Shown here: positions 1 through 53,582 of the stretch, piece by piece
How positions within the stretch are numbered: position 1 is the stretch's first letter
How the letters are laid out: each line of letters starts with the position of its first letter
Source of the DNA: a virus
Lineage: Duplodnaviria > Heunggongvirae > Uroviricota > Caudoviricetes
DNA: 53,582 nucleotides
IMG/VR virus record: IMGVR_UViG_2923318301_000003
Strand: one strand, 5' to 3'
The notes under the pieces: generated by a model
What the model saw: only the letters and a program-made list of their open reading frames with translations
What the model was told of the DNA's origin: nothing
The model's database searches: none
Position numbers and translations under genes: made by a program

Positions 1-1209
1 CTACTTTGTAGCGTTCACCAGCAAAGAAATACATGAATTATGATTAGCGTTTATATAGTCCGCATACCACTGCATCATCTCCCTACGTCCTTCCAAATAC
101 AACGCATGGTTATACGTCCCACGAATCGCATTTTTATCAACGTGAGCCAGCTGGGTTTCAATCCACGCTGTATTGAAACCTTCCTCATGCAAAATCGTAC
201 TCATCGTGTGACGGAAACCATGCCCCGTTACCCTCCCCGTATATCCAATCCGCTTAAAAACCTGATTAATACTCGCTTCACTCATCGTCTTGCGGGGATC
301 ATTACGTCCCGGGAACACCAGTGGATATTGCCCTGACATCACTTTGAGTTGCTGTACGATTTCCAGCGCTTGGGTAGAGAGGGGGACAAGGTGAGGCCGT
401 TTCATCTTCATACGCTCGGCAGGTATCTCCCACACCGCTTTTTCAAGATCAAACTCACTCCAGAAAGCACCTCGGAGTTCGCCAGTGCGAACTCCCGTGA
501 GGATCAGCAGACGTGCCGCAAGAACAACTAACGGGCTTCCTGTGTAGCCTGCGAGAGCTTTAAAAAAGTCTGGTAACTCCTCAACAGTAAGGAAGGGATA
601 ATGCTTCGATTCATGCCCTGACATCGCGCTGGTAAGATCCGCTGCAGGATTGTATTCCGCACGACCGGTTACGATGGCGTAACGAAAGACTTCGCTGCAA
701 CGCTGGCGAACCTTCTTGGCCTTCTCTGTCGCGCCACGGCTTTCAATTCGACGCAGCACATTAAGCAGAACCAGCGGTTTGATTTCATTCACCGGTTGTT
801 GGCCAATATAGGGAAAAATATCTTTATTAAAGGCTTCGATAATGTCCGAGGCATAACCTTCTGACCATCGGCTCACCTTCGTTCCATGCCATTCAAGTGC
901 CACAGCCTGAAACGTATTATTTAGCTGCACATCTCGAACCAGCTTTTCTTCTTTCTTGGCAAGCGATGGATCGATACCTTCGGCAAGCTTTTTCTTGGCG
1001 TCGTCACGCAGTGCCCTCGCTTGTGCAAGGGACACTGCCGGATAGACACCAAAGGCCATACGCTTCTCTTTTCCATTGAAGCGATATTTCATCCGCCAGT
1101 ATCTGGAACCAGAGGGAACAACCTCAAGATACAAACCAGCACCATCTGCCAGCTTATAGGCTTTCTCTCTGGGTTTAGCTGCGTCTACCTGTCGCGCATT
1201 AAGTTTCAT
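1..1209 (-). CDS. P4-type tyrosine integrase of a second thrW-associated island that continues left of the window
   Basis: 415-aa ORF (likely start at MKLNARQ). C-terminal HGFRHT...LAH...Y motifs typical of tyrosine recombinases, with a P4/CP4-like N-terminus. Start faces the tRNA-Thr 3' repeat at 1371..1418; stop codon is at 1..3. Confidence 0.85.
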   Translation of the reverse strand: MKLNARQVDAAKPREKAYKLADGAGLYLEVVPSGSRYWRMKYRFNGKEKRMAFGVYPAVSLAQARALRDDAKKKLAEGIDPSLAKKEEKLVRDVQLNNTFQAVALEWHGTKVSRWSEGYASDIIEAFNKDIFPYIGQQPVNEIKPLVLLNVLRRIESRGATEKAKKVRQRCSEVFRYAIVTGRAEYNPAADLTSAMSGHESKHYPFLTVEELPDFFKALAGYTGSPLVVLAARLLILTGVRTGELRGAFWSEFDLEKAVWEIPAERMKMKRPHLVPLSTQALEIVQQLKVMSGQYPLVFPGRNDPRKTMSEASINQVFKRIGYTGRVTGHGFRHTMSTILHEEGFNTAWIETQLAHVDKNAIRGTYNHALYLEGRREMMQWYADYINANHNSCISLLVNATK

Positions 1210-1370
1210 TGGGGGCATCTCCCTAGACCGAACACAAAATGCCCCCACTTATGCCCCCAACTGCGACTTGATTTCGGTTGAGTCTAGTTGATAACAGGAG
1301 ATAAGATACGGGCCAGAAACCGCAGTATACGAGCTTTTAGTTGATTTCGGTAGACTTGGGAAGAGTTTGA

Positions 1371-1418
1371 AATGGTGCCGATAATAGGAGTCGAACCTAC
1401 GACCTTCGCATTACGAAT
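1371..1418. repeat. 48-bp direct repeat identical to the 3' end of tRNA-Thr (distal att core copy)
   Basis: aatggtgccgataataggagtcgaacctacgaccttcgcattacgaat is identical to 52137..52184; the two copies diverge immediately afterwards. Confidence 0.85.
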
Positions 1419-2165
1419 TATAAGAATCCGCTTCTAATTCAAAGTATTACCCCATCAACACTGTGCTCACACGTCCCACCACATCAAAACATGTAAAGCC
1501 TTGCAAGCCATTGTGAGGCCTTATGTGTCTCAGTTTTGTCCCACCTTGTATTATGACTTGCATAGCCAATGAAGATAAACGTGACGACAAACAGCGCAGC
1601 AGTCTTCTTTTCTTTCACACTTTCCCCAATCAGCATACATACTTTCTACCATAACTGTAGTGAATGTCTGTTATGAGCGAGCAAAAGAGATTCAATTACC
1701 GGGGAATTACTCCGACATAAGCTCTCCCAGAAACACCGGAACAGCGATTCGCATATTCTCTTCTATACTTTCAGTCTGACCGGCTGGAGATTTCATAGCA
1801 AGAAAATGGATGCGCCAAGACCTATGCGGGAAAGAGGCTGAGGAAATAATTGCCGATAGCACTGTGCCCGACGAAAAGTTAATCTGGCACGCAATGACGC
1901 GCGTCCTTGGGGCATCAGGAATCAGAGAGCCAACTTAACAACCCATTACATATTATTTAACCGGACTGTTACATGTACAAAGTTCAATGATTAGTGATTC
2001 TGTGACGCCACATACAACCTAAGCCCCTGATATAAAACCAGTCTATGCAACACCTAAAAATCATATATGATAGGGTGATAAGTCAACGCGCAGTATAAAA
2101 ATTAAGCTAAAAAATGCTTTCAGCATAGTGAATCTATTTCACACTACATAATTAAGGATGAAAAA

Positions 2166-3011
2166 ATGACTGCACCAGTAATTAGTTTTATCAATATGAA
2201 AGGTGGGGTTGGTAAAACAACTTTATGCGTTGGGATTGCTGAGTTTTTAGCCAACCATATGGGGCGCAAGGTTCTAGTTATCGATATTGATCCTCAATTT
2301 AATGCCACTCAGTCCTTAATGGGGCATTATGATCGAGTAGAAGAATATATGACTGCCCTTCGCCCTAATAATCAAACCATTCGAAAGATTTTTGAGCTTC
2401 CAAATTCATTAATGGAAGATGAAAAGAAAGTGACACCAGAACAGGTCATTACTAAAGTTTCAGACAATCTTGATATTATCTTAGGTGATATAAACATTAT
2501 CTTTGATACTAACCAAGAGGGTATTAGAATAAAAATGTTGCGTAAATTCATCACCGAAAATGACTTAAAAGAAAGTTACGACTATATCTTTATCGATAGC
2601 CCCCCAACAATCTCATTATTTACAGATACCGCACTCCTTGCTTCTGATTATTATCTTACTCCGGTTAAAATTGATCACTACTCGGTGCTTGGAGCAAGCA
2701 GTTTAAATAGCGTTATAAGAAATATGCGCACACATCATGAGAAAGAAATCAAGCAAGTCGGTTACATTTATACAAACACTGATGCTGAAATGACCAATAA
2801 AACAAGGGAAATTAAAGAACAATTCGAAAACCATACTCAATTTACAAATTTTTATTTCTTTGAAAATCAATTAACCTACGTGCGTGATTTAATGGTAGGT
2901 TATCAAGGAAATATTCCTTCTTGTTATTCAAAGTCACGCCAAGATATAGAAAAGATCTGTAACGAATTTATTAACAGAGTGGCTCACTTGGAAGGTAACA
3001 CAAATGAATAA
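2166..3011 (+). CDS. ParA/MinD-family deviant Walker-A ATPase, first gene of a three-gene operon
   Basis: N-terminal MKGGVGKTT (KGGxGKT deviant Walker A); 281 aa; AT-rich; 8-nt overlap with the next gene. Confidence 0.8.
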   Translation: MTAPVISFINMKGGVGKTTLCVGIAEFLANHMGRKVLVIDIDPQFNATQSLMGHYDRVEEYMTALRPNNQTIRKIFELPNSLMEDEKKVTPEQVITKVSDNLDIILGDINIIFDTNQEGIRIKMLRKFITENDLKESYDYIFIDSPPTISLFTDTALLASDYYLTPVKIDHYSVLGASSLNSVIRNMRTHHEKEIKQVGYIYTNTDAEMTNKTREIKEQFENHTQFTNFYFFENQLTYVRDLMVGYQGNIPSCYSKSRQDIEKICNEFINRVAHLEGNTNE

Positions 3012-3402
3012 ACAATTAATTAAAGCGCTCAATAAAGCTAATAATATGCCCATGACCAAAGAAAACTTCTTAGGCTTGGTAATTATGTTGATTCTTTCAA
3101 AAGAGGTTTTTAGATCAAATTTTGATGTTAGTAAATTTATTAACAAAACCTTCAAAATATCTTTTTTGAATTATGCTGTACGGTCAAGAACTTTGATGTG
3201 CGCTAAAATTTGCAGACATATTAATGAATTAAGTGAGAATGACATAAAGATGGCTTATACGCATTTCTTAAACAACATTAACACATTAGACATTATTTTT
3301 AATGATGCAAATAAAACAAGCCAAAAATCCACATCTAAAAGCAAGCATGCTATAAGGAATTTAAATATTTGGATTAATGCAAATAAAAAGGAAGAAGAAT
3401 AA
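3004..3402 (+). CDS. Hypothetical protein, operon partner of the ParA-like ATPase
   Basis: 132-aa ORF overlapping the upstream stop; its stop overlaps the next start (ATGA at 3402). No recognisable motif. Confidence 0.6.
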   Translation: MNKQLIKALNKANNMPMTKENFLGLVIMLILSKEVFRSNFDVSKFINKTFKISFLNYAVRSRTLMCAKICRHINELSENDIKMAYTHFLNNINTLDIIFNDANKTSQKSTSKSKHAIRNLNIWINANKKEEE

Positions 3403-4067
3403 TGCTCACGCAGGATCCCTTCAACATTGGAAGAGATGTAAATTATTTTAGAGCGGAGGTGCAAAAGCACCTCAGAACCACTGATGAAATAAACAAATCA
3501 GTATCAATATTTAGGCAAATAAGTCTTTGTAATACAATTTTAAGTCACAATCCTAATCTAAATCACTCTTCTTATATAAAAGGTTTTATATATGATACCT
3601 TAAACTCCTTAATTGCCATTATAAAAAAAAGAGAACGGTATCTCCAACTGAACTTCCGCTCAATGGTGGAGCATGTGGCCAGAATAAGCCTCAATAAGAA
3701 CTACAATGGTGGGGATTTTGACCAAACTGTACGTCGTAGAGACTTTGACTTCTTAAAAGCCCAACAAGTCGATGAAGGCTGGTCTTATTTACATAATGTC
3801 TATATCAACGCCTGTTATTATGTTCACTCCTCCCCCCAAGCGAACCTAAATGTTACATCAACATTTATATCACTTATGGAGGGAGATTGTAATTCAACAC
3901 AGCATAAAATGGTGAAAAAACTTCATGAGGTAGTATCGGCGCTGATGAGAATCATTATAAAGTATTATCATCAGCATATCTCAAACATTTTCTTTAGAAA
4001 CAAAAAGGATTTAGAGAAAATAATGGGAAAAAGCCTTTATTCATATTATACCAGCTTAGACAATTAA
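3402..4067 (+). CDS. Hypothetical protein, third gene of the ParA-like operon
   Basis: 221-aa ORF translationally coupled to the upstream gene; contains R-x4/5-H spacings (RAEVQKH, RSMVEH), which are not diagnostic. Confidence 0.6.
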   Translation: MLTQDPFNIGRDVNYFRAEVQKHLRTTDEINKSVSIFRQISLCNTILSHNPNLNHSSYIKGFIYDTLNSLIAIIKKRERYLQLNFRSMVEHVARISLNKNYNGGDFDQTVRRRDFDFLKAQQVDEGWSYLHNVYINACYYVHSSPQANLNVTSTFISLMEGDCNSTQHKMVKKLHEVVSALMRIIIKYYHQHISNIFFRNKKDLEKIMGKSLYSYYTSLDN

Positions 4068-4862
4068 TTCTCTCATATTCATTGCGTAGAGCATAAATAT
4101 CTATCTAACCACCTAAAATGCCAGAAAATCTAGTTGTATACCGGTGCGAAAATATCTCGCGTTTCATCTGCCACTGCTGCTGAATGCCCTGCCCAGCGAA
4201 ACAGAGTGTTTCCTTCCCGTCTTTTGCATTGAGGTGCTCCAGCACGCTCATTAACTTTTCGCTCCCAGGACCCAGCGCGTTATCGTCGAATAGGTTAGGG
4301 CATGCTCTGACTGAAGAAGTCCCCCAGCATTACCCCGGCTTTCTGATATCGGTGTCCGTCTTTCCATATTGCATCCAGACTCCCCGTTGCTACTGCAATG
4401 ATATCCCGACTGTCCTGTGTCGGGATGAGCAGCTTCACCGACGCGCTGTTACAGTAGTACGACTCGTTCAACGCAAAGGGTATCGTGTAAAACCGATGAT
4501 GACACTGCCGGCAATCAGCACTGACGTCAGCAAACGTGAGAAAGAACAGATAAGCCGAACGATTTAGGAAATGTTTGAAGAGACTGATATGTGGATGGTT
4601 TCAGTTTAAACGCCTTGAACCGTCATATTACCTAAGTACAATCCGCTGTGACTGGCAATCATTCAATACTTGCACTATCAAAAGTGCATCAGCCAACCGC
4701 AGCACGTCTTGCATACGACCTGTCTGCGGTTTCAATCACCTCTCACCACCAGTCCCATCAATAATAATTAAACAGCGCCTAAACAAAATAAATAACAACA
4801 AGTCAACAACCTCGACAGGATGCCGATGGGATGTAAGCGACTCATCAGAACCGTATTGATAT

Positions 4863-6434
4863 TTACTGAGAGCTCAGATCAACTTTCCAGGGCAACAGAT
4901 CGCGTACCCGGTTTGCCGGCCAGTCCTGGATATGTTCAATGACGTAACGCAGCCACTTTTCTGGCTCCACATTGTTCAGACGGCATGTGCCGATCAGCGA
5001 GTACAACACCGCCGCATGTTCACCACCGCTGTCGGAACCCGCGAACATCCAGTTTTTCCGGCCTACGGCCACTCCCCGTAAGGCGTTCTCTGCGATGTTG
5101 TTGTCGATTTCCACCCAGCCATTACTGCAGTACACGTTCAGTGCATCCCACTGTTTCAGCAGGTATGCGAACGCTTTTGCCGTATCTGAGTGACGCGACA
5201 GTGTTTTCATCTGTTGCTGTATCCAGTCATACAGTGACTGCATCAGTGGCGCGGCTCTGGCTTTTCTTGCCGCCAGACGCTGTTCTGCTGAACAGCCCCG
5301 GACCTCTGCCTCGATGGCATACAGTTCACCGATACGCTGCAGGGCTTCCGTGGTGATGTAGGTGGGCGCTCTTGCATGCACATCGTGGATTTTTCTCCGG
5401 GCATGAGCCATACACGCGGCTTCCGTTATTCTGCCGGATTCGTATAACGCCCGGTAACCACCGTAAGCATCGGCCTGAAGCACACCGCTGTAACCGGCCA
5501 GGTAATTTTGTGGATGGATACCTTTCCGGTCCGGACTGTACGCGAACCAGACCGCCGGGGGCATCTGTGAACCGGCGTTACGGTCATCACGGACGTAGAC
5601 CCACAGCCGGGCTGTCCGGGTTTTACCGCTGCCCGGCTCCTGGACCGGGACGGGGATATCATCAGCATGGACTTTACCGGGCATCAGCACATACTGGCGC
5701 AGGACGTCATACAGCGGCTCCAGCAGTTCAGCAACAGCACCTGTCCAGCGCCCCAGTGTGGCACGGCTCAGCTCCACTCCCTGACGACGGTATATTTCTG
5801 ACTGGCGGTATAACGGCAGATGGTCTGCATATTTCCCGGTGACAACATGGGCCAGAAGCCCCGCTCCGGCATAACTGCGTGCAATGGGTTTTGAAGGTAC
5901 TGGTGCCTGCACGATATGGTCGCACCGGCAACAGGCCTGTTTCGGACGTTGTGTTTCGATAACCTTAAAGGCGCTGCTGATAAGCTCCAGTTGCTCTGAC
6001 ACATCACATCCCAGAGAACTGAGTTCACCACCACAGGCAGGACAGCATTCCTCTTCCGGCCGGATAACCCGGGTTTCACGGGGAAGTGAGGCCGGTAACG
6101 GTTTACGGGCTGAAGACTGGCGCAGGGCGGATGGCAGTACCGGGTCATATTGCTCACCCAGCGTTTCCGCCATTTCTTCCTGAAGTGCGCTGATTCGCTC
6201 CTGTGCTTCCTGTATCTGCCGTTCGGTTTTTGCACGAAGTTTTTCTGAGCTTTTACCGAACTGCATACGTTGCAGTTTCGCAACCAGCGCCTTCAGCCGG
6301 TTGATTTCGGAAGCATAAGCCGCCACCCGCTGTGAGAGCAGGCGGTTGTATTCAGCCATCTGGCGGATGGTGTCCTGTTGCGTCTGCAACAGTGCCCGCA
6401 GGCGGGCGTTCTCATGAGCAAGTGAGGTGTCCAT
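4863..6434 (-). CDS. IS66-family transposase TnpC
   Basis: 523-aa ORF with N-terminal coiled-coil/leucine-zipper, a Cys-rich zinc-finger-like segment (CPACGG...CCRCD) and a DDE-type core; typical IS66 TnpC layout. Confidence 0.85.
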
Positions 6435-6453
6435 ATCCTCACTTTACAACGGG

Positions 6454-6801
6454 TTATATGCGGATTCCAGCGCGTTCCGTTCGTTTCGGGTGCTTCCAGT
6501 TGATACCTTCAAGAAGCATGGATAACTGAGCCGGAGTAAGGTGCACCTTGCCGTCACGGGTGACTGGCCAGACGAAGCGGCCCCGCTCCAGGCGTTTGGT
6601 GAAGAGGCACAGTCCGTCACTGTCAGCCCACAACACTTTTATCTGGTCACCCCGGCGTCCGCGGAAGATGAACAGGTGTCCGGAGAACGGGTCATCCTTC
6701 AGGACGTTCTGAACTTTTGATGCCAGGCCGTTAAAGCCATTTCGCATATCGGTGATACCTGCAACCAGCCAGATACGCGAACCTGCAGGGAGAGATATCA
6801 T
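6454..6801 (-). CDS. IS66-family TnpB (Orf2) accessory protein
   Basis: 115-aa ORF between orfA and tnpC with the conserved IS66 Orf2 character (WLVAGITDMRNGFNGLA...). Confidence 0.8.
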   Translation of the reverse strand: MISLPAGSRIWLVAGITDMRNGFNGLASKVQNVLKDDPFSGHLFIFRGRRGDQIKVLWADSDGLCLFTKRLERGRFVWPVTRDGKVHLTPAQLSMLLEGINWKHPKRTERAGIRI

Positions 6802-7478
6802 CAGTGGCTGCTCCCTTTTATTTCGCGGATAAGTGTCTGTAATAACGCCGGCGTCAGTTTACCTTTAAGCCTGAGAGTTCCGGCCGGCAGAACCAGCTCA
6901 CAACACAGACTGTCGGACGGTGTATTTATCTGCTCTGGTTCCTGTGCGGGGGCCGGGATTTTATTATCCGGCTCCGGCGTTAACGTCACGGGAAGCAGTG
7001 CCGGCATATTTTTTCCGGAAGGCAGCAGGCCACCTTTCCGGTATTGATGGCGCCAGTTGAAGAGCAGGTTATCGTTGATTCCGTTTTCCCGGGCGATCTG
7101 CGCCACACAGGCTCCGGGCTGCAGTGACTGCTCCACTAAGGCGATTTTAAACTCATAAGGGAAGTTGGGCCGCCGGGGACGTTTTTTTACCACGGGGGCT
7201 TCGGATATAACGGTGCTTTCAGGACGTACGACTGGTACCGTGGAAAATTGTCCGTAAAGGCAGGCATCAAGTTCCTGCTCCGACATGCCTGCGGGCAAAG
7301 GCCACGAAAGGCCAGCTCTCCGAAAGCGCACGAACATACTACAAACTGTTGATTTTGGTACACCCAGGCGACGCCCGGCCACAACCCGGGGTAAATGTTC
7401 TTCAAAGTGAAGACGTAAAGCTTCAGTGATCCAGGTCCGGTGTTTCATACGATAGTGTCCATTAAAAATGATGGACAT
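6801..7478 (-). CDS. IS66-family OrfA (Orf1)
   Basis: 225-aa ORF whose stop overlaps the tnpB start. HTH-like N-terminus. True start may be the internal Met (MKHRTW). Confidence 0.7.
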   Translation of the reverse strand: MSIIFNGHYRMKHRTWITEALRLHFEEHLPRVVAGRRLGVPKSTVCSMFVRFRRAGLSWPLPAGMSEQELDACLYGQFSTVPVVRPESTVISEAPVVKKRPRRPNFPYEFKIALVEQSLQPGACVAQIARENGINDNLLFNWRHQYRKGGLLPSGKNMPALLPVTLTPEPDNKIPAPAQEPEQINTPSDSLCCELVLPAGTLRLKGKLTPALLQTLIREIKGSSH

Positions 7479-7644
7479 TATTTTTGTAGAGCCGGAGGAA
7501 ACAGACCAGACGGTTTAAATGAGCCGGTTACGATGGGATGATGAAGAGATAAGAAAGAATAACTAGTAAAGCCCTAAAACGTCAGCGTTCAGACGCGTTT
7601 TTTACTTAACCGGTAACAAATACGTTGTATCATAGCAACATAAA

Positions 7645-9594
7645 ATGATTGTTCTAAATCAGATTAACTCCTCACTTTTGTACAATGTCGCTTACAGGTA
7701 TACCATGAAATCCGAGACGCTAACTGTCCAACAACTTTTTCAAGACCGCCGACAATACTGTGTTCCATTCTATCAACGTGCCTATGTATGGACTCAGCGA
7801 AACCAATGGTCAGCTCTACTGGAGGATATCCTAGAGAAAGCACAATCCCGGCTCTCGGGTACAAAACCAACTCCCCATTTCCTTGGTGCAGTGGTACTGG
7901 AACCTCAACCAAAAAAAGGATTATTCGGTGTAGATTCCATACATATTATTGATGGTCAGCAACGATTGACCACTCTTCAATATGTTCTGGCATCCATCCG
8001 ATTAGCATTACGTGCGACAGATCTTTCCAACTTAGAGCCTCTCATTTCGTCTTGCCTGAAAAACTCAAACGAAGACACAATGCGAAATAAAGAAGTAGAG
8101 CGCTTCAAACTGTGGCCAACTTTTCGGGATCAAACTCATTTTATTCAAAGTTTTAATGTTGAAAATATTGACGATATCCGGAATGTATTCTCTGATAGTT
8201 TCACGCAGCATGGTACGTTGCGTAAGCATTTTAATCACCCGCCATCACTAGAAGCATTATGTTTTTTTACTGAAGCCTTTATAAAGTGGATTAAAATAGA
8301 AAATCACTCACCACGAGAAAATGCTGTAGCATTAATTGAGGCTGTCTTGACGGATCTGAAACTAGTAAGCATATTTCTCGAGGCTGAAGATGACGCTCAA
8401 ATAATTTTTGAAACATTAAATGGCAGAGGTGCGGAACTTCATGCCACAGATCTTATTCGCAATTATATTTTTATGTGCGCTGAACATGAAAATATTAATG
8501 CTGTTGAATTATATGAGAATGAGTGGAAGATCTTTGAAGATACGTACTGGTCAGAAAGACAACGTCGTGGTCGTATTAATAAACCACGCATGGAGTGGCT
8601 AGTGCATGCAACATTGCAATCAGAAAGGCAACGTGAAATCGATCTGTCTCGTCTTTACAATGAGTATCGTGATTATGTAAGTAAGGACTTGCCTTCACAA
8701 CGAGCAGATCTGCAAGTAAAGCGCCTCAAACAATATGCATCACAATATAAAGAATTGGTTGGTGGTTTTGGCACAACCCCCATCTCACACTTTGGACATC
8801 GCATCGCAGCCTATGATGTGACGACACTTTATCCGCTTGCTTTGTTCATTTCGATAGCTAACATCGCCGATGATGAGAAAGCAGCCATGTATAATGATCT
8901 TGTCTCCTACGTAGTACGAAGAGCCGTATGTGGCCTGACGCCAAAGAATTACAACAATGTATTTATGAATGTATTGCGGCACTTGTCTAAAACAGAAATT
9001 TCCAGTGTTGAGTTACGTAATATCCTCAATAGCTTAAATGGCGAAGCCTCACGTTGGCCTGGGGACTCAGAATTTCTCAACGCTTGCATCAATGCTCCAC
9101 TTTATCCTGGCAGGCTCGACGCACCGAAAATGCGCTCAATGTTAACGGAACTTGAAAGAGAACTTTGTCGCCAAGTGAAGACAGAGAAGCCTGATGTTCC
9201 AAATCTTTCTAACCTCGATATCGATCATCTTATGCCTCAAAGTTGGTATTCCTGTTGGCCTCTCGAAAATGGTCATATGGTGACAAATTCAGATGCTACG
9301 GTATTGAACCAAATTGTTCTGTCTGGAACCGATCTTACCCCAGAACAGCTACTGGTAAGGAAACGGCAACAAGCGATAGCTACGTTGGGAAATCTAACTT
9401 TGCTTAACCTTAGCGTAAACCGTTCTGTTCAGAATGCTGTATTTCTGAAAAAACGTGATGCTCTCATCGTCCACACCAATCTACGACTGAACATTCCACT
9501 TATAGTTAAGGATAAATGGGATGAGGATGAAATCCTGGAGCGGGGTAAAAAGTTGGGGGAAATTGCATTGAAAGTATGGCCAAAACACGATTAA
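7645..9594 (+). CDS. Fused DUF262/DUF1524 protein, GmrSD-family type IV (modification-dependent) restriction endonuclease-like
   Basis: N-terminal ParB-like/DUF262 hallmark (IIDGQQRLTTLQ) and C-terminal His-Me finger/DUF1524-like motif (DIDHLMPQSW); 649 aa. Alternative start at 7705. Confidence 0.75.
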   Translation: MIVLNQINSSLLYNVAYRYTMKSETLTVQQLFQDRRQYCVPFYQRAYVWTQRNQWSALLEDILEKAQSRLSGTKPTPHFLGAVVLEPQPKKGLFGVDSIHIIDGQQRLTTLQYVLASIRLALRATDLSNLEPLISSCLKNSNEDTMRNKEVERFKLWPTFRDQTHFIQSFNVENIDDIRNVFSDSFTQHGTLRKHFNHPPSLEALCFFTEAFIKWIKIENHSPRENAVALIEAVLTDLKLVSIFLEAEDDAQIIFETLNGRGAELHATDLIRNYIFMCAEHENINAVELYENEWKIFEDTYWSERQRRGRINKPRMEWLVHATLQSERQREIDLSRLYNEYRDYVSKDLPSQRADLQVKRLKQYASQYKELVGGFGTTPISHFGHRIAAYDVTTLYPLALFISIANIADDEKAAMYNDLVSYVVRRAVCGLTPKNYNNVFMNVLRHLSKTEISSVELRNILNSLNGEASRWPGDSEFLNACINAPLYPGRLDAPKMRSMLTELERELCRQVKTEKPDVPNLSNLDIDHLMPQSWYSCWPLENGHMVTNSDATVLNQIVLSGTDLTPEQLLVRKRQQAIATLGNLTLLNLSVNRSVQNAVFLKKRDALIVHTNLRLNIPLIVKDKWDEDEILERGKKLGEIALKVWPKHD

Positions 9595-9616
9595 TGCAAT
9601 TAATAAAATGATTATA

Positions 9617-9640
9617 GCGGCCTTACATTAGTAAGGCCGC
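9617..9640. terminator. GC-rich hairpin immediately downstream of the GmrSD-like gene
   Basis: gcggcctta-cattag-taaggccgc, a 9-bp perfect stem; no strong U-tract on the + strand, so terminator function is tentative. Confidence 0.4.
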
Positions 9641-9989
9641 TACTCACTATTAAATCCTTTAATTTGCAACAAGAACAGCAGTGTCAGCCCTAGGTTTCGG
9701 ACTTTGTACCGCTTATCTTGTCTTCAAAAATCAGCTCGCATCCTGCACAGTTCAGCGCATTACGAATCTGTAGCACCAATCTTAACTATCTGTTTTAGCA
9801 AGCATTAACCGCATTCACTAAGCTATAGTTGATGGCACAAACAGAAAGTTGATGCATGATGTTGTCATGTGTATGTCACAAATGCGGCACAACGATCTTC
9901 AAACATGTAGCCACACATCCACAGAAGAGCACAAAGCCTTGCAATCCAGTGCAACGCTTTGTGTACCATAGTTTTTCCTTATCAACTAC

Positions 9990-10192
9990 CGCAAGTATCG
10001 ATCGATGGAGGCTTGGATGTTAAATTTCATGACTTTGATCACTTGGTGCATCACGAAACTATCGAAGTGCAACTCGCTCATGCCAACGGCGGATCTGTGC
10101 GTGGGATTTACAACCATGCTCAGTATCTAGATAAGCGCAGAGAAATGATGCAGTGGTGGGCTGATTACATCGATGGTCGTGCAGGAGTGTAA
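9990..10192 (+). pseudogene. Remnant of the 3' end of a P4-type integrase gene
   Basis: Translation ...ETIEVQLAHANGGSVRGIYNHAQYLDKRREMMQWWADYIDGRAGV aligns with the C-terminus of the integrase at 1..1209 (...ETQLAHVDKNAIRGTYNHALYLEGRREMMQWYADYI...). No N-terminal or catalytic domains upstream. Confidence 0.55.
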
Positions 10193-10196
10193 GCCA

Positions 10197-11228
10197 TTAC
10201 GCGAATTCTTCCACGATCGCCATGCCAGTAGCACCATCACCACCGGTAAATGCCGTACCGGTAAACCCAAGGTCATACGCGCCACCACCACCGGATCCGG
10301 GAGCTGCGCCAGCAATACCGGCCTGAGAACCCGCCCGGCCACCGCCGCCAAAATACGACGCCCCGCCGTTGCCCGTCAGAAGGCTTGAGCCTGTCTGTCC
10401 ATCTGAGCCGGTACCACCGTTGATCCTGATATCTCCGGTCGCCGCCGTACCTCCGGCGCCGCCGGCGGTATTGGACACGCCTGACTTCACGCCGCCTTTC
10501 CCGCCAGGAGCTGAGAACAGGCTGGCAAACGAGGTAGCACCACCATCCGCACCACTTACTGCGCCAACTCCGCCCTTACCACCCTTGCCGACAGTAATCG
10601 CGTAAGAACTGGCAGCAGACAGGTCAACCCATACGATAATGGTCGCACCCGCACCGCCGCCGGCACCGGAGAAGGTTTCTGTATTGTTGGAGGCCTGGCA
10701 GCCGCCACCGCCACCACCGGCGCCGGTCAACGTTACTTTTGCATAACGGGCCAGAGGAGATCGCGTATAGGTTCCGTTTGCATAGAAAGCTTTTGGAGCG
10801 CCAAGAGAACGCCCGACAAAACCAGAGGAATCAGATATTCCGAGGTTATAACGGGCTTCATTTACCGCATCTTCACCGGCATCTTTAATTTCTGACAGGT
10901 TATTACTGATCTGCAGGAAAGATAATAATGACCCGGCGGTCATTAAATTCGCGACAATGTCATTCGTTGACCATACGCGCGCCGTAGTTCCTTCCTGACC
11001 ACGAATTACTGTCATCACGTCACCAGATACAGATGTGACGTGCATAATTTCAGAAATTGTTTTCGTGGCCGCGTCGGTTATCGTTAATTTGAAATAACTC
11101 TGTCCCGAAACTGGCGATGGGAATAAAGACCCCGCTCCAGTACCCACGGTAATAACGGTAGCGGACGCGCTAATACCCGCAGCGAGCACACTCTTTGCGT
11201 TATTATTGGCTAATAGTTTCAACGCCAT
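10197..11228 (-). CDS. Glycine-rich tail-fibre-associated protein (distal fibre or receptor-binding partner)
   Basis: 343-aa ORF directly downstream of the side tail fibre gene; long GGxGG-rich repeats typical of phage fibre proteins. Occupies the tfa position but is larger than lambda Tfa. Confidence 0.6.
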   Translation of the reverse strand: MALKLLANNNAKSVLAAGISASATVITVGTGAGSLFPSPVSGQSYFKLTITDAATKTISEIMHVTSVSGDVMTVIRGQEGTTARVWSTNDIVANLMTAGSLLSFLQISNNLSEIKDAGEDAVNEARYNLGISDSSGFVGRSLGAPKAFYANGTYTRSPLARYAKVTLTGAGGGGGGCQASNNTETFSGAGGGAGATIIVWVDLSAASSYAITVGKGGKGGVGAVSGADGGATSFASLFSAPGGKGGVKSGVSNTAGGAGGTAATGDIRINGGTGSDGQTGSSLLTGNGGASYFGGGGRAGSQAGIAGAAPGSGGGGAYDLGFTGTAFTGGDGATGMAIVEEFA

Positions 11229-11286
11229 ATATACCCCCGCAAATCAAAAGGCCGTATTATTTAGGCCTTTTGATTTCTATTTTCCA

Positions 11287-14200
11287 TTAATTGTAGCCAT
11301 ATGACAGCCAAAGGTCGGCAAGCGTTGACGCCACAAAGCACGGGTCATACATCGTGCTGCCAGCCGCACTGCTGCCGTCAAAATCAAAGAAGCGCTTTGG
11401 TAGTCCCGGTTTCGGCCCGTACTGCGTCTCAAAAATTCCGAACAGCGATTTTGCGGCAATCATTGCTGACGGCCTGGCGGACTGAAACAGCGGCAGTAAC
11501 GCAAACGCGATAGTGTTCGCGCCACCACGTCGGCTTTCAGAGATGCAGTAATCCACCTCACTGAATCCTCCCGCGCTGTTTGACGCTGTCAGGATAAAAT
11601 TCACCAGGTCAAACTTTGGTGTCCGGTTAAGCAGCTTGCAGGCCAGCAGGTAGTTATTAGTGGCGTAAACCATGTACGGCAGGTACATGCTCTTCAGCGT
11701 GGAATCCGACGGGCCATCGAGAATAATGTTTTCCGCTTTCATGAATGTCGCTGAGTTCGTGATGAAGGTCTCCAGCGCATTGAATGCAGCAAGGTACGTC
11801 CCGCCGGTATCCAGCCCCATATAAATCGCCAGCGCCAGCACGCGCATGGCTGTCGCGTTAGAGTTGCTGTTTCCTGAGTTTGTGGCTGTCCCCACCAGAG
11901 CCACGCCACCATAGGTGTTATATGACACCATGACGGCATCCGCGAGGGATTTAATCCCCGCCTTCAGCTCGGTTTGTTTGGCTGTATCTCCGGCCTTCAC
12001 CGCCATTTTGTAGAGCCACTCATAGCACGGAATACTCAGACGCGACTGGAACTGCAACCCCCACCATCCATCAGTGAACATAATACCTGGATTAGTTATG
12101 CCGCCAAATCCCCTCATGTACGATTTAAAATTCGTATACACTGTGTTCAGCGTGCTGATGCCATACTTTTCTAACAGAAAAATCTCTGCCATGTGGCAAT
12201 AGAACTGCGTTTTCACATCGGGTCCGCCACCATAAACAGTAGCGTCAGTGCTTTTCCACCACTCAACGGATCCCCTGACGTGACAGGCGATTTTCTCCAG
12301 CATGTCCAGCCGCAGAACACCTGCATAACTGCAATCACCCATGAACCCTACCGGGCGGTTGTTAGCCTGACTTACCAGCAGTGCATTAACCTCTGAGGTG
12401 GAACTGGTGATGGTGTTGTCGCAGTCAATCCATGTCTCATGTGTCCACGTCCAGTTTTTTGGCACAGGCCAGTTCAGGAATGAATCGTCATTCAGGTCAA
12501 CGAAAAGCCATCCCGCGTCCAGCCGAGTTGTTGTGCCTGTGGGTTGCAGCGCCGTTGCCCGTATCGGGCGCGTTGGCCCATAAGCAGGGCCATCTCGGTG
12601 GATATCCCCATTAGCAAAGACCGTCGTGGCCGTAAATCGCTTGCCGGTGACTGAATCCGTCCAGTACGTCAGTGCTCTAGCGGCATCAAAGGTATATGCA
12701 CCATCATTCAGGTTCAGACGGGAATATGCACCAAATAATACTCCAGCCGGAATATCTTGCGTAGCCGTGGTCATGACCCGGATAAGCACCTTGCCATTTT
12801 TGAAAATCCGGTAGCGTACTGTGGACTGTAACGCCCCTTCAGCCAGTGTTCCGATGGTCCGGTTTCTGACGGTCAGCTCCAGCTCAGTAAAGACCGGCCC
12901 GGTATTAACCATGCGCAGTGATGCACCGAGCACCATCTTGTTACTTGAGGATCCGCCGGAGACAATCCCGGTACAGTAACAGGAATGCGCAAAACTGTGC
13001 GTCTGTCCTGCCGGGTCGGTGATACTGGTCAGCCCCAGGCTGTTCTGGCGCTGGAAAAAATACACATACCCGCCCACGGTAACGGTGAACCCGTCAGCCA
13101 CCCTCACGAGCTGCGGGAAGGACTCTGAGGCCAGGTCCTGGCGGCGACGATTGTATGCCCTGAGTTCGTAATATTTCTGCTGTCCTGATGCCAGGGTATC
13201 GGTGATGAACACAGACCCTGATGCCAGGGAGCCGTCGGCATGGTATCCGGTGTTCGATTTCAGGCGTGGATTGGGATAAACGTTATCCGCAAACTGGCAG
13301 TCAAACACGTTGCCGTCAGCGTCCATCACCTTCAGCGCATCGGAGTCCGGCACCTCGCCGGGACCAAACGACACCTTAAGCTCAACGGGATAGTTTTTAT
13401 ATTCTGCCGACAGCAGATTTTTGACGTCTGCACTTTTGCGCAGATAGTGGCCGACCAGAACCGGACGTGCCACCTTGCGCCGCCAGATGGCATACGTACC
13501 CGCTGGCAATACGGCCAGTCCTGAAGGCGCAAACCCATCACGGCTAACTGTATAGTCACCAGCAGGTAACTGAATCCTGAAAAAATCCTCAAACCCTGTC
13601 TGGGCGATCGTCGTATCATATGCCGCATATGCCGCAAAGAGGCAATCTGGCGCTATTGAGTTGATGTAATCAACAACGGTCGACGCCGTATAACCAGCAG
13701 CCGTAAGTTCAGCGATGGTAACCACGAACTGAATGGCGTTGGCAATTGCTGTCCCGGATATTGACTTCCTTGTGACGGAGTTAACTGAGCCTGCCTGCGC
13801 CGGATAAAACTTGCCTGTAATATCAAGTGCAATATAGTTTGAGCCTGCTACCGGAACACCAAACCCAGCCGGCAGGTCATAGCGAACCCGAACTACACTA
13901 CTGGTCGTTTCCAGAATGGAAACATACTTCAAATCCTGAAATCGGAACAGGCGATACGCTGACCAGAATTTACCATCAGAATACTGGGTGTTCGTCCCAG
14001 GAAAAACCAGTGACGCAACCTCAGAACCCAGCGAAGAAAAAACAAGGCGATAGAAGTTTGTGTTTACATCCGTAGTGGTTGCCAGAGACAAAAATTCTAA
14101 TACTGAATTTTCCGGTAATGGTAGTGCTGTATCATCAAGAGATTTGAATTCAATCAAATCCTGATAATCACCATTTTTTCTTCTAGTTGCTTCTCTTGAT

Positions 14201-15027
14201 ATAGACGAAGATAGGCTGTACTGGGAAATAATTGTTCTCCCGGTTGCAGTCATAACCCCGGATGTATTTACATACTCGTCAGCCAGCGAGGTATTTATAG
14301 CACTGGTTACCCAGCATTTTGAACCAGAAAGAATATTGCCAGCGTCTGCATCAGCCTGTGCCGCCTCCAGCGTGGGAAATTCGCGGATTGTCCCTGTTAT
14401 AGCAGCTGTGCCTGGCTGAGAAGCCTGTAGTATAGCCACGCCATCCTGGTTCTCGTAGGTTTTGAATGCCGCTGTTGCTCCCGGGCCTTCCGCTACACGG
14501 AAAGACTGCCCGCTGGTAGTAGCAGCAAGGCCTGCAATTGTACCGTCCGGATCGCTCGGCGTTTTATAGAACGTGAACTTATTCAGCGCATATTCAGAAG
14601 CATTGCTCGCGAACTCTTCGGCCTGAGAGGCAGAAATAGCAGCCTCTGCCGTGTTCTGTGCCACCGCGGACGCGTTACGCGCCACTTCTTCCACCATCAG
14701 CTCAAAACGGCGCAGTGCCTCCGGACGGGCATCATCCTCCGTCATGGCACCGAGAAAATCATTCAGCGTACCCGGTTGTGAGTCTTCATACACGGTGATG
14801 GTCCCGGCATGCGATGGCGGGAAGCCTTCCACCAACAGAATAACGCTGTACTGACCGTACTCAACGTCCATGCTGTAACGCCCGGCTTCATCCGGATTTT
14901 CTGAGGCCACCGTGTTCACCACCACCGTGGTGCTGTTACGTTTTGCTTTCAGCTGGATTGTGCAGTTCTGTACCGGTTTACCTGCGCCGTCTTTCAGTAC
15001 ACCTGAAATCTTTACTGCCATATTCAC
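11287..15027 (-). CDS. stf: Side tail fibre protein, chimeric (lambda Stf-like N-terminus, divergent distal region)
   Basis: N-terminal ~150 aa (MAVKISGVLKDGAGKPVQNCTIQLKA...) match lambda Stf from memory; the remaining ~1100 aa are not lambda-like; 1246 aa. Confidence 0.8.
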   Translation of the reverse strand: MNMAVKISGVLKDGAGKPVQNCTIQLKAKRNSTTVVVNTVASENPDEAGRYSMDVEYGQYSVILLVEGFPPSHAGTITVYEDSQPGTLNDFLGAMTEDDARPEALRRFELMVEEVARNASAVAQNTAEAAISASQAEEFASNASEYALNKFTFYKTPSDPDGTIAGLAATTSGQSFRVAEGPGATAAFKTYENQDGVAILQASQPGTAAITGTIREFPTLEAAQADADAGNILSGSKCWVTSAINTSLADEYVNTSGVMTATGRTIISQYSLSSSISREATRRKNGDYQDLIEFKSLDDTALPLPENSVLEFLSLATTTDVNTNFYRLVFSSLGSEVASLVFPGTNTQYSDGKFWSAYRLFRFQDLKYVSILETTSSVVRVRYDLPAGFGVPVAGSNYIALDITGKFYPAQAGSVNSVTRKSISGTAIANAIQFVVTIAELTAAGYTASTVVDYINSIAPDCLFAAYAAYDTTIAQTGFEDFFRIQLPAGDYTVSRDGFAPSGLAVLPAGTYAIWRRKVARPVLVGHYLRKSADVKNLLSAEYKNYPVELKVSFGPGEVPDSDALKVMDADGNVFDCQFADNVYPNPRLKSNTGYHADGSLASGSVFITDTLASGQQKYYELRAYNRRRQDLASESFPQLVRVADGFTVTVGGYVYFFQRQNSLGLTSITDPAGQTHSFAHSCYCTGIVSGGSSSNKMVLGASLRMVNTGPVFTELELTVRNRTIGTLAEGALQSTVRYRIFKNGKVLIRVMTTATQDIPAGVLFGAYSRLNLNDGAYTFDAARALTYWTDSVTGKRFTATTVFANGDIHRDGPAYGPTRPIRATALQPTGTTTRLDAGWLFVDLNDDSFLNWPVPKNWTWTHETWIDCDNTITSSTSEVNALLVSQANNRPVGFMGDCSYAGVLRLDMLEKIACHVRGSVEWWKSTDATVYGGGPDVKTQFYCHMAEIFLLEKYGISTLNTVYTNFKSYMRGFGGITNPGIMFTDGWWGLQFQSRLSIPCYEWLYKMAVKAGDTAKQTELKAGIKSLADAVMVSYNTYGGVALVGTATNSGNSNSNATAMRVLALAIYMGLDTGGTYLAAFNALETFITNSATFMKAENIILDGPSDSTLKSMYLPYMVYATNNYLLACKLLNRTPKFDLVNFILTASNSAGGFSEVDYCISESRRGGANTIAFALLPLFQSARPSAMIAAKSLFGIFETQYGPKPGLPKRFFDFDGSSAAGSTMYDPCFVASTLADLWLSYGYN

Positions 15028-15085
15028 CCCACAAAAAAGCCCGCCTGAACCGGCGGGCTGTCATAACACTGTGTTACCTGGCTAA

Positions 15086-15685
15086 TCAGAATTTATAACC
15101 GACACCCACGATGAAACCGTCAGTGCGCCAGTCACCACTGCCGGAGCCTTCATAAGTAATATCAATGGCCACGGATTCGGTCGGGTTAAACTGCACGCCA
15201 GCCCCCCACGCCAGAGACGTGTTGCTGTGGCGACCGTCATCACTTCCGGTCAGCACATCGTGCGTTTTCCCCTTGCTGTCAGTTACGCGGAGATAATCCC
15301 CGGAAAAAGTCGAAACACGGCTGTAAGCCACACCTGCCATCGCATAAGCACTGAACCATTCATTCACGCGTACAGACGGCCCCACCATCACGCTGAACCA
15401 GCGGTTACGCACGGAATCTTCATGCCAGCGGGTATCGCTGTAACGGGTAAGCTGGCGATTCTTGTCTCCTGCATAGCTGAATGACGTCACCAGCCCCAGT
15501 GTGTCCGTAAACTCATAACGGTATTTCACGTTAATCCCGTTCAGATTATCGCTGCCGGGAGCGTTCGTACGGGCATGAAGATACCCCGCGCTCAGTGTGG
15601 ACTGATGTTCAGACGCCCATGCAGGCGCACCGGATACGGCCAGACAGATGGCTGCGGACAAAATGGCTGCACAAACTTTACGCAT
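15086..15685 (-). CDS. lom: Lom/Ail-family outer membrane protein
   Basis: 199-aa ORF with signal peptide and beta-barrel character ending ...GVGYKF; sits between J and stf as in lambda. Confidence 0.85.
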
Positions 15686-15751
15686 AATTACCTCTCGCTT
15701 TTCTGCAATAAAAAAGGCGTCATTTCTGACGCCCGTTATGGGTTATAAAAT

Positions 15752-19153
<3,402 letters not shown>

Positions 19154-19210
19154 TCACGCTCCAGAAACGACAAAACCGCCCGCAGGCGGTTTCACATAAA
19201 ACATTTTGCA

Positions 19211-19852
19211 TCAGCGACCAATCACCACAACCTGACCACCGTCCCCTTCGTCTGCCGTGCAGATCTCCTGAGATACCACGCGTGACCCCACGCGCATTTC
19301 ACCGTACAGAACGGGCAGAACATTCCCCTGGGCAACCATGTTATCCAGTGAAGAGAAATAGGTGTTCTGTTTACCGTTATCCGTTGTCTGTGTGCGGGGG
19401 GTTTTGGGTTTAGGGGCCAGCATCTGTGCAACACCGCCAAGCGTCATACTGGCACCGAGAGAAAACAGCAGATTACTCGCCATAATTCCTACCCCCGGCA
19501 TCCATATAGCAACCGCCATAACAGCCGCCCCCAGCACAGCCTGAAACACACCGCCACTTTTGGCTCCTGCCAGACGCGGCACGATATGGATCACAGCACC
19601 ATTTGCCAGCGGTTCATTAAGACGGGCTGATAATTCCGTTTCACCTGTATCACGCCCGGCAATGCGTACCTGATACCAGCCGTCGCTCAGCTTCTGACGA
19701 AACGCCGGGATCTGCATGGCCAGCGCCCGGATGGCTTCGGCCCCCGTTTTCACACGCAGATCGATGCGGCGGCCAAATCGTTGTAAATCCCCGTAAAGGC
19801 AGATGCGCGCCATGCCCGGTGACGCCAGAGGGAGTGTGTGCGTCGCTGCCAT
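19211..19852 (-). CDS. I: Tail assembly protein I
   Basis: 213-aa ORF in the lambda I position with lambda-like sequence. Confidence 0.9.
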   Translation of the reverse strand: MAATHTLPLASPGMARICLYGDLQRFGRRIDLRVKTGAEAIRALAMQIPAFRQKLSDGWYQVRIAGRDTGETELSARLNEPLANGAVIHIVPRLAGAKSGGVFQAVLGAAVMAVAIWMPGVGIMASNLLFSLGASMTLGGVAQMLAPKPKTPRTQTTDNGKQNTYFSSLDNMVAQGNVLPVLYGEMRVGSRVVSQEICTADEGDGGQVVVIGR

Positions 19853-20493
19853 TTGTCGGTATACCTCTCTCGTTTGCTCAGTTGTTCAGGAATATGGTGC
19901 AGCAGCTCGCCATCACCACAGTAAATGGCGGCATGATTCGGCACCGATGAACCAAAACAGCACAGCAGCACATCGCCCGGTTGTGCTGATGACAACGGCA
20001 CCTGATACAGCCCTGTGGTCTCCAGATTATCCAGATAGAGATTCTGACCTGATTTCCACCAGTCATCATGTCGGTAAAAATCCGGCAAATCGATACCTGC
20101 AAGATGATAGGCATCGCGGAACAGCGTATAACAGTCTGTCACCCCGTGCTCAAAACGCCGCCCGGTGAGATGCGGCACACAGCGGAACTTATGAATCGTC
20201 CCCCGGCAGACCAGCCACCACGGCAAATCACTCTGCACCTGCAGCCGCCGGTCAGCCTCACTCAGCCAGGGCAGACCACCTGGGTGGCTGTGGACCAGCG
20301 CCACAATCTCACCCTGCATCTCTGCCCGCAGCCAGTCCTCCGGCGACATCCGGAAATACGCCTCCGGCTCACCGGAGATATTCACGCAGGGAAAATATCT
20401 TTCCCCTTCCGGCGTTCTCACCACGAAGCCGCACGACTCCGCTGGCGCACATCGCCGGGCGTGCGCCAGAATCGCTGATTCTGTCTCTGTCAT
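19750..20493 (-). CDS. K: Tail assembly protein K (JAB/MPN plus NlpC/P60-like)
   Basis: Lambda gpK-like; HSHPGG JAMM-like motif and a Cys/His NlpC-P60-like region. The ORF overlaps I by ~100 nt; the exact stop relative to lambda was not verified. Confidence 0.85.
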   Translation of the reverse strand: MTETESAILAHARRCAPAESCGFVVRTPEGERYFPCVNISGEPEAYFRMSPEDWLRAEMQGEIVALVHSHPGGLPWLSEADRRLQVQSDLPWWLVCRGTIHKFRCVPHLTGRRFEHGVTDCYTLFRDAYHLAGIDLPDFYRHDDWWKSGQNLYLDNLETTGLYQVPLSSAQPGDVLLCCFGSSVPNHAAIYCGDGELLHHIPEQLSKRERYTDKWQRRTHSLWRHRAWRASAFTGIYNDLAAASICV

Positions 20494-20498
20494 GGGAT

Positions 20499-21197
20499 TT
20501 ACTGCGAAAGTTTGTTAATGGAAAGGAAGCCGCCAAAGTTGCCGACATTATTGCGGAACTTACAGCCACTCAGGCATTTGCTGCATTTATCCTTCGTGAT
20601 ATCGGACGTCGGCTGATCATATTCATCCGCGACAGCCGGACCGTGATAACCGCACTCATCACCGCGATAGGTCCAGGTGCAGGTATTAGCCAGCATGATG
20701 CGCCCCGGAAAAACGGCACCATCCGTTTCCGTCGGTGTGGACAACACAAAGGAGGCACTGACCGCACTCAGTTCGCTGCACTGCTCGATGCGCCAGCGGC
20801 TGATCACCTCCTGCTCCGGATCGGCGTCGCTGTTTCCGTTGACGAAGTTCACCGCATCCAGAAAACGGGCGTAAACCTTACGCCTGACCACCGTTCCGCC
20901 GACCAGACTCTGCAGGTCTTCCGCCATCCCCGTGACCATGCCGTGCAGGTTAGAAACCGTCAGTGTCGGACGGGCAGCACTGCCCTTGCCGTTCAGTTCA
21001 AATCCCGTCCCCTGAATGGGGTATGCCTGATACTGCCGCCCCTGCCAGGTGACCGGCTCACCTTTTTCGTTCTGCTCATTACAGAAAAAATAACGTTCTC
21101 CACCAACCTCTGTCAGGTCGATTTCCCAGAGCACCACGCTGGCCGACTGCTCCGCACGGGTGCATTCATTCAGTGTTTCCTGCCGGATATCCTGCAT
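20499..21197 (-). CDS. L: Tail tip protein L
   Basis: 232-aa ORF matching lambda gpL length and sequence, including the C-terminal Cys cluster. Confidence 0.95.
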   Translation of the reverse strand: MQDIRQETLNECTRAEQSASVVLWEIDLTEVGGERYFFCNEQNEKGEPVTWQGRQYQAYPIQGTGFELNGKGSAARPTLTVSNLHGMVTGMAEDLQSLVGGTVVRRKVYARFLDAVNFVNGNSDADPEQEVISRWRIEQCSELSAVSASFVLSTPTETDGAVFPGRIMLANTCTWTYRGDECGYHGPAVADEYDQPTSDITKDKCSKCLSGCKFRNNVGNFGGFLSINKLSQ

Positions 21198-21526
21198 CAG
21201 TTCACCACCTGTTCAAACTCTGCGCTGAACTCAACACGCAGCATACTGACCCGCGACGACCATTTTGCGCAGGTCACCTTTATCTGCCGCCACTCATAAG
21301 GCGGCGTCCACAGAAAGGCTTTCCAGCCCCCGTGCTCTTCCAGAAACGACTCCAGTACCGTGGCCTCCTCACGGGGGACAGAAAGCGTCACGCTGTACGT
21401 TTTCAGGTTGGCATTCAGCCCGGCAGGCGCTCGCTGGGAATAGCCATCACCAAAGCGCACCTTTCTTACAGAAGGGGCCGAAGCCACATCCATACCGGGC
21501 TTCACTTTCCAGCGGAAGGTTTTCAT
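21197..21526 (-). CDS. M: Tail tip protein M
   Basis: 109-aa ORF matching lambda gpM. Confidence 0.95.
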   Translation of the reverse strand: MKTFRWKVKPGMDVASAPSVRKVRFGDGYSQRAPAGLNANLKTYSVTLSVPREEATVLESFLEEHGGWKAFLWTPPYEWRQIKVTCAKWSSRVSMLRVEFSAEFEQVVN

Positions 21527-24084
21527 CGTCCACCTCCGGAGAACAGGCCACCATCACGCATCTGTGTCTGAATTTCATCACGGGCACCCTTGCGGGCCAT
21601 GTCATACACCGCCTTCAGAGCAGCCGGACCTATCTGCCCGTTCGTGCCATCGTTGTTAATCACCACATGGTTATTCTGCTCAAACGTCCCGGACGCCTGC
21701 GACCGGCTGTCAGCCAGACTGCCCGGTGTACCGACATAACCACCGGTGGCATAGCCGCGCATCAGCCGGTAGAGATTCCCCACGCCAATCCGGCTGGTTG
21801 CCTCCTTCGTGAAGACAAATTCACCACGGTGAACAATCCCCGCTGGCTCATATTTGCCGCCGGTTCCTGTGAATCCTCCGGTTGCAAAATGGAATTTCGC
21901 CGCAGCGGCCTGAATGGCTGTACCGCCTGACGCGGATGCGCCGCCACCAACAGCCCCGCCAATGGCGCTGCCGATACTCCCGACAATCCCCACCATTGCC
22001 TGCTTAAGCAGAATTTCTGTCATCATGGACAGCACGGAACGGGTGAAGCTGCGCCAGTTCTGTTCACTGCCGGTCAGCATCGCCGCCATATTCTGTGCAA
22101 TACCATCAAAGGTCTGCGTGGCAGCACTTTTAACCTGCGACATACTGTCCGTGGCGCTCTCTTTCCACTCGCTCCAGCCGGACTTGAGGCCTGCCATCCA
22201 GCTCCCGCGAAGCAGGTCTTCAGCCGCCCAGGTCTTTTTCTGCTCTGACATGACGTTATTCAGCGCCAGAGGATTATCGCCATACTGTTCCTTCAGGCGC
22301 TGTTCCGTGGCTTCCCGTTCTGCCTGCCGGTCAGTCAGCCCCCGGCTTTTCGCATCAATGGCGGCCCGTTTTGCCCGTTGCTGCTGTGCGAATTTATCCG
22401 CCTGCTGCGCCAGCGCGTTCAGGCGCTCCTGATACGTAACCTTGTCACCAAGTGCAGCCAGCTGGCGTTTGTACTCCAGCGTCTCGTCTTTATGCGCCAG
22501 CAGGGATTTCTCCTGTGCGGACAGCTGGCGACGTTGTGCCGCCTCCTCCAGTACCGCGAACTGACTTTCTGCCTTCCACAAATCCCGGCGCTGCTGGCTG
22601 ATTTTCTCATTCGCTCCGGCATGCTTCTCCAGCGTCCGGAGTTCAGCCTGAAGCGTCAGCAGGGCAGCATGAGCACTGTCTTCCTGACGATCGCCCGCAG
22701 ACACCTTCACGCCGGACTGTTTCGGCTTTTTCAGCGTCGCTTCATAATCCTTTTTCGCCGCCGCCATCAGCGTGTTGTAATCTGCCTGCAGGATTTTCCC
22801 GTCTTTCAGTGCCTTATTCAGTTCTTCCTGACGGGCGGTATATTTCTCCAGCGGCGTCTGCAGGCGTTCGTAAGCCTTCTGCGCCTCTTCGGTATATTTC
22901 AGCCGTGACGCTTCGGTATCGCTCTGCTGCTGCGCATTTTTGTCCTGTTGAGTCTGCTGCTCAGCCTTCTTTCGGGCGGCTTCAAGCGCAAGACGGGCCT
23001 TTTCACGATCATCCCAGTAACGCGCCCGCGCTTCATCGTTAACAAAATAATCATCCTTGCGCAGATTCCAGATGTCGTCTGCTTTCTTAAACGCAGCCTC
23101 TGCCTTAATCAGCATCTCCTGCGCGGTATCAGGACGACCAATATCCAGCACCGCATCCCACATGGATTTGAATGCCCGTGCTGTCCTCTCTGCCCAGGTC
23201 TCCAGCGTGCCCATGTTCTCTTTCAGGCGGCGGGTCTGGTCATCAAACCCTTTCGTTGCGGCCTCGTTCGCCGCCTGCAATGCCCCGGCTTCATCGCCGG
23301 AACGCTGCAACTGAGCAACATACGCAATCTGCTCCGCCGTCACGTTATGGAACTGGCGTGCCATCGCCGTCAGCCCCGACGTCGGGTCTGTGGTCAGCTT
23401 CCCGAAGGCTTCAGCGACCTTGTCCACCTCCACGCCGGATGCAGAGGAGAAACGCGCCACACTCTGGCTGATGGACGCAATCTGAGCCTCACCGCTTACC
23501 CCCGCCTTAACCAGTGCGCTGAGTGACTCGCTGGTCTGGTTAAACGTCAGCCCTGCCGCCTGCCCGGCTCTGGACAGGACCAGCATACGATCTGCCGTCA
23601 GTCCCGCCTGATTGCCGGAAAGGACCAGCGTTTTGTTGAAATCGGACAGGGTTGAGTTACCCTGATACCAGGCATACGCCAGCGCACCGGTCGCCACCGC
23701 CAGCGAGGTGGCCCCCACCATCGGCAGGGTGATCGCACCGGCAAGCCCCCTGAACATGGGGATCATCCCGCCGAAGGAGTCCTTCACCTGACCACCCTGT
23801 TGCAGCAGGATCAGCCACGGACTTTGCCCGCCTGCAAGCTGCGTGGCCACGTCAGTGAACTGTGCAGGCAGCATACGCATGGCGGCTTTATACTGCCCGA
23901 CGGAAATTCCCGCTTTCTGTGCAGCCAGCGCCTGTCGGCTCAGCGACTGTTCAACGACTGCCGCTGTTTTTTTCGCATCACTTTCCGTACCGGAAAAATG
24001 ACGTCTGACTCTGGCCATCTGCTCGTCAAATCTGGCCGCATCCAGACTCAAATCAACGACCAGATCGCCTACCGGTTCAGCCAT
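21523..24084 (-). CDS. H: Tail tape measure protein H
   Basis: 853-aa ORF with lambda gpH length and sequence. Confidence 0.95.
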   Translation of the reverse strand: MAEPVGDLVVDLSLDAARFDEQMARVRRHFSGTESDAKKTAAVVEQSLSRQALAAQKAGISVGQYKAAMRMLPAQFTDVATQLAGGQSPWLILLQQGGQVKDSFGGMIPMFRGLAGAITLPMVGATSLAVATGALAYAWYQGNSTLSDFNKTLVLSGNQAGLTADRMLVLSRAGQAAGLTFNQTSESLSALVKAGVSGEAQIASISQSVARFSSASGVEVDKVAEAFGKLTTDPTSGLTAMARQFHNVTAEQIAYVAQLQRSGDEAGALQAANEAATKGFDDQTRRLKENMGTLETWAERTARAFKSMWDAVLDIGRPDTAQEMLIKAEAAFKKADDIWNLRKDDYFVNDEARARYWDDREKARLALEAARKKAEQQTQQDKNAQQQSDTEASRLKYTEEAQKAYERLQTPLEKYTARQEELNKALKDGKILQADYNTLMAAAKKDYEATLKKPKQSGVKVSAGDRQEDSAHAALLTLQAELRTLEKHAGANEKISQQRRDLWKAESQFAVLEEAAQRRQLSAQEKSLLAHKDETLEYKRQLAALGDKVTYQERLNALAQQADKFAQQQRAKRAAIDAKSRGLTDRQAEREATEQRLKEQYGDNPLALNNVMSEQKKTWAAEDLLRGSWMAGLKSGWSEWKESATDSMSQVKSAATQTFDGIAQNMAAMLTGSEQNWRSFTRSVLSMMTEILLKQAMVGIVGSIGSAIGGAVGGGASASGGTAIQAAAAKFHFATGGFTGTGGKYEPAGIVHRGEFVFTKEATSRIGVGNLYRLMRGYATGGYVGTPGSLADSRSQASGTFEQNNHVVINNDGTNGQIGPAALKAVYDMARKGARDEIQTQMRDGGLFSGGGR

Positions 24085-24511
24085 ACCGGACTCCTCCTGC
24101 GATCCCTTCTGATACTGTCATCAGCATTACGTCATCCTCCGTCATGTCCGCCACATCCGGGGAAGTAGGGATAACTTCATTCCCGTCCGGGCCAAAGCGG
24201 ACACCTCCGGCAAGCCCTGCCGCTTTCTGCATCAGCACATCATCTTCAGGCTCTTCGTCAGCCTCGCGACGGTTCAGCAAACTGAAATCCAGCGGATGCA
24301 TATCCGGATCGCTGAAAAACAGGCTGAGCACGGTGTACGTCAGCCCGGAAAAGTGCATATCCAGCAGAACATCATGAAAATAATGGGTACTGTAAAAGCG
24401 GTGCCAGTCGGCATACTCCGTGGATGACATCCCGGCAAGCATGGCACGCCAGTCGGGTCGCCCCATCTCACGCGCCAGTTTCAGGGCAAAACTCAGCTCA
24501 CCGTCGAACAC
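24077..24511 (-). CDS. T: Tail assembly chaperone T segment, expressed as the G-T fusion by -1 frameshift
   Basis: Open frame in the -1 frame relative to G, starting at the slippery site; lambda gpT-like sequence. Confidence 0.8.
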   Translation of the reverse strand: MFDGELSFALKLAREMGRPDWRAMLAGMSSTEYADWHRFYSTHYFHDVLLDMHFSGLTYTVLSLFFSDPDMHPLDFSLLNRREADEEPEDDVLMQKAAGLAGGVRFGPDGNEVIPTSPDVADMTEDDVMLMTVSEGIAGGVRYG

Positions 24512-24915
24512 TTTCCCGCAGAAACAGGCTCTGCAGGCCCGGCGTCCTCTGTCTGTTCAGGGGTATTATTCACCACAAACTCATACATACCAGACAGCCG
24601 GTACACCACGTTTTCAGCATGAGAAATTGCCTCCGTGGGCCAGGTGGTAAGCACTTCCTGCTCAATCTGTTTAACGGCTTCATTCATGGACGGCATCTGC
24701 GTCTTCTGCGGATGGTTATGCCACAGGGACATCGCCACCAGAAACGCGCCGGTTCTGATGGCGTCTTCAACAGTAAACTTCCGGTTGCTGTCTGACTCCG
24801 CCTGTTCTGCCTGCCGTTTCATCAGGGCGAGATGCTCAATACGCTGCAGGGCTGACAGTTCAGAAAGCGTGACGGTCACACCGTTATGTTCAAATGATTC
24901 GGTTTTCAGGAACAT
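24493..24915 (-). CDS. G: Tail assembly chaperone G
   Basis: 140-aa ORF matching lambda gpG. Confidence 0.9.
   Translation of the reverse strand: MFLKTESFEHNGVTVTLSELSALQRIEHLALMKRQAEQAESDSNRKFTVEDAIRTGAFLVAMSLWHNHPQKTQMPSMNEAVKQIEQEVLTTWPTEAISHAENVVYRLSGMYEFVVNNTPEQTEDAGPAEPVSAGKCSTVS
24511..24517 (-). other. Programmed -1 ribosomal frameshift slippery heptamer GGGAAAG for G-T
   Basis: The - strand reads G GGA AAG immediately before the G stop codon, as in lambda. Confidence 0.8.
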
Positions 24916-24930
24916 CGCTGACTCTCCGGA

Positions 24931-25671
24931 TTAACTGGCGGTGACGGTGATTTCTGCAACCGCAGCAAACTCACCATTACCGGATACGACCGGAATGTTG
25001 ACCTTACCTGCAGCAACGCCATTCACGGTGATGGTCATACCACTGACCGACACGGTGGCTTTTGTTTTATCCGCTGACACCGCACGGAAGCTCTTGTCGG
25101 TTGCGCCATCCGGCTGGAATGCCACGGTCAGCGTGGTGCTCTGCCCTTTCACTACGGAAGCACTGGCGGGTGTCACCGTCATGCCGGTCGTCGCCGTCAC
25201 CGTGCTGCGATCTTCTGCCATCGACGGACGTCCCACATTGGTGACCTTCACCGTGCGGGTAATCACTTCCTTCGCCGTCACCGCCTTACCGATACTGCTG
25301 ACCCAGCCACGGAACACATCGACCGTGCCGTTCGGGAAGCGGATTTTATAGGCACGGGTATCGCCTTCATTAAACCACGCCAGCAGCGCCTGCTGCCCCT
25401 GCTCTCCGGGCATCCACGCCAGCGTGAAGCTGGTATCTCCGGCAGATTTCTGCCCCTGCCCGGTCGCAGTCCAGTCTGCATCTTCATCATCGAGATAGCT
25501 TTCGTCATAGGACTCAGCGGTCAGTTCGCCGGGCGTCAGGTCTTTAACTTTTGCCAGACGCGACCAGTCAACGTCTGAAAGCGGGTTCGCATAAGGGTCA
25601 CCGCTCCCCTTATAAACCCACAGGGTGGTCCCGGCACCTTTCACCGGCATTGTAGGATTTGGTACAGGCAT
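24931..25671 (-). CDS. V: Major tail tube protein V
   Basis: Lambda gpV-like starting MPVPNPTM; 246 aa after trimming the upstream in-frame extension in the ORF track. Confidence 0.9.
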
Positions 25672-25678
25672 AGCGTCC

Positions 25679-26074
25679 TCACATTTCATAGGTAATGACA
25701 TAAGTCAGATCGGCTGAACTCCACAGGCCCGCATCATCGTCGCGCCGGTAGTCATAGCCGCTGGCCACCATACTGGTGATCAAATCTGACAGTGCCGGGA
25801 TATCGCTCATCACCGGATAAATCCGGGACTCCATCCACGCATCCAGCTCTGAATCCGGCACCTGAGCAGGCAGGAAAACTTCGATATGCAGCTCCGCCTG
25901 CCAGGTATCGCTGTCCAGCTCTTCGCCCGTGTATTCAGCGCCGGTGAGATAAACGGCAACTGCCGGAAAATCCGCCTCATCAAAAACAGCGGGGCGACCA
26001 TCAAAAAACGTCGCCCCGGTGTCATGCTTCTCCAGTGCATCCAGTACGGCTGCACGGAGTTCAGTATGTTTCAT
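25679..26074 (-). CDS. U: Tail terminator protein U
   Basis: 131-aa ORF matching lambda gpU. Confidence 0.95.
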
Positions 26075-26649
26075 CGCTTTATTACCATTCTCAGTTGATG
26101 CTGCAGCGCATAGCCCAGCTCTTTCGGAAGACGTTCACGCCGTATCCGTTCAATATTCTGTTTAAACGCCGTGGTCAGCGGCACCGCCATCGGGATTTTC
26201 ACCACATCAATGGGGTAACGGTTTTTCCCGGCCACACGCTGCATAACATGCCACCGGCCGTTTTTCAGTTGCTGAATAAACGCGCCGGGAATACGACGGT
26301 TTCCCACCACAAGCACGCTGCCGCCACCTTTCAGGGCTGAACGCTGCCCCTTTTTACGACGCCTGCGTCGGGACAGGACAACCCGCGCGTTACCCAGCTT
26401 GATTACGGGCAAATCCCCCCGGTTAACTTTGATTCTGGCCTGCGGATTTTTGACCGTGGCCCTTTTCAGCCTGGCCCTTTCCTTTACCAGTTTCCGGCGC
26501 ACCTTTGTCTCACGGACAACCTGTGACGCCGACTGCGATATCGCGGATGAAGCAACGCGGTTAATGGCCATTGCGGCGGCACCAGGCACCGCCGTTTTGC
26601 TGATACGGCTGAGGTTTTCAACGGCCTGCTCAAGACCTTTTATGGCCAT
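26071..26649 (-). CDS. Z: Tail completion protein Z
   Basis: 192-aa ORF matching lambda gpZ. Confidence 0.9.
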   Translation of the reverse strand: MAIKGLEQAVENLSRISKTAVPGAAAMAINRVASSAISQSASQVVRETKVRRKLVKERARLKRATVKNPQARIKVNRGDLPVIKLGNARVVLSRRRRRKKGQRSALKGGGSVLVVGNRRIPGAFIQQLKNGRWHVMQRVAGKNRYPIDVVKIPMAVPLTTAFKQNIERIRRERLPKELGYALQHQLRMVIKR

Positions 26650-26660
26650 ACATCCCCCTT

Positions 26661-27014
26661 TCAGCGGCGACGGTTAACGGCAGGCGGTACCCCCCGCCCA
26701 AGCCAGAGATGACAGCTTCCGCCATCATCCGGCGTAACCCGATCTACCCAGAAGTTTTCCTCACCGATGGTCAGCGTGTCTCCACGCCGCAGCTGCCGCA
26801 CATCATCAGTCCGGACAAACAGGGACGGGCTGGAGCCTTCAACGCGCACGCCCTGTCCGGCATAGCTGATATTTTCAGGGTCATCAAAAACACCACGTAT
26901 TACTGCGCCGGACTGCTCACCGGATGTCATGGTGGCTGACGTTCCCATGTACCCGCGTATCGTTTCATCGGCGCGGGCAATGGCAGCATCGAACAGGTTA
27001 TCGAAATCAGCCAC
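26661..27014 (-). CDS. FII: Head-tail joining protein FII
   Basis: 117-aa ORF matching lambda gpFII. Confidence 0.9.
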   Translation of the reverse strand: MADFDNLFDAAIARADETIRGYMGTSATMTSGEQSGAVIRGVFDDPENISYAGQGVRVEGSSPSLFVRTDDVRQLRRGDTLTIGEENFWVDRVTPDDGGSCHLWLGRGVPPAVNRRR

Positions 27015-27025
27015 AGCGCCTCCCG

Positions 27026-27421
27026 TTATTGCATTCTGGCCAGGCCGCGCGCTGTCATTTCAGCTGCCACACCGGCAGAGACACGGAACGCCGTTCCCGG
27101 CAGCACAAATGCCACAGCCTCATCCCGCGTGGCGTGAAGTGCATCAGTATGCAGCGTCACCAGTGCCACAACCGTGACCAGAGCAGCCGTATCAGTCACG
27201 GTATCCGTCTGCGCTGATACCACCTCATTTTCATGTCCGGTCAGCGCATTTTCCGGGCTGACAGACGTGTCCAGACCGGCTGCGTCATCCGTGTCATCAA
27301 GCTCCTCTTCCAGCTCTGCCACACGGAGCGCCAGTTCTTCTTTCGTCCCCTTCAGGCTGACATCACGGTTCAGTTGCTCACCCAGCGACCGGAGACGGGC
27401 AATCAGTTCATCTTTCGTCAT
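27026..27421 (-). CDS. FI: DNA packaging protein FI
   Basis: Lambda gpFI-like starting MTKDELIARLRSLGEQL; trimmed from the longer ORF-track frame. Confidence 0.85.
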   Translation of the reverse strand: MTKDELIARLRSLGEQLNRDVSLKGTKEELALRVAELEEELDDTDDAAGLDTSVSPENALTGHENEVVSAQTDTVTDTAALVTVVALVTLHTDALHATRDEAVAFVLPGTAFRVSAGVAAEMTARGLARMQ

Positions 27422-27462
27422 GGATTCCTCCACAGAGAGAAAATGGCCCCGAAGGGCCATGA

Positions 27463-28488
27463 TTACGCCAGTTGAACGGACACGAACTCATCAGGATCAG
27501 CCAGCAGCATCAGCGGTGCTGACTGAATCATGGTGAACTCTCGCGCCGGATCGCCGGATGTCTTCCAGTTTTTCGGATAACGGGGAGACGCATTAATACC
27601 CTCACTCAATGCATCCGCATCCTGAATACAGCCATAGGTGCGCAGACCGCGTGCATGAGTGTTACCCAGCACCATCGTGTTGTCCGGCAGGAAGTTCTTT
27701 TTGACGCCGTTTTCCACGTACTGTCCGGAATACACGACGATGGCCACATCGCCATACATCCCCTTATAGGACACCGCTTTACCCAGGTCTTTCACCGCTG
27801 TCTCCAGCTCGGAATGAGAGCCACGACGGGTATCCAGCTTCTCCCTGACGGCTTTGAAGGAACGGAACAGCGCCCAGCCTTTCGGGTCAAACACGATGAT
27901 ATTCACCACGCCGCTGGCGTTCAGCGCGTAGGCTTCGATATCGTCGGTCGGGTCATACGTGGACTTGTCACGCTTGCTCCACTCCGTGACGCCGGACTGT
28001 GTGATGTTGTTCGCCGCACTGCGGCCCATATCCACCTCAACCGGATCGAAGGCTTCACCGGTCATGGTGTATTTGCCCTTGAGCACGGCAGAAACTGCCT
28101 GCATCTCTTCGACCTGAGCAATGGCCAGCTCTTCGTCACGCATGTTCTGCATGATGATGCGACGGCGGCGGTAAGCCGGGTCCGCCAGATTCTGCGGATC
28201 TTCATCCGGCAGGCGACGCAGGGTCATCTGCGGATTCACTTCATGCTTCGGCTTGACATATCCCGGCGTAAATTCAGAGGTGGAGCCGCCACGGGAACGG
28301 ATAACCTCACCGGAAACAATCGGCGAAACGTACAGCGCCATGTTTACCAGTCCCGGAATTTGTGAGAGATAGACTTTCTCCGTGGTGAAGGGATAGCTCT
28401 CACGGAAAAAGAGACGCAGAAACAGCGGATCAAACTTAAATTTCTGCTCATTTGCCGCCAGCAGCTGGGCGGTTGTGTACATCGACAT
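27463..28488 (-). CDS. E: Major capsid protein E
   Basis: Lambda gpE-like starting MSMYTTAQLLAANEQKFKFDPLFLRLF; 341 aa. Confidence 0.95.
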   Translation of the reverse strand: MSMYTTAQLLAANEQKFKFDPLFLRLFFRESYPFTTEKVYLSQIPGLVNMALYVSPIVSGEVIRSRGGSTSEFTPGYVKPKHEVNPQMTLRRLPDEDPQNLADPAYRRRRIIMQNMRDEELAIAQVEEMQAVSAVLKGKYTMTGEAFDPVEVDMGRSAANNITQSGVTEWSKRDKSTYDPTDDIEAYALNASGVVNIIVFDPKGWALFRSFKAVREKLDTRRGSHSELETAVKDLGKAVSYKGMYGDVAIVVYSGQYVENGVKKNFLPDNTMVLGNTHARGLRTYGCIQDADALSEGINASPRYPKNWKTSGDPAREFTMIQSAPLMLLADPDEFVSVQLA

Positions 28489-28543
28489 AAAAAAATCCCG
28501 TAAAAAAAGCCGCACAGGCGGCCTTTAGTGATGAAGGGTAAAG

Positions 28544-28876
28544 TTAAACGATGCTGATTGCCGTTCCGGCAAACGCGGTCCGTTTTTTCGTCTCGTCGCT
28601 GGCAGCCTCCGGCCAGAGCACATCCTCATAACGGAACGTGCCGGACTTGTAGAACGTCAGCGTGGTGCTGGTCTGGTCAGCAGCAACCGCAAGAATGCCA
28701 ACGGCAGCACCGTCGGTGGTGCCATCCCACGCAACCAGCTTACGGGTGGAGGTGTTCAGCATCAGCGGGGTCATTGCAGGCGCTTTCGCACTCAATCCGC
28801 CGGGCGCGGTTGCGGTATGAGCCGGGTCACTGTTGCCCAGCGGCTGGTAATGGGTAAAGGTTTCTTTGCTCGTCAT
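28544..28876 (-). CDS. D: Capsid decoration protein D
   Basis: Lambda gpD-like ([12 protein letters not shown]...AISIV); 110 aa. Confidence 0.95.
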
Positions 28877-28885
28877 AAACATCCC

Positions 28886-30185
28886 TTACACTGGTGTGTT
28901 CAGCAAATCGTTAACGGCATCAGATGCCGGGTTACATGCAGCCAGCGGTGCCGGTGCCCCCTGCATCAGACGATCCAGCGCAGTGTCACTGCGCGCCTGT
29001 GCACTCTGTGGTGCTGCGGCCAGAATACGGCGGGCCGTTTCCACGGTCATACCGGGGGTTTCGGCCAGCACGCATGCCTGTTCTTCGCGTCCGTGAGCCT
29101 CCTCACAGTTGAGGATCCCCATAATGCGGCTGTTTTCTGCCGCAACCGCAGCGGTGATCTGCGCGTTCACGTCCGGCTGCGCCGCGCTGGCGTTTTCGCC
29201 CTCCGTCGCTGGCACCACGTCAGTAACGTCAGCCTGCGAAGCAGTGGCTGAAACAGTTGTTGATTGAGTCTCTTTGGTCATTCGCCCTCCTGAGAGACGG
29301 GATTTACGTGCATCCAGTGCATCACGCATAACGGTGATCGCATCGGTGCTGTTGACAAGTTCATCAGCCAGTCCGGCATCAATGGCCTCCTGACCGCTGT
29401 ACACTGCAGCCTCGGTATCCAGCACAGCCTGCACGGACAGGCCGGTATATGCCGACACCTTTTGCGCAAACATCCGGCGGGTTGCATCCATCCGGGACTG
29501 CAGTGTCTCCCGGACGTCATCCGGAAGATGGCTGTAGGGGTTGCCATCCACCTTATGGCTGCCGCTGTAAATCAGCGTGATTTCCACGCCCTGTTTCTCC
29601 AGCGCAGCACCGTAATTACTGTGAGCCATCATGACGCCGATGGAGCCTGTCCGGGCGGTCTGCGTGACCAGACGCCGGGAGGCGGCACTGGCAAGCAGCT
29701 GACCTGCGCTGCAGTTCATGTCATTGGCCAGCGCCCATACCGGCTTTATGTCACGCACACGGGCGATGATGTCAGCGCAGTCAAATGCCCCTGCCACCAT
29801 TCCGCCGGGCGTGTCCATATCCAGCAGAATGCCGTCCACCATCGGGTCGCTGGCAGCCTGTTGCAGACGGGCGATAATGCCGTTGTAACCGGTCATCCCC
29901 GAATACGGCTGCAGCGCCCGCGTCCGGCTGACCAGCGTGCCGGAAACCGGCAGCACGGCGATGCCGTTCATGACCTGATAACTGCGGGCCTGTCGTGGTC
30001 CGTCATCATCACCGGATAACGCCAGCGTCGCGGGTGCCTCTCCGGCAGTCAGGCTGTCGCCGGACACCGCATCCGTCAGGCGACTGATCCCAAGCTGGCC
30101 TGCAAGCGCACAAAAGAAAACCCGCGCATAGGCGGGTTCAAGCATCAGCGGCTCATTAAAAGCCATGCTGGCAATATGCGGGAGA

Positions 30186-30205
<20 letters not shown>
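28886..30205 (-). CDS. C: Capsid assembly protease C, with nested in-frame scaffold Nu3
   Basis: Lambda gpC-like (start near MTAELRNLPHIASMAFNEP); S49-type protease region; the Nu3 scaffold corresponds to the C-terminal part of the same frame. Confidence 0.9.
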
Positions 30206-33886
<3,681 letters not shown>

Positions 33887-33912
<26 letters not shown>

Positions 33913-34432
33913 TCAGCAACCCCGGTATCAGTTCATCCAGCGCGGCTGCTTTGTTCATGGCTTTGATGATATCCCGTTTCAGGAAATCAACATGTCGGTT
34001 TTCCAGTTCCGGAAAACGCCGCTGCACCGACAGGGGGATCCCGTCGAGAATACTGGCAATTTCACCTGCGATCCGCGACAGCACGAAAGTACAGAATGCG
34101 GTTTCCACCACTTCAGCTGAGTCTCTGGCATTCTTCAGTTCCTGTGCGTCGGCCTGCGCACGCGTAAGTCGATGGCGTTCGTACTCAATAGTCCCTGGCT
34201 GGAGATCTGCCTCGCTGGCCTGGCGCAGTTCTTCAACCTCCCGGCGCAGCTTTTCGTTCTCAATTTCAGCATCCCTTTCGGCATACCATTTTATAACGGC
34301 GGCAGAGTCATAAAGCACCTCATTACCCTTGCCACCGCCTCGCAGAACGGGCATTCCCTGTTCCTGCCAGTTCTGAATGGTACGGATACTCGCACCGAAA
34401 ATGTCAGCCAGCTGCTTTTTGTTGACTTCCAT
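33887..34432 (-). CDS. Nu1: Terminase small subunit Nu1
   Basis: 181-aa ORF (MEVNKKQLADIFGASIRTIQNWQEQGMP) matching lambda Nu1. Confidence 0.95.
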
Positions 34433-34439
34433 TGTTCAT

Positions 34440-34625
34440 TCCACGGCCAAAAACAGAGAAAGGAAACGACAAAGGCCCAAAAGTTCGTTTTCAGCACCTG
34501 TCGTTTCCTTTCTTTTCAGGGGGTATTTTAAATAGAAACATTAAGTTACGACGAAGAAGAACGGAAACGCCTTAAACCGGAAAATTTTCATAAATAGCGA
34601 AAACCCGCGAGGTCGCCGCCTCGTA
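34440..34625 (-). other. cos region (cosN 12-nt cohesive end at about 34608..34619, with the cosB side towards Nu1)
   Basis: aggtcgccgcct is the lambda cohesive-end sequence with one base change (lambda, as recalled: aggtcgccgccc); flanking sequence is lambda-like on both sides. Confidence 0.8.
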
Positions 34626-34820
34626 ACCTGTCGGATCGCCGGAAAGGACCCGCAAAATGATAATAATTATCATCTGCATGTCACAACGTGCATCTACGCC
34701 ATCAAACCACGTCAAATAATCAATTATGACGCAGGTATCATATTAATTGATCTGCATCAACTTAACGTAAAAACAACTTCAGACAATACAAATCAGCGAC
34801 ACTGAATACGGGACAACCTC

Positions 34821-35054
34821 ATGTCAACGAAGAACAGAACCCGCAGAACAACAACCCGCAACATCCGCTTTCCTAACCAAATGATTGAACAAATTAACAT
34901 CGCTCTTGATCAAAAAGGGTCCGGGAATTTCTCAGCCTGGGTCATTGAAGCCTGCCGCCGGAGACTGTGCTCAGAAAAAAGAGTTTCTCCTGAAGCAAAC
35001 AAAGAAAAGAGTGACATTACTGAATTGCTCAGAAAACAGATCAGACCAGATTGA
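34821..35054 (+). CDS. Small conserved hypothetical protein adjacent to cos
   Basis: 77-aa ORF with an ATG start in sequence recalled as lambda right-end DNA; function unknown. Confidence 0.5.
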   Translation: MSTKNRTRRTTTRNIRFPNQMIEQINIALDQKGSGNFSAWVIEACRRRLCSEKRVSPEANKEKSDITELLRKQIRPD

Positions 35055-35110
35055 AGCAATTTAGATAATCGTGCAGACTACGCCCCTCATATCACATGGA
35101 AGGTACTACA

Positions 35111-35521
35111 ATGGCTCAGGTTGCCATTTTTAAACAAATATTCGATAAAGTGCGAAATAATTTAAACTATCACTGGTTTTATTCTGAACTAAAACGTCAC
35201 AATGTCTCACATTACATTTACTATTTAGCCACAGAGAATATTCATCTTGTTCTTGAAAACGATAATACGGTTTTAATAAAAGGACAGGGTAAGGTTGTAA
35301 ATGTAAGATTTTCAAAAAATAAATGCCTTATAGAAGCCACATTAAAAGGATTCAAATCAGGAGAGTTATCATTTTACGAATACAGGAAAAATCTTGCTAC
35401 AGCAGGGGTTTTCAGATGGATTACAAATATCCACGAAAACAAAAGGTATTACTATACCTTTGATAATTCATTACTCTTTACTGAGAACATTCAGAACACT
35501 ACACAAATATTTCCGCACTAA
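35111..35521 (+). CDS. Uncharacterised prophage protein (YdfO/DUF1398-like, tentative)
   Basis: AT-rich ORF starting [38 protein letters not shown]; family assignment is from memory only. Confidence 0.6.
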
Positions 35522-36011
35522 ATCATAACGTCCGGTTTCTTCCGCGCCAGAACCGGACTCGCTGGCATGATGAAATATGTGTACCCGGTAACCCCGGTGT
35601 GCATCGTTTTTGATTATTCCCGCACACTCGCGCAGAAGGAGTTCCCCGTCGGGCTACGGTCTCTGTTAATACGGGAATACGGCGACGATACAGCGCATGA
35701 TGTGTCAGGCTTGAATACCTTTATCCTTTAAAAGGGATATCAGTTAAGTTATCCCGTGTAGGGTATAAGCCATTATCAAAGCCACTCTGTAGGAAGTGCT
35801 TTTGTAATGGCAATAAAAAGCCCCGCGAATGCGAGGCTAAATCCTGGTATTTGTAATGACTGGCTCTTATCTCAACGCAGCCCCTTACCGCGCGCAAAAT
35901 GCTCAATATCAAGCATCAGCAATGAGATGTTTAATCTGGATTCACTCCAGAAGTGAGCACCACCCTGTCTACAGAGCCAGATGTGAAGGATGATGAGTAA
36001 AATTATCGCTA

Positions 36012-36449
36012 TCATCGAAGGCATTGCGTCCTGATGTACTCCTGCAGGTAGTTAACCTGCGCGGTTATCCTGTCGATTCCACTTCGGAGACGGTAATAAT
36101 TGAGTTCAGCATCTGCTGTAAGTCTTGGGCTTTCTCCATCGCCCATGCTGCTGGCTCCGGTCTTTGACTTTGCACATGAGGCGGCGACTTGCAGCCGCTT
36201 ACGCCCAGCAGAAACATCATCACGGAGACTTTCGATAGTCGCGTTAGCATCAGCAAGCTCCTTTGTATATCTGGCGTCGAGTTCTGCTACGTCACGTTGA
36301 CGCTTCTGCATGTCAGCGATGATGGATGTGGCTTTGTCGCGCTGGGCTTTGTAGGCGATGGCGTTATCACGGTAATGATTAACAGCCCATAACAGGCAGA
36401 CGATGATGCAGATAACCAGAGCGGAGATAATCGCGGTGACTCTGCTCAT
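36012..36449 (-). CDS. Rz: Spanin inner-membrane subunit Rz
   Basis: [30 protein letters not shown] matches the lambda Rz N-terminus; downstream of the endolysin gene. Confidence 0.9.
36065..36256 (-). CDS. Rz1: Spanin outer-membrane lipoprotein Rz1, embedded in Rz in the +1 frame
   Basis: Nested ORF with lipobox LLGVSGC and a Pro-rich tail; exact start Met uncertain. Confidence 0.75.
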
Positions 36450-36922
36450 GCCTCAATCTCTCTGACCGTTCCGCCTGCTTCTTTGAATTTTGAAATCAGA
36501 CTGTCAGCCTTATGCTCGAACTGACCATAACCAGCGCCCGGCAATGAAGCCCAGATATTGCTGCAACGGTCGATTGCCTGACGAATATCACCGCGGTCAA
36601 TCATCGGTAAAGCGCCACGCTCTTTAATCTGTTGCAATGCCACAGCGTCCTGGCTTTTCGGAGAGAAGTCTTTCAGGCCAAGCTGCTTACGATAGGCATC
36701 CCACCAACGGGAAAGAAGCTGGTAACGTCCGGCTGCTGTTGATTTGAGTTTTGGGTTTAGCGTGACAAGTTTGCGAGGGTGATCGGAGTAATCAGTAAAC
36801 AGTTCACCACCGACAATAACATCATAACCGTGGTTACGTGTCGGTTGTCGCCCGTTATCCGTTCCTTCTGACCATGCAACCATATCCAGGAAAGCTTTAC
36901 GCTGGGAATTTAGTACCTGCAT
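36446..36922 (-). CDS. R: Endolysin R (lytic transglycosylase)
   Basis: 158-aa ORF with lambda R-like sequence ([11 protein letters not shown]...GYDVIVGG). Confidence 0.95.
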
Positions 36923-36925
36923 AAA

Positions 36926-37357
36926 TTACTCCTTCGAGCTACCAAACTTGTTACCGATTACTCTCATTGCAGCCCCACGAATAGCATCGACACCGATCAG
37001 CCCCACCCCACCACCAATGGCAACAGAAAGCGATTTAGGCCATCCGACATACTCAAGCGCGGATGCAAAGGTCAACGTCAGAGCGCCACATAGCAAAATC
37101 TCGAGCGTTTTTCGCTTCCAGCCACCACCACCGCCAAAATAGGCGATGCGCAAACCAGCCATAACAATCGACATAATCACTGCGCCCAGCGGCGTATCTC
37201 CACGCCACCAGCTCTGAAACAACTCCAGCCAGTCCGGCCAGGTATTTGGGTTATGAGGCATTTCGTCATCTCTCACCTCGCGATATTTGCGGGTGCTGTG
37301 TTGGAAATAAAAAGGCCACGCAACGTGGCCACCAGAATTATTTCCCCACCAGTTCAC
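36926..37357 (-). CDS. Putative holin (not lambda S type)
   Basis: Immediately upstream of the endolysin gene; three hydrophobic helices. Start is probably internal (MPHNPNTW), because the full ORF overlaps the methyltransferase 3' end. Confidence 0.6.
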   Translation of the reverse strand: MNWWGNNSGGHVAWPFYFQHSTRKYREVRDDEMPHNPNTWPDWLELFQSWWRGDTPLGAVIMSIVMAGLRIAYFGGGGGWKRKTLEILLCGALTLTFASALEYVGWPKSLSVAIGGGVGLIGVDAIRGAAMRVIGNKFGSSKE

Positions 37358-38390
37358 TTACCTCTTTCACCGTCTGATTAAACCGCTCTGACTCAAGTTC
37401 AACACCTAACGCCCGACGCCCCAGCGCCATTGCCGCTTTTATTGTGGAACCGGATCCCATAAAGAAATCAGCAACCAGATCGCCTTGTCGACTACTGGCA
37501 CTGATTATTTGCCGGAGCATATCCGCAGGCTTCTCACACGGATGTTTACCCGGGTAGAACTGAACGGGTTTATGCGTCCAGACGTCGGTATAAGGCACGG
37601 AAACTGATACGGAGAAATAGCGCCGGAGAGTTTTAAACTCATCCAGCAATTCAGAATATTTGCGATTCAGTGAATCATAAGATGCCACCAGCTGGTGGTG
37701 TGGTTGTTCCAGTTGTTGTTCCTGAAATTTCTCTGCCGCTATACGGGAAAACAGTGCCTGCAACTTCCGGTAGTCAGCCTCATTCGGCAACTGCCACTGA
37801 CTGGCACCAAACCAGTGGGAAACCATATTTTTCTTACCTGTGGCTTCAGCAATTTGTTTTGCCGTTATACCCAGTTCGGCACGAGCATCCCTGAAATACG
37901 ATATCAGCGGTGCCATTATGTGCTGTTTGAGTTCCCTTTCTTTTGCCGCATAGCCGTCACTTTTGCCGCGATATGGCCCCTGGTAATGTTCAGCAAACAG
38001 AACGCGCTCTGTGGCAGGAAAATATGCGCGCAGACTTTCTTTATTACACCCATTCCAACGTCCGGACGGCTTCGCCCAGATGATATGGTTAAGCACGTTG
38101 AAACGTTCACGCATCATGATCTCAATATCAGATGCCAGGCGATGCCCACAGAACAGGTAAAGGCTTCCGGCTGGTTTCAGTACCCGCCAGAACTGGGCCA
38201 GACAGTGGTCCAGCCACTTCAGGTAATCTTCGTCCCCTTTCCACTGATTGTCCCAGCCGTTGGGCTTCACTTTGAAGTACGGCGGATCGGTAACAATCAG
38301 ATCAATGGAGTTATCAGGCAGGGACTGAATAAAATGCAGGCAATCAGCGTTGATTAAATCAACACTGTTTATTTTTACAGTATTTTTCAT
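37338..38390 (-). CDS. DNA methyltransferase (DPPY-motif N6-adenine/N4-cytosine class), orphan
   Basis: VTDPPYF near the N-terminus and the AdoMet motif DFFMGSGST near the C-terminus; no adjacent restriction gene. Confidence 0.85.
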   Translation of the reverse strand: MKNTVKINSVDLINADCLHFIQSLPDNSIDLIVTDPPYFKVKPNGWDNQWKGDEDYLKWLDHCLAQFWRVLKPAGSLYLFCGHRLASDIEIMMRERFNVLNHIIWAKPSGRWNGCNKESLRAYFPATERVLFAEHYQGPYRGKSDGYAAKERELKQHIMAPLISYFRDARAELGITAKQIAEATGKKNMVSHWFGASQWQLPNEADYRKLQALFSRIAAEKFQEQQLEQPHHQLVASYDSLNRKYSELLDEFKTLRRYFSVSVSVPYTDVWTHKPVQFYPGKHPCEKPADMLRQIISASSRQGDLVADFFMGSGSTIKAAMALGRRALGVELESERFNQTVKEVSELVGK

Positions 38391-38540
38391 GGATCAGTAA
38401 GCGTAACTCTGGTAGGCTCACTCTGCTTTTGCGCTAAAGCAGTGGGCCGTGGTTCGCTTGTGACAAGTAAGCATGAGCGAATGGCTGGCAGGTGCTACCA
38501 ACACCCACCAGCCGCCCATTTTCACAGCAGGAAACCGCCA

Positions 38541-38744
38541 TTACTGGCAGCGTCTGAATTTATTCCCGTACCCGCCGTTATCCTTCGCCAGACCCGCCAG
38601 AACTAACTGAGTCAGTATTAACTGGCACCTGGCTTCGCTTACTCCGGTAGTTCTCGTCATCATGCGTGGCGTTACCCACTTGTCAGCAGGTAAGAAATGA
38701 AGGACTGCGGCGGCGGTTTCTGTCATATCTTGCTGTTTTAGCAT
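38541..38744 (-). CDS. Small hypothetical protein
   Basis: 67-aa ORF with an AAGGGA RBS before the ATG at 38744; no recognisable motif. Confidence 0.4.
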   Translation of the reverse strand: MLKQQDMTETAAAVLHFLPADKWVTPRMMTRTTGVSEARCQLILTQLVLAGLAKDNGGYGNKFRRCQ

Positions 38745-39008
38745 GTCTTTTCCCTTCTGGTTAACATGACATACCAATAACTCTTGTCTAAAAAGCCAGC
38801 AAGATAAAAAGCCAGTATTCACGACCACCAGCGTGTTTACTGTACTGCACAAGGTTTACAGGTACAAAAAAACCGCTCAGCGGCGGGTTTAAGTTGTGTG
38901 GCGAAGTAACCACTCTTAACACGATATAATACTTTTTGCGTACGCGTTAGGATTTTTATAAACTATGCGTCCCCATTCTCGCTAACTTTAGTCGGTCCTG
39001 GAATACAC

Positions 39009-39935
39009 ATGAAAGTTAGAAGCATAGGATTTACAATAAATAACAATAACAAAAATATTAATACCGTTGACGTAATGAATGCTTTTATCAACGCATCAAA
39101 CAGAGAACACAGTCGCACAGACTATACTCGTAAAATTCTCATTTCGGATGTGAATGATTTCTATTATGGATTAGTTGTCACATTCAGAAACCAAAAAAAG
39201 AACTGTAAGTCGCAATTTGTTGATGGTAAATTCCAGCTTAAAATTGAAGATCTTCAAGGAAGTGACAAACTTGCTAATTTCAACTTTTTCTTAATTAAAA
39301 AATCTAATCTTTCTGGTCTCTATATGTATCACCACGGGTCATGCAGTCTGAACACTCTCTTTTCTCATTTAGAAACAATAAGTAATGAATTTATCAGAAA
39401 TCAAAATAAAGAAGAAATAAAAAAACTTGGTGATAAACCAAAACAAAAAGAAGTAACTGCAATAAATAAAAAATACAAAGAAAGACTGACTTTCAGCCTT
39501 ATGACAAATAAAAACAACATTCAGAGTGTTTTATGTCAATTCAAAGAGATTAAAAGCACAAGCTTTAAATTTAATTATATAGATTTTAAAGGTGGACCAA
39601 TGACTGCGCTTGAACAATTTGTTAACACTACCACAATAGATATGAATTTTAATTCTAGCGACAGAACAAAAGTGCAACAACTATCTCAGAATCTTTCAAA
39701 TATTTATAATTCTATGAGTGGAGTTGCTAAAGCACAGGTTATTGCAGTAAACCATGCAGGAATAGAAAAAACCATTGATTTTATGAACTGCCCTGTTTTT
39801 TTTGAAACATACGATTTCGATATAATTGCCGATAAAGTCAATGGATTGACAAACGATAATTATACAACAAACCCTGTTTTTGATATGATAAAAGAAGAAA
39901 TGCTGAACGGGACGAATAAAAATGCCTTTATATGA
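39009..39935 (+). CDS. Hypothetical soluble protein, first gene of the AT-rich two-gene moron operon
   Basis: 308-aa ORF, strongly AT-rich, opposite strand to the flanking phage genes; 14-nt overlap with the next gene; no recognisable catalytic motif. Confidence 0.75.
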   Translation: MKVRSIGFTINNNNKNINTVDVMNAFINASNREHSRTDYTRKILISDVNDFYYGLVVTFRNQKKNCKSQFVDGKFQLKIEDLQGSDKLANFNFFLIKKSNLSGLYMYHHGSCSLNTLFSHLETISNEFIRNQNKEEIKKLGDKPKQKEVTAINKKYKERLTFSLMTNKNNIQSVLCQFKEIKSTSFKFNYIDFKGGPMTALEQFVNTTTIDMNFNSSDRTKVQQLSQNLSNIYNSMSGVAKAQVIAVNHAGIEKTIDFMNCPVFFETYDFDIIADKVNGLTNDNYTTNPVFDMIKEEMLNGTNKNAFI

Positions 39936-40470
39936 ATGGCTAATAAATAAAAGATTGAGGTATCAGTACCTTACACTGCTTGCATCCTCGATCCTGGCAT
40001 TGCTTGCACTTTACCTATTGTACAGAAACACACCTAAAGTAAGTGTTAACTTTTTTGATTTTTATCATAAAAACTTACGAGGCTATCTCTTCTCCGGTTT
40101 TATTTCCGTGGGCTCATTTTTATTGAGCCTGCATACCTTTGTCATAATAAATTTACGCGATAAGGTTTTTGCAACTCAGGAATATAAGGAAATTTATAGC
40201 ATTGCCACTGGTATACCTATTGACAAAATCAATGATAGTGTACTTTATAAACCTTTAGACAATTTATCCTCATTTATTAATACATCAATATTATGTTCTA
40301 TCACAACAGCAATTGCACAATTCACTATTGGACTTTCAACTAATTTATATGCATGCTTATTTTGCGTATGGCTTGCAATACTAACGGTATTTCTTTTATT
40401 ACATTGCCTCATCATAATCAGACAAAATATTAAAATTTTATTAAAGCAACAGAGAAAAAAAGGGGGGTAA
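39922..40470 (+). CDS. Small integral membrane protein (four predicted TM helices), second gene of the moron operon
   Basis: 182-aa ORF with four hydrophobic stretches of ~19-25 aa (LTLLASSILALLALYLLY; LFSGFISVGSFLLSLHTFVIINL; SILCSITTAIAQFTIGL; LYACLFCVWLAILTVFLLLHCLIII) and a basic C-terminus. Confidence 0.75.
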   Translation: MPLYEWLINKRLRYQYLTLLASSILALLALYLLYRNTPKVSVNFFDFYHKNLRGYLFSGFISVGSFLLSLHTFVIINLRDKVFATQEYKEIYSIATGIPIDKINDSVLYKPLDNLSSFINTSILCSITTAIAQFTIGLSTNLYACLFCVWLAILTVFLLLHCLIIIRQNIKILLKQQRKKGG

Positions 40471-40477
40471 TTCCCCC
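40455..40477 (-). terminator. Rho-independent terminator directly downstream of Q (minus strand); the hairpin also caps the moron operon
   Basis: The - strand reads GGGGG-aatta-CCCCCC followed by a run of seven U; located 6 nt after the Q stop codon and overlapping the moron stop codon. Confidence 0.7.
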
Positions 40478-40482
40478 TAATA

Positions 40483-40839
40483 TTACAACATTGAAAGCAC
40501 ACCATCCAGAAAACCAAGAGCTGTTTGCAACTCTTTTCTTATTGTCCCATCAGAACACTTCTGCTTCTTTGCAATAGTTCTTAGTGAGATGCCGATAACA
40601 AAATGAGCAATAACCAACTCATACTCTTCGGGCTTATATTTCCGCAATCGCGCAACACAGCTGTCAATCATGATTCCTTCATCATCATCGCATTGTTGGC
40701 GTGTTTTCTTTCCATGAGGTAGTAAACCTTTAAACCCTGCAGCAACAGGCTGCCAGTCCACACCACTGTTATCTGCTGCAGCCCATGCACCCCAGCGGTC
40801 CAATACTTCATACATATCACGCATCAACTTTCTCCACAA
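40483..40839 (-). CDS. Q-like late antiterminator (small QuuD/phage-82 type, not lambda Q)
   Basis: 118-aa ORF (MRDMYEVLDRWGAWAA...GFKG...C..DDD...C) resembling small prophage Q antiterminators from memory; positioned upstream of the lysis region. Confidence 0.7.
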   Translation of the reverse strand: MWRKLMRDMYEVLDRWGAWAAADNSGVDWQPVAAGFKGLLPHGKKTRQQCDDDEGIMIDSCVARLRKYKPEEYELVIAHFVIGISLRTIAKKQKCSDGTIRKELQTALGFLDGVLSML

Positions 40840-40841
40840 AA

Positions 40842-41837
40842 TCAGGCCAGCACGCCAATTGCCAGTGCACGATCGATAAAACGAAATATCAGCTCCAGCT
40901 GGGAGCCATACTTCTCTTCAAATGCCACGGTATCCGCATGCAGCTCGTCGTGATGCTTTCTGCACAAAGGCAACACAAAGAGGTCATGCGCTTTTGTAGC
41001 CATTCCACCCTGACCGTGACCTATCAGGTGGTGGGGATCATCAGCAGGTTTTCCACAACATGCGCACGGCTGCGTCTTAACCCATCGCGTGTACTTTTCA
41101 TTAACCCAGCGGCGACGTTTGGGGCGTAACATAAAAGACTCCGGCGACTCCGGATCCACTTTCAGCGCCAGCACCTTTTTCGCCTTATCCTGGATGATGC
41201 TGGTGGCAGGAACCGAAGGCACAAGGTCACTTTCCCGGGTAACAGACGGCACAACAGGCTTCGGTAATCTCAGTGCCTTACGGGCTGCACTTTCCGGTAA
41301 GGCATCCGCCAGATCATTACGAATCAGCCACCAGCACAGTTCCGGCATTGTCACAACGTGACTGTCATCAAAACCGAGATCCCGACGCACAACAGACAAC
41401 ACCCAGCGGGCACAGTTATCCGTTGCCATTGATTCCAGCCGTTCCGTGAACTGATCGCGCAGCTGGTTATCGCAGTGCCAGCACAGACGGATTGCACCCG
41501 GAGCGTGTCGCATTGTGGTCATGTTCTCGCTGTGCCAGTCGGAATGAGGCCACTGGCAGCCTTTTTCACGAAGTAACCAGCTTTCAAGACATTCCACGCC
41601 ACCAGCACGACGGATCACTGCCTCATTGCGGAACACGGCCCGAACGGCAGGATCATCCGCCAGCGGTTGTGATGCCGCCGGAACGGCACCACTGGCGAAA
41701 GATGAATAACGTTCCGGCTCAGGCTCCAGCAGGACACGCCCCTGCATAAACAGGGGCATCAGCTCTGAACCTGGCCTGAACAATACGATCCCCATACGCG
41801 GGGCAATTTCAGGGGTCAGTAGTGCTCTCACGGTCAC
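40842..41837 (-). CDS. DUF968-type prophage protein with C-terminal Cys/His motif
   Basis: 331-aa ORF; C-terminal CACCGKPADDPHHL...HHDELH pattern typical of DUF968-like proteins in lambdoid nin regions. Confidence 0.6.
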   Translation of the reverse strand: MTVRALLTPEIAPRMGIVLFRPGSELMPLFMQGRVLLEPEPERYSSFASGAVPAASQPLADDPAVRAVFRNEAVIRRAGGVECLESWLLREKGCQWPHSDWHSENMTTMRHAPGAIRLCWHCDNQLRDQFTERLESMATDNCARWVLSVVRRDLGFDDSHVVTMPELCWWLIRNDLADALPESAARKALRLPKPVVPSVTRESDLVPSVPATSIIQDKAKKVLALKVDPESPESFMLRPKRRRWVNEKYTRWVKTQPCACCGKPADDPHHLIGHGQGGMATKAHDLFVLPLCRKHHDELHADTVAFEEKYGSQLELIFRFIDRALAIGVLA

Positions 41838-41838
41838 C

Positions 41839-42636
41839 TCAATGAACGGTATCGAGCAGCTTTAACAGCTCAGGGAATCGGGATTCGAAGAAATGCGGCT
41901 GCGTCTCGCGCGGATTTGCGGGACTGGTGATGTTCTTGCCGAACATGCAGCCTTTCGCCGTCAGCGACCAGAATTTTTTGATGTTGTTAATCGCAGTGCG
42001 GCTGTATCGTTCACGTTGTTCAACGATCCCCAGCTTCGCCATCTGGTGATATGCCTGATTAGCTGTCAGGCGGATACCATACTGCTTCAGCAGTGCACTC
42101 AATGATAGCGTGGGGCGGCTTGAGCCATCAGGCGCGTCAGCAGGAGCATCAATGGCATAGCGCGGTGCCAGATTCGGTAAGCCAACAGCCTCCTGGAGTT
42201 TCTGACAGGCACCAAGCACTGAAGAGTTAGACAGGTTTAACTCCCGGCGCATAAAGTCCAGCAGGATCACGCCAGCCTGCATCTTGTCAGCAGCCTGTCC
42301 GGATAATTTTTCCGGTGCGCTGGTTACCATATCGAAAGTACGGATCACCTTCAGATGGAATGACGGGCTGATCCACATTGCATAGGCATACACCAGTTCT
42401 TTGCAGACATACGTCCCCTGGTTATTTCCGCCACGAATAACGTTAACTGGCTCTATATTGACCGAGTTGCAAATCTGCAACTCGCTTATTAAACGTTCAG
42501 TTTGCTCATTGCGGAGCCAGAATGCAGGCTTATGCTTATCCAGAGAACCGGCAGCCCTGTGCAGATCGTTCAGGCTGTAACGCCCATAAGCATCACGACG
42601 AACTTCAATACCATCAATGACCATCAGATTATTCAT
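41839..42636 (-). CDS. KilA-N domain protein
   Basis: N-terminal MVIDGIEVRRDAYGRYSLNDLHRAAG is characteristic of the KilA-N DNA-binding domain. Confidence 0.7.
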   Translation of the reverse strand: MNNLMVIDGIEVRRDAYGRYSLNDLHRAAGSLDKHKPAFWLRNEQTERLISELQICNSVNIEPVNVIRGGNNQGTYVCKELVYAYAMWISPSFHLKVIRTFDMVTSAPEKLSGQAADKMQAGVILLDFMRRELNLSNSSVLGACQKLQEAVGLPNLAPRYAIDAPADAPDGSSRPTLSLSALLKQYGIRLTANQAYHQMAKLGIVEQRERYSRTAINNIKKFWSLTAKGCMFGKNITSPANPRETQPHFFESRFPELLKLLDTVH

Positions 42637-42655
42637 ACTTCGTTTCTCCTCTTAA

Positions 42656-43045
42656 TCAGGCGGCTGCACCCGCCGTTTTCTCGTACTTACTGATAGTGAT
42701 CTCGACCTTCCCTTCCGGGATAACCGGTCCCCACTCCACCAGCATTCTTTTCACCTGACTGTCGTCTTCCCACACACCCGCGTGGGTCAGGGCGTCAAAC
42801 AGTGCCTTGTTATAGTTGTCCAGATCGCGGATCCGGTTATCCGGAGGAAACAACACGATCTCCACTGAAGCAGGTGCCGACGTTGGTTTCGGCAGACGAC
42901 GTAACTGCTCAACTATTGCTGCGCACGCCGCGCTCTGGAATTTTCGCCCCGCCTCGCTTATCAGGCTTTTACCTGCAAACGCCCCTTTGTTGGGGTGTCG
43001 CCAGTACGTGTTCACGCTGGGCGGGAAAGGCAAGATCAGCTTCAT
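42656..43045 (-). CDS. rusA: Holliday junction resolvase RusA
   Basis: 129-aa ORF with RusA-like PPSVNTYWRH and RDLDNYNKALFDAL acidic motif. Confidence 0.8.
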   Translation of the reverse strand: MKLILPFPPSVNTYWRHPNKGAFAGKSLISEAGRKFQSAACAAIVEQLRRLPKPTSAPASVEIVLFPPDNRIRDLDNYNKALFDALTHAGVWEDDSQVKRMLVEWGPVIPEGKVEITISKYEKTAGAAA

Positions 43046-43401
43046 ACTTTCAGGCCCCTCTCATGTAACCAGTGGGCTGCACGCAGCCTGGCGTTTTCCT
43101 CACCGGCAAGCAGTGCGCGGATAATCCCGACCGCCTCGCTGTCGTCGTCCTTCACCGCGGTATGAAGCGTTATCCCCCGGGCCACGCCACGCTTTATCGT
43201 GATGACGCCTTTTTTCTCCAGTGCACGAAGATGCTCTACCGCTGCATTCACTGAACGGTATCCCAGCATGGTTGCCACCTCCTGATTGGTTGGCGGAAAG
43301 CCACGCTCTTTCTGGTAAGAAATCAGCATATCCAGCACCTGCTGCTGGCATTGAGTTAACGTCGTCATTACGCCCCCACGTAATTCCCTGATAGATACCA
43401 C
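43042..43401 (-). CDS. LexA N-terminal DNA-binding-domain-like protein lacking the S24 peptidase domain
   Basis: LTQCQQQVLDMLISYQKERGFPPTNQEVATMLGYRSVNAAVEHLRALEKKGVI closely parallels the LexA DNA-binding domain; protein is only ~110 aa. Start probably at 43368 (MTTLTQ). Confidence 0.65.
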   Translation of the reverse strand: MVSIRELRGGVMTTLTQCQQQVLDMLISYQKERGFPPTNQEVATMLGYRSVNAAVEHLRALEKKGVITIKRGVARGITLHTAVKDDDSEAVGIIRALLAGEENARLRAAHWLHERGLKV

Positions 43402-43862
43402 TCATCACTCGATACAGCGCGCTTGCTGCTTTTCCGTAAACACTGCTCACGACGCGCCAGAAAATTGTTTCGTTCTGGCTGGGAGTGGCTTTCACGGAAT
43501 GCCGCCATCCACACCGTTGCAGCACGACGGTATAAGCCCCTTGACTCCAGTTCTTCCGCCTGGCGGGTCAGGCACAAAATCACCCGGGGATCGTTAGTGC
43601 CGACATAGAAATTGCGCGCAGGTCTGGTTTCACGAACTGGTTGTGGTTCCGGGTCCTGCGCTCTCTCAGTCAGGCGCGGGAAATGTCTGCGTGTATCCCC
43701 TTCACAACGGTGAGCCACACGCCCACTCTGACGTAACTTGCTTGCTGACTGCAGAACGCGCTGCCGTGAGTAACCAGCAAAAGCATCCGCAATGTCTCCG
43801 GAAGTACACCCCGGATGGGCTTCAATGAATTTCTGAACGTCATTTAACAGACTCATGATCAC
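43368..43862 (-). CDS. Hypothetical regulator (PerC-like C-terminal region, tentative)
   Basis: 164-aa ORF; the segment AEELESRGLYRRAATVWMAAF resembles the PerC family from memory. Confidence 0.5.
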   Translation of the reverse strand: MIMSLLNDVQKFIEAHPGCTSGDIADAFAGYSRQRVLQSASKLRQSGRVAHRCEGDTRRHFPRLTERAQDPEPQPVRETRPARNFYVGTNDPRVILCLTRQAEELESRGLYRRAATVWMAAFRESHSQPERNNFLARREQCLRKSSKRAVSSDEWYLSGNYVGA

Positions 43863-44800
43863 CCCCTGAATCCTGCCGGGATCTGGCTGTAGTCCACGTT
43901 GTCGTAACTGGATTTGAAGTACGGGTCTTCGCGTTTTTCGGTGTACGTGCTTACGGACGGCGATAAGCGCAGGGAAAGCTCATCCCATTTTTCCCGCAGC
44001 TTCGACGGACTGAGCACGTTACGGCACCAGAACGGATCGCGGCTGACGCGGCTGTACATCTCGCAGATTTGTTTGTGAGTACGACCATCCTGCACACACA
44101 TCAGGCGAATTTCGTTTGCCCAGGCTGTCCAGTTCGGTTCTTTGGGACGAACCACCTCGCCGTCACATTCGGCGGCCTGCTCGTACAGGGCGATGATTTT
44201 TTTCCAGAGCCACTGTGCGCAGGTCAAATCATCCTGCGTCCCCCACTGGCGCTTTTTAGGGCTGAATACAACCGCATCAGGATGGCGAGTTAAAAAATCC
44301 TGTTCAGCCGTCTGCGTGTCCGGTTGCGAAGCGTCCGGACGAGAAGGTTTTTTATCTGACGGATCATGTTTTGATTTTACTGACGGATCCCCGCCAGATT
44401 CTGACGGGTGAAAACCCGCTTTTTTGCCAGATTTCGACGCATCAAATTTTGACGGGTCAGATTTTGATGCGTCAGATTTTGACGGGTCAGAATCTGACAG
44501 TTGAGAAAATGCCGCTGCCTGAAGCTTCGCAACGTTAAGCTGATAAACATTCGACGCATTGCGGTTACCCTGGCGACGCGCCTTACGCGTTAACCAGCCT
44601 TCTGCTTCCAGCCGTGCGATAGCCGTTCTGACGGTACTCATCCCCGCGCCAATCTGACGGGCAATGGTTTCAATTGATGGCCAGCACACACCTTCGTCAT
44701 TACTGAAATCAGCCAGGCGGGCCATAATTGCCACGCTGGATAATTTCATGCCTGACGCAGCGCAACCATCCCATACATAGCCGGTTAATTTAGTGCTCAT
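43859..44800 (-). CDS. Replication initiator (lambda O-like role) with N-terminal HTH and internal iteron-encoded repeats
   Basis: 313-aa ORF with N-terminal winged-HTH-like region; the central repetitive peptide (DPSKSDASKSDPSKFDASKSG) coincides with DNA iterons. Confidence 0.7.
   Translation of the reverse strand: MSTKLTGYVWDGCAASGMKLSSVAIMARLADFSNDEGVCWPSIETIARQIGAGMSTVRTAIARLEAEGWLTRKARRQGNRNASNVYQLNVAKLQAAAFSQLSDSDPSKSDASKSDPSKFDASKSGKKAGFHPSESGGDPSVKSKHDPSDKKPSRPDASQPDTQTAEQDFLTRHPDAVVFSPKKRQWGTQDDLTCAQWLWKKIIALYEQAAECDGEVVRPKEPNWTAWANEIRLMCVQDGRTHKQICEMYSRVSRDPFWCRNVLSPSKLREKWDELSLRLSPSVSTYTEKREDPYFKSSYDNVDYSQIPAGFRG
44350..44505. repeat. Array of ~8 direct ~15-bp iterons (consensus about ATTTTGACGGGTCAG) inside the initiator gene: candidate replication origin
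   Basis: Tandem repeats visible at 44351, 44373, 44395, 44430, 44445, 44461, 44476 and 44491; analogous to ori-lambda inside O. Confidence 0.7.
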
Positions 44801-44809
44801 GACCGACCT

Positions 44810-45148
44810 CTATTTCCCTGAATTTACGACGAAACTGTTCGAGCGGGCTGAAGCACTCATGCTCATAGCCTTCGCGGAGGTAGATAACCCGTTGTGTTTC
44901 CGGCTCCCAACGAATGACTCTGACGGGCACTCCGTAGTGATCTTTGAACCAGCGGTTAACTTGTCGCAAAGGACTGTCTCCTTCTGCCGGTTGAAATCAC
45001 CCACAGCCCACTCTGCAAAGCTGTGGGTTACAATTTCCCTGTCACCTGGTACATTTACTGCATAGCAATACTCCACCTTCGCTTTTCCACCCGGTACAGG
45101 AAGCGCAATCAGTTGCGAGCGACGGTAGTGTGTTGTTAAACTGTTCAT
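44810..45148 (-). CDS. Hypothetical protein, translationally coupled to the upstream regulator gene
   Basis: 112-aa ORF whose ATG overlaps the upstream stop (ATGA), ending 10 nt before the initiator gene. Confidence 0.5.
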
Positions 45149-45696
45149 GCGTTAGTTTCTCCACAGTCACGACACGCCACGGCGCCCGGAGCTGCACACT
45201 CGCGGGCGTCATTACTTTCTGAAATGCAAAAGATTTTGTAGACCAGTGCTGCATGCTCCTGCAGCTTCGAAATTGAGAGATACAGCTCGTCGTTAATTGC
45301 TGTCTTCTCATGCGGTTCCACCACACCGTCTTCGATTGCCGAACGAATCTGTCTGGAATAACTGCCAATCTGTTCAATGACTTCCAGCAGGCGCTGGTTA
45401 ATATCGGCGTTGTCCACATCCTCGACGTCAGGAAGAGACACAAAGACGCCATTTGCAGACTGCGCCACAGCGTCAGCAATGAAGTGAGTTCCACCAGCAC
45501 GTTGCAAAATCATTGCCCATCCCAGCGGGAAAATCTGATCGCCATCGGCACGAAGGCGGTTAAATAATGCGTTCTCTGTTACATCCAGCCAGTCAGCAGC
45601 TTCAGCGTACCCCCCCGGCAACGCTGCGATAGTTTTTCTGACAGCTTTCACGTACCACTCAGGCTGTTTTTCTACTTTCCAGTGATGCTTACCCAC
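45145..45696 (-). CDS. CII-like/YdaT-family regulator (tentative)
   Basis: 183-aa ORF directly downstream of, and overlapping, the Cro-like gene; occupies the cII position. Confidence 0.5.
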
Positions 45697-45949
45697 GGTT
45701 CACCTCCTGTTCCTGTGGTTTAAACCCATTCTGGTTTTGGCTAGATTGAAAACGTGCCGGATAAAGAATCTGCATTTCGCTGACTTCACCCTTAAAAAAA
45801 TTGGCTAAACGTTCTGCAAGCTCGATAGATGGAATCTGCTCCAGCCTCTCAATACGACTCAACGTCGCTGGATTGACTTGAACACCCGCAGCAACATGCT
45901 GCAAAGTGAAACCATGCGCCTTACGCACATTTCGTAATGGTGATTGCAT
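45689..45949 (-). CDS. Cro/YdaS-like HTH regulator
   Basis: 86-aa ORF with an HTH (GFTLQHVAAGVQVNPATLSRIER); divergent from the repressor gene; GGAGG RBS. Confidence 0.8.
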   Translation of the reverse strand: MQSPLRNVRKAHGFTLQHVAAGVQVNPATLSRIERLEQIPSIELAERLANFFKGEVSEMQILYPARFQSSQNQNGFKPQEQEVNRG

Positions 45950-45959
45950 ATGTCCTCCA

Positions 45960-46031
45960 AATATTGCGCGTTATGCATGTTATTTCACGCAATTATTTTG
46001 CGCAAGTTGATTTGCTTATCACGCAATAAAG
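45960..46031. promoter_or_regulatory. Divergent promoter/operator region with three related operator-like sites
   Basis: Repeated CGCAA/TTGCG half-sites: TTGCGCG (~45964), palindrome CGCAA-ttatt-TTGCG and TTGCGCAA (45988..46005), CACGCAA (~46020); lies between the divergent cro-like and cI-like starts. Confidence 0.6.
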
Positions 46032-46046
46032 AAATGTAATAAACGC

Positions 46047-46739
46047 ATGAACATAGGAAACCGAGTCAGACAACTTCGCCAAGCGAAGAACATGAAAATC
46101 GCCGATCTCGCTGAAGCAATAGGAGTAGATGCGGCGAACATCTCGCGCTTAGAAACGGGTAAGCAAAAACAATTTACCGAACAAACACTGAGTAATATTG
46201 CCAAGAGCTTAGGTGTTGATATTGCTGATCTCTTTACCTCTGCCCACAAAAGTAATACTGTATATAAAAACAGTAATAATGAGGATGTTGCGCAGGTGAA
46301 GGATGTGTTCCGTATTGAAATGCTGGATATCAGTGCCAGTGCGGGAAATGGCCTTATCCAGGGCGGTGATGTCATTGATGTGATTCATGCCATCGAATAC
46401 AGAACTGATAATGCTGTATCAATGTTCGGCGGACGACCAGCCAATCACATCAAAGTTATCAACGTTCGTGGGGACAGTATGTGTCCAACCATTGAGCCAG
46501 GAGATCTCATCTTCGTTGATGTCAGCATCAATCAGTTTGATGGTGATGGTATATATGTCTTTGGTTTTGATGACAAAATATACGTTAAAAGACTTCAAAT
46601 GATTCCTGACAAACTGCTGGTGATTTCTGATAACCAGATTTACCGTGAATGGGGAATTACTAGCGAAAACGAACACCGATTCATGGTCTTTGGAAAGGTC
46701 TTAATCAGTCAGTCGCAAACCCTTAAGAGACATAATTAA
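46047..46739 (+). CDS. CI-like repressor (HTH-XRE plus S24 LexA-like autopeptidase)
   Basis: N-terminal HTH; C-terminal GDSM...KR Ser-Lys dyad and an Ala-Gly site (SAGNG); 230 aa. Confidence 0.9.
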   Translation: MNIGNRVRQLRQAKNMKIADLAEAIGVDAANISRLETGKQKQFTEQTLSNIAKSLGVDIADLFTSAHKSNTVYKNSNNEDVAQVKDVFRIEMLDISASAGNGLIQGGDVIDVIHAIEYRTDNAVSMFGGRPANHIKVINVRGDSMCPTIEPGDLIFVDVSINQFDGDGIYVFGFDDKIYVKRLQMIPDKLLVISDNQIYREWGITSENEHRFMVFGKVLISQSQTLKRHN

Positions 46740-46756
46740 CCTCAATATCCCATCCA

Positions 46757-46785
46757 TCGGCCACCGAAAGGTGGCTTTTTATTAC
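46757..46785 (+). terminator. Rho-independent terminator downstream of the repressor gene
   Basis: cggccacc-gaaa-ggtggc followed by a T-run. Confidence 0.7.
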
Positions 46786-47078
46786 CTATAAATTTGCATA
46801 TTTCGCAAACATCACTTGCATATCTCGCAATTTAATTTTATCTTTTGTTCCAGACCAACTACAGGATTACAACAAAATCTGGTTGCAACACGGTGCATGT
46901 GTCGTAAGCAGTCAGTAAATGTCAAAAACGAACAGGCAGGACGCCCACGAAGTAGCCGCCTGGGGCATATGAAGTCCAGGATGATTCGTTAGCAACAAAA
47001 AAGCGCCCTACAGGACGCTTAGCTCTTTAACAATCTGGTCCCCATCAACAAGTAACTGATAACTTGAGGAGATGTGAA

Positions 47079-47285
47079 ATGCACAAAACAGAACCCAAAA
47101 TCGTCGCGCCTGGCTACACAGATGAGGAAATTTATGAGTGGATGACAAAGAAGCTGGCAGCTATAAACCAGCTTCGTGAAGTGCTGTCTTATCGACAGGA
47201 AACAATAGACTCCTTAAAAAAACTGGATCAGGAAATCACGGTTTTATCACAGGATGTTACTTTAGATATTGTGCAGACAAATTAG
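47079..47285 (+). CDS. Small hypothetical protein
   Basis: GAGGAG RBS 7 nt before the ATG; 68 aa; its 3' end overlaps the convergent gene by 29 nt. Confidence 0.55.
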   Translation: MHKTEPKIVAPGYTDEEIYEWMTKKLAAINQLREVLSYRQETIDSLKKLDQEITVLSQDVTLDIVQTN

Positions 47286-47691
47286 GATCCCATTCATTTT
47301 CGTCAAAATCATCAAAGTGATGAATTTGTGATCTCCAGTCTCGATAATCTAAAAATTTCTGGGCGGTTACGCTTATTTTATCAAGTGTGAGTTCATCCTG
47401 AATTGAAAGAAGAAGTTCATCAAATTTCATCTCATTAATCTGTTTTGGCATCCAGTGATGCTTCATCAGAATAAGGTGAACCAGAGCCTTTTTCCCATTC
47501 AACTGATTATAGGGAGTGCCGAATTTCTTCCGGTGCTCATGTAAGACAAGGTCCAAAAGAGTAAGTAATGTTGCCCTTGATTCAACTTTGCTTATTTCGA
47601 CTGATGACACTACCCCACTGATTTCAATGCCCCGATACTTTCCAACATTTTCACAGTGGGATTTGTACAGCGTATAGATATTACCGGACAT
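47257..47691 (-). CDS. Hypothetical protein (no TM helices, no known motif)
   Basis: 144-aa ORF with an AAGGA RBS; convergent with the upstream small ORF. Confidence 0.6.
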   Translation of the reverse strand: MSGNIYTLYKSHCENVGKYRGIEISGVVSSVEISKVESRATLLTLLDLVLHEHRKKFGTPYNQLNGKKALVHLILMKHHWMPKQINEMKFDELLLSIQDELTLDKISVTAQKFLDYRDWRSQIHHFDDFDENEWDPNLSAQYLK

Positions 47692-48159
47692 TTCTTTTCC
47701 TTTTGCATTGTTGGGGATAACCAGATTAACCGAATCCTTGTTGTTGGGGAATAACTAGGTCCACCTCGCCTGATGTGGCTAAAAGCAGGCACATAACAGC
47801 TAAGTATTTTCAACCAGAGAGAATCCTTAGCGTTGTGGTGAATGCGGCTCAGCGCACGCGGGTTAAGGTTGAGGCTGACAGTCGACCTTCTGTGGATACC
47901 CACCCGCCTGGTGTGCAACCTTCGCCAGGCACCGGGAGGCACCCGGCACCACAACTTTATGCTGTGTGTAGTCTTGGCGGTACCAGCTTGTACCCTTGCT
48001 TCCGGCTGGTACCGTCCTTTTTACAAAACAGAGAAGAGCATCACCGGACGACGGGCTCATAACCCAATCCATCCGGGCGGCAGTCACCGCAGGTGTTCTT
48101 CTCTGTTTTGTGGAGAAACTAACCGACCTTGCAGGGTCGATATGATGAGGAGCAGCAAA

Positions 48160-48522
48160 ATGGCTAGCGAACGCAGTACTGATGTGCAGGCATTTATCGG
48201 GGAGCTGGACGGCGGCGTATTTGAAACCAAAATCGGCGCAGTTCTCAGTGAAGTCGCTTCCGGTGTGATGAACACGAAAACCAAAGGTAAGGTCTCGCTC
48301 AACCTGGAAATCGAACCGTTTGATGAGAACCGAGTGAAAATCAAACACAAACTCTCATATGTTCGCCCGACTAACCGCGGGAAAATTTCCGAAGAAGACA
48401 CCACCGAAACGCCGATGTATGTCAATCGCGGTGGTCGCCTGACTATTCTGCAGGAAGACCAGGGACAGTTACTGACTCTTGCCGGTGAACCTGACGGAAA
48501 ACTCCGCGCAGCAGGTCGTTAA
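48160..48522 (+). CDS. YfdP-like prophage protein
   Basis: 120-aa ORF with a GAGGAG RBS; first of a block whose sizes and order (120, 274, ~178, 120, 101 aa) match the CPS-53 yfdPQRST block from memory. Confidence 0.6.
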   Translation: MASERSTDVQAFIGELDGGVFETKIGAVLSEVASGVMNTKTKGKVSLNLEIEPFDENRVKIKHKLSYVRPTNRGKISEEDTTETPMYVNRGGRLTILQEDQGQLLTLAGEPDGKLRAAGR

Positions 48523-48587
48523 TATCGTTTTTAATTAACTGATTATTTATCTCATCACTGAATATCTTTATATAGTGAGGACTTATT

Positions 48588-49412
48588 ATGTCTCAGAACT
48601 TAGACGCAACCGCAATTAATCAAATCCATGCCCTTATTTCTGCTCAGGGTGTTAATGAAATTATCAGTAAGATTGGTGCCGATGCTGTGGCATTGCCTGA
48701 GAATTTCCGCATTCATGATCTGGAAAAATTTAATTTAAATCGCTTCCGTTTCCGTGGTGCGCTTTCCACTGCCAGCATCGATGACTTTACCCGTTATTCT
48801 AAAGATCTTGCAGATGAAGGCACCCGCTGCTTTATCGATGCTGATAATATGCGTGCCGTCAGTGTGCTTAACCTGGGTACTATTGATGAACCAGGTCACG
48901 CAGATAACACCGCCACACTCAAACTGAAAAAGACAGCACCGTTCTCTGCTCTGTTGTCTGTTAACGGCGAGCGTAACTCCCAGAAGTCACTGGCAGAATG
49001 GATTGAAGACTGGGCCGACTATCTTGTGGGCTTTGATGCTAATGGTGACGCTATTCAGGCAACAAAAGCGGCTGCGGCTGTCCGTAAAATCACGATTGAA
49101 GCAAACCAGACCGCTGATTTTGAAGATAATGACTTCAGCGGCAAACGCTCCCTGATGGAGTCTGTCGAAGCGAAGACCAAAGACATTATGCCAGTGGCAT
49201 TTGAATTTAAATGCGTTCCGTTTGAAGGTCTGAAAGAACGTCCGTTTAAATTACGCCTCAGTATTATCACTGGCGATCGTCCTGTACTGGTTCTGCGCAT
49301 TATTCAGCTGGAGGCGGTGCAGGAAGAAATGGCTAACGAATTTCGTGATCTGCTTGTTGAGAAATTCAAGGACAGCAAAGTAGAAACCTTTATTGGTACT
49401 TTCACCGCCTGA
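48588..49412 (+). CDS. YfdQ-like prophage protein
   Basis: 274-aa ORF; size and position match YfdQ from memory. Confidence 0.6.
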
Positions 49413-49539
49413 TTTCATTACTGCAAATGCCCCTGCGGGGGCATTTATGGAAACGTAATTTACTCAATAATCGCCGGATGGTGAGGGATTCTTTTTACCA
49501 GAATTCAGCGCGGTGCAGCGCATATACGTGGAGAACAAA

Positions 49540-50076
49540 ATGTCATTTATTAAAACTTTTTCCGGGAAGCATTTTTATTATGACAGGATAAATAAAGACG
49601 ACATCGATATTAACGATATCGCGGTTTCCCTTTCAAATATCTGTCGCTTTGCCGGTCATCTTTCGCACTTCTACAGCGTCGCCCAACATGCGGTTCTTTG
49701 CAGCCAGCTGGTGCCGCAGGAATTTGCTTTTGAAGCGTTAATGCATGATGCAACAGAAGCGTATTGCCAGGACATTCCCGCACCACTGAAACGCCTTCTT
49801 CCTGACTATAAACAAATGGAAGAAAAAATAGACGCCGTAATCCGTGAGAAATACGGGTTACCCCCAGTTATGAGTACGCCCGTGAAATATGCCGATCTCA
49901 TCATGCTGGCAACCGAACGCCGCGATCTCGGGCTTGATGATGGCTCTTTCTGGCCTGTACTGGAAGGTATCCCGGCAACAGAGATGTTCAACGTGATTCC
50001 ACTGGCTCCGGGCCATGCCTACGGGATGTTTATGGAACGCTTTAACGAGTTATCGGAGTTACGCAAATGCGCATGA
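49540..50076 (+). CDS. HD-domain phosphohydrolase (YfdR-like 5'-deoxynucleotidase)
   Basis: Starts MSFIKTFSGKHFYYD; HD-type metal-binding residues (H...HD...) present. Confidence 0.7.
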   Translation: MSFIKTFSGKHFYYDRINKDDIDINDIAVSLSNICRFAGHLSHFYSVAQHAVLCSQLVPQEFAFEALMHDATEAYCQDIPAPLKRLLPDYKQMEEKIDAVIREKYGLPPVMSTPVKYADLIMLATERRDLGLDDGSFWPVLEGIPATEMFNVIPLAPGHAYGMFMERFNELSELRKCA

Positions 50077-50429
50077 ATGTTTTCGAAATGGAAGGGTTTC
50101 TTCGTGGGAGATGTGTACCGCGAGATCTGAAAGTAAATGAAACAGATGCTGAATACCTAGTGCGTAAATTCGATGCGCTTGAAGCTAAATGTGCAGCACA
50201 GGAAAACAAAGTAATACCAGTGTCAACTGAACTGCCACCAGCAAATGAAAGTGTTTTGTTATTCGATGCTAACGGAGAAGGCTGGCTAATTGGCTGGCGT
50301 TCTCTCTGGTACACCTGGGGACAAAAAGAAACCGGAGAATGGCAGTGGACATTTCAGGTCGGGGACCTTGAAAACGTCAATATCACTCACTGGGCAGTAA
50401 TGCCAAAAGCACCGGAGGCTGGAGCATAA
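50067..50429 (+). CDS. YfdS-like prophage protein
   Basis: 120-aa ORF overlapping the upstream stop. Confidence 0.55.
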   Translation: MRMNVFEMEGFLRGRCVPRDLKVNETDAEYLVRKFDALEAKCAAQENKVIPVSTELPPANESVLLFDANGEGWLIGWRSLWYTWGQKETGEWQWTFQVGDLENVNITHWAVMPKAPEAGA

Positions 50430-50734
50430 TGACCACTTTTACCGACAAAGAACTGATTAAAGAAATTAAAGAGCGTATCAGCAGCCTTGACGTGCGAGAC
50501 GATATTGAGCGCCGTGCTTATGAAATCGCACTCCTATCTCTGGAAGTAGAACCAGATGAACGCGAAGCTTATGAATTATTCATGGAAAAGCGTTTCGGTG
50601 ACTTAGTAGATCGTCGGAGAGCAAAAAACGGCAATAACGAATACATGGCATGGGATATGACTCTCGGTTGGATCGTCTGGCAGCAACGAGCTGGTATCCA
50701 TTTTTCAACAATGTCACAGCAAGAGGTGAAATAA
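50429..50734 (+). CDS. YfdT-like prophage protein
   Basis: 101-aa ORF translationally coupled to the upstream gene. Confidence 0.55.
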   Translation: MTTFTDKELIKEIKERISSLDVRDDIERRAYEIALLSLEVEPDEREAYELFMEKRFGDLVDRRRAKNGNNEYMAWDMTLGWIVWQQRAGIHFSTMSQQEVK

Positions 50735-51084
50735 TGGAGCCATACAGCCTCACACTCGATGAGGCCTGTCATTTTCTCAAGATATCCAGACCGACTGCCA
50801 TTAACTGGATACGCACAGGGCGTCTTCAGGCAACACGCAAAGATCCCACTAAGAATAAATCTCCTTACCTCACAACACGACAAGCCTGCATTGCGGCTCT
50901 TCAGTCTCCGCTGCATACTGTCCAGGTGAGCGCGGGTGATGGCATAACAGAGGAAAGAAAATGTCACTCTTCCGCAGAGGTGAAATATGGTACGCCAGTT
51001 TCACATTGCCGAACGGTAAAAGATTTAAACAGTCTCTTGGAACAAAGGACAAAAGGCAGGCGACAGAACTCCATGACAAGCTAA
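50734..51084 (+). CDS. Excisionase-like HTH protein (3' boundary uncertain; overlaps the integrase start)
   Basis: The N-terminus [30 protein letters not shown] is a typical excisionase/AlpA-type HTH; the open frame runs ~120 nt into the integrase gene. Confidence 0.55.
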
Positions 51085-52124
51085 AGGCTGAAGCATGGCG
51101 GGTCAGCAAACTTGGTGAAATACCTGATATAACGTTCGAGGAAGCGTGTGTCAGGTGGCTTGAAGAGAAAGCACATAAAAAATCACTGGACGATGACAAA
51201 AGCCGGATCGGATTCTGGCTTCAACATTTCGCAGGAATGCAACTAAGAGACATTACTGAATCAAAAATTTATTCAGCAATGCAGAAAATGACGAACCGGC
51301 GTCATGAGGAAAACTGGAAACTCAGGGCAGAAGCATGCAGAAAAAAAGGGAAACCTGTTCCAGAATACACGCCAAAACCAGCGTCCGTTGCAACGAAGGC
51401 TACGCATCTTTCATTTATAAAGGCCCTACTAAGAGCCGCAGAGCGTGAATGGAAAATGCTGGATAAGGCACCAATTATTAAAGTGCCCCAACCAAAGAAT
51501 AAACGGATCCGCTGGCTGGAGCCCCATGAAGCACAAAGGCTGATTGATGAATGTCCGGAGCCATTAAAGTCTGTTGTTGAATTTGCACTGGCAACAGGCC
51601 TAAGACGCTCGAACATCATCAACCTTGAATGGCAACAAATAGATATGCAGCGCCGGGTGGCATGGATAAACCCGGAAGAGAGTAAATCAAACCGCGCAAT
51701 TGGCGTTGCGCTGAATGATACTGCATGTCGCGTATTGAAAAAACAAATCGGGAATCATCACCGTTGGGTATTTGTGTACAAGGAAAGCTGTACCAAACCA
51801 GACGGAACGAAAGCGCCAACAGTCAGGAAGATGCGGTATGACGCAAACACAGCCTGGAAAGCAGCGCTGAGACGGGCTGGTATTGATGATTTCAGATTTC
51901 ACGACTTGAGACACACCTGGGCAAGTTGGCTGGTTCAAGCCGGAGTCCCGTTGTCAGTGTTACAGGAAATGGGAGGCTGGGAGTCTATCGAAATGGTTCG
52001 TCGATATGCTCACCTTGCACCTAATCACCTTACCGAACACGCACGGCAAATAGACTCGATCCTGAACCCATCGGTCCCAAATTTGTCCCAGTCAAAAAAT
52101 AAGGAAGGTACTAATGATGTGTAA
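50961..52124 (+). CDS. Prophage tyrosine integrase
   Basis: 387-aa ORF; C-terminal [39 protein letters not shown] catalytic region; ends 13 nt from the att core and tRNA. Confidence 0.9.
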
Positions 52125-52136
52125 CTTATTGATTTT

Positions 52137-52184
52137 AATGGTGCCGATAATAGGAGTCGAACCTACGACCTTCGCATTACGAAT
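52137..52184. repeat. att core within the intact tRNA-Thr (proximal copy of the 48-bp repeat)
   Basis: Identical to 1371..1418. Confidence 0.85.
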
Positions 52185-52214
52185 GCGCTGCTCTACCAAC
52201 TGAGCTATATCGGC
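52139..52214 (-). tRNA. thrW: tRNA-Thr (anticodon CGU)
   Basis: 76-nt cloverleaf on the - strand: GCCGATATAGCTCAGTTGGTAGAGCAGCGCATTCGTAATGCGAAGGTCGTAGGTTCGACTCCTATTATCGGCACCA; adjacent to proA as in E. coli. Confidence 0.9.
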
Positions 52215-52328
52215 CCTGAAAGGACATGTTCACGAACGTGAATCACGGTGGGCAAGGTTAAAACTAACCGGGCGATGCGTCAATGGCCTTGTGAATCAAA
52301 TGGCTACTTTTGCATCACCCGGTTTTAT

Positions 52329-53582
52329 TTACGCACGAATGGTGTAATCACCAATGCCGATCCACTTGTAAGTGGTCAGTGCTTCCAGCCCCATTGGGCC
52401 ACGCGCGTGGAGTTTTTGTGTGCTTACCGCCACTTCCGCACCCAGACCAAACTGGCCGCCGTCGGTAAAACGCGTAGAGGCGTTAACGTAAACAGCGGAC
52501 GAATCCACTTCGTTAACAAAACGCTGGGCGTTGCGCATATCGCGGGTCAGGATCGCATCGGAGTGTTGTGTGCCGTGTTCACGAATATGGGCGATGGCAT
52601 CGTCAAGATCGCTGACGATTTTGACGTTCAAATCTAATGACAGAAACTCATCGTCATACTCTTCGGCTTTAACAGCAACCACCTTCGCAGGGCCTGCCTG
52701 CAACTGCGCCAGTGCAGCTGCATCTGCGTGTAATGTCACGCCGCTTTCCGCCATTTGTTTGCTTAATGCGGGCAGGAAGCTATCGGCGATGTTTTTATTC
52801 ACCAGCAACGTTTCAACCGTATTACATGTGCTCGGACGCTGAGTTTTCGCGTTGACGATCACTTTTAATGCTTCAGCGATCTCTACACTTTCATCAACGT
52901 AAATATGGCATACGCCTATACCACCTGTGATCACCGGGATTGTCGACTGTTCACGGCACAGTTTATGCAAACCAGCGCCACCACGCGGGATCAGCATGTC
53001 GATGTATTTATCCATACGCAGCATTTCACTGACCAGCGCACGGTCAGGATTATCAATCGCCTGCACGGCACCCGCCGGTAAGCCGCAGGATTTCAGGGCG
53101 TCCTGAATCACCGCCACCGTTGCAGCGTTAGTGCGACACGTTTCTTTGCCACCGCGCAGGATCACCGCATTACCGGTTTTCAGGCACAGCGAAGCGACAT
53201 CAACCGTCACGTTCGGGCGCGCTTCATAAATCACGCCAATAACCCCCAGCGGTACGCGACGACGCTCAAGACGCAGGCCGCTGTCCAGTACGCCGCCATC
53301 GATTACCTGCCCCACCGGATCGGCGAGGTTGCACACCTGACGTACATCGTCGGCAATGCCTTTCAGCCGTGCGGGCGTCAGTGCCAGACGGTCAAGCATC
53401 GCTTCGCTAAGGCCATTGGCTCGCGCGTCAGCAACATCCTGGGCGTTAGCGTTGAGGATGATTTCGCTTTGTGCTTCCAGTTCATCGGCGATTTTTTCCA
53501 GCACGCGATTTTTTTCGCGGCTGGAGAGTTGCGCTAATTTATACGAGGCTTGCTTCGCGGCAATGCCCATTTGTTCCAGCAT
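52329..53582 (-). CDS. proA: Gamma-glutamyl phosphate reductase
   Basis: 417-aa ORF starting [13 protein letters not shown], recognised as E. coli ProA; the start codon is at the window edge. Confidence 0.95.

Follow-up and report, generated by a model that had tools for sequence, protein, structure and literature searches.

How many integrative elements occupy the 3' end of thrW in this DNA, where does each of them begin and end, and in which order did they arrive? The window (the whole stretch of DNA analyzed, 53,582 nucleotides) opens at base 1 with the stop codon of an integrase gene, closes at 53582 with the start of proA, and holds the 3' part of thrW twice. From the sequence alone, it had been read as a tandem arrangement, in which a P4-type integrase island abuts the distal att copy of a lambdoid phage. 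We are highly confident that the 3' end of thrW indeed bears two separate integrative elements in tandem. The first, Element 1 (1373-52184), is a lambdoid prophage; its Sf/P22-type integrase would act at a core of 46 bp that matches the 3' part of thrW exactly, and its attL is the intact thrW, its attR the copy at 1373-1418. Element 2 starts directly left of that copy (from 1372 leftward) with the P4-type integrase at 1-1209; it would comprise about 48 kb and end, left of the window, at TGGTGCGATAATAGGA next to yagP'/paoD. The features of the window that delimit the two elements are the following:

1-1209, minus strand: complete P4-type tyrosine integrase, 402 aa, identical to WP_000772656.1 (domains, P4 Int alignment)
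1211-1218 (inverted), 1239-1247, and 1251-1259: cluster of three ATGCCCCC motifs (motif search)
1268-1281 and 1341-1354: direct repeat TTGATTTCGGTnGA, between the integrase start and the att copy
1371-1418, minus strand: distal att copy, the prophage attR (exact 48-bp repeat; the reverse complement is the published 46-nt core)
1419-1685: prophage-side att arm, common to different thrW prophages and to the free SfIV attP
1419-10196: accessory ("b-region"-like) prophage end (KMi006 colinearity; Pfam, PADLOC)
10197-50960: prophage body, with tail fibers, Lom, J, tape measure, head, terminase, and lysis genes, Q, repressor/cro, replication and early genes, and xis (SCEC020023 annotation)
50961-52124, plus strand: prophage integrase of the Sf/P22 type, 387 aa, reading toward thrW (100% identical to SfIV Int)
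52137-52184, minus strand: proximal att copy, the prophage attL core within the intact thrW (exact repeat, SfIV attP comparison)
52139-52214, minus strand: thrW, tRNA-Thr(CGT), intact (ARAGORN)
52329-53582, minus strand: proA, chromosomal flank (ORF list and annotation)

A single tRNA gene was detected in the window by ARAGORN, and this gene, which adjoins proA, is thrW. The two att copies are identical over exactly 48 bp, of which 46 nt (1373-1418) are the 3' part of thrW and the other 2 nt are the preceding "aa". Likewise, the 48-mer of 1373-1420 is found again at 52139-52186, differing in its last two bases only, where shuffling the sequence 100 times gave an expectation of 0. The reverse complement of 1373-1418 matches, letter for letter, the 46-nt att core that is common to SfI, SfII, SfV, SfX, and P22 (PMC3636060). 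This core, ATTCGTAATGCGAAGGTCGTAGGTTCGACTCCTATTATCGGCACCA, is present at both ends of the prophage, and its flanks rebuild an attP, as in thrW prophages of the Sf/P22 type. In the free SfIV attP, the integrase end is followed by GTAACTTATTGATTTTAA, the core, and then TATAAGAATCCG onward, which is the left flank of window copy 1, the core, and the right flank of window copy 2. Because the flanks of the window copies rebuild the SfIV attP in this way, the lambdoid prophage has its attR at 1373-1418, and the phage arm begins at 1419.

The site at 1371-1418 is a hybrid, in which the prophage attR (the 46-nt Sf/P22 core, 1373-1418) is joined to the attL-side flank of the island. Its 46 nt of thrW homology and its right flank derive from the phage attP, and its left flank is the integrase-proximal end of the island. 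The length of the 48-bp repeat is set by the 46-bp Sf/P22-type core of the phage, and not by the island. The earlier description of a 48-bp tRNA 3' repeat at this position is thus right in its coordinates and exactness, with the correction that the length is owed to the phage core, the repeat of the island itself being 16-17 nt long.

The prophage integrase shares 98.5-99.5% identity with the integrases of SfI, SfII, and SfV and 90% with those of P22-like phages, and belongs to the SfI/SfII/SfIV/SfV/P22 integrase group. As annotated in SCEC020023, the prophage has a full lambda-like gene set, and it is apparently complete. Its att arm (1419-1685) is nearly identical to the SfIV attP sequence adjoining the core, and two different prophages, in strains CRE1493 and AR435, share only 1419 to about 1685 rightward of the att copy. 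The accessory region lies between the tail fiber genes and attR, and contains two hypothetical genes and fragments of umuC, dinI, and an SOS peptidase, in addition to the following:

2166-3011: ParA-like ATPase
4834-7530: ISCro1
7645-9594: GmrSD type IV restriction enzyme
9596-9764: pin recombinase fragment

Except for ISCro1, this region is colinear with that of the phage in KMi006, in which the phage is the only occupant of thrW. A PADLOC scan of the ParA-like gene and its neighbors gave one weak partial match and assigned no defense system.

The integrase at 1-1209 bears out its first description as a complete P4-type integrase reading away from the repeat. Its ORF spans 1-1248 on the minus strand, with an annotated ATG start at 1209 and the stop codon at bases 1-3, and the att copy is found 164 bp upstream of the start. 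Three domains were identified in the protein: PF13356 (Arm-DNA-bind_3, DUF4102; residues 3-88, E 3.5e-29), the central SAM-like domain PF22022 (Phage_int_M; residues 100-194, E 4.5e-34), and the catalytic domain PF00589 (Phage_integrase; residues 206-370, E 6.8e-23). The Int protein of phage P4 aligns with it over the full length (E 5e-124; 44% identity across 416 aligned positions); the P4 motifs have their counterparts in VRTGELR, HGFRH, and RGTYNH, and the catalytic R, HxxR, and Y are conserved. Its domain order, its full-length similarity to P4 Int, and its location at a tRNA 3' end with a short repeat are those of a P4-type integrase, and it is annotated as the complete coding sequence of one in SCEC020023, WCHEC005784, and NCTC86. 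Its score against the NCBIfam model NF007246 (303 bits) is below the cutoff of 434 bits, so that the protein is to be regarded as a family-level relative and not as an equivalog of that model.

Between the integrase and the att copy are short repeated sequences. The ATGCCCCC motif, present there as a cluster of three, occurs only twice elsewhere in the 53.6-kb window, and two further copies are located about 65-85 bp inside the distal end of the island (at 990 and 1002, within 990-1010, of L002, the locus of the proxy genome WCHEC005784). The clusters at both island ends are plausible candidates for arm-type integrase binding sites, and the TTGATTTCGGTnGA repeat possibly represents further sites for the integrase or an accessory factor. 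A promoter and terminator scan of 1-2200 yielded none above shuffled expectation.

Sequence left of base 1 lies outside the window, and the body of the island was read from genomes that are 99.9-100% identical to it over the window. One of these, SCEC020023, matches the window colinearly from end to end at 99.9%, one IS903B excepted. In both SCEC020023 and WCHEC005784, an island of about 48 kb extends leftward of the integrase and ends at its own thrW repeat beside yagP'/paoD. A separate island continuing to the left, as proposed from the sequence alone, is therefore what the near-identical genomes contain, and each element also occurs without the other; upstream sequence joining the integrase to the same element as the phage would have spoken against the proposal, and what lies upstream in those genomes is a separate island with its own repeat. 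Starting from the integrase, its cargo consists of a cluster encoding an HsdM-like methyltransferase and an ORC-CDC6 ATPase, with IS remnants, followed by an lsr set, a group II intron, and genes for Ag43, antirestriction, RadC-like, and YeeU/CbtA proteins. The island is old-looking and IS-ridden.

At the far end of the island, TTGATTTTAA is followed by TGGTGC-GATAATAGGA and then by ACAAAAC, adjoining the yagP' fragment and paoD. This terminus corresponds to the native downstream flank of thrW and then to the tRNA 3' end, represented by 16 nt that a 1-nt gap interrupts. The distal 16-nt repeat is located beside yagP' in L002, L013, and L014. An identical gapped repeat closes the island in M217 and NCTC86, which carry the island only, and in strain 32-4 it stands at the end of another P4-type element. 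The gap was considered as a marker of decay by which the island might be dated, and this was rejected, as the gap is found in island-only strains, in tandem strains, and in the other element of strain 32-4. Rather, its presence in the island-only strains and in strain 32-4 indicates a property of this attP family. With the gap placed on the element side, the unbroken identity around the likely crossover is GCACCATT, and this also accounts for the 2 nt that the 48-bp repeat has beyond the core. The island's own core is 16-17 nt.

To see how these elements are distributed, synthetic junction queries were compared with 5426 complete E. coli genomes. An empty site (paoD-yagP'-thrW-proA) was found in 818 of the 5426, and the island integrase directly on a complete thrW in 213, many of which were 100% identical to the synthetic island-only junction. 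The integrase-att-phage-arm junction present in the window was found in 56 of the 5426 genomes, counting those that hold at least 80% of it. Each element thus occurs alone at thrW elsewhere, and the empty site exists as well. In NCTC86, the whole island lies directly on thrW and the phage is absent, and M217 likewise has the island without the phage. Conversely, when phage-only genomes were compared with positions 1-25000 of the window, their matches started exactly at 1371, and the layout in KMi006 is paoD-yagP'-attR-phage, with the island absent. The two integrases, one per element, are unrelated. Copies 1 and 2 of the att site are in the window and a third was seen in WCHEC005784 and in the island-only strains, giving an array of at least three direct att copies and at least two elements, each with its own integrase. 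These comparisons show where each element is bounded and that the two are independent; either of them may still be mobile. Along with the phage attP rebuilt from the flanks of the window copies, the occurrence of both elements alone upholds the tandem island arrangement at thrW that had been proposed.

The partners of each element also vary. The island is paired with at least three proximal prophages: the type in the window, an SfI/e14-like myovirus in CRE1493, and another lambdoid phage in AR435, which carries CBASS-type SMODS/SLATT genes. In strain 32-4, the accessory end of the window's prophage, from ParA to GmrSD, is found on a related lambdoid prophage, beside a different element of 20 kb. 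Across genomes, this island was found directly on an intact thrW, behind a phage, and also ahead of one, an indirect sign that its integrase may act at thrW.

That elements occupy tRNA sites in tandem is textbook knowledge, and thrW is a recognized hot spot in E. coli and Shigella that also hosts pathogenicity islands such as PAI III536. The tandem arrangement described here is real, ordinary, and of an already known kind, found in dozens of RefSeq genomes, and its value lies mainly in correct annotation, that is, in the exact boundaries of the phage (1373-52184) and of the island (from 1372 leftward). The 48-bp repeat should be assigned to the att system of the phage, the island using a core of 16-17 nt, and too much should not be made of the integrase fragment near 10.1 kb, discussed below, or of the phage lying proximal to thrW. 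The gene is listed among the most used tDNA integration sites of E. coli, hosting several named islands (PMC7545054). With the phages SfI, SfII, SfIV, SfV, SfX, and P22, the prophage shares its integrase type, the identical 46-nt core, and integration next to proA. Its body, however, is lambda-like, with siphovirus tail genes, J, Lom, and a cos-type terminase, and where the Sf phages carry the gtrABC O-antigen genes next to att, it has the ParA, GmrSD, and IS cargo. A close known arrangement is that of the tandem lysogen of SfI and SfX made in the laboratory (PMC3306764), in which two elements likewise lie head to tail at thrW with an att copy between them, and in which the later arrival adjoins the complete tRNA gene. 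Unlike in that lysogen, the distal partner in the window is not a phage with the same att site but a P4-type island, with a different integrase and a core of 16-17 nt.

As in other P4-type islands of E. coli, the integrase gene is of the P4 family and adjoins a tRNA 3' end, and the element is closed by a short terminal repeat. The island's distal module (GTPase-Ag43-antirestriction-RadC/JAB-YeeU/CbtA) is also of this kind, and we take the island to resemble in its modules the CP4-type "cryptic P4-like" elements of K-12 (CP4-6 at thrW, CP4-44, and CP4-57). Its lsr set, its HsdM-like/ORC-CDC6 ATPase cluster, and its group II intron, in contrast, set it apart from such islands. When K-12 was compared with an 842-bp junction query (819-1660), only an 82-bp match was found, at another locus, so that K-12 appears to be without this integrase at thrW. 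The satellite phage P4 itself is similar in its 44% identical integrase with the same domain order, its target at a tRNA 3' end, and the repeated short motifs flanking its core. However, none of the P4 alpha primase/helicase, sid, psu, delta, or cos is annotated anywhere in the ~48-kb island of WCHEC005784 or NCTC86, suggesting an island with a P4-type integrase and not a P4 satellite.

A second trace of a P4-family integrase is found at the inner end of the accessory region:

10059-10192, plus strand: intS-like 3'-terminal integrase fragment (CPS-53/argW-type, P4-family; NF007246, nucleotide identity)

The ORF concerned (9959-10192, plus strand) matches positions 355-394 of the 413 in NF007246 (E 1.9e-10), and thus only a C-terminal piece remains. 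The DNA of 10059-10196 is 93-96% identical in many genomes to the 3' end of intS, the integrase gene of the argW-associated CPS-53 element. Upstream of the fragment is the pin fragment, followed by an unannotated, arm-like stretch whose similarity to the SfIV attP-gtrA spacer is about 65-70%. At 9757-9768, 12 nt (CGCATTACGAAT) match the core end; an alignment of 9820-9860 to the core itself, at about 50% identity, was probably forced by the aligner. A search of the window for the first 17 nt of the core, allowing up to 2 mismatches, gave no third copy, and none beside the intS-like fragment. A third att copy near the fragment was accordingly rejected, and the 12-nt match with its SfIV-spacer-like arm was read as mosaic phage sequence. 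The fragment and its surrounding mosaic are present and colinear in KMi006, whose thrW holds this phage alone, and a comparable integrase fragment adjoins the tail fiber genes of an O55:H7 prophage.

Two other ways of dividing the locus have to be weighed against that of two elements in tandem. The integrase at 1-1209 and the lambdoid prophage might constitute one composite element with two integrases, and it is true that this integrase adjoins the att copy and the ParA region without a break, and that all three occur together in 22 genomes. Each of the two parts is also found without the other, however, with boundaries exactly at the core (for the phage, at 1371); the phage has an integrase of its own, and the flanks of its attL and attR rebuild the SfIV attP; and in strain 32-4, a different element occupies the position left of the att copy. 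A single element was therefore rejected, and we give it hardly any credence. Alternatively, 1419-10196 with its integrase remnant could be the relic of a third thrW island between the phage and the P4-type island. The C-terminal fragment of a P4-family integrase would fit such a relic, as would the 12-nt core-end match and the arm-like stretch that follows it. Against this, KMi006 carries the entire region, with the remnant, as part of the phage, and the remnant resembles the argW-associated intS and not the integrase of the thrW island, lies on the strand opposite to that of the island integrase, and has no copy of the first 17 nt of the core within the window. In addition, the ParA-to-GmrSD stretch (to 9764) of strain 32-4 is contiguous with a pin remnant and tail fiber genes of a single phage, and the fragment of the O55:H7 prophage lies in a similar setting. 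The remnant thus has no att copy of its own and is not absent when the phage is alone. A triple tandem is very improbable on this evidence, and the fragment is a fossil carried by the phage rather than another occupant of thrW. The reading made from the sequence alone had placed a remnant of a P4-type integrase at 9990-10192; such a fragment does exist, but a third island does not follow from it, as KMi006 carries the same fragment.

This leaves the order in which the two tandem elements arrived. The island was probably in thrW before the phage, as had been suggested; the phage would then have recombined with the regenerated complete tRNA gene, landing between thrW and the resident island. The idea that the phage can lie only proximal to thrW was considered and dropped. 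A synthetic query for the reverse junction (phage integrase end, 16-nt copy, island distal end), which was expected to be absent, gave full-length matches in B20127 (99.5%) and ET490 (97.7%), and about eight further genomes matched partially, with a truncated phage integrase at that position. The order in B20127 is proA-thrW-P4-type integrase-island-CbtA-short copy-Sf-type integrase-prophage-yagP'-paoD, and its prophage carries the same proteins as the CRE1493 prophage that adjoins the island integrase. As both physical orders exist, which element came first cannot be read from position alone, and what remains of the suggestion is carried by prevalence and experiment. Polymorphisms between the att copies were also considered for this purpose, and rejected: the copies are identical, and a phage entering an island-bearing thrW and an island entering a phage attR predict the same final sequence.

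The converse order, in which the prophage was resident first and the P4-type island then entered the partial thrW copy in its attR, is rather unlikely, though it has some evidence in its favor. The attR of a phage-only genome holds the 3' 46 nt of thrW and the native flank, which is all that the 16-17-nt core of the island needs; the reverse order in B20127 and ET490 suggests that such islands can enter lysogens; and a different P4-type element lies at the same attR in strain 32-4. Against it, the island-only state (213 genomes, including that of the isolate NCTC86) is far commoner than this phage, with a junction that is 100% identical, and one island is combined with at least three different prophages in the proximal position. 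In an experiment, moreover, SfI entering an SfX lysogen used the attL of the resident prophage, which is the complete thrW, and in the resulting tandem the newcomer adjoined that gene (PMC3306764). We therefore favor an island that preceded the phage.

The occurrence of both orders in nature is a small caution against reading the order of arrival from position in tandem arrays. The order in B20127 and ET490 indicates either that islands of this type entered lysogens, or that these phages can use the short attR of the island. That the thrW array is actively reshuffled, with the 48-kb island still integrating into lysogens or Sf/P22-type integrases using its 16-nt attR, is improbable. If these integrases did use the 16-nt attR, far less than the 46 bp of identity would suffice for a functional attB, and in a reshuffled array, tandem partners could trap or release each other.

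Beside attR, the distal att copy of the prophage, lies an accessory region in which a restriction gene, an insertion element, a small gene cassette and gene fragments are found together. From left to right in the window, the features are as follows:

1798-1938 and about 4100-4570: short pieces of genes for an SOS-response-associated peptidase, umuC (C-terminal, DUF4113) and dinI
2166-4067, plus strand: ParA-like ATPase gene and, after it, two hypothetical genes of 132 and 221 aa that overlap
4834-7530: ISCro1 (IS66 family), with tnpA, tnpB and transposase genes at 4863-7478 on the minus strand
7645-9594, plus strand: full-length GmrSD-type (DUF262/DUF1524) type IV methyl-directed restriction enzyme gene (PADLOC mREase_IV, 1439 bits)

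The GmrSD-type gene is prophage cargo adjoining attR. At the same position, the thrW prophages of strains CRE1493 and B20127 carry a type II restriction-modification system, and that of strain AR435 carries SMODS/SLATT CBASS-like genes. The defence cargo at this attR-side position differs between thrW prophages. The ParA-like ATPase gene and the two hypothetical genes that follow it form a conserved three-gene cassette of the accessory region, in which the ParA gene is interrupted by IS903B in SCEC020023, a strain near-identical to the window. Neither of the two hypothetical genes gave a PADLOC match; the Pfam scan in this region took in the ParA and GmrSD genes only.

ISCro1 is inserted in this region, and alignment to the window showed that both KMi006 and strain 32-4 are without it at the matching place. 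In these alignments, the two blocks flanking the element overlap by 10 bp, which suggests that the insertion duplicated up to about 10 bp of its target. The fragments of the SOS peptidase, umuC and dinI genes are debris of the kind typically left at prophage ends prone to recombination. Between 9757 and 9977, at the junction of the pin fragment, 12 nt (CGCATTACGAAT) match the end of the att core. Beyond this match lies an arm-like stretch containing AAAGCCTTGCAA, which is also found in the true arm at 1495-1506. This stretch is homologous to the attP-gtrA spacer of SfIV, as well as to a sequence of O55:H7 TB182A about 200 bp from an integrase, and could be what is left of an older att arm in the phage lineage.

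The cargo of the island left of the window was located in other island-bearing loci (L001, L014, and L002 of WCHEC005784):

L001 15804-19759 and L002 43137-47092: genes for an HsdM-family methyltransferase, an ORC/CDC6-family AAA ATPase and a hypothetical protein
L002 30345-39880 and L014 9392-18927: lsrKRACDBFG autoinducer-2 uptake gene set and an epimerase gene

The first of these clusters comes immediately after the island integrase in L001 and L002 and looks like a defence-type module; its ATPase carries the alternative annotation of zinc-ribbon protein. The reverse of the window's tandem also occurs naturally, as B20127 and ET490 (CP100947) have the order thrW-island-phage, and in about eight more genomes an Sf-type integrase is trapped in truncated form past the CbtA end of the island.

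In the phage-only genome of KMi006, an insert of ~11 kb (L008, about 24688-35951) splits the major capsid gene of the prophage, which is unbroken in the window according to the annotation of SCEC020023. The insert has a gene set of its own, encoding a tyrosine integrase, a primase, an Icd-like protein, a major capsid protein, a head decoration protein and a small terminase, and looks like a capsid-forming phage satellite inside the capsid gene of a helper-type prophage.

Follow-up and report, generated by a model that had tools for sequence, protein, structure and literature searches.

A complete ISCro1 (IS66 family) insertion with an 8-bp target duplication in a tRNA-Thr att-bounded block, and its empty site in related Escherichia coli chromosomes

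Main finding

The window analysed here, a stretch of 53,582 nucleotides, contains at 4833..7531 a complete copy of ISCro1, an insertion sequence (IS) of the IS66 family with a length of 2,699 bp and with its genes on the minus strand, which is framed by two copies of the 8-bp sequence GATGGGAT where related E. coli chromosomes carry this sequence only once. Almost certainly, a single ISCro1 transposed into the non-coding stretch between a DinI/UmuC remnant and a GmrSD-like gene and thereby duplicated the 8-bp GATGGGAT. An earlier note, made from the raw sequence, had described a simple and recent insertion of an IS66-family element with intact genes and an 8-bp target duplication, and this description proved correct to the base. 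The element is a known and ordinary IS without new biology of its own, found here at a new, lineage-specific site. The coordinates of the element and its surroundings are given in Table 1.

Table 1 Features of the ISCro1 insertion and its surroundings (window coordinates).
Feature	Position	Strand	Basis or remark
Left copy of the 8-bp target-site duplication, GATGGGAT	4825..4832	.	Sequence; single in the empty site
Terminal inverted repeat, tnpC-distal end (IRR), GTAAGCGACTCATCAGAACCGT	4833..4854	.	17/22 match to the opposite end
tnpC, DDE transposase, 523 aa	4863..6434	-	Pfam and NCBIfam profiles; WP_023149734.1
tnpB, IS66-type accessory protein, 115 aa	6454..6801	-	Pfam and NCBIfam profiles; WP_000624622.1
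tnpA, helix-turn-helix accessory protein, 225 aa	6801..7478	-	Pfam and NCBIfam profiles; WP_001339397.1
Terminal inverted repeat, tnpA-proximal end (IRL), ...ACGGTTTAAATGAGCCGGTTAC	7510..7531	.	Opposite end and independent sites
Right copy of the 8-bp target-site duplication, GATGGGAT	7532..7539	.	Sequence; single in the empty site
GmrSD-like / DUF262 gene, intact, outside the IS	7705..9594	+	Pfam GmrSD_N and GmrSD_C
Tyrosine integrase	50961..52124		Adjoins the tRNA
Aldehyde-dehydrogenase-family gene, beyond the tRNA	52329..53582		Pfam Aldedh

Gene content and identity of the element

All three ORFs of the element are intact, and their coordinates and lengths equal those of the RefSeq proteins annotated in the E. 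coli strain SCEC020023 (NZ_CP025950.3), which bears out the reading of an intact orfA, tnpB and tnpC. The transposase TnpC matches the Pfam profiles LZ_Tnp_IS66, zf-IS66, DDE_Tnp_IS66 and DDE_Tnp_IS66_C, the DDE_Tnp_IS66 match (E = 7e-103) extending over profile positions 1-283 of 284, and it reaches 476 bits with NCBIfam NF033517 (cut-off 180). TnpB matches Pfam TnpB_IS66 (PF05717, E = 4.7e-40) and NCBIfam NF033819 (128.9 bits, cut-off 50), and is unrelated to the TnpB nuclease of IS200/IS605 elements, while TnpA matches Pfam HTH_Tnp_1 and NCBIfam NF038385, 'IS66-like element accessory protein TnpA' (295.8 bits, cut-off 150). The stop codon of tnpA and the start codon of tnpB overlap by one base (TGATG), and tnpB and tnpC are separated by 19 nt containing GAGGA ahead of tnpC; this tnpA-tnpB-tnpC arrangement is the canonical layout of the IS66 family. 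Together, the DDE transposase TnpC, a TnpB located between tnpA and tnpC, a coupled upstream tnpA, termini with GTAA and an 8-bp duplication place the element in this family, and to these profile matches is added a nucleotide sequence that is 100% identical to annotated ISCro1 copies. The three NCBIfam profiles are equivalog models, and each protein scores above the curated cut-off of its model.

The IS66-family element of the earlier note can therefore be named more precisely from its sequence as ISCro1. By the ISfinder convention, isoforms are no less than 95% identical in nucleotide sequence to the named element along its whole length. The window element is 100% identical to PGAP-annotated copies, and the ISCro1 copy of plasmid pT28R-F3 (PMC12115866) is 99.7% identical to it. 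In that paper ISCro1 is described as belonging to the IS66 family, measuring 2,699 bp and generating a target duplication of 8 bp. Identity of 100% over positions 1..2699 extends to many plasmid and chromosomal copies in E. coli, and in the E. coli search all 25 of the 25 best-matching records are annotated as 'IS66-like element ISCro1 family transposase', together with tnpA and tnpB. At 99% identity or more the element occurs in 1,789 E. coli records, a near-complete ISCro1 copy is present in 1,492 of the 5,426 complete E. coli genomes, and in PLSDB 2,449 plasmids carry the element, most of which are conjugative and come from Escherichia, Shigella, Salmonella and Klebsiella. The allele in the window is the commonest ISCro1 allele. 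With 55% GC, the element is richer in GC than its flanks, which have 37% and 44%. That identical copies occur by the hundreds at differing sites gives indirect support to the view that ISCro1 may transpose by means of its three gene products.

Ends of the element and length of the duplication

The imperfect inverted repeats and the direct repeats read in the earlier note lie exactly where it had placed them. IS66-family elements have imperfect terminal inverted repeats of about 20-30 bp that start with 5'-GTAA. The element in the window starts with GTAAGCGACTCAT... and finishes with ...ATGAGCCGGTTAC, and when its two inverted ends are compared (GTAAGCGACTCAT... against GTAACCGGCTCAT...), 11 of 13 and 17 of 22 positions agree, the chance of at least 17 matches in 22 being about 4e-7. 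The exact ends were compared with those at ten independent ISCro1 sites, a set which includes eight copies on separate E. coli, Klebsiella and Salmonella plasmids. Seven other copies with 100% identity all represent the same widespread insertion inside IS1A, with the duplication ACTGGGAC, and were therefore counted as one site. The termini GTAAGCG... and ...CCGGTTAC recur at all ten sites, and the flanking duplication measures 8 bp at eight of them, 9 bp at one (pPMK1-NDM) and is absent from one (pT28R-F3). The motif TGGGA, considered as a shared target motif, occurs at the window site and at the IS1 site and is absent from the other eight, so that no claim is made for it.

Since the boundaries are fixed independently by these other copies, the chance of an 8-bp match at both boundaries is 4^-8 = 1.5e-5; in the whole 53.6-kb window, GATGGGAT has only two further occurrences, at 16672 (+) and 46747 (-). 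Formally, the direct repeat comprises 10 bp, CGATGGGATG (4824..4833 and 7531..7540), which could suggest a native repeat, i.e., that the flanking 8-mers pre-existed or match by chance and that the IS arrived otherwise, for example by homologous recombination between IS copies. The copy on pT28R-F3, which lacks a duplication, fits such a route, as this plasmid arose by ISCro1-mediated homologous recombination (PMC12115866). However, the two extra bases in the window are the IS's own terminal G and C: in the target, GATGGGAT is preceded by C and followed by G, which are also the last and the first base of the IS, respectively. Because other ISCro1 sites have different neighbouring bases, several with a base other than G after the duplication and other than C before it, the uncertainty of one base at either end of the window element is settled in favour of terminal bases belonging to the IS and a duplication of 8 bp.

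The empty site and its occupancy in E. coli

The earlier note had proposed to reconstruct the empty site from related prophages lacking the insertion. For this, a query was assembled from the 800 bp of the left flank ending in GATGGGAT and the 800 bp of the right flank following the second copy, and was run against 5,426 complete E. coli genomes. The reconstructed junction is spanned in 43 of these genomes, and at least 26 chromosomes match the 1,600-bp empty junction at 100%, in one piece and with a single GATGGGAT, without any pre-existing two-copy repeat. Read directly in strain WCHEC005784, the empty site is ...GGATGCCGATGGGATGATGAAGAG..., again with one GATGGGAT. When the two occupied junctions were each searched separately, the same 5,426 genomes yielded a single occupied site, that of SCEC020023.

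The earlier note would have been refuted by flanking copies that pre-exist without the IS, but related genomes lacking the IS carry one GATGGGAT with contiguous flanks, which supports a simple insertion that created the duplication. The same observation refutes the pre-existing repeat, against which it also speaks that the SCEC020023 chromosome carries a single ISCro1 copy and that a search of the 53.6-kb window for a second copy found none; we regard this explanation as having practically no likelihood left. Simple transposition is thus supported by a contiguous empty site, a perfect duplication and, as set out below, low occupancy and few flank mismatches.

The sequences directly show what the element is, where it ends, what stood at the site before the insertion and that the target was duplicated. 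From what is known of the family, TnpC (DDE), with the accessory proteins TnpA and TnpB, would bind the GTAA...TTAC terminal repeats and join the IS ends to a target cut with an 8-bp stagger, and gap repair would then leave the 8-bp duplication, with the reservation that the chemistry of IS66-family transposition is still poorly characterised (PMC12898284). A plasmid probably served as the donor, given that the identical allele is found very commonly on plasmids, those of the IncF group among them, where it usually lies within an IS1.

Age of the insertion and relation to SCEC020023

The window and SCEC020023 share the insertion and show zero mismatches from 2270 to 11511, whereas the 44 substitutions between them all lie beyond 11.5 kb and are clustered in the prophage. 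SCEC020023 furthermore carries an IS903B in parA, with the 9-bp duplication GGTTCTAGT (2270..2278 in the window), and the window has no IS903B at this position. The absence of IS903B and the 44 differing positions rule out that the window is SCEC020023 as deposited, so that the two sequences come either from a pair of close strains or from different versions of a single assembly. The insertion, being common to at least two sequences, therefore predates their split, unless they are indeed two versions of one assembly.

Compared with the empty-site strain WCHEC005784, the window differs by 3 mismatches in 4,832 bp of the left flank and by 1 in about 2,190 bp of the right flank. The perfect duplication, the identity to the commonest allele, the occupancy of one genome in 5,426 against 43 with a continuous site and the four flank mismatches in about 7 kb indicate that the insertion is recent, in agreement with the earlier note. 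It would have a somewhat different history if horizontal transfer or recombination had brought in the occupied allele along with the island or prophage around it, instead of the IS having inserted in this strain. The locus does lie within a mobile block integrated at tRNA-Thr, and IS903B and the prophage-clustered substitutions distinguish the window from SCEC020023 although both have the insertion, two points which would fit an import; however, with SCEC020023 as the only occupied genome among the 5,426, a donor population is not visible. We consider such an import unlikely, and it would alter only the place of the transposition while leaving the nature of the feature as it is.

As a clean marker, the insertion records very recent IS activity in a single E. 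coli lineage, and it could serve for strain typing of the SCEC020023 lineage. In a wider sense, it illustrates how ISCro1 copies on plasmids give rise to chromosomal ones, through which recombination can later take place, and plasmid fusions driven by ISCro1 are documented (PMC12115866).

The att-bounded block around the insertion

The 3' part of tRNA-Thr(CGT) is repeated exactly, over 48 bp, at 1371..1418 and at 52137..52184. Because these repeats bound the region, ISCro1 lies inside an att-bounded block of about 50.8 kb. The tyrosine integrase lies next to the tRNA, beyond which follows the aldehyde-dehydrogenase-family gene, by our reading ProA-like. One part of the block is a lambdoid prophage with tail-fibre genes (10197..15027), head, lysis and early genes. 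The other part, a distal segment of 8.8 kb, is located between the tail-fibre genes on one side and the distal att repeat on the other; besides ISCro1 and the GmrSD-like gene, it holds ParA, two unknown ORFs and fragments of a peptidase, of UmuC, of DinI and of an integrase.

The earlier note had located the insertion in a cargo arm, which is a fair description of its position inside the att block between the tail fibres and the distal att repeat. The part of the claim that may not hold is the implied nature of the segment: it is a mosaic of pseudogene remnants with an integrase fragment, and its GmrSD part gave no megablast match among 50,697 phage records, suggesting that the 8.8-kb segment may be a decayed separate (tandem) island and not phage cargo.

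Possible effect on the GmrSD-like gene

The insertion is intergenic and breaks no gene. It lies 265 bp past the DinI pseudogene remnant and, as the earlier note had it, upstream of the GmrSD-like gene, the distance from the IS end to the gene start being 173 bp. For this gene the identical protein, WP_000834404.1, is annotated in occupied and in empty-site strains.

An influence on its expression, either by separation of the gene from an upstream signal or by transcription running outward from the IS end, is conceivable in view of afaA, whose transcript and promoter activity were lowered by an ISCro1 inserted 440 bp upstream (PMC8764528). In the window, a promoter-like site at 4615..4642 (+) is now 2.7 kb away from the GmrSD-like gene. 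Against such an effect, the IS genes are oriented, and hence transcribed, away from the gene, and a promoter-like site at 7606..7633, the sole match on the gene strand between the IS and the gene, still stands between the two. The position of these promoters is weak evidence in either case, because the scan of the region returned 3 matches against a mean of 2.6 in shuffled sequence and the matches do not exceed this expectation. A candidate terminator hairpin at 7576..7603 was rejected, its fold energy being no better than that of shuffled sequence (z = 0.13), and the terminator scan made no call there.

In other strains, IS3 (at about 4514) and IS1A (at about 4558) are inserted within 320 bp of the ISCro1 site, which fits a dispensable, non-essential landing zone and is a further point against a regulatory effect. 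Weighing these observations, we hold an altered expression of the GmrSD-like phage-defence gene to be improbable, if somewhat less so than the imported allele discussed above. The more specific possibility that ISCro1 switches this GmrSD-like type IV restriction gene down or up, and that the landings of IS3, IS1A and ISCro1 within 320 bp reflect selection instead of neutrality, appears very unlikely to us. With no gene interrupted, the IS genes facing away and a promoter-like match retained on the gene side, the insertion is most likely neutral.

Comparison with known elements

Han et al. (2001) reportedly described IS679 along with other canonical three-ORF elements of the IS66 family. IS679-type elements share with the window element the order tnpA-tnpB-tnpC, a tnpB start overlapping the tnpA stop, a tnpC following about 20 nt on, terminal repeats starting with GTAA, the 8-bp duplication and a size of about 2.7 kb. 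ISEc8, an IS66-family element of E. coli virulence plasmids, belongs to the same family and has distantly alignable transposase regions; with an alignment that covers only about 32% of the element, at about 71% nucleotide identity, it is nevertheless a different IS. In contrast, ISCro1 as previously described agrees with the window element in length, in the 8-bp duplication and in its three genes, and only the insertion site differs. ISCro1 and IS679 are listed separately (PMC3072379).

ISCro1 is named from Citrobacter rodentium ICC168. In this strain it is the most expanded IS, with 24 copies (PMC3072379).

Composition of the integrated block at tRNA-Thr

An exact 48-bp direct repeat corresponding to the 3' part of tRNA-Thr occurs in the window at 1371..1418 and 52137..52184, and its two copies delimit an integrated block of ~50.8 kb that comprises the lambdoid prophage and the segment extending from the ParA-type ATPase gene to the GmrSD-like gene. 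Because the second integrase lies immediately beyond the distal repeat, and hence outside this block, the arrangement suggests tandem islands at tRNA-Thr(CGT).

Pseudogene fragments are scattered over the distal segment that carries the ParA and GmrSD-like genes (4105..4567, 1798..1938 and 10058..10192), comprising the UmuC C-terminus (DUF4113), DinI, an SOS-response-associated peptidase and an integrase C-terminus, which makes the segment a decayed mosaic and not an orderly cargo module. The low-GC trio headed by parA adjoins defense-type genes, and neither its 132-aa nor its 221-aa ORF has a Pfam match. Megablast of the GmrSD-like part (7540..9700) gave no match among 50,697 phage records, yet this part lies inside the att-bounded prophage block.

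Features of the block and its borders
Feature	Position	Strand	Remarks
Second integrase	1..1209	-	
Low-GC ORF trio	2166..4067	+	37% GC
parA	2166..3011	+	ParA-type ATPase, first ORF of the trio; intact in the window
ORFs of 132 aa and 221 aa	within 2166..4067	+	overlapping, downstream of the ParA-type ATPase
Tail-fiber ORF	11287..15027	-	1,246 aa, intact; Pfam phage_tail_N
Integrase	50961..52124	+	
tRNA-Thr(CGT)	52139..52214	-	

Comparison with E. coli SCEC020023

While parA is whole in the window, it is interrupted in SCEC020023, the only genome with the same ISCro1 insertion, by an IS903B copy flanked by a 9-bp duplication (GGTTCTAGT, equivalent to window 2270..2278). Moreover, the two sequences differ at 44 positions, all located at 11.5-50 kb, with clusters at 15-16.6 kb and 41-45 kb. 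In contrast to the intact tail-fiber ORF of the window, the annotation of this region in SCEC020023 holds a 445-bp incomplete pseudogene alone, leaving ~3.5 kb without any feature; either the annotation has a gap here or one of the 44 mismatches is disruptive.

Target duplication and insertion sites of ISCro1

The ISCro1 copy of the Klebsiella pneumoniae plasmid pPMK1-NDM lies between 9-bp direct repeats (CAGTATTTA) instead of 8-bp ones, due either to an occasional 9-bp stagger or to an extra base, matching by chance, that shifts the register. A core TGGGA is common to the window target GATGGGAT (4825..4832) and the widespread IS1-internal target ACTGGGAC (IS1A site, loci L003..L009), but since it is missing from the other eight of the ten ISCro1 sites, a target motif is unsupported.

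In other E. coli strains (loci L018 and L019), IS3 and IS1A are inserted less than 320 bp from the ISCro1 site, at positions equivalent to window ~4512..4516 and 4554..4562, and share with ISCro1 the stretch of UmuC/DinI remnants that lies upstream of the GmrSD-like gene. One short non-coding zone has thus been hit by three different insertion sequences, IS3, IS1A and ISCro1.

Follow-up and report, generated by a model that had tools for sequence, protein, structure and literature searches.

The window analyzed here is a stretch of 53,582 nt from a Caudoviricetes virus record (IMGVR_UViG_2923318301_000003). The last ORF of a ParA-like operon stops at 4067 and an IS66-family element begins at 4833, and the interval between them had been described in an earlier note as about 700 bp without credible genes. 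The following features were located in this interval and on its two sides:

1371-1418, minus strand: copy of the 3' end of thrW (tRNA-Thr), 48 bp, integrase-distal att site
1798-1938, plus strand: 3' fragment of a gene for SRAP (SOS response-associated peptidase), a PGAP pseudogene and the first of the relics of an SOS module
2166-4131, plus strand: ParA-like operon of three genes with its 3' flank, ORFs to 4067, GC 0.33 vs 0.53 in the adjacent sequence
4105-4481, minus strand: umuC pseudogene (Pfam, NCBIfam, PGAP pseudogene)
4184-4567, plus strand: ORF of 127 aa with an ATG start, the longest of the interval
4481-4483: deletion junction, at which umuC and dinI meet with their truncated 5' ends
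4483-4610, plus strand: dinI pseudogene, last 41 codons (Pfam DinI)
4575-4859: ORF of 94 aa with a TTG start, extending into the insertion sequence
4599-4742: non-coding lambdoid element that includes the last ~3 codons of pin, with hairpins at 4671-4688 and 4695-4731
4743-4832, plus strand: left end (5' flank) of a GmrSD cassette, which resumes at 7540-7704 beyond the insertion sequence
4825-4832 and 7532-7539: left and right copies of the 8-bp target-site duplication GATGGGAT
4833-7531, minus strand: ISCro1 of the IS66 family, 2,699 bp long, in which tnpA, tnpB and a transposase gene are annotated (PGAP, identical sequence)
7705-9594: DUF262/GmrSD gene

The 48 bp at 1371-1418 were an exact direct repeat of 52137-52184, within an intact tRNA-Thr(CGU) gene (52139-52214) that is adjoined by an integrase gene (50961-52124, plus strand). 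Lambda-like head, tail, lysis and Q genes were also present. The repeat and these genes together indicated that a lambdoid prophage integrated at thrW spans approximately 1371-52214 (about 51 kb), and the interval lies 2.7-3.5 kb inside its int-distal end. Beyond the att copy, an integrase gene at 1-1209 (minus strand) marked a neighbouring second island, which in the RefSeq relatives carries HsdM and an ORC/CDC6-type ATPase further left. This island was apparently integrated in tandem with the prophage. About 47 complete E. coli chromosomes matched the whole interval at 100% identity, and the fused remnant of umuC and dinI was found at an identity of at least 99% in 51 of 5,426 complete E. 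coli genomes. On the identical RefSeq sequence of E. coli, PGAP annotated two pseudogenes, both lacking their N-terminal part: a "DUF4113 domain-containing protein" (minus strand), which is also frameshifted, and a "DinI family protein" (plus strand).

To evaluate the coding potential of the interval, composition, ORFs and signals were compared. The GC content was 0.331 for the ParA operon (2166-4067), 0.328 for 4068-4131 and 0.526 for 4132-4481, so that the sharp composition change away from the AT-rich operon noticed earlier was confirmed as a step from 33 to 53% at about 4132. There was no intact gene in 4068-4832, in agreement with the earlier note. The ORFs had also been called short and without RBSs. 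The second part held for the two longest, as no Shine-Dalgarno-like sequence was found upstream of the 127-aa or the 94-aa ORF, while their length had been slightly understated. When every ORF of at least 30 aa was compared with Pfam, NCBIfam and PHROG, matches were obtained solely for pieces of umuC and dinI. The 127-aa ORF gave a single match, to a PHROG, that covered no more than the 27 C-terminal residues, where the ORF runs in the dinI frame. The 94-aa ORF had no credible family match (one NCBIfam match lay far below threshold). Both are explained by their position: most of the first lies antisense to the umuC remnant, with its end in the frame of dinI, and the second enters the insertion sequence. 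An intact gene with a non-standard start was likewise absent, each ORF of at least 30 aa being either a piece of umuC or dinI or a frame with neither a credible family match nor an RBS.

Moreover, the tRNA scan of the region and the Rfam scan of 3900-5000 at E<=1 returned no tRNA and no family, respectively. Consensus scans for promoters and terminators gave sites that were not in excess of shuffled sequences. No perfect match to the LexA-box pattern was present in the interval, in which one site with one mismatch was located inside the umuC remnant, and the count of the core pattern across the window was about that of chance. The only repeat found in 3900-5000 was an inverted pair of 13 nt, which was judged to be chance. 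A plasmid origin of the sequence was considered and rejected; the match in the plasmid collection was only 78 bp long and fell on the conserved hairpin element.

An intact counterpart of the remnants was found at a prophage end in E. coli GE3 (NZ_CP012376.1, 2,396,413-2,399,086), where SRAP (plus strand), umuC (minus), umuD (minus) and dinI (plus) form an SOS module that adjoins a tRNA. Behind dinI there are two cargo genes, pinE (minus) and then tail-fibre genes. The same SRAP-umuC-umuD-dinI module was present in Citrobacter youngae and C. werkmanii. The stop codons of SRAP and umuC overlap in GE3, and one other, unrelated gene lies between the two in XJ55. A convergent SRAP gene within 3 kb (gaps of -1 to 2,765 bp) was present in 28, and a divergent DinI gene in 14, of 80 species-representative loci that have a UmuC relative. 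Alignment of the GE3 locus (L007) with the window by blastn gave three blocks:

4132-4481 of the window = L007 7001-7355, 82%
4483-4600 of the window = L007 8854-8971, 87%
4599-4742 of the window = L007 10672-10821, 76%

The first block corresponds to umuC, the gene of the catalytic subunit of DNA polymerase V (Pol V, Y family). Only the 3' third of this gene remained, that is, the last ~126 codons, equivalent to UmuC residues ~294-422 with the little-finger end and DUF4113. The frame was shifted by a 5-bp deletion between 4296 and 4297, seen as a gap in the alignment, and the minus-strand translation across this single frameshift gave 126 residues. The repaired fragment matched Pfam DUF4113 (6e-17) and IMS_C (5e-6), and its pieces matched positions 299-354 (3e-26) and 374-419 (3.5e-17) of the 422 positions of the NCBIfam UmuC model NF002955. 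Homology to the UmuC family was thus present for the little-finger end and the C-terminal DUF4113. The catalytic N-terminal palm/fingers/thumb (IMS) domain was absent, residues 1-293 being gone, and no uninterrupted frame was left. The partner gene umuD and the LexA-boxed promoter were absent as well; both fall within a 1,498-bp deletion relative to GE3. From the loss of residues 1-293 and the frame shift, we concluded that the umuC remnant is a pseudogene and not a functional member of the family.

The repaired fragment was 77% identical in amino acids to residues 294-419 of the intact UmuC of the GE3 prophage. At the nucleotide level, the remnant was 82% identical to the GE3 prophage umuC. 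The closest species-representative matches to the UmuC fragment came from Citrobacter (77-79% aa), and among 185,579 species-representative genomes there was no closer intact umuC, the best being 79% aa in Citrobacter youngae, no better than GE3. Since the nearest intact umuC was only 82% identical in nucleotides, the direct ancestor was not found, and neither the mechanism of the deletion nor a microhomology was readable. On the left side, nucleotide homology to every umuC began only at 4122-4132, which indicated that insertion of the ParA operon replaced the last ~9 codons of umuC. On the right side, homology to every umuC relative compared ended at 4480-4481 (blastn).

Within the remnant, the stretch 4105-4251 (minus strand) could still encode a 48-aa DUF4113 peptide, which might interfere with or modulate the Pol V of the host, or else a different partner of the C-terminus of UmuC. 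This ORF starts with ATG, has GGGAG as a plausible Shine-Dalgarno sequence 10 nt upstream and matches DUF4113 almost end to end (6e-16), and the fragment that carries it was kept at 99% identity or more in 51 genomes. However, conservation at this level reflects recent common descent of one prophage lineage and not selection. In addition, the minus strand showed no promoter-like site, the ~9 codons at the 3' end of the ORF derive from sequence flanking the ParA insertion instead of umuC, and PGAP regards the region as a pseudogene. In strain MLI105 an IS2 sits 170 bp upstream of it, and other insertion sequences are scattered through the region. We therefore consider a working 48-aa peptide very unlikely. 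The idea that it serves the prophage as a "decoy", arisen by gene decay, that would bind a partner of the UmuC C-terminus and damp the mutagenesis by host Pol V is just as hard to credit.

The second block was assigned to dinI, of which the 3' half was left. The fragment matched positions 26-63 of the 63-position Pfam profile DinI (PF06183, 6e-8), so that homology to the DinI domain of this family of RecA-filament modulators was present. It was 82% identical in amino acids to residues 40-78 of GE3 DinI and 87% in nucleotides to the GE3 gene; the identity to Citrobacter phage Chris1 was 86% (nt). A complete dinI frame of ~80 codons with a start codon was absent, codons 1-39 being gone and an in-frame TAG being present. 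This nonsense codon at 4565-4567 replaced the CAG found in the aligned relatives, and the original stop codon TAA was located at 4608-4610, so that the remnant reaches about 43 bp past the feature drawn by PGAP. At the junction with umuC, about 1.5 kb (the equivalent of 1,498 bp) had been lost relative to GE3, comprising codons 1-293 of umuC and 1-39 of dinI along with the whole umuD and the divergent promoter/LexA-box region.

The 127-aa ORF runs across this junction, and it might be argued that the deletion made a real chimeric gene, as it is the longest ORF of the interval and begins with ATG. But it has no Shine-Dalgarno sequence, its first 100 codons are antisense to umuC, its family match is restricted to the last 27 residues in the dinI frame, and it ends exactly at the dinI nonsense mutation. 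It was also broken by IS2 or IS3 in other strains and was not called by PGAP. A chimeric gene is accordingly highly improbable. Similarly, there is next to no chance that the umuC fragment is a captured piece of the host umuDC rather than phage-borne, for although chromosomal E. coli umuC does match it, the identity was ~71% (nt) vs 82% to the GE3 prophage copy, the carrier genomes retain their own umuC as a second match, and the flanking SRAP and dinI relics mirror the mobile module and not the chromosomal neighbourhood.

The further relic of the module, SRAP, was detected on the far side of the ParA operon. Its 3' fragment was 63% identical in amino acids to residues 172-209 of GE3 SRAP (E=2e-16), and the DNA aligned too. 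The slot taken by the ParA operon, where SRAP and umuC converge with their 3' ends, is a variable one. The proteins of the operon were a ParA-like ATPase (phrog_164), a protein of 132 aa (phrog_6264) and a protein of 221 aa (phrog_7540, full-length match). The 132-aa and 221-aa proteins could be placed in no family of Pfam or NCBIfam, and PADLOC gave no convincing match for them.

On the right side, the third blastn block belongs to a non-coding element that usually lies 3' of the last gene of the late operon (pin or tfa). It was 76-88% identical in nucleotides to the pinE 3' flank of GE3, HK97, phi80 and e14-like elements. Its position was after pinE in GE3 and the e14-like elements, after tfa and beside the annotated sib site in HK97, after the invertase gene in Chris1 and after a tail-fibre gene in phi80; dinI itself lies beside invertase or tail-fibre genes in phi80 and Chris1. 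The fold (MFE) z-scores of the two hairpins were -4.9 and -4.1. The larger hairpin (alignment columns 75-112) was kept in the eight aligned sequences with some compensatory changes, four pairs being changed on both sides. Indels of 1 and 5 nt among the eight homologues indicated that there is no conserved reading frame in the element. The stem was followed by TTTCA or TTTTA on the plus strand, which is no clear U-tract, with no T-run on the minus strand; the terminator consensus scan did not call the hairpin element, and it had no Rfam match. A core of ~90 bp (4652-4742) recurs at 80-96% identity across several hundred genomes of E. coli and more than 150 phage records, HK97 and phi80 included. 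The element probably acts as a terminator or insulator where the late and the int/dinI transcription units converge, and the late-operon terminators known from the b region of lambda may be its counterparts. The hairpin element at 4652-4742 is likely the only part of the interval that retains a function.

Next to this element, the 5' flank of the GmrSD cassette begins. The GmrSD gene itself matched the PADLOC model of a type IV methyl-directed restriction enzyme over its full length with 1,439 bits, as well as Pfam GmrSD_N and GmrSD_C. The flank was 89-96% identical to that before the same GmrSD gene in the APEC O18 and A27 prophages, which have other neighbours upstream. No leftover coding sequence of pin was present in 4743-4832. 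Homology to pin resumed only at 9687-9764 (Pin residues 19-44), which indicated that the cassette replaced Pin codons ~45-181; with these codons replaced, the tail-fibre inversion switch of the prophage should be frozen. Different genes were observed in the slot beside the pin 3' flank, namely a HipA-family kinase with DUF3037 in GE3 (L007 9081-10636), a McrBC-like pair in the e14-like element of AMA1167 (locus L003, 1656-4729) and GmrSD in the window (7705-9594). The dinI-pin slot behaves like a hotspot for defence or cargo genes.

The cassette flank was in turn interrupted by ISCro1, which left about 170 bp before the start codon of GmrSD. A promoter-like site of the GmrSD gene (7606-7633, a consensus match only) lies downstream of the insertion sequence. 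The 8-bp duplication, imperfect terminal inverted repeats of the GTAAGCG type (GTAAGCG/GTAACCG) and three IS ORFs, all characteristic of the IS66 family, were present, and E. coli WCHEC005784 reads straight through the empty site. ISCro1 was found at this site in one complete genome only (SCEC020023). This strain carries IS903B inside the ParA gene (locus L001, 5033-6944, vs 2166-3011 in the window). As IS903B is missing from the window, the strain of the window is related to SCEC020023 and not identical to it. Besides ISCro1, four independent insertions were detected in the same 700 bp, in three other strains:

4422-4429: IS2 in MLI105
4512-4516: IS3 in 184/2aE
4674-4678: IS2 in WP2-S18-ESBL-08
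4759-4765: ISEc62 in WP2-S18-ESBL-08

These four insertions argue for dispensable DNA, which fits an unselected sequence. With ISCro1, all five independent insertions (IS2 twice, IS3, ISEc62 and ISCro1) lay within about 400 bp (4422-4832) in four strains, and the region resembles a sink in which insertion sequences collect locally, which is what dispensable DNA would be expected to show.

Taken together, we estimate at roughly 93% the probability that the interval is dead DNA, composed of the remains of a phage-borne SOS module and of ordinary intergenic sequence of the prophage. The stretch 4105-4610 is predicted to be incapable of making a functional protein. The suggestion of the earlier note that this was decayed sequence or a pseudogene remnant was borne out, as the 3' ends of umuC and dinI were identified by Pfam, NCBIfam and PGAP. 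Its suggestion that the identity of the remnant might clarify the origin of the cargo arm proved right too: in this arm, at the att-proximal end of the lambdoid prophage, there was formerly an SOS module made up of SRAP-umuDC-dinI.

The rebuilding of the arm may be reconstructed as follows. On the int-distal att side, the ancestral arm would have carried SRAP on the plus strand, umuC and umuD on the minus strand and dinI on the plus strand, with the end of the tail-fibre/pin late operon behind them. A deletion of ~1.5 kb would have joined what is left of umuC (its 3' third) to what is left of dinI (its 3' half) and removed umuD together with the shared SOS-regulated promoter region. The umuC remnant would have gained its 5-bp frameshift and the dinI remnant its nonsense codon either after or before this deletion. 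The AT-rich ParA-like operon presumably entered the slot where SRAP and umuC converge, a GmrSD restriction cassette would have taken the place of most of pin, and ISCro1 would finally have inserted upstream of the GmrSD start codon. The order of these five events is the one that we infer.

The pseudogene status of the remnants is already part of the RefSeq annotation, and nothing mechanistically new is involved. The "empty" 700 bp are nevertheless explained, and no search for a hidden gene is needed. Moreover, the analysis gives a map of how the int-distal att arm was rebuilt, in which SRAP-umuDC-dinI was lost, GmrSD and the ParA-like operon came into the same slots and insertion sequences accumulated. 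This map is useful context for the assessment of the ParA operon or the GmrSD gene.

The closest known system is the GE3 module, which resembles the window in gene order, in orientation and in its location at the att-proximal prophage end ahead of the pin and tail-fibre genes. The identities were 82% (nt) for umuC, 87% (nt) for dinI and 63% (aa) for SRAP. Unlike GE3, the window keeps only the 3' ends, two thirds of umuC being deleted along with umuD and the promoter region, and it has the ParA operon between SRAP and umuC, whereas the HipA-family kinase/DUF3037 cargo between dinI and pin in GE3 is absent from the window. The neighbourhood of SRAP (DUF159) genes with the UmuC-UmuD dyad in SOS-related contexts was previously reported (Aravind, Anand and Iyer, 2013, Biol Direct 8:20, PMC3765255), and the relics in the window represent one decayed instance of it. 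That study treats intact operons across bacteria, and the arrangement at a prophage end and its decay are not described there.

The position of the remnants also has parallels in lambdoid phages. In phi80, the dinL-pinL region is like the window in that a dinI homologue and the conserved element lie between the tail-fibre/invertase genes and attP/int, and in HK97 the same non-coding element takes that position between tfa and sib/attP. The element of phi80 was 80% identical to 4566-4732 of the window and that of HK97 88% to 4652-4742. In contrast to the window, dinL is intact and LexA-boxed in phi80, pinL is intact and there is no umuC fusion, while HK97 is without dinI, umuC and the fusion. 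An intact umuC near the integrase end was found in five temperate phages, namely CobraSix (Enterobacter), ST846-OXA48phi9.2 (Klebsiella), PHB10 (Escherichia), Oslo (Salmonella) and ENT39118 (Cronobacter). The C-terminus of their UmuC was 64-77% identical in amino acids to the repaired fragment, and the gene that is a 3' stump in the window is of full length in all five.

Follow-up and report, generated by a model that had tools for sequence, protein, structure and literature searches.

Locus organisation and reading frame

The window analysed here (the whole stretch of 53,582 nucleotides of viral DNA) contains an intact and real gmrSD gene (7705..9594, + strand), which codes for 629 amino acids followed by a stop codon. 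It corresponds to RefSeq entry WP_000834404.1, for which PGAP gives no more than the name 'DUF262 domain-containing protein'. Several further genomes are annotated with the identical protein, and a full-text literature search returned no paper mentioning WP_000834404. The gene lies just beyond the tail-fibre genes of a lambdoid prophage, which is inserted at tRNA-Thr (thrW). This setting, as prophage cargo at thrW beside tail-fibre genes, had been missed in the initial annotation. The tail-fibre-adjacent position is common to UTI89, S3 and TL-14, and has been described for the gmrSD genes of Eco94, UTI89 and APEC O1 (PMC4437046).

On the 5' side, an IS66-family element of 2,699 bp, ISCro1 (4833..7531, - strand), was recognised by its Pfam matches (HTH_Tnp_1, TnpB_IS66 and DDE_Tnp_IS66), PGAP name, inverted repeats and target duplication. 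Its genes tnpA (6801..7478), tnpB (6454..6801) and the transposase gene (4863..6434) are all located on the - strand. The terminal inverted repeats are imperfect and begin with GTAA, and an 8-bp target duplication, GATGGGAT, flanks the element at 4825..4832 and 7532..7539. On the 3' side, a flank that is conserved between genomes follows the gene (9595..9764, +), and beyond about 9764 the contexts diverge. An integrase remnant (9959..10192, +; 10058..10192 and 'integrase, missing N-terminus' in PGAP) matches its family by the C-terminal ~40 residues only (model positions 355-394 of 413 in NCBIfam PRK09692), and its 40 bits fall short of the cut-off of 434. The placement of the gene between the IS66 element, ending at 7531, and this remnant was correctly described at the outset. 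It should be added that a truncated invertase/recombinase fragment (9696..9779, -), the start of which overlaps the conserved 3' flank, lies between gmrSD and the integrase remnant and had previously been missed. In the neighbourhood, made up of IS elements, gene fragments, tail-fibre genes and a ParA-family gene accompanied by two orphan genes, no match to the GmrSD-associated PADLOC models was found.

The open frame runs for 649 codons without interruption (7645..9594, +), and a 649-aa protein had initially been proposed. The frame stands as described, and its product is 629 aa long, starting from the ATG at 7705 (MKSETL...). This is the start chosen by PGAP, and the PADLOC model mREase_IV (1439 bits) aligns over its positions 1-629 of 629 with residues 21-649 in the 649-aa numbering. 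Furthermore, the Eco94-like S3 allele carries an in-frame TAA within the 20-codon extension, two codons 5' of MKSETL. On the PGAP start, the span of the PADLOC model and the stop codon in S3, we reject a 649-aa product. Expression of Eco94GmrSD from the MKSETL-equivalent start yielded active enzyme (PMC4437046). The upstream extension (7645..7704, +), which begins only 11 nt after the end, at 7633, of a promoter-like -10 element, is most likely a 5' untranslated leader rather than coding sequence.

Domains and relation to characterised GmrSD enzymes

Both domains expected of a fused GmrSD-like enzyme were detected by Pfam in the single chain, well over their gathering thresholds, which bears out the initially proposed combination of a DUF262 DGQQR motif with a DUF1524 His-Me finger. 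The N-terminal GmrSD_N/DUF262 domain, a ParB/Srx-fold NTPase (7726..8472, +), matched PF03235 with E 7.8e-34 over profile positions 1-199 of 199, and the C-terminal GmrSD_C/DUF1524 domain, an HNH-type His-Me finger nuclease (9055..9561, +), matched PF07510 with E 5.1e-20. No NCBIfam model matches the protein. Among solved structures, a PDB sequence search returned only 9jfl, a distant DUF262 protein aligned with the N-terminal domain (E 1e-07).

The DGQQR motif (7951..7965, +) occupies residues 103-107 in the 649-aa numbering. In the 629-aa numbering, YQRAYVW is found at 23-29, IIDGQQRLTT at 81-90 and FETLN at 235-239. In the nuclease domain, DHLMP (527-531 in the 649-aa numbering) is part of IDHLMPQ at 506-512 in the 629-aa numbering, used from here on, and agrees with the published GmrSD_C consensus (I/L/V)(E/D)H(I/L/V)xPQ followed by downstream Asn residues (PMC4619093). 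N522 and WDEDEILERGKKLGEIALKVW at residues 605-625 supply the downstream part. The family motifs defined in PMC4619093 were located in the protein; taken as literal patterns, L(G/A)NLxLLxxxN and NxxFxxKK miss it by one spacing position. Because the corresponding residues of the window protein, LGNLTLLNLSVN and NAVFLKK, are identical in the prototypes CT596 and Eco94, we attribute both misses to a loose consensus notation. On proper alignment the catalytic residues D507-H508 (9223..9228, +) and N522 (9268..9270, +) are all retained, as are C517, N528, N535, E271, E273 and E278. The single substitutions D507A, H508A and N522A each abolish cleavage by Eco94GmrSD (PMC4437046).

For the comparison of whole proteins, reference sequences were taken from Fig. 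S1 of PMC4437046; the UTI89 sequence obtained in this way showed 0 differences from the UTI89 genome. Over 629 aa and with no gaps, the window protein is 94.1% identical to both Eco94GmrSD (ECSTEC94C_1402, WP_000834395) and the resequenced single-chain CT596 GmrSD (37 differences each), and 96.3% identical to UTI89 GmrSD (UTI89_C2960, WP_000834402.1; 23 differences). The three catalytic residues and the six other positions named above are the same in Eco94 and CT596. The suggestion of a GmrSD-like type IV restriction gene is thereby supported and sharpened: the gene encodes GmrSD itself, in an allele that aligns without gaps to the known enzymes. It is not a new enzyme but an ordinary natural allele of GmrSD, a well-studied product of E. 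coli prophages that acts on T4-like phages by cutting their sugar-modified DNA.

In this family even minor sequence changes have consequences, and the three references are not equivalent in activity. T4 without IPI* is restricted about a million-fold by Eco94 and CT596, both of which IPI* inhibits; the UTI89 enzyme, 93% identical to Eco94, fails to restrict T4, shows no sensitivity to IPI* and is inactive in vitro when purified, yet restricts T2 and T6 in vivo (PMC4437046). The 50 variable positions of the three-enzyme comparison fall in blocks: the window protein matches UTI89 only at 27 and Eco94 only at 13, six are private to it (including K280T) and at four all three differ. Residues 8-153 are UTI89-like, the N-terminal 150 residues being mostly of that type, while positions 32, 33 and 46 and the block 330-559 are Eco94-like. 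Of the 37 substitutions relative to Eco94 and CT596, 28 lie in residues 8-204, in the DUF262 domain (K280T and K285R are also among the 37), and at 13 of the 23 differences from UTI89 the window residue is that of Eco94 (e.g. 32, 33, 46, 330, 353, 365, 369, 428, 443, 524, 559). Moreover, dS against the UTI89 allele rises to 0.47 in the central codons 206-320, compared with 0.04-0.07 on either side, a sign of recombination.

These observations raise the possibility, which we would put clearly below an even chance, that the enzyme is active but recombinant and differs from both characterised types in phage range and in inhibitor sensitivity; that T4 restriction and IPI* sensitivity diverge between UTI89 and CT596 at 93% identity speaks for it. 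A hybrid could, however, simply behave like one parent. We propose only tentatively, from the pattern of residues, a natural recombinant of a UTI89-type and a CT596/Eco94-type allele, whose phage range or inhibitor sensitivity may be unlike that of either parent.

Residue 280 deserves separate mention, since it is T in the window protein and K in Eco94, CT596 and UTI89, and an E278A/K280A double mutant is strongly impaired (PMC4437046). T280 is also present in the Eco94-like S3 allele and is therefore a common polymorphism. The dN/dS ratio of 0.15, computed against the UTI89 allele only, indicates purifying selection. On the grounds of both the S3 residue and this selection, we reject K280T as an inactivating lesion.

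The conserved leader and the ISCro1 insertion

Alignment of three independent genomic contexts revealed a non-coding leader of about 350 bp upstream of gmrSD, which in the window is split by ISCro1 into a distal half (4654..4832, +), separated from the gene by the element, and a proximal half of 173 bp (7532..7704, +), whose first 8 bp are the right-hand target duplication. The leader keeps no reading frame, because indels of 7, 5 and 9 nt distinguish the three contexts. A small conserved ORF was considered and rejected, as the sole sizeable candidate (94 aa, opening with TTG) has its start beyond the limits of the conserved block. As to known RNAs, Rfam finds only tRNA in the window. A sigma-70 promoter-like site, TTAACC-16 nt-TATCAT (7606..7633, +), was located by consensus scan on the 3' side of the element; such sites are not more numerous in the region than expected by chance. 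In the UTI89 and S3 contexts the -10 is identical and the -35 near-identical to those of the window. A hairpin 5' of it (7570..7606) is unconvincing as a terminator, at only -4.1 kcal/mol. Downstream of the gene, a strong hairpin with a 13-bp stem and about -22.5 kcal/mol (9614..9643), placed 20 nt 3' of the stop codon and conserved in four genomic contexts, is the probable terminator closing the cassette.

The element had been said to lie 113 bp upstream of the start. This holds for the distance from its end at 7531 to the ATG at 7645; since the true start is at 7705, the distance that matters is 173 bp. The site is empty in strain 1283, and of the roughly 295 genomes carrying the locus a single one has the junction, which makes the insertion unique to this strain.

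As the insertion splits the leader, expression could be altered, and one may ask whether gmrSD is here an intact but silenced or mis-regulated gene, a dormant defence function. The element interrupts a leader that is kept in three unrelated genomic contexts and parts 179 bp of it from the gene; IS3 insertions sometimes inactivate gmrSD elsewhere; and with an insertion private to one strain, selection would have had no time to test it. In addition, high GmrSD expression is reported as lethal (PMC4437046), and for that reason lower levels might be tolerated or even be an advantage. On the other side, the only promoter-like site with conserved -10 and -35 lies between ISCro1 and the gene and is untouched, the element having entered the conserved leader on the 5' side of it, and the coding sequence is 100% identical to that of IS-free copies, strains 1283 and KMi006 being examples of carriers. 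We consider silencing unlikely, and an expressed gene served by its proximal promoter, which most likely was left intact, is the preferred reading.

A probable single-chain type IV enzyme carried by prophages

That the protein might instead be the effector of a multi-gene system, as an SspE-like phosphorothioate sensor or a BrxU-like BREX component, is extremely improbable and effectively refuted by genomic context and sequence identity, notwithstanding the DUF262 and DUF1524 pair that SspE and BrxU have in common and the weak PADLOC matches to SspE (best 57 bits). SspE, the phosphorothioate-sensing nickase of the Ssp system, has an N-terminal DUF262 with DGQQR as in the window protein, but its matches span only the first ~100-140 residues (the 57-bit match covers residues 23-140), as opposed to the 1439 bits of mREase_IV over the full length; of SspE models with ~750-790 positions, only the first ~120 residues match, and no sspABCD genes are nearby. 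BrxU, from the BREX locus of E. fergusonii plasmid pEFER, has the same two-domain architecture, a DGQQR NTPase and a DHxxP...N nuclease. It is 13% identical to GmrSD (PMC8565348), and in the PDB sequence search with the window protein it was not reached under E 0.01. BrxU, which cuts 5mC DNA as well, is encoded within a BREX operon, whereas the window gene has no brx neighbours: none of the BREX operon genes brxA, brxB, brxC, pglX, pglZ and brxL was seen in the annotated surroundings. The initial annotation had noted the absence of adjacent ssp or brx partners, and this was confirmed, with no ssp, dnd, brx or pgl gene within about 9 kb on either side. Finally, enzymes 94-96% identical to the window protein restrict phage when expressed alone; Eco94GmrSD on its own restricts T4 delta-ip1 more than 10^6-fold (PMC4437046).

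We conclude that the window gene is very probably a prophage-carried gmrSD, encoding a single-chain, modification-dependent type IV restriction endonuclease by which the lysogen is defended against phages of the T-even type. The analysis rests directly on sequence identity, motifs, domain architecture, genomic context, the anatomy of the IS element and purifying selection; the substrate, NTP stimulation, catalytic residues and sufficiency of a single gene are carried over from the literature on the 94-96% identical enzymes. We infer on this basis that the window allele itself is active and expressed, as well as which phages and inhibitors (IPI*) it would respond to.

In the proposed mechanism, the DUF262 domain would bind and hydrolyse NTP through its DGQQR-bearing ParB/Srx fold, and the His-Me finger (D507-H508...N522) would cut DNA with 5-hydroxymethylcytosine or glucosyl-hydroxymethylcytosine, leaving unmodified or Dam/Dcm-methylated host DNA uncut. 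The enzyme would act without a methyltransferase or partner genes. Eco94GmrSD cuts both glc-5hmC and 5hmC DNA and is stimulated by ATP (PMC4437046). The best mechanistic model is BrxU, the first structure of the family, for which an NTP-driven dimer-monomer cycle has been described, with NTP binding, monomerisation and hydrolysis preceding cleavage (PMC8565348).

The gene, with its leader and promoter-like site on one side and the terminator hairpin on the other, constitutes a self-contained cassette that moves between prophages at the tail-fibre end. It was found with differing neighbours in three contexts. In UTI89, the order is like that of the window (DinI remnant, leader, gmrSD, hairpin, invertase remnant, tail-fibre genes), whereas the prophage is of baseplate type (myovirus-like) and integrated at ssrA, in contrast to the lambdoid prophage at thrW. 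The Eco94 and CT596 copies are also prophage-borne and directly follow tail-fibre genes (PMC4437046). As to distribution, the family is present in 305 of 5,426 complete E. coli genomes (~5.6%), each with one of three allele groups. Among 50,697 records of sequenced phage genomes no close relative was found, the best match showing 24% identity; gmrSD is therefore known from prophages in bacterial genomes and not from isolated phages.

Beyond annotation, the finding matters little. Given its identity to characterised enzymes, WP_000834404.1 can safely be renamed GmrSD type IV restriction endonuclease. The mosaic allele, if it is what it seems, would be a ready-made chimera for mapping the residues that set the range of substrates and let the enzyme escape the T4 inhibitor IPI*; such use in the mapping of IPI* sensitivity would be of specialist interest only. 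The comparison across genomes shows that leader, gene and hairpin move as a unit among prophages of different types, with a variable cargo slot beside them. In phage therapy or when host range is to be predicted, resistance to some of the T-even phages whose DNA contains glucosyl-hmC should be anticipated in this strain, an E. coli of human origin isolated in Sichuan.

The gmrSD coding sequence and its start codon

The initial annotation described a fused type IV restriction gene of the GmrSD kind with a 649-aa product, and an uninterrupted open reading frame (ORF) of 649 codons was indeed located at 7645..9594 (+), carrying the predicted DGQQR motif and, as the His-Me finger motif, DHLMP. Pfam returned both expected domains, GmrSD_N (DUF262; PF03235, residues 28-276 of the 649-aa ORF, E 7.8e-34) and GmrSD_C (DUF1524; PF07510, residues 471-639, E 5.1e-20), each on the coding strand and well over its gathering score. 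Taken together, the ORF, its motifs and the strength of the Pfam matches show that the feature is real and did not arise by chance.

The length of the product needed correction, however: the start at 7645 was rejected, as five agreeing lines favoured the ATG at 7705 (MKSETL...) and a protein of 629 aa. This start is annotated in RefSeq (WP_000834404.1), and the PADLOC mREase_IV model aligned over its positions 1-629 of 629 with ORF residues 21-649 (1439 bits). Eco94GmrSD, an experimentally studied E. coli enzyme, also has 629 aa and is active when expressed from the equivalent start (PMC4437046). Furthermore, the Eco94-like allele of E. coli S3 has an in-frame TAA within the upstream 20 codons, two codons before MKSETL, and the sole conserved promoter-like site (7606..7633, +) stops at 7633, 11 nt short of the upstream ATG at 7645.

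Prophage setting, cassette and insertion sequences

The window matched E. coli SCEC020023 at 100%. The prophage is lambdoid, integrated at tRNA-Thr (thrW, 52142..52214) beside proA, and runs in the order integrase, early genes, Q antiterminator, lysis genes, terminase, head, tail, J, lom and tail fibre. The gmrSD gene lies directly past the tail-fibre genes, at the prophage end opposite the integrase, the same position past tail-fibre genes as reported for GmrSD of Eco94, UTI89 and APEC O1 (PMC4437046). An IS66-family element upstream and a short C-terminal integrase fragment downstream were found as initially annotated.

Context alignment delimited a conserved unit from ~350 bp 5' of the start (~4654) to ~170 bp 3' of the stop (~9764), including the promoter-like site and a hairpin at 9614..9643 (13-bp stem, -22.5 kcal/mol). 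This cassette resides in a baseplate-type prophage at ssrA in UTI89, at thrW next to a Type ISP restriction-modification enzyme in S3, and at thrW with intact tail-fibre accessory genes in TL-14. Three unrelated genomic contexts share the non-coding leader of ~350 bp (4654..4832 and 7532..7704, +) in conserved form; neither a conserved ORF nor an Rfam match was found in it. Any function it has might lie, for example, in regulating a gene whose over-expression is toxic. Around the cassette lie a frameshifted UmuC C-terminal (DUF4113) fragment with a DinI fragment (4105..4567) and a truncated invertase/recombinase fragment (9696..9779), debris on both sides that is consistent with repeated recombination at that prophage end.

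The IS66-family element, named ISCro1 by PGAP (4833..7531, 2,699 bp), carries three genes, all on the - strand by Pfam, has imperfect terminal inverted repeats beginning GTAA and lies between directly duplicated copies of the octamer GATGGGAT; in strain 1283, which lacks the element, this octamer stands once at the matching site. The leader is thereby cut into distal and proximal parts of 179 and 173 bp, and the promoter-like site stays joined to gmrSD. The distance of 113 bp between element and gene stated initially holds for the over-extended ORF only, being 173 bp from the true start. Among ~295 locus-bearing genomes the junction was present in the source strain only, so the insertion is recent and private. 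In several other E. coli genomes an IS3-family element lies inside the gmrSD coding sequence, so that the gene has repeatedly been struck by insertion sequences.

Other accessory genes of the prophage

A ParA-family ATPase gene (pieces 1100..1213 and 2286..3011, +) is interrupted by IS903B (1245..2213) and followed by two orphan genes, 3004..3402 (+; 132 aa, phrog_6264) and 3402..4067 (+; 221 aa, phrog_7540), neither with a Pfam or PADLOC match; GC here is 32-35%. Together the three genes may form an accessory module not yet characterised. Elsewhere the place adjoining gmrSD is taken by the Type ISP enzyme (S3) or by a GIY-YIG protein and two further uncharacterised genes (UTI89); it resembles a slot for variable cargo or defence genes.

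A further gene pair at 39009..40470 (+; GC ~31%) encodes proteins of 308 aa (phrog_2802) and 182 aa, the latter without a match in any library. Flanked by the Q antiterminator and an N6/N4 DNA methyltransferase (37338..38390, -; PADLOC MTase_II, 506 bits), it runs opposite to both and is probably a moron. At 11287..15027 (-) there is an intact tail-fibre ORF of 1,246 aa, in which residues 3-136 are assigned to the Prophage tail fibre N-terminal domain and the remainder matches phrog_20877 only. PGAP reports a 445-nt pseudogene fragment here and leaves ~3.5 kb unannotated, probably an annotation error hiding a large receptor-binding or depolymerase-like region.

Relationship to characterised GmrSD enzymes

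Sequences of Eco94GmrSD, CT596 GmrSD (resequenced, single-chain) and UTI89 GmrSD were transcribed from the supplementary material to He et al. 2015; the UTI89 transcription showed 0 differences from the UTI89 genome translation. All three and the window protein are 629 aa long, and their alignment is free of gaps; the window protein differs at 37 positions from Eco94GmrSD and likewise from CT596 GmrSD (94.1% identity each) and at 23 from UTI89 GmrSD (96.3%). Alanine substitution at D507, H508 or N522 abolishes cleavage by Eco94GmrSD (PMC4437046), and these residues are kept in the window protein, as are C517, N528, N535, E271, E273 and E278. Of the positions that have been mutagenised, one is altered, K280T; this is a shared natural polymorphism, since T280 also occurs in the S3 allele (97% identical to Eco94). 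The family-defining motifs (Machnicka et al. 2015, PMC4619093) were found; taken literally, two of the patterns are off by a single spacing position, where the window residues are those of the prototype enzymes. As first noted, ssp and brx genes are absent from the neighbourhood; no other recognised partner gene lies there either. SspE and BrxU, which share the domain pair, were both rejected, their defining context and a full-length match being missing.

Against the UTI89 allele dN/dS was 0.15, pointing to purifying selection. The dS was 0.47 in codons 206-320 and 0.04-0.07 in the flanks, a roughly tenfold rise that argues for recombination between alleles and indicates a tract at 8320..8664 donated by a more distant allele. 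Variable positions of the window allele are UTI89-like in 27 cases, Eco94-like in 13 and private in 6. The UTI89 and Eco94 enzymes are 93% identical and yet differ in phage range and sensitivity to IPI*, an inhibitor injected by T4 (PMC4437046), so that this mosaic may resemble either or neither of them in its exact phenotype.

By analogy with these near-identical enzymes and with BrxU, a relative of solved structure, the DUF262 domain would bind and hydrolyse NTP and the DUF1524 His-Me finger would cut DNA bearing 5hmC or glucosyl-5hmC, with unmodified or Dam/Dcm-methylated DNA predicted to stay uncut in Mg2+ buffer. BrxU passes from an interlocked dimer to monomers on NTP binding and cleaves only after hydrolysis (PMC8565348). 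A single GmrSD gene restricts T4 without injected IPI* a million-fold (PMC4437046), and one gene would likewise suffice here.

Of 5,426 complete E. coli genomes, 305 carried the gene, in every case on the chromosome. They fall into three bands of identity: 68 at 99% or above (the window allele), 154 at 95-99% (UTI89 included) and 83 at 90-95%, of which the S3 allele is a sample. No close homologue was found in 50,697 deposited phage genomes, and a full-text literature search for this exact accession returned no paper naming it. Judged by its sequence, the gene belongs to the GmrSD family and represents an allele of the E. coli prophage enzymes that defined it, which supports the initial interpretation. 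The GmrSD system is already known, and its carriage by prophages is regarded as established in recent reviews and papers; what this allele may add is narrow and concerns its specificity, how sensitive it is to the inhibitor and what the insertion sequence does to it.

Follow-up and report, generated by a model that had tools for sequence, protein, structure and literature searches.

The window, that is, the whole stretch of 53,582 nucleotides of viral DNA that was analysed, carries on its minus strand the genes for the tail tip protein J (15752..19150), the outer-membrane protein Ail/Lom (lom, 15086..15685; PF06316, E=8e-120) and a chimeric side tail fibre (11287..15021). The gene lom lies between J and stf, as in lambda, and the fibre gene occupies the side-fibre position of lambda Stf. 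A second, short tail fibre gene (10197..11228, minus strand, 343 aa) follows after a gap of 58 nt. The two open reading frames reported in the preliminary description, 11287–15027 and 10197–11228, both on the minus strand, were present with exactly matching coordinates. The longer one opens mechanically at a GTG (15027), giving 1246 codons; the ATG at 15021 was taken as the real start because lambda Stf begins MAVKISG, and the protein thus comprises 1244 aa plus the stop codon. Downstream of the short fibre gene lies a 135-nt remnant of the 3' end of an IntS-type integrase gene (intS, 10058..10192, plus strand). Between the two fibre genes a hairpin was found by eye (11238..11270, minus strand), with the structure CAAAAGGCC-10 nt loop-GGCCTTTTG, followed by ATTT; it is possibly a weak terminator. 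Promoter and terminator scans around the two fibre genes gave no excess over shuffled controls, and the same scans predicted terminators after lom and J.

The N-terminal segment of the long fibre is a lambda-type Stf anchor (aa 1–127; 14641..15021, minus strand). In BLASTP comparisons, 116 of its 127 residues (91%) were identical to those of lambda orf-401, the N-terminal part of Stf; beyond aa 127 nothing significant was obtained against orf-401, and no similarity was detected to orf-314, the C-terminal part of Stf. At the DNA level the similarity to lambda ends at position 14645. PF08400 was the only Pfam match in the entire 1244 aa (aa 1–134, E=1.2e-71), and chain Ta of PDB 9e7m matches aa 1–94. 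According to the published domain limits of Stf (collar domain 1–91, flexible linker 92–101; PMC12617516), the anchor segment takes in the collar domain and the linker and runs on for ~25 residues into the proximal coiled coil. The module exchange has its junction where the Stf coiled coil begins. The earlier proposals that only the N-terminus, put at about 150 aa, is Stf-like and that receptor-binding modules have been exchanged on this anchor agree with these precise mosaic junctions, and the alternative of a standard Stf throughout finds no counterpart past aa 127.

Residues 128–300 (14122..14640, minus strand) consist of a non-lambda continuation of the coiled coil, rich in Ala, Ser and Glu, and two linker modules (FTFYKT..DPDGTIAGLA.. 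and EFPTLEAAQADADAGNI..TGR). This region matched PHROGs 19652, 38670, 31000 and 14987. The linker modules recur in many enzymatic receptor-binding proteins (RBPs) encoded by prophages of Klebsiella and E. coli, with tblastn matches in the loci L003, L008, L014, L015, L004, L009 and L007; in native RBPs the same linker stands directly behind their own anchor.

The distal part is composed of beta-rich domains (aa 301–870; 12412..14121, minus strand), including a galactose-mutarotase-like or GH38 C-terminal-like supersandwich, and, as putative catalytic domain, a predicted (alpha/alpha)6 barrel (aa 871–1244; 11290..12411, minus strand). The distal 946 aa were thus predicted to form a beta-supersandwich followed by an (alpha/alpha)6 barrel, which is the domain order of GH15/GH65-type enzymes, and in the model they look like a sugar-active enzyme. 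Across homologues of 34–88% identity, about 90 positions are invariant, among them D/E/R/H/Y/W motifs clustered in the supersandwich as well as the barrel; the invariant motifs include CQFAD, NPRxKSN, GYHADGSL and GDxHRDG in the beta-rich region and GNSNSNAT, DxxGxYL and ISESRRG in the barrel. Six loops are disordered in the model, one of them holding the invariant ISESRRG motif.

No Pfam match was obtained for the distal region in 15 homologues, even at E<=5, and in 17 more distant representatives found with HMMER the only Pfam matches were phage anchor domains. NCBIfam yielded no match, nor did phmmer and profile searches against the PDB sequences. A fold search in BFVD returned only weak, domain-level matches, with TM scores <=0.23. 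The predicted fold agrees with that of the CAZy (alpha/alpha)6-barrel families (GH15, GH65, GH88, GH105, GH76, GH8 and PL-type toroids), but membership in them is not supported by Pfam, NCBIfam or PDB profile searches. The overall build in the model, with a virion anchor, a linker and a large globular head of carbohydrate-enzyme fold, is that of a depolymerase, and as catalytic domain it has neither the canonical right-handed beta-helix nor a beta-propeller. The structure prediction suggested in the preliminary description hence returned a depolymerase-type fold in kind, although a supersandwich with an (alpha/alpha)6 barrel and not the beta-helix.

The head family is rare: among 1.84 billion representatives it accounts for ~45 full-length clusters at 50% identity. 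Wherever the genetic context was seen, it was exclusively that of phage or prophage tail genes, and at least five types of anchor carry the head (lambda-type, P2-type, E217-type, phiJL001-type and BppU-type). Several of these loci, including L002, L007 and L009, have no downstream partner gene, and one locus adjoins an invertase. Between the fibre and its homologue from a P2-like element of Raoultella, dN/dS was 0.10–0.14, and many invariant D, E, R, Y, W and H residues are kept across homologues down to 34% identity; on these sequence grounds the fibre gene is functional and under purifying selection. The long fibre was recorded in 25 complete E. coli genomes. The reading frame is intact in the window, in KMi006 and in YJ3, and uninterrupted in L001 and L002. 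The RefSeq label of pseudogene is ruled out by the intact frame in the first three and the dN/dS of ~0.1. In the Klebsiella phages SAKp02 and SAKp11, a homologue with 38% identity forms the terminal tail fibre. SAKp02 is reported to make halo plaques, which have been credited to the tail fibre protein ORF36 (PMC11280391); the SAKp02 record labels ORF36 as a hypothetical protein, and it may or may not be the same protein as the 38%-identical homologue. The halos of SAKp02 are accordingly a circumstantial link of the head family to depolymerase activity.

Over aa 1–964 the tail tip protein J shares 97.1% of its residues with lambda J, but only 43.8% over aa 991–1132, the receptor-binding end, which corresponds to about nt 15755–16180. 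Judging from this alignment, J carries a receptor-binding allele other than that of lambda; Stx1a-converting phages, 2H10 and PhiR70_1 have an identical one. The earlier statement that a LamB-binding type of J is retained was dropped as unsupported, with the receptor-binding end at only 44% identity to lambda. A host range unlike that of lambda is plausible for both receptor-binding proteins.

The 343-aa protein consists of an N-terminal anchor (aa 1 to ~110), a helical neck (~88–128) and a TNF-like, glycine-rich tip (141–343), in which glycine makes up 29% of the residues. PF21722 (Gly_rich_2) was its sole Pfam match (aa 153–340, E=8.5e-14, 52.5 bits against a cut-off of 24.3). AF2 gave a pLDDT >90 over aa 140–343, where the predicted structure displays a TNF-like sandwich with stacked glycine-rich loops. 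Foldseek searches with the tip recovered the Pam3 fibre (7ypx_A, E=1.8e-8, 26% identity), 7yfw, the Q chains of the Bxb1 tail tip (9d93) and the TG domain of ALK/LTK. Residues 7–110 are homologous to the N-terminus of a solved Ralstonia phage fibre (8jov_1, E=7e-7) and correspond to a separate virion-docking region; by tblastn, PDB 8JOV is a fibre of GP4/RPZH3-like Ralstonia phages, and a literature search did not retrieve a publication on it. Native enzymatic RBPs begin with an N-terminal module of the short-fibre type at 57% identity, and the N- and C-terminal modules of the 343-aa homologues recombine independently. The protein is a complete short tail fibre, with its own anchor and tip.

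The preliminary description had a glycine-rich protein replacing Tfa. This stands as regards the position of the gene and the lack of similarity to Tfa, but not as regards function, as the protein is a modular fibre by sequence and fold. Similarity to Tfa or Caudo_TAP and a size of ~190 aa were taken to define a Tfa. The 343-aa protein gave E=47 against lambda Tfa in BLASTP and no Tfa or Caudo_TAP Pfam match, and the alignment to phrog_863 ('tail fiber assembly') spans positions 309–604 of a fibre-length profile of 690 positions. A Tfa-type chaperone was rejected on the grounds of the missing Tfa similarity, the protein's own anchor, its TNF-like tip and the recombination of its modules.

In its native setting the 343-aa fibre is encoded by the last of the tail genes in myovirus-like prophages of the IntS type, and the gene was present in 53 other E. 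coli genomes without the long fibre. The intS remnant, identified through the RefSeq annotation of the identical KMi006 locus, matches the intS 3' ends of L021, L023 and L024 at 95% (blastn) and ends 4 nt from the stop codon of the 343-aa gene, a spacing equal to that in native IntS prophages. The limits of the cassette are exactly the 343-aa gene and the intS 3' end. A stretch of 33 nt has no match in either the fibre-only prophage L002 or the Gly-rich donor type L003, and the hairpin occupies exactly this stretch; it is for this reason regarded as marking the recombination joint, and the joint of ECSD228 is identical. The short fibre was imported from an IntS-type, myovirus-like prophage along with the 135-nt remnant. 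It is optional for the long fibre: prophages of the YJ3 type carry the same Stf chimera and lack the 343-aa gene. None of the native neighbours of this gene (baseplate proteins and genes of 252, 79 and 105 aa) is encoded in the window. In the native loci the 79- and 105-aa genes stand before the 343-aa gene; they were rejected as recognisable chaperones, as they belong to PHROGs of unknown function or bear a doubtful 'UmuD-like' label and have no Pfam match.

The 343-aa gene has a good ribosome-binding site and is located inside the late operon. It is intact in 15 of the 16 genomes having both fibre genes and is split by IS903B in strain 961. Two copies from lambdoid contexts differ by 19 synonymous and 2 non-synonymous codons. 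The gene occurs in up to three copies per genome, and gene conversion by native copies at other genomic sites could also account for the synonymous excess. We lean slightly towards a short fibre that is functional in this phage.

The locus belongs to a lambda-like E. coli prophage and is a case of ordinary host-range module shuffling. In its best reading, held at a probability of about 0.6, it encodes a Stf-anchored polysaccharide depolymerase and a second receptor-binding fibre, the place of the latter in the virion being uncertain. The tail, lambda-like, would bear two separate receptor-binding proteins. By analogy with Ur-lambda, the 1244-aa protein would be mounted as four trimeric side fibres, in 12 copies per virion, and would require no Tfa-type chaperone. 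From aa 128 onwards it would be the body of an enzymatic RBP of another phage lineage, with coiled coil, linkers, beta domains and head. The head would bind and cleave a surface polysaccharide, probably a capsule, a colanic acid-type exopolysaccharide or an O-antigen, so that the virion could reach the outer membrane, where the non-lambda J tip would engage its receptor. The short fibre reached the lambdoid genome through the joining of a lambdoid tail module to an attP-intS-fibre end, an arrangement kept in ECSD228, and of intS the window retains only the 135-nt remnant.

As the head has no sequence link to a CAZy or Pfam family or to a solved structure, it could bind without cleaving. The distal part would then be a non-catalytic adhesin, an enzyme fold used as a lectin for a surface glycan or protein, which we consider unlikely: the ~90 invariant positions and clustered motifs exceed what a simple binding surface usually needs, the two-domain arrangement matches that of GH15/GH65/GH94/GH95-type enzymes, and SAKp02, with a homologue as its terminal tail fibre, is reported to form halos. 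It is a serious, if less favoured, possibility that the 343-aa gene is a passenger that came with the attP-intS end, its product being unable to dock on a lambda-type tail and absent from the virion. The native partners are absent from the window, the cassette boundary coincides with the gene and the intS 3' end, YJ3-type prophages do without the gene, the IS903B insertion is tolerated in strain 961, and the native anchor module comes from a myovirus-type baseplate context. Against this, the gene is intact in nearly all genomes with the pair, the 19 synonymous versus 2 non-synonymous differences were recorded between two lambdoid-context copies that share an identical junction, and the gene has a good ribosome-binding site and a place in the late operon. 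Moreover, the linker modules of the chimera neighbour the short fibre in every native locus seen, which may provide a docking surface.

A role of the 343-aa protein as functional replacement of Tfa, either as a chaperone or as a tip adhesin of the long fibre, is highly improbable. It has the position of tfa directly downstream of stf, with only the 58-nt gap between them, and capping of fibre tips is a known role of glycine-rich adhesins, for example S16 gp38 (PMC9608196). However, besides the lack of Tfa similarity and of any Tfa-type Pfam match, its anchor is homologous to those of independent fibres and of native enzymatic RBPs, homologues of the big fibre occur without such a partner in L002, L007 and L009, the gene resides in the 53 E. 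coli genomes lacking the long fibre, and the big fibre ends in a globular, enzyme-like head and not in a gp37-type tip. A further, bolder extension of the preferred reading is that the head founds a new phage-restricted family degrading polysaccharides, in effect a new CAZy family directed to a capsule or exopolysaccharide of E. coli or Klebsiella, and, at the same time, that the N-terminal module of the short fibre docks on the shaft of the chimera (aa 128–300). Both together are quite improbable; if true, this would be a lambda-type siphovirus with a branched side fibre and two specificities.

Compared with lambda and Ur-lambda, the fibre shares the J-lom-stf position and the first 127 aa at 91% identity, and it differs in lacking the long coiled-coil shaft, the gp37-like distal tip and the OmpC-binding domain, as well as a cognate Tfa encoded downstream. 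The Stf of Ur-lambda measures 774 aa, against 1244 aa here. The shared segment covers the collar domain, which forms a 12-copy ring on the tail (PMC12617516). As an experimental precedent, lambda particles are retargeted when the N-terminus of their Stf carries a K1F, K5 or KL106 depolymerase fibre (PMC11338833). These engineered chimeras resemble the natural one in the heterologous, capsule-directed head and in a J variant swapped near aa 964; they differ in the fusion point, Stf aa 393 or 528 versus aa 127 in the window, and in the head, which is a beta-propeller/beta-helix sialidase, a K5 lyase or a Klebsiella prophage fibre in the former and a predicted supersandwich plus (alpha/alpha)6 barrel of no known family in the latter.

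At fold level the modelled fibre fits the rare 'alpha/alpha toroid' class of predicted phage depolymerases, which accounts for ~1% of INPHARED hits and 29 of ~3900 prophage domains (DepoScope, PMC11326577; Klebsiella lysogen survey, PMC12491483); in the publications consulted no biochemical characterisation of a member was found. Unlike this class, the window family adds a large N-terminal supersandwich and has no CAZy-type sequence signature. The predicted succession of supersandwich and (alpha/alpha)6 barrel is shared with GH15/GH65/GH94/GH95-type enzymes, and the barrels of GH88/GH105/GH76 and AGE-type epimerases are further structural relatives in the model; identity to all of these was only 7–13% in structural alignments, with no profile match. 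The C-terminal 200 aa of the short fibre resemble cyanophage Pam3 gp24, the glycine-rich proteins of the Bxb1 tail tip and the ALK/LTK TG domain. In Pam3 the TNF-like/glycine-rich domain has been proposed as a receptor-recognising tip (PMC9608196). Unlike Pam3, which has a long helix, the short fibre is anchored by a beta-rich, 8jov-like module, and no gp25-like chaperone gene adjoins it, there being no open reading frame between the 343-aa gene and the intS remnant.

Tail-fibre heads set which encapsulated strains can be reached by a phage or a phage-derived delivery particle, and engineered Stf-depolymerase chimeras of lambda already deliver payloads to K1, K5 and KL106 strains (PMC11338833). 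The natural chimera described here offers a defined junction at Stf aa 127 and a head of an uncharacterised family that has no link to Pfam, NCBIfam or PDB. Should the head prove to be an enzyme, the range of available capsule depolymerases would gain a new fold family, and CAZy a candidate for a new family. The orphan second fibre represents a small natural experiment on the portability of fibre anchors between tail types. Surveys of prophage RBPs that rely on annotated proteins would miss the long fibre, since RefSeq/PGAP marks only its first 445 nt. In KMi006 and YJ3 these 445 nt are labelled 'pseudogene' and 3.3 kb of intact reading frame are left blank, and in nearly all other listed E. 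coli genomes the same partial label is the sole feature on the matching DNA.

Both reading frames of the side-fibre region were found where the preliminary description had placed them, at 10197-11228 and 11287-15027, both on the minus strand. The second is a GTG-started mechanical ORF; its translation reads VN-MAVKISG... and lambda Stf begins MAVKISG, so that the ATG at 15021 was taken as the true start of a large fibre of 1244 aa. The first is glycine-rich and encodes a short fibre of 343 aa. Upstream of the large fibre are lom (15086-15685, minus strand; PF06316) and then J (15752-19150, minus strand), in the lambda gene order, and a lambdoid prophage, whose integrase lies at 50961-52124, makes up the remainder of the window. 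A locus 99.9% identical to that of the window is carried by Escherichia coli KMi006.

As had been proposed, only the N-terminus of the large fibre is Stf-like, over 127 aa instead of the ~150 aa first estimated (116 identities in 127 positions to aa 1-127 of lambda orf-401, the N-terminal part of Stf, by BLASTP). The remainder is unrelated to lambda Stf, since BLASTP retrieved nothing significant past aa 127 in orf-401 and no similarity to orf-314, the C-terminal part. Likeness to lambda at the DNA level stops at 14645, and the sole Pfam domain in the fibre is PF08400 (aa 1-134). The N-terminus matched PDB 9e7m. The cryo-EM structure of Ur-lambda Stf shows a collar domain (residues 1-91), of which 12 copies ring the tail, followed by a flexible linker (92-101) and a trimeric coiled coil from residue 102, giving four trimeric side fibres (PMC12617516). 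Compared with that protein, the large fibre retains the collar, the linker and ~25 coiled-coil residues; aa 127, where the junction lies, falls within the coiled coil, and an Ala/Ser/Glu-rich heptad-like stretch carries on after it.

Residues 128-300 consist of two linker modules (FTFYKT..DPDGTIAGLA.. and EFPTLEAAQADADAGNI..TGR), both found again in numerous enzymatic receptor-binding proteins (RBPs) encoded by prophages of Klebsiella and E. coli, ahead of SGNH/GDSL esterase, SASA esterase or TolB-like propeller heads. In the native RBPs of IntS-type prophages a different anchor module comes first and the same linker follows directly; the large fibre is thus the body of an RBP of this type, the original anchor having been swapped for that of lambda. 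Mosaic lambdoid side fibres are already known, and this chimera belongs with them; Stf-depolymerase fusions have been described both as natural (a KL106 prophage Stf) and as engineered proteins (PMC11338833). What is less ordinary is the head, which belongs to a family without sequence-level annotation and whose predicted CAZyme-like architecture is rare among phage depolymerases.

The 946-aa distal head is rare. Just 15 clusters (E. coli, Raoultella and Klebsiella) were retrieved by a word-indexed search among 5.8 billion proteins. When 1.84 billion representatives at 50% identity were searched exhaustively with an HMMER profile, 384 matched, ~45 of them full-length and the others covering just the N-terminal anchor of some queries or single domains. 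Near or distant members had no Pfam domain besides the phage anchors PF08400 and BppU_N; the head itself had no NCBIfam match and no PDB match by sequence or profile, and was assigned to phrog_20877 ("unknown function") in PHROGs. The AlphaFold2 model, from a 15-sequence alignment (mean pLDDT 80, pTM 0.68), contains beta domains in model residues 1-570 and an all-helical domain in 578-946. The modelled order, a supersandwich followed by an (alpha/alpha)6 barrel, is that found in enzymes of the GH15/GH65/GH94 type. Against predicted viral structures, the only long alignments, each of them weak, involved algal-virus GH65/GH95 proteins and a single Pseudoalteromonas phage fibre. An "alpha/alpha toroid" class is recognised among predicted phage depolymerases and is rare: it accounts for ~1% in INPHARED and, in Klebsiella prophages, for 29 of ~3900 domains (PMC11326577, PMC12491483).

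The large-fibre gene is under purifying selection, with dN/dS values against the Raoultella homologue of 0.14 (aa 301-870) and 0.10 (aa 871-1244). About 90 positions are invariant among homologues with identities as low as 34%, and clustered polar motifs are invariant in both domains (CQFAD, NPRxKSN, GYHADGSL, GDxHRDG, GNSNSNAT, DxxGxYL and ISESRRG). Divergence from the fibre of the YJ3 prophage (L002) is concentrated in aa 301-870 (12412-14121), with dS 0.067 vs 0.008 in the flanks, a sequence pattern which indicates a putative additional recombination patch inside the distal module.

Wherever context was seen, members of the head family were located among phage or prophage tail genes, and the head is a portable RBP module, occupying the tail-fibre position in each of six settings: a P2-like prophage in which a PF12571 fibre follows (L004); another lambda-type prophage, divergent from the first, that has a PF08400 anchor of its own and lacks a downstream partner (L007); an E217-like myovirus-type prophage (L008); a phiJL001-like siphovirus-type prophage (L009); a locus where it adjoins an invertase in inverted orientation (L005); and a protein with a BppU_N anchor (P0205). 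PF08400 was found again on other diverged representatives (P0149, P0151), so that the pairing of Stf anchor and (alpha/alpha)6 domain is old and recurrent. Homologues with 29-38% identity are carried by 12 sequenced phages, all labelled hypothetical or "tail fiber"; that of SAKp11 (Casjensviridae; 1355 aa) is the last tail gene ahead of the lysis cassette. Its close relative SAKp02 is reported to form halo plaques, which were credited to a depolymerase carried by tail fibre protein ORF36 (PMC11280391). This tie of the head family to depolymerase activity is circumstantial, as ORF36 may not be the homologue. In the invertase locus (L005, 5484-9342), P0005 (1113 aa, own short N-terminus, 68% identical to the distal module) lies next to a resolvase/invertase gene and points opposite to the J-GDSL fibre genes, which suggests an invertible-segment switch of the Mu G / P1 C type between alternative fibre heads.

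The RefSeq/PGAP annotation of the fibre gene covers the initial 445 nt alone, labelled an incomplete pseudogene (prophage tail fiber N-terminal domain-containing protein), and ~3.3 kb of the intact 1244-codon ORF carry no annotation in KMi006 (L001, 13091-16831) and YJ3 (L002, 5017-8757). The 445-nt partial call is the sole annotated feature on the fibre in strains ECSD228 and 961, and in the 25 genomes with full coverage just the partial label or no feature lies beneath the matching DNA. The Gly-rich gene begins at an internal ATG in some RefSeq/PGAP records, giving 272 aa instead of 343.

The retention of a LamB-binding J was not established. J is 97.1% identical to that of lambda until aa 964 and 43.8% over aa 991-1132, and its receptor-binding allele (aa 965-1132; 15755-16258) is identical to that of Stx1a-converting phages, 2H10 and PhiR70_1. 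Brodel et al. swapped gpJ specificity at a natural break point at ~964, there towards OmpC variants (PMC11338833). With a non-lambda distal Stf and a non-lambda J end, both receptor-binding proteins of the tail differ from those of lambda.

The 343-aa protein is unlike Tfa, the lambda Stf chaperone, as had been stated: no similarity was found, and its C-terminal 200 residues are 29% Gly. Its description as a Tfa replacement did not hold, and a chaperone role is very unlikely, since an anchor-like N-module and a Pam3-type tip make it a complete short fibre. Its residues 7-110 are similar to the N-terminal end of a tail fibre of solved structure (PDB 8jov_1, E=7e-7), which tblastn placed in a Ralstonia RPZH3/Gervaise-type phage, and the N-module is highly conserved (dN/dS 0.014 vs Klebsiella copies). 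The tip (aa 140-343) was modelled by AlphaFold2 with pLDDT above 90 and matched in Foldseek the Pam3 fibre gp24 (E=1.8e-8), Bxb1 tail-tip proteins and the ALK/LTK TNF-like/Gly-rich domain; in cyanophage Pam3 this domain was proposed as the receptor-recognising tip (PMC9608196). The two modules recombine independently: some homologues have the first ~150 aa in common and then Collar (PF07484) or gp53-like (PF21882) ends, and others bear the Gly-rich C-terminus behind P2-type fibre N-termini (PF12571/PF03406).

In Klebsiella and in a further 53 complete E. coli genomes, the Gly-rich gene is the last tail gene of myovirus-like or siphovirus-like prophages. The native order, from the chromosome side inward, is argW tRNA, intS (forward) and then, converging on the opposite strand, the Gly-rich fibre, a 105-aa gene, a 79-aa gene, a ~250-aa gene, an enzymatic RBP and baseplate genes, the fibre stop codon being 4 nt away from that of intS. 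ECSD228 and 961 harbour at argW a lambdoid prophage with full intS followed by Gly-rich gene, Stf chimera, lom and J; this hybrid combines a lambdoid tail module with the attP-intS-fibre end. The fibre stop and the Gly-rich start are connected by the same sequence in the window and in ECSD228/961, and this joint contains a 33-nt hairpin matching neither parent. The window retains just 135 nt of intS (10058-10192), the remainder having since been lost. Among 5426 complete E. coli genomes, at ≥80% query coverage, the distal part of the large fibre was present in 25, the Gly-rich gene in 69 and the two adjacent in 16. The small gene pair (79 aa, phrog_3893; 105 aa, phrog_3469, "UmuD-like") always precedes N-module short fibres, whatever the tip (L016 7433-7989; equivalents in L014, L015, L018, L021 and L022); it is absent from the window and occurs without an N-module fibre in L008. 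An unannotated record, OZ035751.1 "Lambdavirus PDP110P1" (L003), combines a lambda-type integrase with a myovirus-like tail end (Baseplate_J-like and wedge-like proteins, 431-aa Gly-rich fibre), and its genus label may be out of step with its tail module.

Whether the short fibre is used in this virion or is a passenger was weighed, and a functional second fibre was ranked slightly higher. The gene is intact in 15 of the 16 genomes having the adjacent pair, and it has a GGGGG ribosome-binding site within the late operon. Between the two lambdoid-context lineages sharing one junction, 22 nt differ, with 19 synonymous vs 2 non-synonymous codon changes; native copies, of which a genome may have up to three, could mimic such purifying selection through gene conversion. 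The passenger reading is also favoured by the missing native docking context, none of the native neighbours being encoded in the window, and by dispensability elsewhere, YJ3-type prophages carrying the same Stf chimera with only Tfa fragments downstream. A further point against use is that in strain 961 (L024, 3001-5098) IS903B splits the Gly-rich gene of the hybrid prophage at argW. The Stf chimera bears the linkers that accompany the short fibre in every native locus seen, a co-occurrence that would still permit docking on the shaft.

The analysis established the mosaic structure and where its junctions lie, that the ORFs are intact and under purifying selection, which folds are predicted, and how the family is distributed. 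In the mechanism proposed, 12 copies of the chimera would mount through the lambda collar as four trimeric side fibres, whose heads would bind and probably cleave surface polysaccharide, letting the virion reach the outer membrane, where the non-lambda J tip would engage its receptor. The short fibre, if incorporated, would add a second specificity through its Gly-rich tip.

Other features of the window were recorded. A two-gene insert (39009-40470, plus strand; 308 and 182 aa; GC 0.31) lies within the prophage on the strand opposite to its neighbours; neither gene had a Pfam match, and the pair are candidate moron or defence genes. Just beyond the prophage tail end is a gene for a GmrSD-type (DUF262/DUF1524) type IV restriction enzyme (7645-9594, plus strand), preceded by a low-GC ParA-like ATPase gene and two ORFs of unknown function (2166-4067), which may together form a defence islet beside the prophage. 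An IS66-family element (4863-7478; TnpC of 523 aa plus 115- and 225-aa ORFs) is missing from the otherwise 99.9% identical KMi006 locus.

Follow-up and report, generated by a model that had tools for sequence, protein, structure and literature searches.

A rare G-to-A variant at base pair 1 of a lambda-type cos in a thrW prophage of Escherichia coli

When the cohesive end of a lambda-type cos departs from that of lambda by a single base, is the change a natural variant of a working packaging site or a mutation in a decaying prophage? The question was raised by an earlier note on a viral stretch of 53,582 nucleotides (IMG/VR record IMGVR_UViG_2923318301_000003), the whole of which is referred to here as the window. 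The note had placed the cohesive end one base off lambda, within lambda-like cosB and Nu1 flanks, and had quoted the lambda 12-mer for comparison. Alignment to the lambda GenBank record J02459 bears out both the single difference and the lambda-like flanks, and the 12-mer quoted for lambda proved correct, the reference base being G and not A. The choice between natural variant and decay mutation could be narrowed, although the two are not fully separated: a derived allele found in a single clone favours drift or early decay.

The cohesive-end 12-mer lies at window 34610-34621, where the plus strand carries AGGTCGCCGCCT (direct read, aggtcgccgcct) and the minus-strand reading, its reverse complement, is 5'-AGGCGGCGACCT. 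The J02459 record starts with GGGCGGCGACCT, from which the window 12-mer differs by one base, G to A (G1A). The substituted base is lambda bp 1, located at window 34621 (T on the plus strand, A on the lambda l-strand) and directly 3' of the predicted top-strand nick. This 12-mer is the sole match to that of lambda within the window at up to one mismatch, and the 3-4 matches with two mismatches are at chance level (4.3 expected). A gap-free alignment of 601 bp around cos gave 96.5% identity to lambda and DE3 and 99.0% identity to phage PhiR42_1, and the homologous 12 bp of DE3 are annotated as 'cos site'. Because of this gap-free alignment and the DE3 annotation, the window 12-mer is regarded as the homologue of lambda cos and not as a chance 12-mer; judged by its sequence, it is the genuine cos of a Lambdavirus prophage at thrW.

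The probability that the A reflects a sequencing or assembly artefact is negligible. The same base recurs in seven complete E. coli assemblies of independent origin, which represent six countries, and in a single metagenome contig, and the change is a substitution, not a homopolymer-length error. Sequencing error was ruled out as the source of the A by the agreement of these eight independent sequences.

The element that carries this cos is a Lambdavirus prophage inserted at tRNA-Thr (thrW), the tRNA being the only element returned by an Rfam search (Table 1). The unit delimited by the att repeats spans 50,766 bp in the window, about 104.7% of lambda, and 47.8 kb in the prophage of strain 1283, which carries G at bp 1. 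A length of 50.8 kb is just inside the lambda packaging range, near its upper limit. The RefSeq annotation of the closest genome supplied 51 CDS for mapping onto the window, and each of them has an open frame there. ISCro1, whose insertion brings the window unit to this length, is shared by the window and strain SCEC020023, which has an additional IS903B at window 2270-2278 and a unit of about 51.8 kb. A prophage without attR was also considered, as the tail-fibre module abuts an integrase fragment with no repeat there; it was ruled out because of the perfect 48-bp repeat at 1371-1418 and the lambda-sized 47.8-kb unit of strain 1283.

Table 1. Features of the cos region, the terminase genes and the prophage, in window coordinates
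Feature	Position	Strand	Remarks
cosQ, GGGTCCT (lambda bp -30 to -24)	34645..34651	-	sequence and spacing as in lambda
16-bp cosN	34608..34623		direct read; both flanking CG dinucleotides present
cosN cohesive end (lambda bp 1-12)	34610..34621	-	11/12 bases as in lambda; G1A at 34621
Predicted nicks	top between 34622 and 34621; bottom between 34610 and 34609		by homology
cosB R3, critical TerS binding site (lambda bp 50-65)	34557..34572	-	as in lambda by alignment
IHF site I1	~34514-34556		between R3 and R2; three bases off lambda (bp 73, 87, 102)
cosB R2, 16-bp repeat AGAAAGGAAACGACAG (lambda bp 109-124)	34498..34513	-	inverted; as in lambda
cosB R1, accessory TerS site (lambda bp 151-166)	34457..34472	-	first base C to T at 34472
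Nu1 (TerS)	33887..34432	-	181 aa, intact; L132I the sole difference from lambda
A (TerL)	31987..33912	-	641 aa, intact; T466I the sole difference from lambda gpA
W	31784-31990	-	identical to lambda
tRNA-Thr thrW	52139-52214	-	
Integrase	51006-52124		beside the thrW att core
att core, 48-bp direct repeat	52137..52184		overlaps the tRNA-Thr 3' end; next to the integrase
Distal 48-bp att repeat	1371..1418		perfect copy
ISCro1 (IS66 family; tnpA, tnpB, transposase)	~4834..7530		b region; absent from strain 1283

Several further genes were observed in and around the b region. The side tail fibre ORF is intact in the window (1,246 aa; 11287-15027, minus strand) and is followed by a gene for a 343-aa glycine-rich protein (10197-11228, minus strand); in near-identical RefSeq genomes PGAP gives only a 445-bp pseudogene at this place ('N-terminal domain, missing C-terminus'), leaving 3.5 kb unannotated. 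The integrase remnant abutting the tail-fibre module is C-terminal and 77 aa long (9959-10192, plus strand). The b-region segment 1419-4830 holds fragments of UmuC (DUF4113), DinI and an SOS-response peptidase, together with a ParA gene. Within the phage collection, no isolated phage with the same b region was found; Lambdavirus PDP110P1 has the glycine-rich gene only in common with it. Directly beyond the distal tRNA-Thr repeat lies a second tyrosine integrase (1-1209, minus strand), and in the closest genome a type I R-M hsdM gene comes next; this second integrase and hsdM are a tandem island at thrW.

Genes related to defence were also encountered. A DUF262 protein of 649 aa (7645-9594, plus strand) gave a full-length match of 1,439 bits to the PADLOC type IV methyl-directed restriction enzyme and, by this similarity, is a predicted prophage-borne defence gene. 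The interval between Q and the methyltransferase holds two genes of low GC content (308 and 182 aa; 39009-40470, plus strand), both oriented opposite to the late operon. PADLOC gave no match for these two genes, the glycine-rich protein or an ECs1072-family protein. In group-2 relatives the equivalent slot holds a Kiwa (KwaA/KwaB) system, and the slot may be a defence hotspot with unclassified cargo.

The cos region was mapped onto lambda with lambda bp n equal to window 34622-n for n up to 137 and to 34623-n beyond. Relative to J02459, one base pair is deleted at lambda bp 138 (window 34484-34485), in the spacer between R2 and R1 of cosB, and this deletion is common to DE3 and all prophages of the thrW lineage. 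Lambda bp 2-72 are identical in the window, and R3 (lambda coordinates from PMC9026076) and its distance from cosN are therefore unchanged. Among the three I1 changes, those at bp 73 and bp 102 also occur in phage PhiR42_1, and the one at bp 87 is private to the thrW lineage; the R1 change is also present in the G-allele sister prophage. The cosQ positions are invariant across 118 IMG/VR cos sites. As cosN is defined over 16 bp with dyad symmetry at 10 of them (PMC9026076), G1A raises the symmetry to 12/16.

The sequence features that mark a lambda-like cos are thus found at this locus: the cohesive end with its flanking CG dinucleotides, cosQ, a complex cosB and an adjacent terminase of lambda specificity. 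The canonical left half GGGCGG (bp 1-6), which lambda-like phages conserve, is absent, as the window reads AGGCGG. Since the enzyme and its binding sites are those of lambda, lambda genetics should apply directly to this site.

To establish how often bp 1 departs from G, a census was made with 41-mers centred on this base, in which each 28-base megablast seed had to span bp 1. Across 5,426 complete E. coli genomes, G was found at 7,820 places in 4,382 genomes and A at seven places in seven genomes; C or T was found at none. Individual E. coli genomes hold up to eight lambda-type cos sites. The corresponding census of phage records for G and A returned G at 48 places in 46 records and no A. An exact scan for a non-G bp 1 in lambda context gave no site in IMG/VR and none in 185,579 species-representative genomes; in metagenomes it gave one contig, which carries the same thrW prophage.

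Samples in which all 12 bases were free to vary reveal where the cohesive end does change. In IMG/VR, 117 of 120 sites are canonical, and the remaining three differ at bp 6, at bp 12 or across bp 7-12. All 17 species-representative sites, which take in the divergent cos of Citrobacter, Superficieibacter and Pluralibacter, read GGGCG at bp 1-5 and vary at bp 6-12 only. No variation at bp 1-5 was thus seen in these samples outside the thrW lineage. Per-site diversity over 118 IMG/VR sites outlines a conserved island from about -30 to +34, including bp 1, with flanks that vary by 10-35%. Lambda-identical cos regions were also observed, over the stretch read, in assemblies of Raphidiopsis brookii D9, Aeromicrobium sp. 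and Alicyclobacillus fastidiosus ('plasmid unnamed3'); in these non-enteric assemblies they are most likely lambda DNA contamination.

The seven E. coli carriers of the A allele come from China (two), Ghana, Brazil, Tanzania, the USA and Burkina Faso. In all of them the cos-flanking and packaging genes have identical protein accessions, and the five carriers whose long flanks were compared all hold the prophage at proA-thrW. Over 8.5 kb of the window (28244-36796), three of four A-allele genomes compared show no difference, and 184/2aE, the remaining one, has four clustered base differences, all in Nu1. Over the same interval, just two bases separate the window from the G-allele strain 1283, one of them cosN bp 1, and the 601-bp cos region of that strain is that of the window except for bp 1. 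In 48 kb of host flank, SCEC020023, Iso00270 and 1283 are 5-11 SNPs apart from one another; given so few differences, the hosts are considered one clone in which the prophage was inherited vertically. As every other lambda-type cos has G, A is taken as the derived state. Sequence comparison thus indicates that G1A arose once, by a G:C to A:T transition in a prophage carried vertically by one E. coli clone, and the best reading is a recent transition retained through vertical inheritance. The rarity of the A allele may in part reflect its recency rather than a fitness cost.

A compensatory change in the terminase was looked for between A and G carriers, and none was found. TerS WP_000453576.1 and TerL WP_001027290.1 are the same in strain 1283 and in six of the seven A carriers; the seventh, 184/2aE, has TerL WP_001027290.1 and a converted Nu1. 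With terminase proteins identical in A-allele and G-allele copies, nothing compensates for G1A. A derived allele in a single lineage, with no other variation seen in nature at its position, is more readily explained by drift or early decay than by circulation of the variant among active phages.

Other changes have accumulated in the same lineage. In Iso00270, a satellite-like element of about 11 kb (26400-37514 in the coordinates of that sequence) is inserted in the major capsid gene E, and the same is seen in four more A-allele genomes (184/2aE, ES10, PRO_A-2576-6M-A_ESBL and Ec-U1), so that E is split in five of the seven carriers. In ES10, ISKox3 lies upstream of the holin gene. The satellite and IS insertions suggest that selection for lytic function has been relaxed in the lineage. 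Strain 10, SCEC020023 and the window have an intact E and no satellite, from which it follows that the cosN mutation predates the satellite insertion.

The satellite encodes an integrase, a primase, an SSB, its own major capsid and decoration proteins and a Nu1-like terS, and it carries a lambda-like cos of its own, with the cohesive end GGGCGTCAGGCG and lambda-type cosQ and R sites. Among the four satellites whose terS was compared, the gene is annotated as intact in 184/2aE and has an internal stop in Iso00270, ES10 and PRO_A-2576-6M-A_ESBL. At the four clustered SNPs of the 184/2aE prophage Nu1 (window 34181, 34200, 34216 and 34223), the sequence is that of the satellite terS, a pattern that indicates gene conversion between the small-terminase genes of satellite and helper.

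What G1A does to packaging depends on the two nicks. Wild-type half-sites read 5'-CG↓GGGC at the top and 5'-CG↓AGGT at the bottom (arrows, nicks), and with G1A the top one becomes 5'-CG↓AGGC, so that the top-strand nick is now followed by A, which TerL already accepts after the bottom-strand nick. The two halves of cosN differ in their sensitivity, since left-half mutations are severe and right-half changes largely silent (Feiss et al. 2015, PMC4669245). The left-half change G2C lowers yield about 10-fold, and the right-half change C11G is silent (Xu & Feiss 1991, as summarised in PMC4669245). This asymmetry has been explained by the anchoring of the bottom-strand TerL, and not of the top-strand TerL, by cosB-bound TerS (PMC4669245). 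A full-text literature search for cosN with G2C or G1A returned only PMC4669245; Xu & Feiss 1991 and Vahanian et al. 2017 lay outside this search.

Considering this asymmetry, we hypothesize that the G:C to A:T transition at cosN bp 1, directly 3' of the terminase top-strand nick, would act on the cut made by the TerL that is unanchored by cosB-bound TerS, where mutations would be costly. Top-strand nicking would become less efficient or less faithful and phage yield would be lowered, with cos function not wholly lost. The allele would have been kept because the host copies the prophage, with no virion transmission and with selection on cos relaxed; G1A would then represent an early decay or drift mutation. 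A partial loss of top-strand nicking and yield is, in our estimate, the most likely effect of G1A, with a probability somewhat above even. A partial reduction is favoured because bp 1 adjoins the nick within the sensitive half and is invariant in nature, yet G2C is non-lethal and A is tolerated at the symmetric position. The window prophage itself looks intact, and in this copy selection on cos may not be relaxed.

A possible, rather unlikely alternative is that G1A is a neutral variant of a functional cos, with CG↓A nicked as well as CG↓G, in an active phage with the ends 5'-AGGCGGCGACCT and 5'-AGGTCGCCGCCT. Both strands are changed, so the ends stay perfectly complementary; in a hairpin model of the 12-bp duplex the energy shifts from -17.2 to -16.7 kcal/mol, a change of just 0.5 kcal/mol, and on this modelled value cyclisation should be unaffected. 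The open phage genes (the 51 mapped CDS) and the perfect att repeats of the window are likewise in keeping with an active phage. The wild-type bottom half-site of lambda is already CG↓AGG and G1A brings cosN to the more symmetric state (PMC9026076); bp 1 is not among the rotationally symmetric positions thought to be recognised, and the TerL endonuclease is described as not highly sequence specific (PMC9026076). Against neutrality, no other non-G bp 1 was seen among some 7,800 E. coli cos sites, phage records, IMG/VR and species representatives, in which bp 6-12 do vary. The allele is further limited to one clonal host lineage and one locus with no sign of horizontal spread, and it falls in the functionally sensitive left half of cosN (PMC4669245).

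The opposite extreme, a lesion that inactivates cos by blocking or misplacing the top-strand nick and leaves a grounded, cryptic prophage despite its open frames, is improbable. It would agree with the complete invariance of bp 1 elsewhere, with a change in the sensitive left half-site, right beside the scissile bond (PMC4669245), and with a lineage that is gathering IS and satellite insertions. Still, G2C, the only left-half mutation quantified in the accessible literature, reduces yield without being lethal, the A at the matching place in the other half-site is accepted by TerL, and the packaging and structural genes are all intact in the window.

An adaptive role of G1A is very unlikely. 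Under such a role, the change would lessen cutting by co-resident or superinfecting lambda-like terminases or by satellites, or lessen joining with lambdoid ends. What speaks for it is circumstantial, namely the up to eight lambda-type cos sites per E. coli genome and the presence, in most A-allele genomes, of a satellite with a lambda-like cos and terS. The allele, however, has a single origin and has not spread past one clone, TerL and TerS show no accompanying change, and the allele is older than the satellite insertion; mismatches between cohesive ends are in any case tolerated (PMC4669245).

Compared with known systems, the window cos shares the architecture and spacing of lambda cos (cosQ, the 12-bp end, R3, I1, R2 and R1, with the Nu1 start about 190 bp from bp 1); no base is changed in R3, R2 or cosQ, and TerS and TerL are each one amino acid off. 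It differs from lambda by the A at bp 1, by a few lineage SNPs (I1 and the first R1 base) and by the bp 138 deletion. N15, phiD326 and Gifsy-1 (PMC4669245) likewise show natural base changes within their 12-nt lambda-type cohesive ends; these fall at bp 7-12, the tolerant right half by cosB, to which natural cosN variation has been described as limited (Feiss et al. 2015, PMC4669245), whereas G1A falls in the left half, next to the top-strand nick. The engineered G2C and C11G (Xu & Feiss 1991 via PMC4669245), which define cosN asymmetry, are also single-bp changes near the nicks; unlike them, G1A is a spontaneous allele in wild genomes. A further counterpart is the thrW prophage of strain 1283 (NZ_CP023371.1) and its relatives, the same prophage at the same site in the same host clone, with identical terminase proteins; it differs in having G at bp 1, no ISCro1 and a different immunity region.

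Together, our results indicate that the G1A cos is a rare SNP in a well-understood lambda-type site and represents no new mechanism or system. Should G1A be fully functional, so that a wild lambda-type phage packages DNA with 5'-AGGCGGCGACCT and 5'-AGGTCGCCGCCT ends, an outcome we consider conceivable and on the unlikely side, natural cosN variation would have its first example in the left half and right beside a nick. The unanchored TerL would then not read the base 3' of the top-strand nick, and a cosN with its symmetry raised to 12/16 would work no less well than that of the wild type. The practical value of the variant is small; it offers a natural test of how terminase recognises the base 3' of the top-strand nick, for which strain 1283, with the same prophage and G at bp 1, is a natural isogenic control. 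The allele illustrates an early mutation in a vertically inherited prophage and provides a clean marker for one E. coli clone.

Follow-up and report, generated by a model that had tools for sequence, protein, structure and literature searches.

The window, as we call the whole stretch of 53,582 nucleotides that was analysed (IMG/VR record IMGVR_UViG_2923318301_000003), contains a lambdoid prophage in which the head, tail, lysis and integration modules are all complete. A 48-bp direct repeat, derived from the 3′ part of a tRNA-Thr gene, marks its two ends. A DNA methyltransferase gene and a GmrSD gene both lie inside these repeats (Table 1). The methyltransferase gene was described in an earlier note as an orphan upstream of the lysis cassette, and both parts of that description stand. 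Genes for a holin, an endolysin and the Rz spanin are found downstream of it on the same strand. No restriction enzyme adjoins the methyltransferase, the flanking ORFs being without a nuclease match, and an antisense ORF (37695-38357) has no match in Pfam, PADLOC or NCBIfam. The regions flanking the gene in SfV and mEp460, and in the Klebsiella, Salmonella and Pantoea loci, likewise have no restriction enzyme called. A 1.5-kb AT-rich insert on the opposite strand, between the Q gene and the putative late promoter, lies outside the methyltransferase module and is missing from the SfV and mEp460 loci, in which the module is 96-97% identical. The two ORFs of the insert were considered as a restriction partner and rejected, based on the lack of a nuclease match, the GC content of 30% and their absence in SfV and mEp460.

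Table 1 Features of the prophage referred to in the text, with positions in the window.
Feature	Position	Strand	Evidence or remark
Distal att repeat copy, far prophage end	1371-1418	.	48-bp direct repeat
Single-chain GmrSD type IV restriction enzyme, 629 aa	7705-9594	+	Pfam, PADLOC, alignment blocks
Rz spanin	36012-36449	-	PF03245
Endolysin	36446-36922	-	RefSeq glycoside hydrolase family 24
Holin S	36926-37261	-	PF05106
Intrinsic terminator between methyltransferase and holin	37304-37330	-	Same feature annotated in SfV
M.EcoGII-family beta-class N6-adenine DNA methyltransferase	37338-38390	-	PF01555, DPPY, FMGSG, M.EcoGII identity, dN/dS
Conserved 5′ leader of methyltransferase	38391-38540	-	Structured core about 38414-38526
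67-aa minimal winged-helix ORF (phrog_331)	38541-38744	-	Co-conserved with methyltransferase
Intrinsic terminator, tR′-like	38866-38887	-	SfV equivalent annotated as rho-independent terminator
Putative Q-dependent late promoter and initial transcribed region	38888-38960	-	TATTAT at 38926-38931, then GTGTTAAGAGTGGTTACTT
AT-rich two-gene insert (308 aa, 182 aa)	39009-40470	+	~30% GC
Antiterminator Q	40483-40824	-	PF06530
att repeat within tRNA-Thr (52139-52214)	52137-52184	.	Adjoins integrase (51006-52124)

The methyltransferase ORF is an intact, full-length frame of 350 amino acids with an ATG start. Residues 29-341 match the Pfam family N6_N4_Mtase (PF01555) with 143.9 bits, where the cut-off is 26.7 (E = 9.6e-42). 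The motif order is that of the beta class, with the catalytic DPPY at residues 35-38 in the N-terminal part, the target-recognition domain next, and the SAM-binding FMGSG (FxGxG) at residues 310-314 near the C-terminus. All family-invariant residues are retained. These features bear out the earlier reading of the gene as a complete DPPY-class methyltransferase. The NCBIfam matches to the YhdJ-like, PRK13699 and CcrM models were all sub-threshold, and the enzyme is therefore not an equivalog of these families; membership of the YhdJ-like (NF008572, 109.8 against a cut-off of 292) and CcrM (NF050803, 67.2 against 830) equivalogs was ruled out by scores far under the cut-offs. A sequence search of the PDB revealed no solved close relative, the best match being to M.BceJIV over the core only. 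We calculated an AlphaFold model from a 37-sequence alignment (76-97% identity) and used this model, which is of low confidence (mean pLDDT 66.5), for the core fold and helix content only. A fold search with the model returned the beta-class N6-adenine methyltransferases M.BceJIV, CcrM, MboIIA and RsrI, again over the core only, and helices are predicted between the core halves at residues 146-173, 177-184, 190-194, 204-223 and 231-255. The closest solved structures, M.BceJIV (PDB 8URK/9C3U), CcrM, M.RsrI and M1.MboII, have the beta-class catalytic core in common with the window enzyme, but they are site-specific, are only 15-23% identical to it and are without the predicted helical insertion of ~130 residues that would constitute its target-recognition domain.

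The window protein is far closer to M.EcoGII and to its tested ancestors. Since the M.EcoGII, Anc291 and SUPREM (Anc284) sequences came from an OCR'd supplement table with visible errors, checked against loci L001 and L017, the identities are approximate: about 81% to M.EcoGII (284 of 349 positions in BLASTP, colinear), about 89% to Anc291 and about 70% to SUPREM. The alignment with M.EcoGII contains two 1-residue gaps, which are explicable as OCR errors. [quoted passage not shown] M.EcoGII, from E. coli O104:H4 C227-11 (EGT69837.1), has 349 residues against 350 here, and is likewise beta-class in motif order, prophage-borne and an orphan. Both proteins have a glutamine at position 179, whereas SUPREM has a glutamate. 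Anc291 and SUPREM are synthetic, reconstructed ancestors of the M.EcoGII cluster that were themselves tested (PMC11551740); together with M.EcoGII they bracket the window protein, as judged from pairwise identities. M.EcoGII was characterised by Murray et al. (2018) as a non-specific N6-adenine methyltransferase that modifies nearly every adenine (PMC5778455). All three enzymes methylate DNA and accept adenine in any context; this independence of context was demonstrated on RNA for each of M.EcoGII, Anc291 and SUPREM, and in the case of M.EcoGII on DNA as well (PMC5778455, PMC11551740). Anc291 is highly active on DNA (PMC11551740). Among site-specific enzymes, the one most closely related to the cluster is M.PflMI, which shares just 27% identity with M.EcoGII (PMC5778455, PMC11551740). 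Judged by its sequence, the window methyltransferase belongs to the already characterised M.EcoGII family and is not new. Functional analogues are Mom of phage Mu and those promiscuous adenine methyltransferases of the alpha class that the M.EcoGII paper cites; as here, they are phage-encoded and modify adenine in a broad range of contexts, but in chemistry or fold they are unrelated to the window enzyme. Mom is not known to be a SAM-dependent methyltransferase. The alpha-class enzymes have a motif order that is the reverse of that in the window enzyme (PMC5778455).

The methyltransferase DNA has matches in 1265 of 5426 complete genomes and is 100% identical in at least 8 E. coli chromosomes among the matches listed; the family is matched in at least a quarter to a third of complete E. 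coli genomes. The genes of the phages SfV (orf48), cdtI ('putative DNA methylase'), mEp460 (gp53) and Ayreon are 96-97% identical to it at the nucleotide level, and we found no biochemical characterisation of these four homologues in the literature. The methyltransferase is under strong purifying selection, with a dN/dS of 0.07 against SfV and mEp460, and of 0.03-0.12 wherever dS could be estimated. In SfV, mEp460, cdtI and Ayreon, as in the window, a module consisting of a terminator, a small ORF, the leader and the methyltransferase is found between Q and the lysis genes, whereas the Q genes and holins of these phages are of families other than those of the window. The gene also lies between the Q antiterminator and the holin in Klebsiella, Salmonella and Pantoea prophages, as it does in SfV and mEp460. 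Across loci from 69 species, the closest ORF upstream on the same strand, counting those with 100 residues or more, belongs to a recognised Q family in 48 (PF06530 in 26, PF06323 in 15 and PF03589 in 7), and the first downstream ORF belongs to a holin family in 35 of 62 loci. A Tad2-like anti-defence gene is next downstream of the methyltransferase in three related loci.

Homology to the SfV and mEp460 modules starts at the tR′-like terminator. The adjoining 38888-38960 segment aligns with the sequence directly after PF06530-type Q genes in Klebsiella L005, Salmonella L026 and L049, which suggests a putative Q-type late promoter region. A consensus promoter scan gave 9 sites against 8.8 expected from shuffled sequence, and is uninformative because such sites are no commoner than in the shuffles. 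The position of the gene downstream of this putative late promoter region and of the tR′-like terminator fits with expression only late in lytic growth. Ahead of the methyltransferase ATG there is no Shine-Dalgarno sequence. The gene is preceded by a structured leader RNA of ~135 nt, with covariation in 37 species, that folds into a three-way junction. The junction comprises P1 (UGGGC/GCCCA) and two hairpins, one of 12 bp and the other with the stem UUCGCU/AGCGAA; an alternative pairing downstream (AGGCC/GGCCU) is available to the 3′ strand of P1. The leader motif is followed by a DPPY ORF in 113 of 114 IMG/VR contigs, with the ATG 52-54 nt past the motif end, and it is kept from Escherichia to Providencia and Yersinia, tied exclusively to this methyltransferase family. 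Rfam gave no match at the leader in the window and six related loci, the hits to fstAT (E = 0.37) and P26 (E = 0.81) being noise. A helix drawn by eye that would sequester the start codon (AUCAG/CUGAU) was dropped, as variant sequences do not compensate. The 67-aa ORF has sub-threshold matches to TrmB (25/40), DprA_WH (23/40) and MarR_2 (15/40). The winged-helix protein of the module is 63-73 residues long, and the ORF and leader precede the methyltransferase across Enterobacterales; in E. albertii, the same ORF and leader as here precede the gene for a protein that shares about 95% identity with M.EcoGII. We found no prior description of this pairing of a winged-helix ORF with a leader RNA. 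Tentatively, the leader could be a new cis-regulatory RNA, either a switch that responds to a protein or ligand or a damper on translation, that holds back an enzyme whose leaky expression would be dangerous; we consider this possible, at somewhat less than an even chance.

The presence of a GmrSD-like nuclease in the same prophage, also reported in the earlier note, was confirmed by Pfam and PADLOC matches. The protein combines an N-terminal DUF262 domain with a C-terminal DUF1524 domain containing the D-H-N motif (GmrSD_N, 7.8e-34; GmrSD_C, 5.1e-20), and matches PADLOC mREase_IV end to end with 1439 bits. It is nearly residue-for-residue the same as the published alignment blocks of the UTI89, Eco94 and CT596 GmrSD enzymes, and its block ...NLDIDHLMPQSWYSCWPLENGHMV... 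is identical to those of Eco94 and CT596. By this alignment it is an orthologue of the three enzymes, which act on glc-5hmC and 5hmC DNA and have poor activity on Dam+ Dcm+ lambda DNA. The earlier concern was that the methylation might itself be a target of the nuclease. Our analysis does not refute this concern but lends it no support, because the orthologues target (glucosyl-)5hmC, whereas the predicted modification here is on adenine and not on cytosine. Enzymes that depend on m6A, such as Mrr and DpnI-like winged-helix nucleases, would be a more relevant risk than GmrSD.

We consider it likely that the gene encodes a functional M.EcoGII-family methyltransferase, which would act on adenine in any context, be expressed from a late-only transcript and leave phage DNA densely m6A-modified. 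The enzyme would methylate adenine in essentially any context, like M.EcoGII and the bracketing ancestors. It would be transcribed only within the Q-antiterminated late transcript, in the order late promoter region, terminator, winged-helix ORF, leader, methyltransferase, second terminator and lysis genes. It would therefore stay off in the lysogen, to which blanket methylation would do harm, and come on late in the lytic cycle. The lack of a Shine-Dalgarno sequence, together with the leader structure, would probably add a post-transcriptional restraint. Replicating and packaged phage DNA would thereby become densely m6A-modified. Clones that expressed M.EcoGII constitutively grew slowly and were unstable, and M.EcoGI and M.EcoGII gave no methylation signal in the native strain (PMC5778455). 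The EC958 (ST131) homologue was judged inactive in that strain by RT-PCR, with no motif assigned, and the O111 homologues gave no motif in lysogens. Protection of progeny DNA, as the earlier note had proposed, appears to be the most plausible role, and the late-operon slot would fit with blanket m6A. The methylation to be expected is probably dense, motif-less m6A that appears only after induction, and the hunt for a recognition motif is probably moot, because the tested M.EcoGII-family enzymes methylate adenine in any context.

A promiscuous enzyme might alternatively have a main job other than anti-restriction, such as host shut-off or reprogramming, the marking of DNA for replication or packaging, or the methylation of RNA or single-stranded DNA. 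We regard this as unlikely. In vitro substrates of M.EcoGII do include single-stranded DNA, RNA and DNA:RNA hybrids (PMC5778455), but its rate on RNA is about 100-fold under that on DNA (Table S3, PMC11551740). An enzyme expressed from the late operon, just ahead of packaging and lysis, would hardly have time to reprogramme the host. A role in packaging is on record for some orphan methyltransferases of phages, for example P1 Dmt, and we found no in vivo test of anti-restriction in the literature; however, DNA methylated by M.EcoGII resisted all 12 adenine-sensitive restriction enzymes tested, and the Tad2-like gene downstream in related loci fits with a counter-defence slot. That the gene encodes an orphan methyltransferase of the usual sequence-specific kind, recognising a discrete motif, as the earlier note implies, is quite improbable. 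Most PF01555 enzymes are site-specific and NCBI names many members of the cluster accordingly, but the YhdJ-like and CcrM equivalogs score far under their cut-offs and M.PflMI is distant from the cluster. The differences in the target-recognition domain are set against a colinear alignment with M.EcoGII interrupted by only two 1-residue gaps, against a still closer match to Anc291, an enzyme that lacks specificity on RNA and has high activity on DNA, and against the lack of a motif for the O111 and ST131 homologues. A decaying or inactive prophage remnant is highly improbable, since the silence of the family under laboratory growth and an early stop in 6 of ~75 related loci (raw ORF extraction) are countered by the full-length frame, the invariant residues, a dN/dS of at most 0.12 and the complete modules that surround the gene.

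The value of a functional M.EcoGII-family assignment lies in a corrected expectation: many automated records name these proteins 'site-specific DNA-methyltransferase', yet the family member that has been characterised lacks specificity. Surveys of lysogen methylomes would be expected to show nothing, and searching for a motif is probably the wrong test. It is a common assumption that lambdoid phages exit the cell with their DNA under blanket m6A; we found no direct demonstration in the literature, nor a paper showing hypermethylated virion DNA for any phage with such a gene. The intact prophage in the window would be a suitable system in which to test this idea. A possible explanation of how so hazardous a methyltransferase stays off lies in the leader RNA and the winged-helix ORF that are conserved with it.

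The gene under study is a 350-codon ORF with an ATG start, and residues 29–341 of its product match Pfam PF01555 (N6_N4_Mtase; E 9.6e-42). PHROG 'DNA methyltransferase' families match the ORF at about 1e-102, and a PADLOC model for type II methyltransferases does so at 1e-152. The motifs DPPY (residues 35–38) and FMGSG (residues 310–314) stand in the beta-class order. The AlphaFold model, a weak one with a mean pLDDT of 66.5, contains a Rossmann core with a helical insertion, and a fold search with this weak model matched the beta-class N6-adenine methyltransferases M.BceJIV, CcrM, MboIIA and RsrI. Purifying selection on the gene is strong, with a dN/dS of 0.07 against SfV and mEp460 and of 0.03–0.12 across comparisons with unsaturated dS. 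On ORF extraction, six related loci (L057, L073, L074, L077, L079 and L083) showed a stop in the first 3–53 methyltransferase codons; these may be pseudogenes or may use different start sites. The earlier note described a complete DPPY-class methyltransferase upstream of the lysis cassette with no adjacent restriction partner, and this description holds: holin, endolysin and Rz lie directly downstream on the same strand, and the neighbouring ORFs do not resemble restriction endonucleases. The outline of its interpretation was also right, but it overlooked that the protein belongs to a characterised, probably motif-less enzyme family.

This family is typified by M.EcoGII from E. coli O104:H4, which methylates adenine non-specifically, is silent in the strain it comes from and does harm when constitutively expressed (PMC5778455). 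M.EcoGII is beta-class and prophage-borne like the window protein, and the two are of nearly equal length (349 aa and 350 aa). Supplementary Table S1 of PMC11551740, read by OCR, supplied the M.EcoGII sequence. The window protein is identical to it at 284 of 349 positions (81%), and the sole gaps, two of one residue each, look like OCR errors. It is ~89% identical to Anc291 and ~70% to Anc284/SUPREM, reconstructed ancestors of the M.EcoGII cluster, although these OCR-derived identities are approximate and, if anything, slightly too low, because the table as read contains errors ('NHHIW' for NHIIW; an additional R in GRRA). The errors were recognised against the copies in a Stx2c phage (L001) and in E. 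albertii (L017), the latter ~95% identical to M.EcoGII. M.EcoGII, Anc291 and SUPREM all methylate DNA; methylation regardless of context was shown for all three on RNA and, for M.EcoGII, on DNA as well. M.PflMI, the cluster's closest site-specific relative, shares only 27% identity with M.EcoGII. Judged from this sequence kinship, the window methyltransferase is probably a motif-less member of the family. By eye, the Stx2c-phage methyltransferase (L001 4001-5059) looks mosaic, its N-terminal ~150 residues near-identical to the window protein and its central part like M.EcoGII, which suggests recombination inside the family.

The gene itself is common, ordinary and already catalogued. The window is a lambdoid E. 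coli prophage at tRNA-Thr(CGU), beside proA, delimited by a 48-bp direct repeat of the 3' part of the tRNA (1371-1418 and 52137-52184). Eight listed chromosomes, NZ_CP025950.3 among them, have an identical copy of the gene annotated, the gene DNA matches 1265 of 5426 complete E. coli genomes, and phages SfV (orf48), cdtI, mEp460, Ayreon and others carry nucleotide homologues at 96–97%. At E <= 1e-20 the protein family falls into 2935 clusters (90% identity), distributed over Escherichia, Citrobacter, Salmonella, Klebsiella, Enterobacter, Cronobacter, Pantoea and Erwinia. When a single genome of each species was scanned, 202 relatives came up, the farthest, at 62–66% identity, in Photorhabdus, Xenorhabdus, Providencia, Morganella and Yersinia. 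A second tyrosine integrase (1-1248, minus strand) starts just outside the distal att repeat, suggesting a tandem array of elements integrated at tRNA-Thr. At the same distal end of the prophage, close to the att repeat, a ParA-like ATPase (AAA_31, phrog_164) is followed by two uncharacterised ORFs (phrog_6264, phrog_7540), together spanning 2166-4067 on the plus strand.

Features of the late region and the GmrSD-like gene in the window
Feature	Coordinates	Strand	Evidence or remark
Q antiterminator	40483-40824	-	PF06530
Two-gene insert, 1.5 kb, 30% GC (flanks about 50%)	39009-40470	+	between Q and late promoter
Promoter-like region and initial transcribed sequence	38888-38960	-	alignment
Intrinsic terminator, before small ORF	38866-38887	-	
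Small ORF, 67 aa	38541-38744	-	phrog_331
Spacer/leader, 150 nt	38391-38540	-	small ORF to methyltransferase
Methyltransferase	37338-38390	-	PF01555
Intrinsic terminator, methyltransferase to holin	37304-37330	-	
Holin, lambda-type	36926-37261	-	PF05106
Endolysin	36446-36922	-	RefSeq glycoside hydrolase family 24
Rz	36012-36449	-	PF03245
GmrSD-like nuclease, 629 aa	7705-9594	+	both GmrSD domains

The position of the methyltransferase between Q and the lysis genes is conserved across species. The nearest upstream same-strand ORF of at least 100 aa belongs to a recognised Q family in 48 of 69 species' loci (PF06530 in 26, PF06323 in 15, PF03589 in 7) and is DUF1133 in 13 of the 69. A holin family is the first downstream ORF in 35 of 62 loci; in three loci of alignment A6, which comprises related methyltransferase loci, this position is held by a Tad2-like anti-defence (anti-Thoeris) gene. 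Homology to the SfV/mEp460 module starts exactly at the terminator before the small ORF, and further upstream the sequence is Q-specific and differs from phage to phage. In the window this upstream sequence (TATTAT... GTGTTAAGAGTGGTTACTT...) aligns with what comes directly after Q genes of the PF06530 type in Klebsiella, in Salmonella and at one further locus. On this alignment, the late promoter and the Q-utilisation region appear intact, merely parted from Q by the AT-rich insert. Both ORFs of the insert are absent from phages that carry the same methyltransferase gene at 96–97% identity; they overlap (308 aa, phrog_2802, uncharacterised; 182 aa) and are encoded opposite to the late operon. 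They gave no match in Pfam, PADLOC or NCBIfam searches, and an antisense ORF at 37695-38357 none in Pfam. Defence or superinfection exclusion would be only a guess at the insert's role. In other species the surroundings of the module are a cargo hot spot: HicAB lies between Q and the module in Salmonella (L007, 2614-3501), and tRNAs with three STnc100 sRNA copies lie downstream of it in E. albertii (L017, 5100-6183).

Small ORF and methyltransferase are separated by 148–150 nt in E. coli, Klebsiella, Salmonella and Pantoea, and the conservation of this spacer exceeds that of synonymous sites (88% identity where dS >1.5). We aligned 37 distinct leaders from 37 species (Enterobacterales). In the RNAalifold structure 96.7% of cells are paired, compared to 34–48% with the partners slid, and 9 pairs are changed on both sides, compared to 3.4 ± 1.1 in shuffles. 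With a three-way-junction model the count of such pairs is 16 (7.4 ± 1.3 in shuffles), and both a long hairpin and the UUCGCU/AGCGAA helix show clear compensatory swaps. The long hairpin is common to both models; since they use a GGCC segment differently, alternative pairing of the leader is possible. Every one-sided change in the RNAalifold model is G.U-compatible on the sense strand, and two sense-strand G.U wobbles in the window's long hairpin would be A.C mismatches on the opposite strand, which together point to a sense-strand RNA. The leader is predicted to form a three-way junction and a hairpin, with its core at ~38414-38526 (minus strand). Rfam gave no match at the leader, whether in the window or at six related loci. 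A degenerate leader pattern matches at least 120 IMG/VR contigs, and of the 114 that extend far enough, 113 have a DPPY ORF starting 52–54 nt past the motif end; the leader is thus tied exclusively to the methyltransferase family. No Shine-Dalgarno sequence precedes the methyltransferase start codon, where GCUUACUGAUCYAUG is conserved.

Judged from sub-threshold Pfam matches to TrmB, DprA_WH and MarR_2 in 15–25 of 40 members, the phrog_331 product is a putative minimal winged-helix protein, which may be a regulator or accessory factor. Its ORF and the methyltransferase are conserved together over a range that runs from Escherichia to Xenorhabdus and Providencia. Our guess is that leader and winged-helix protein restrain or time methyltransferase translation. 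Of what is described here, only this module may be new, the methyltransferase itself being known.

The earlier note also raised the compatibility of the methylation with a GmrSD-like nuclease in the same prophage. The nuclease gene does lie inside the element, as the flanking 48-bp repeats show, and a PADLOC type IV model covers the protein end to end (1439 bits). Published alignment blocks of the UTI89, Eco94 and CT596 GmrSD proteins recur near residue-for-residue, including the D-H-N nuclease motif. The gene sits in a cargo region just past the tail-fibre genes, as likewise reported for Eco94GmrSD; an IS66 copy of three ORFs (4863-7478, minus strand) lies right beside it. Eco94GmrSD cuts glucosyl-5hmC and 5hmC DNA, and cuts Dam+ Dcm+ lambda DNA poorly. 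By these specificities the known GmrSD substrate is not a product of an adenine methyltransferase, and the concern finds no support. Mrr and DpnI-type winged-helix nucleases, which are m6A-dependent, are a more plausible cost of a dense-m6A strategy.

We propose that the methyltransferase would be transcribed only once Q carries RNA polymerase past the terminators. Q-dependent transcription would account for the silence of the family in lysogens; family members in C227-11, EC958 and O111 strains have been reported without signal or transcript. The host would tolerate a harmful enzyme because its transcription would be confined to Q read-through. M.EcoGII expressed from a plasmid in vivo converted 86% of the dA in that plasmid to m6dA, with poor cell growth. 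Our literature search found no direct m6A measurement on virion DNA of phages with such genes; a 2025 review casts M.EcoGII as progeny-DNA protection. DNA treated with M.EcoGII resisted all 12 of the 12 adenine-sensitive restriction enzymes tested, and the purpose of the enzyme in these phages would be blanket protection of progeny DNA.
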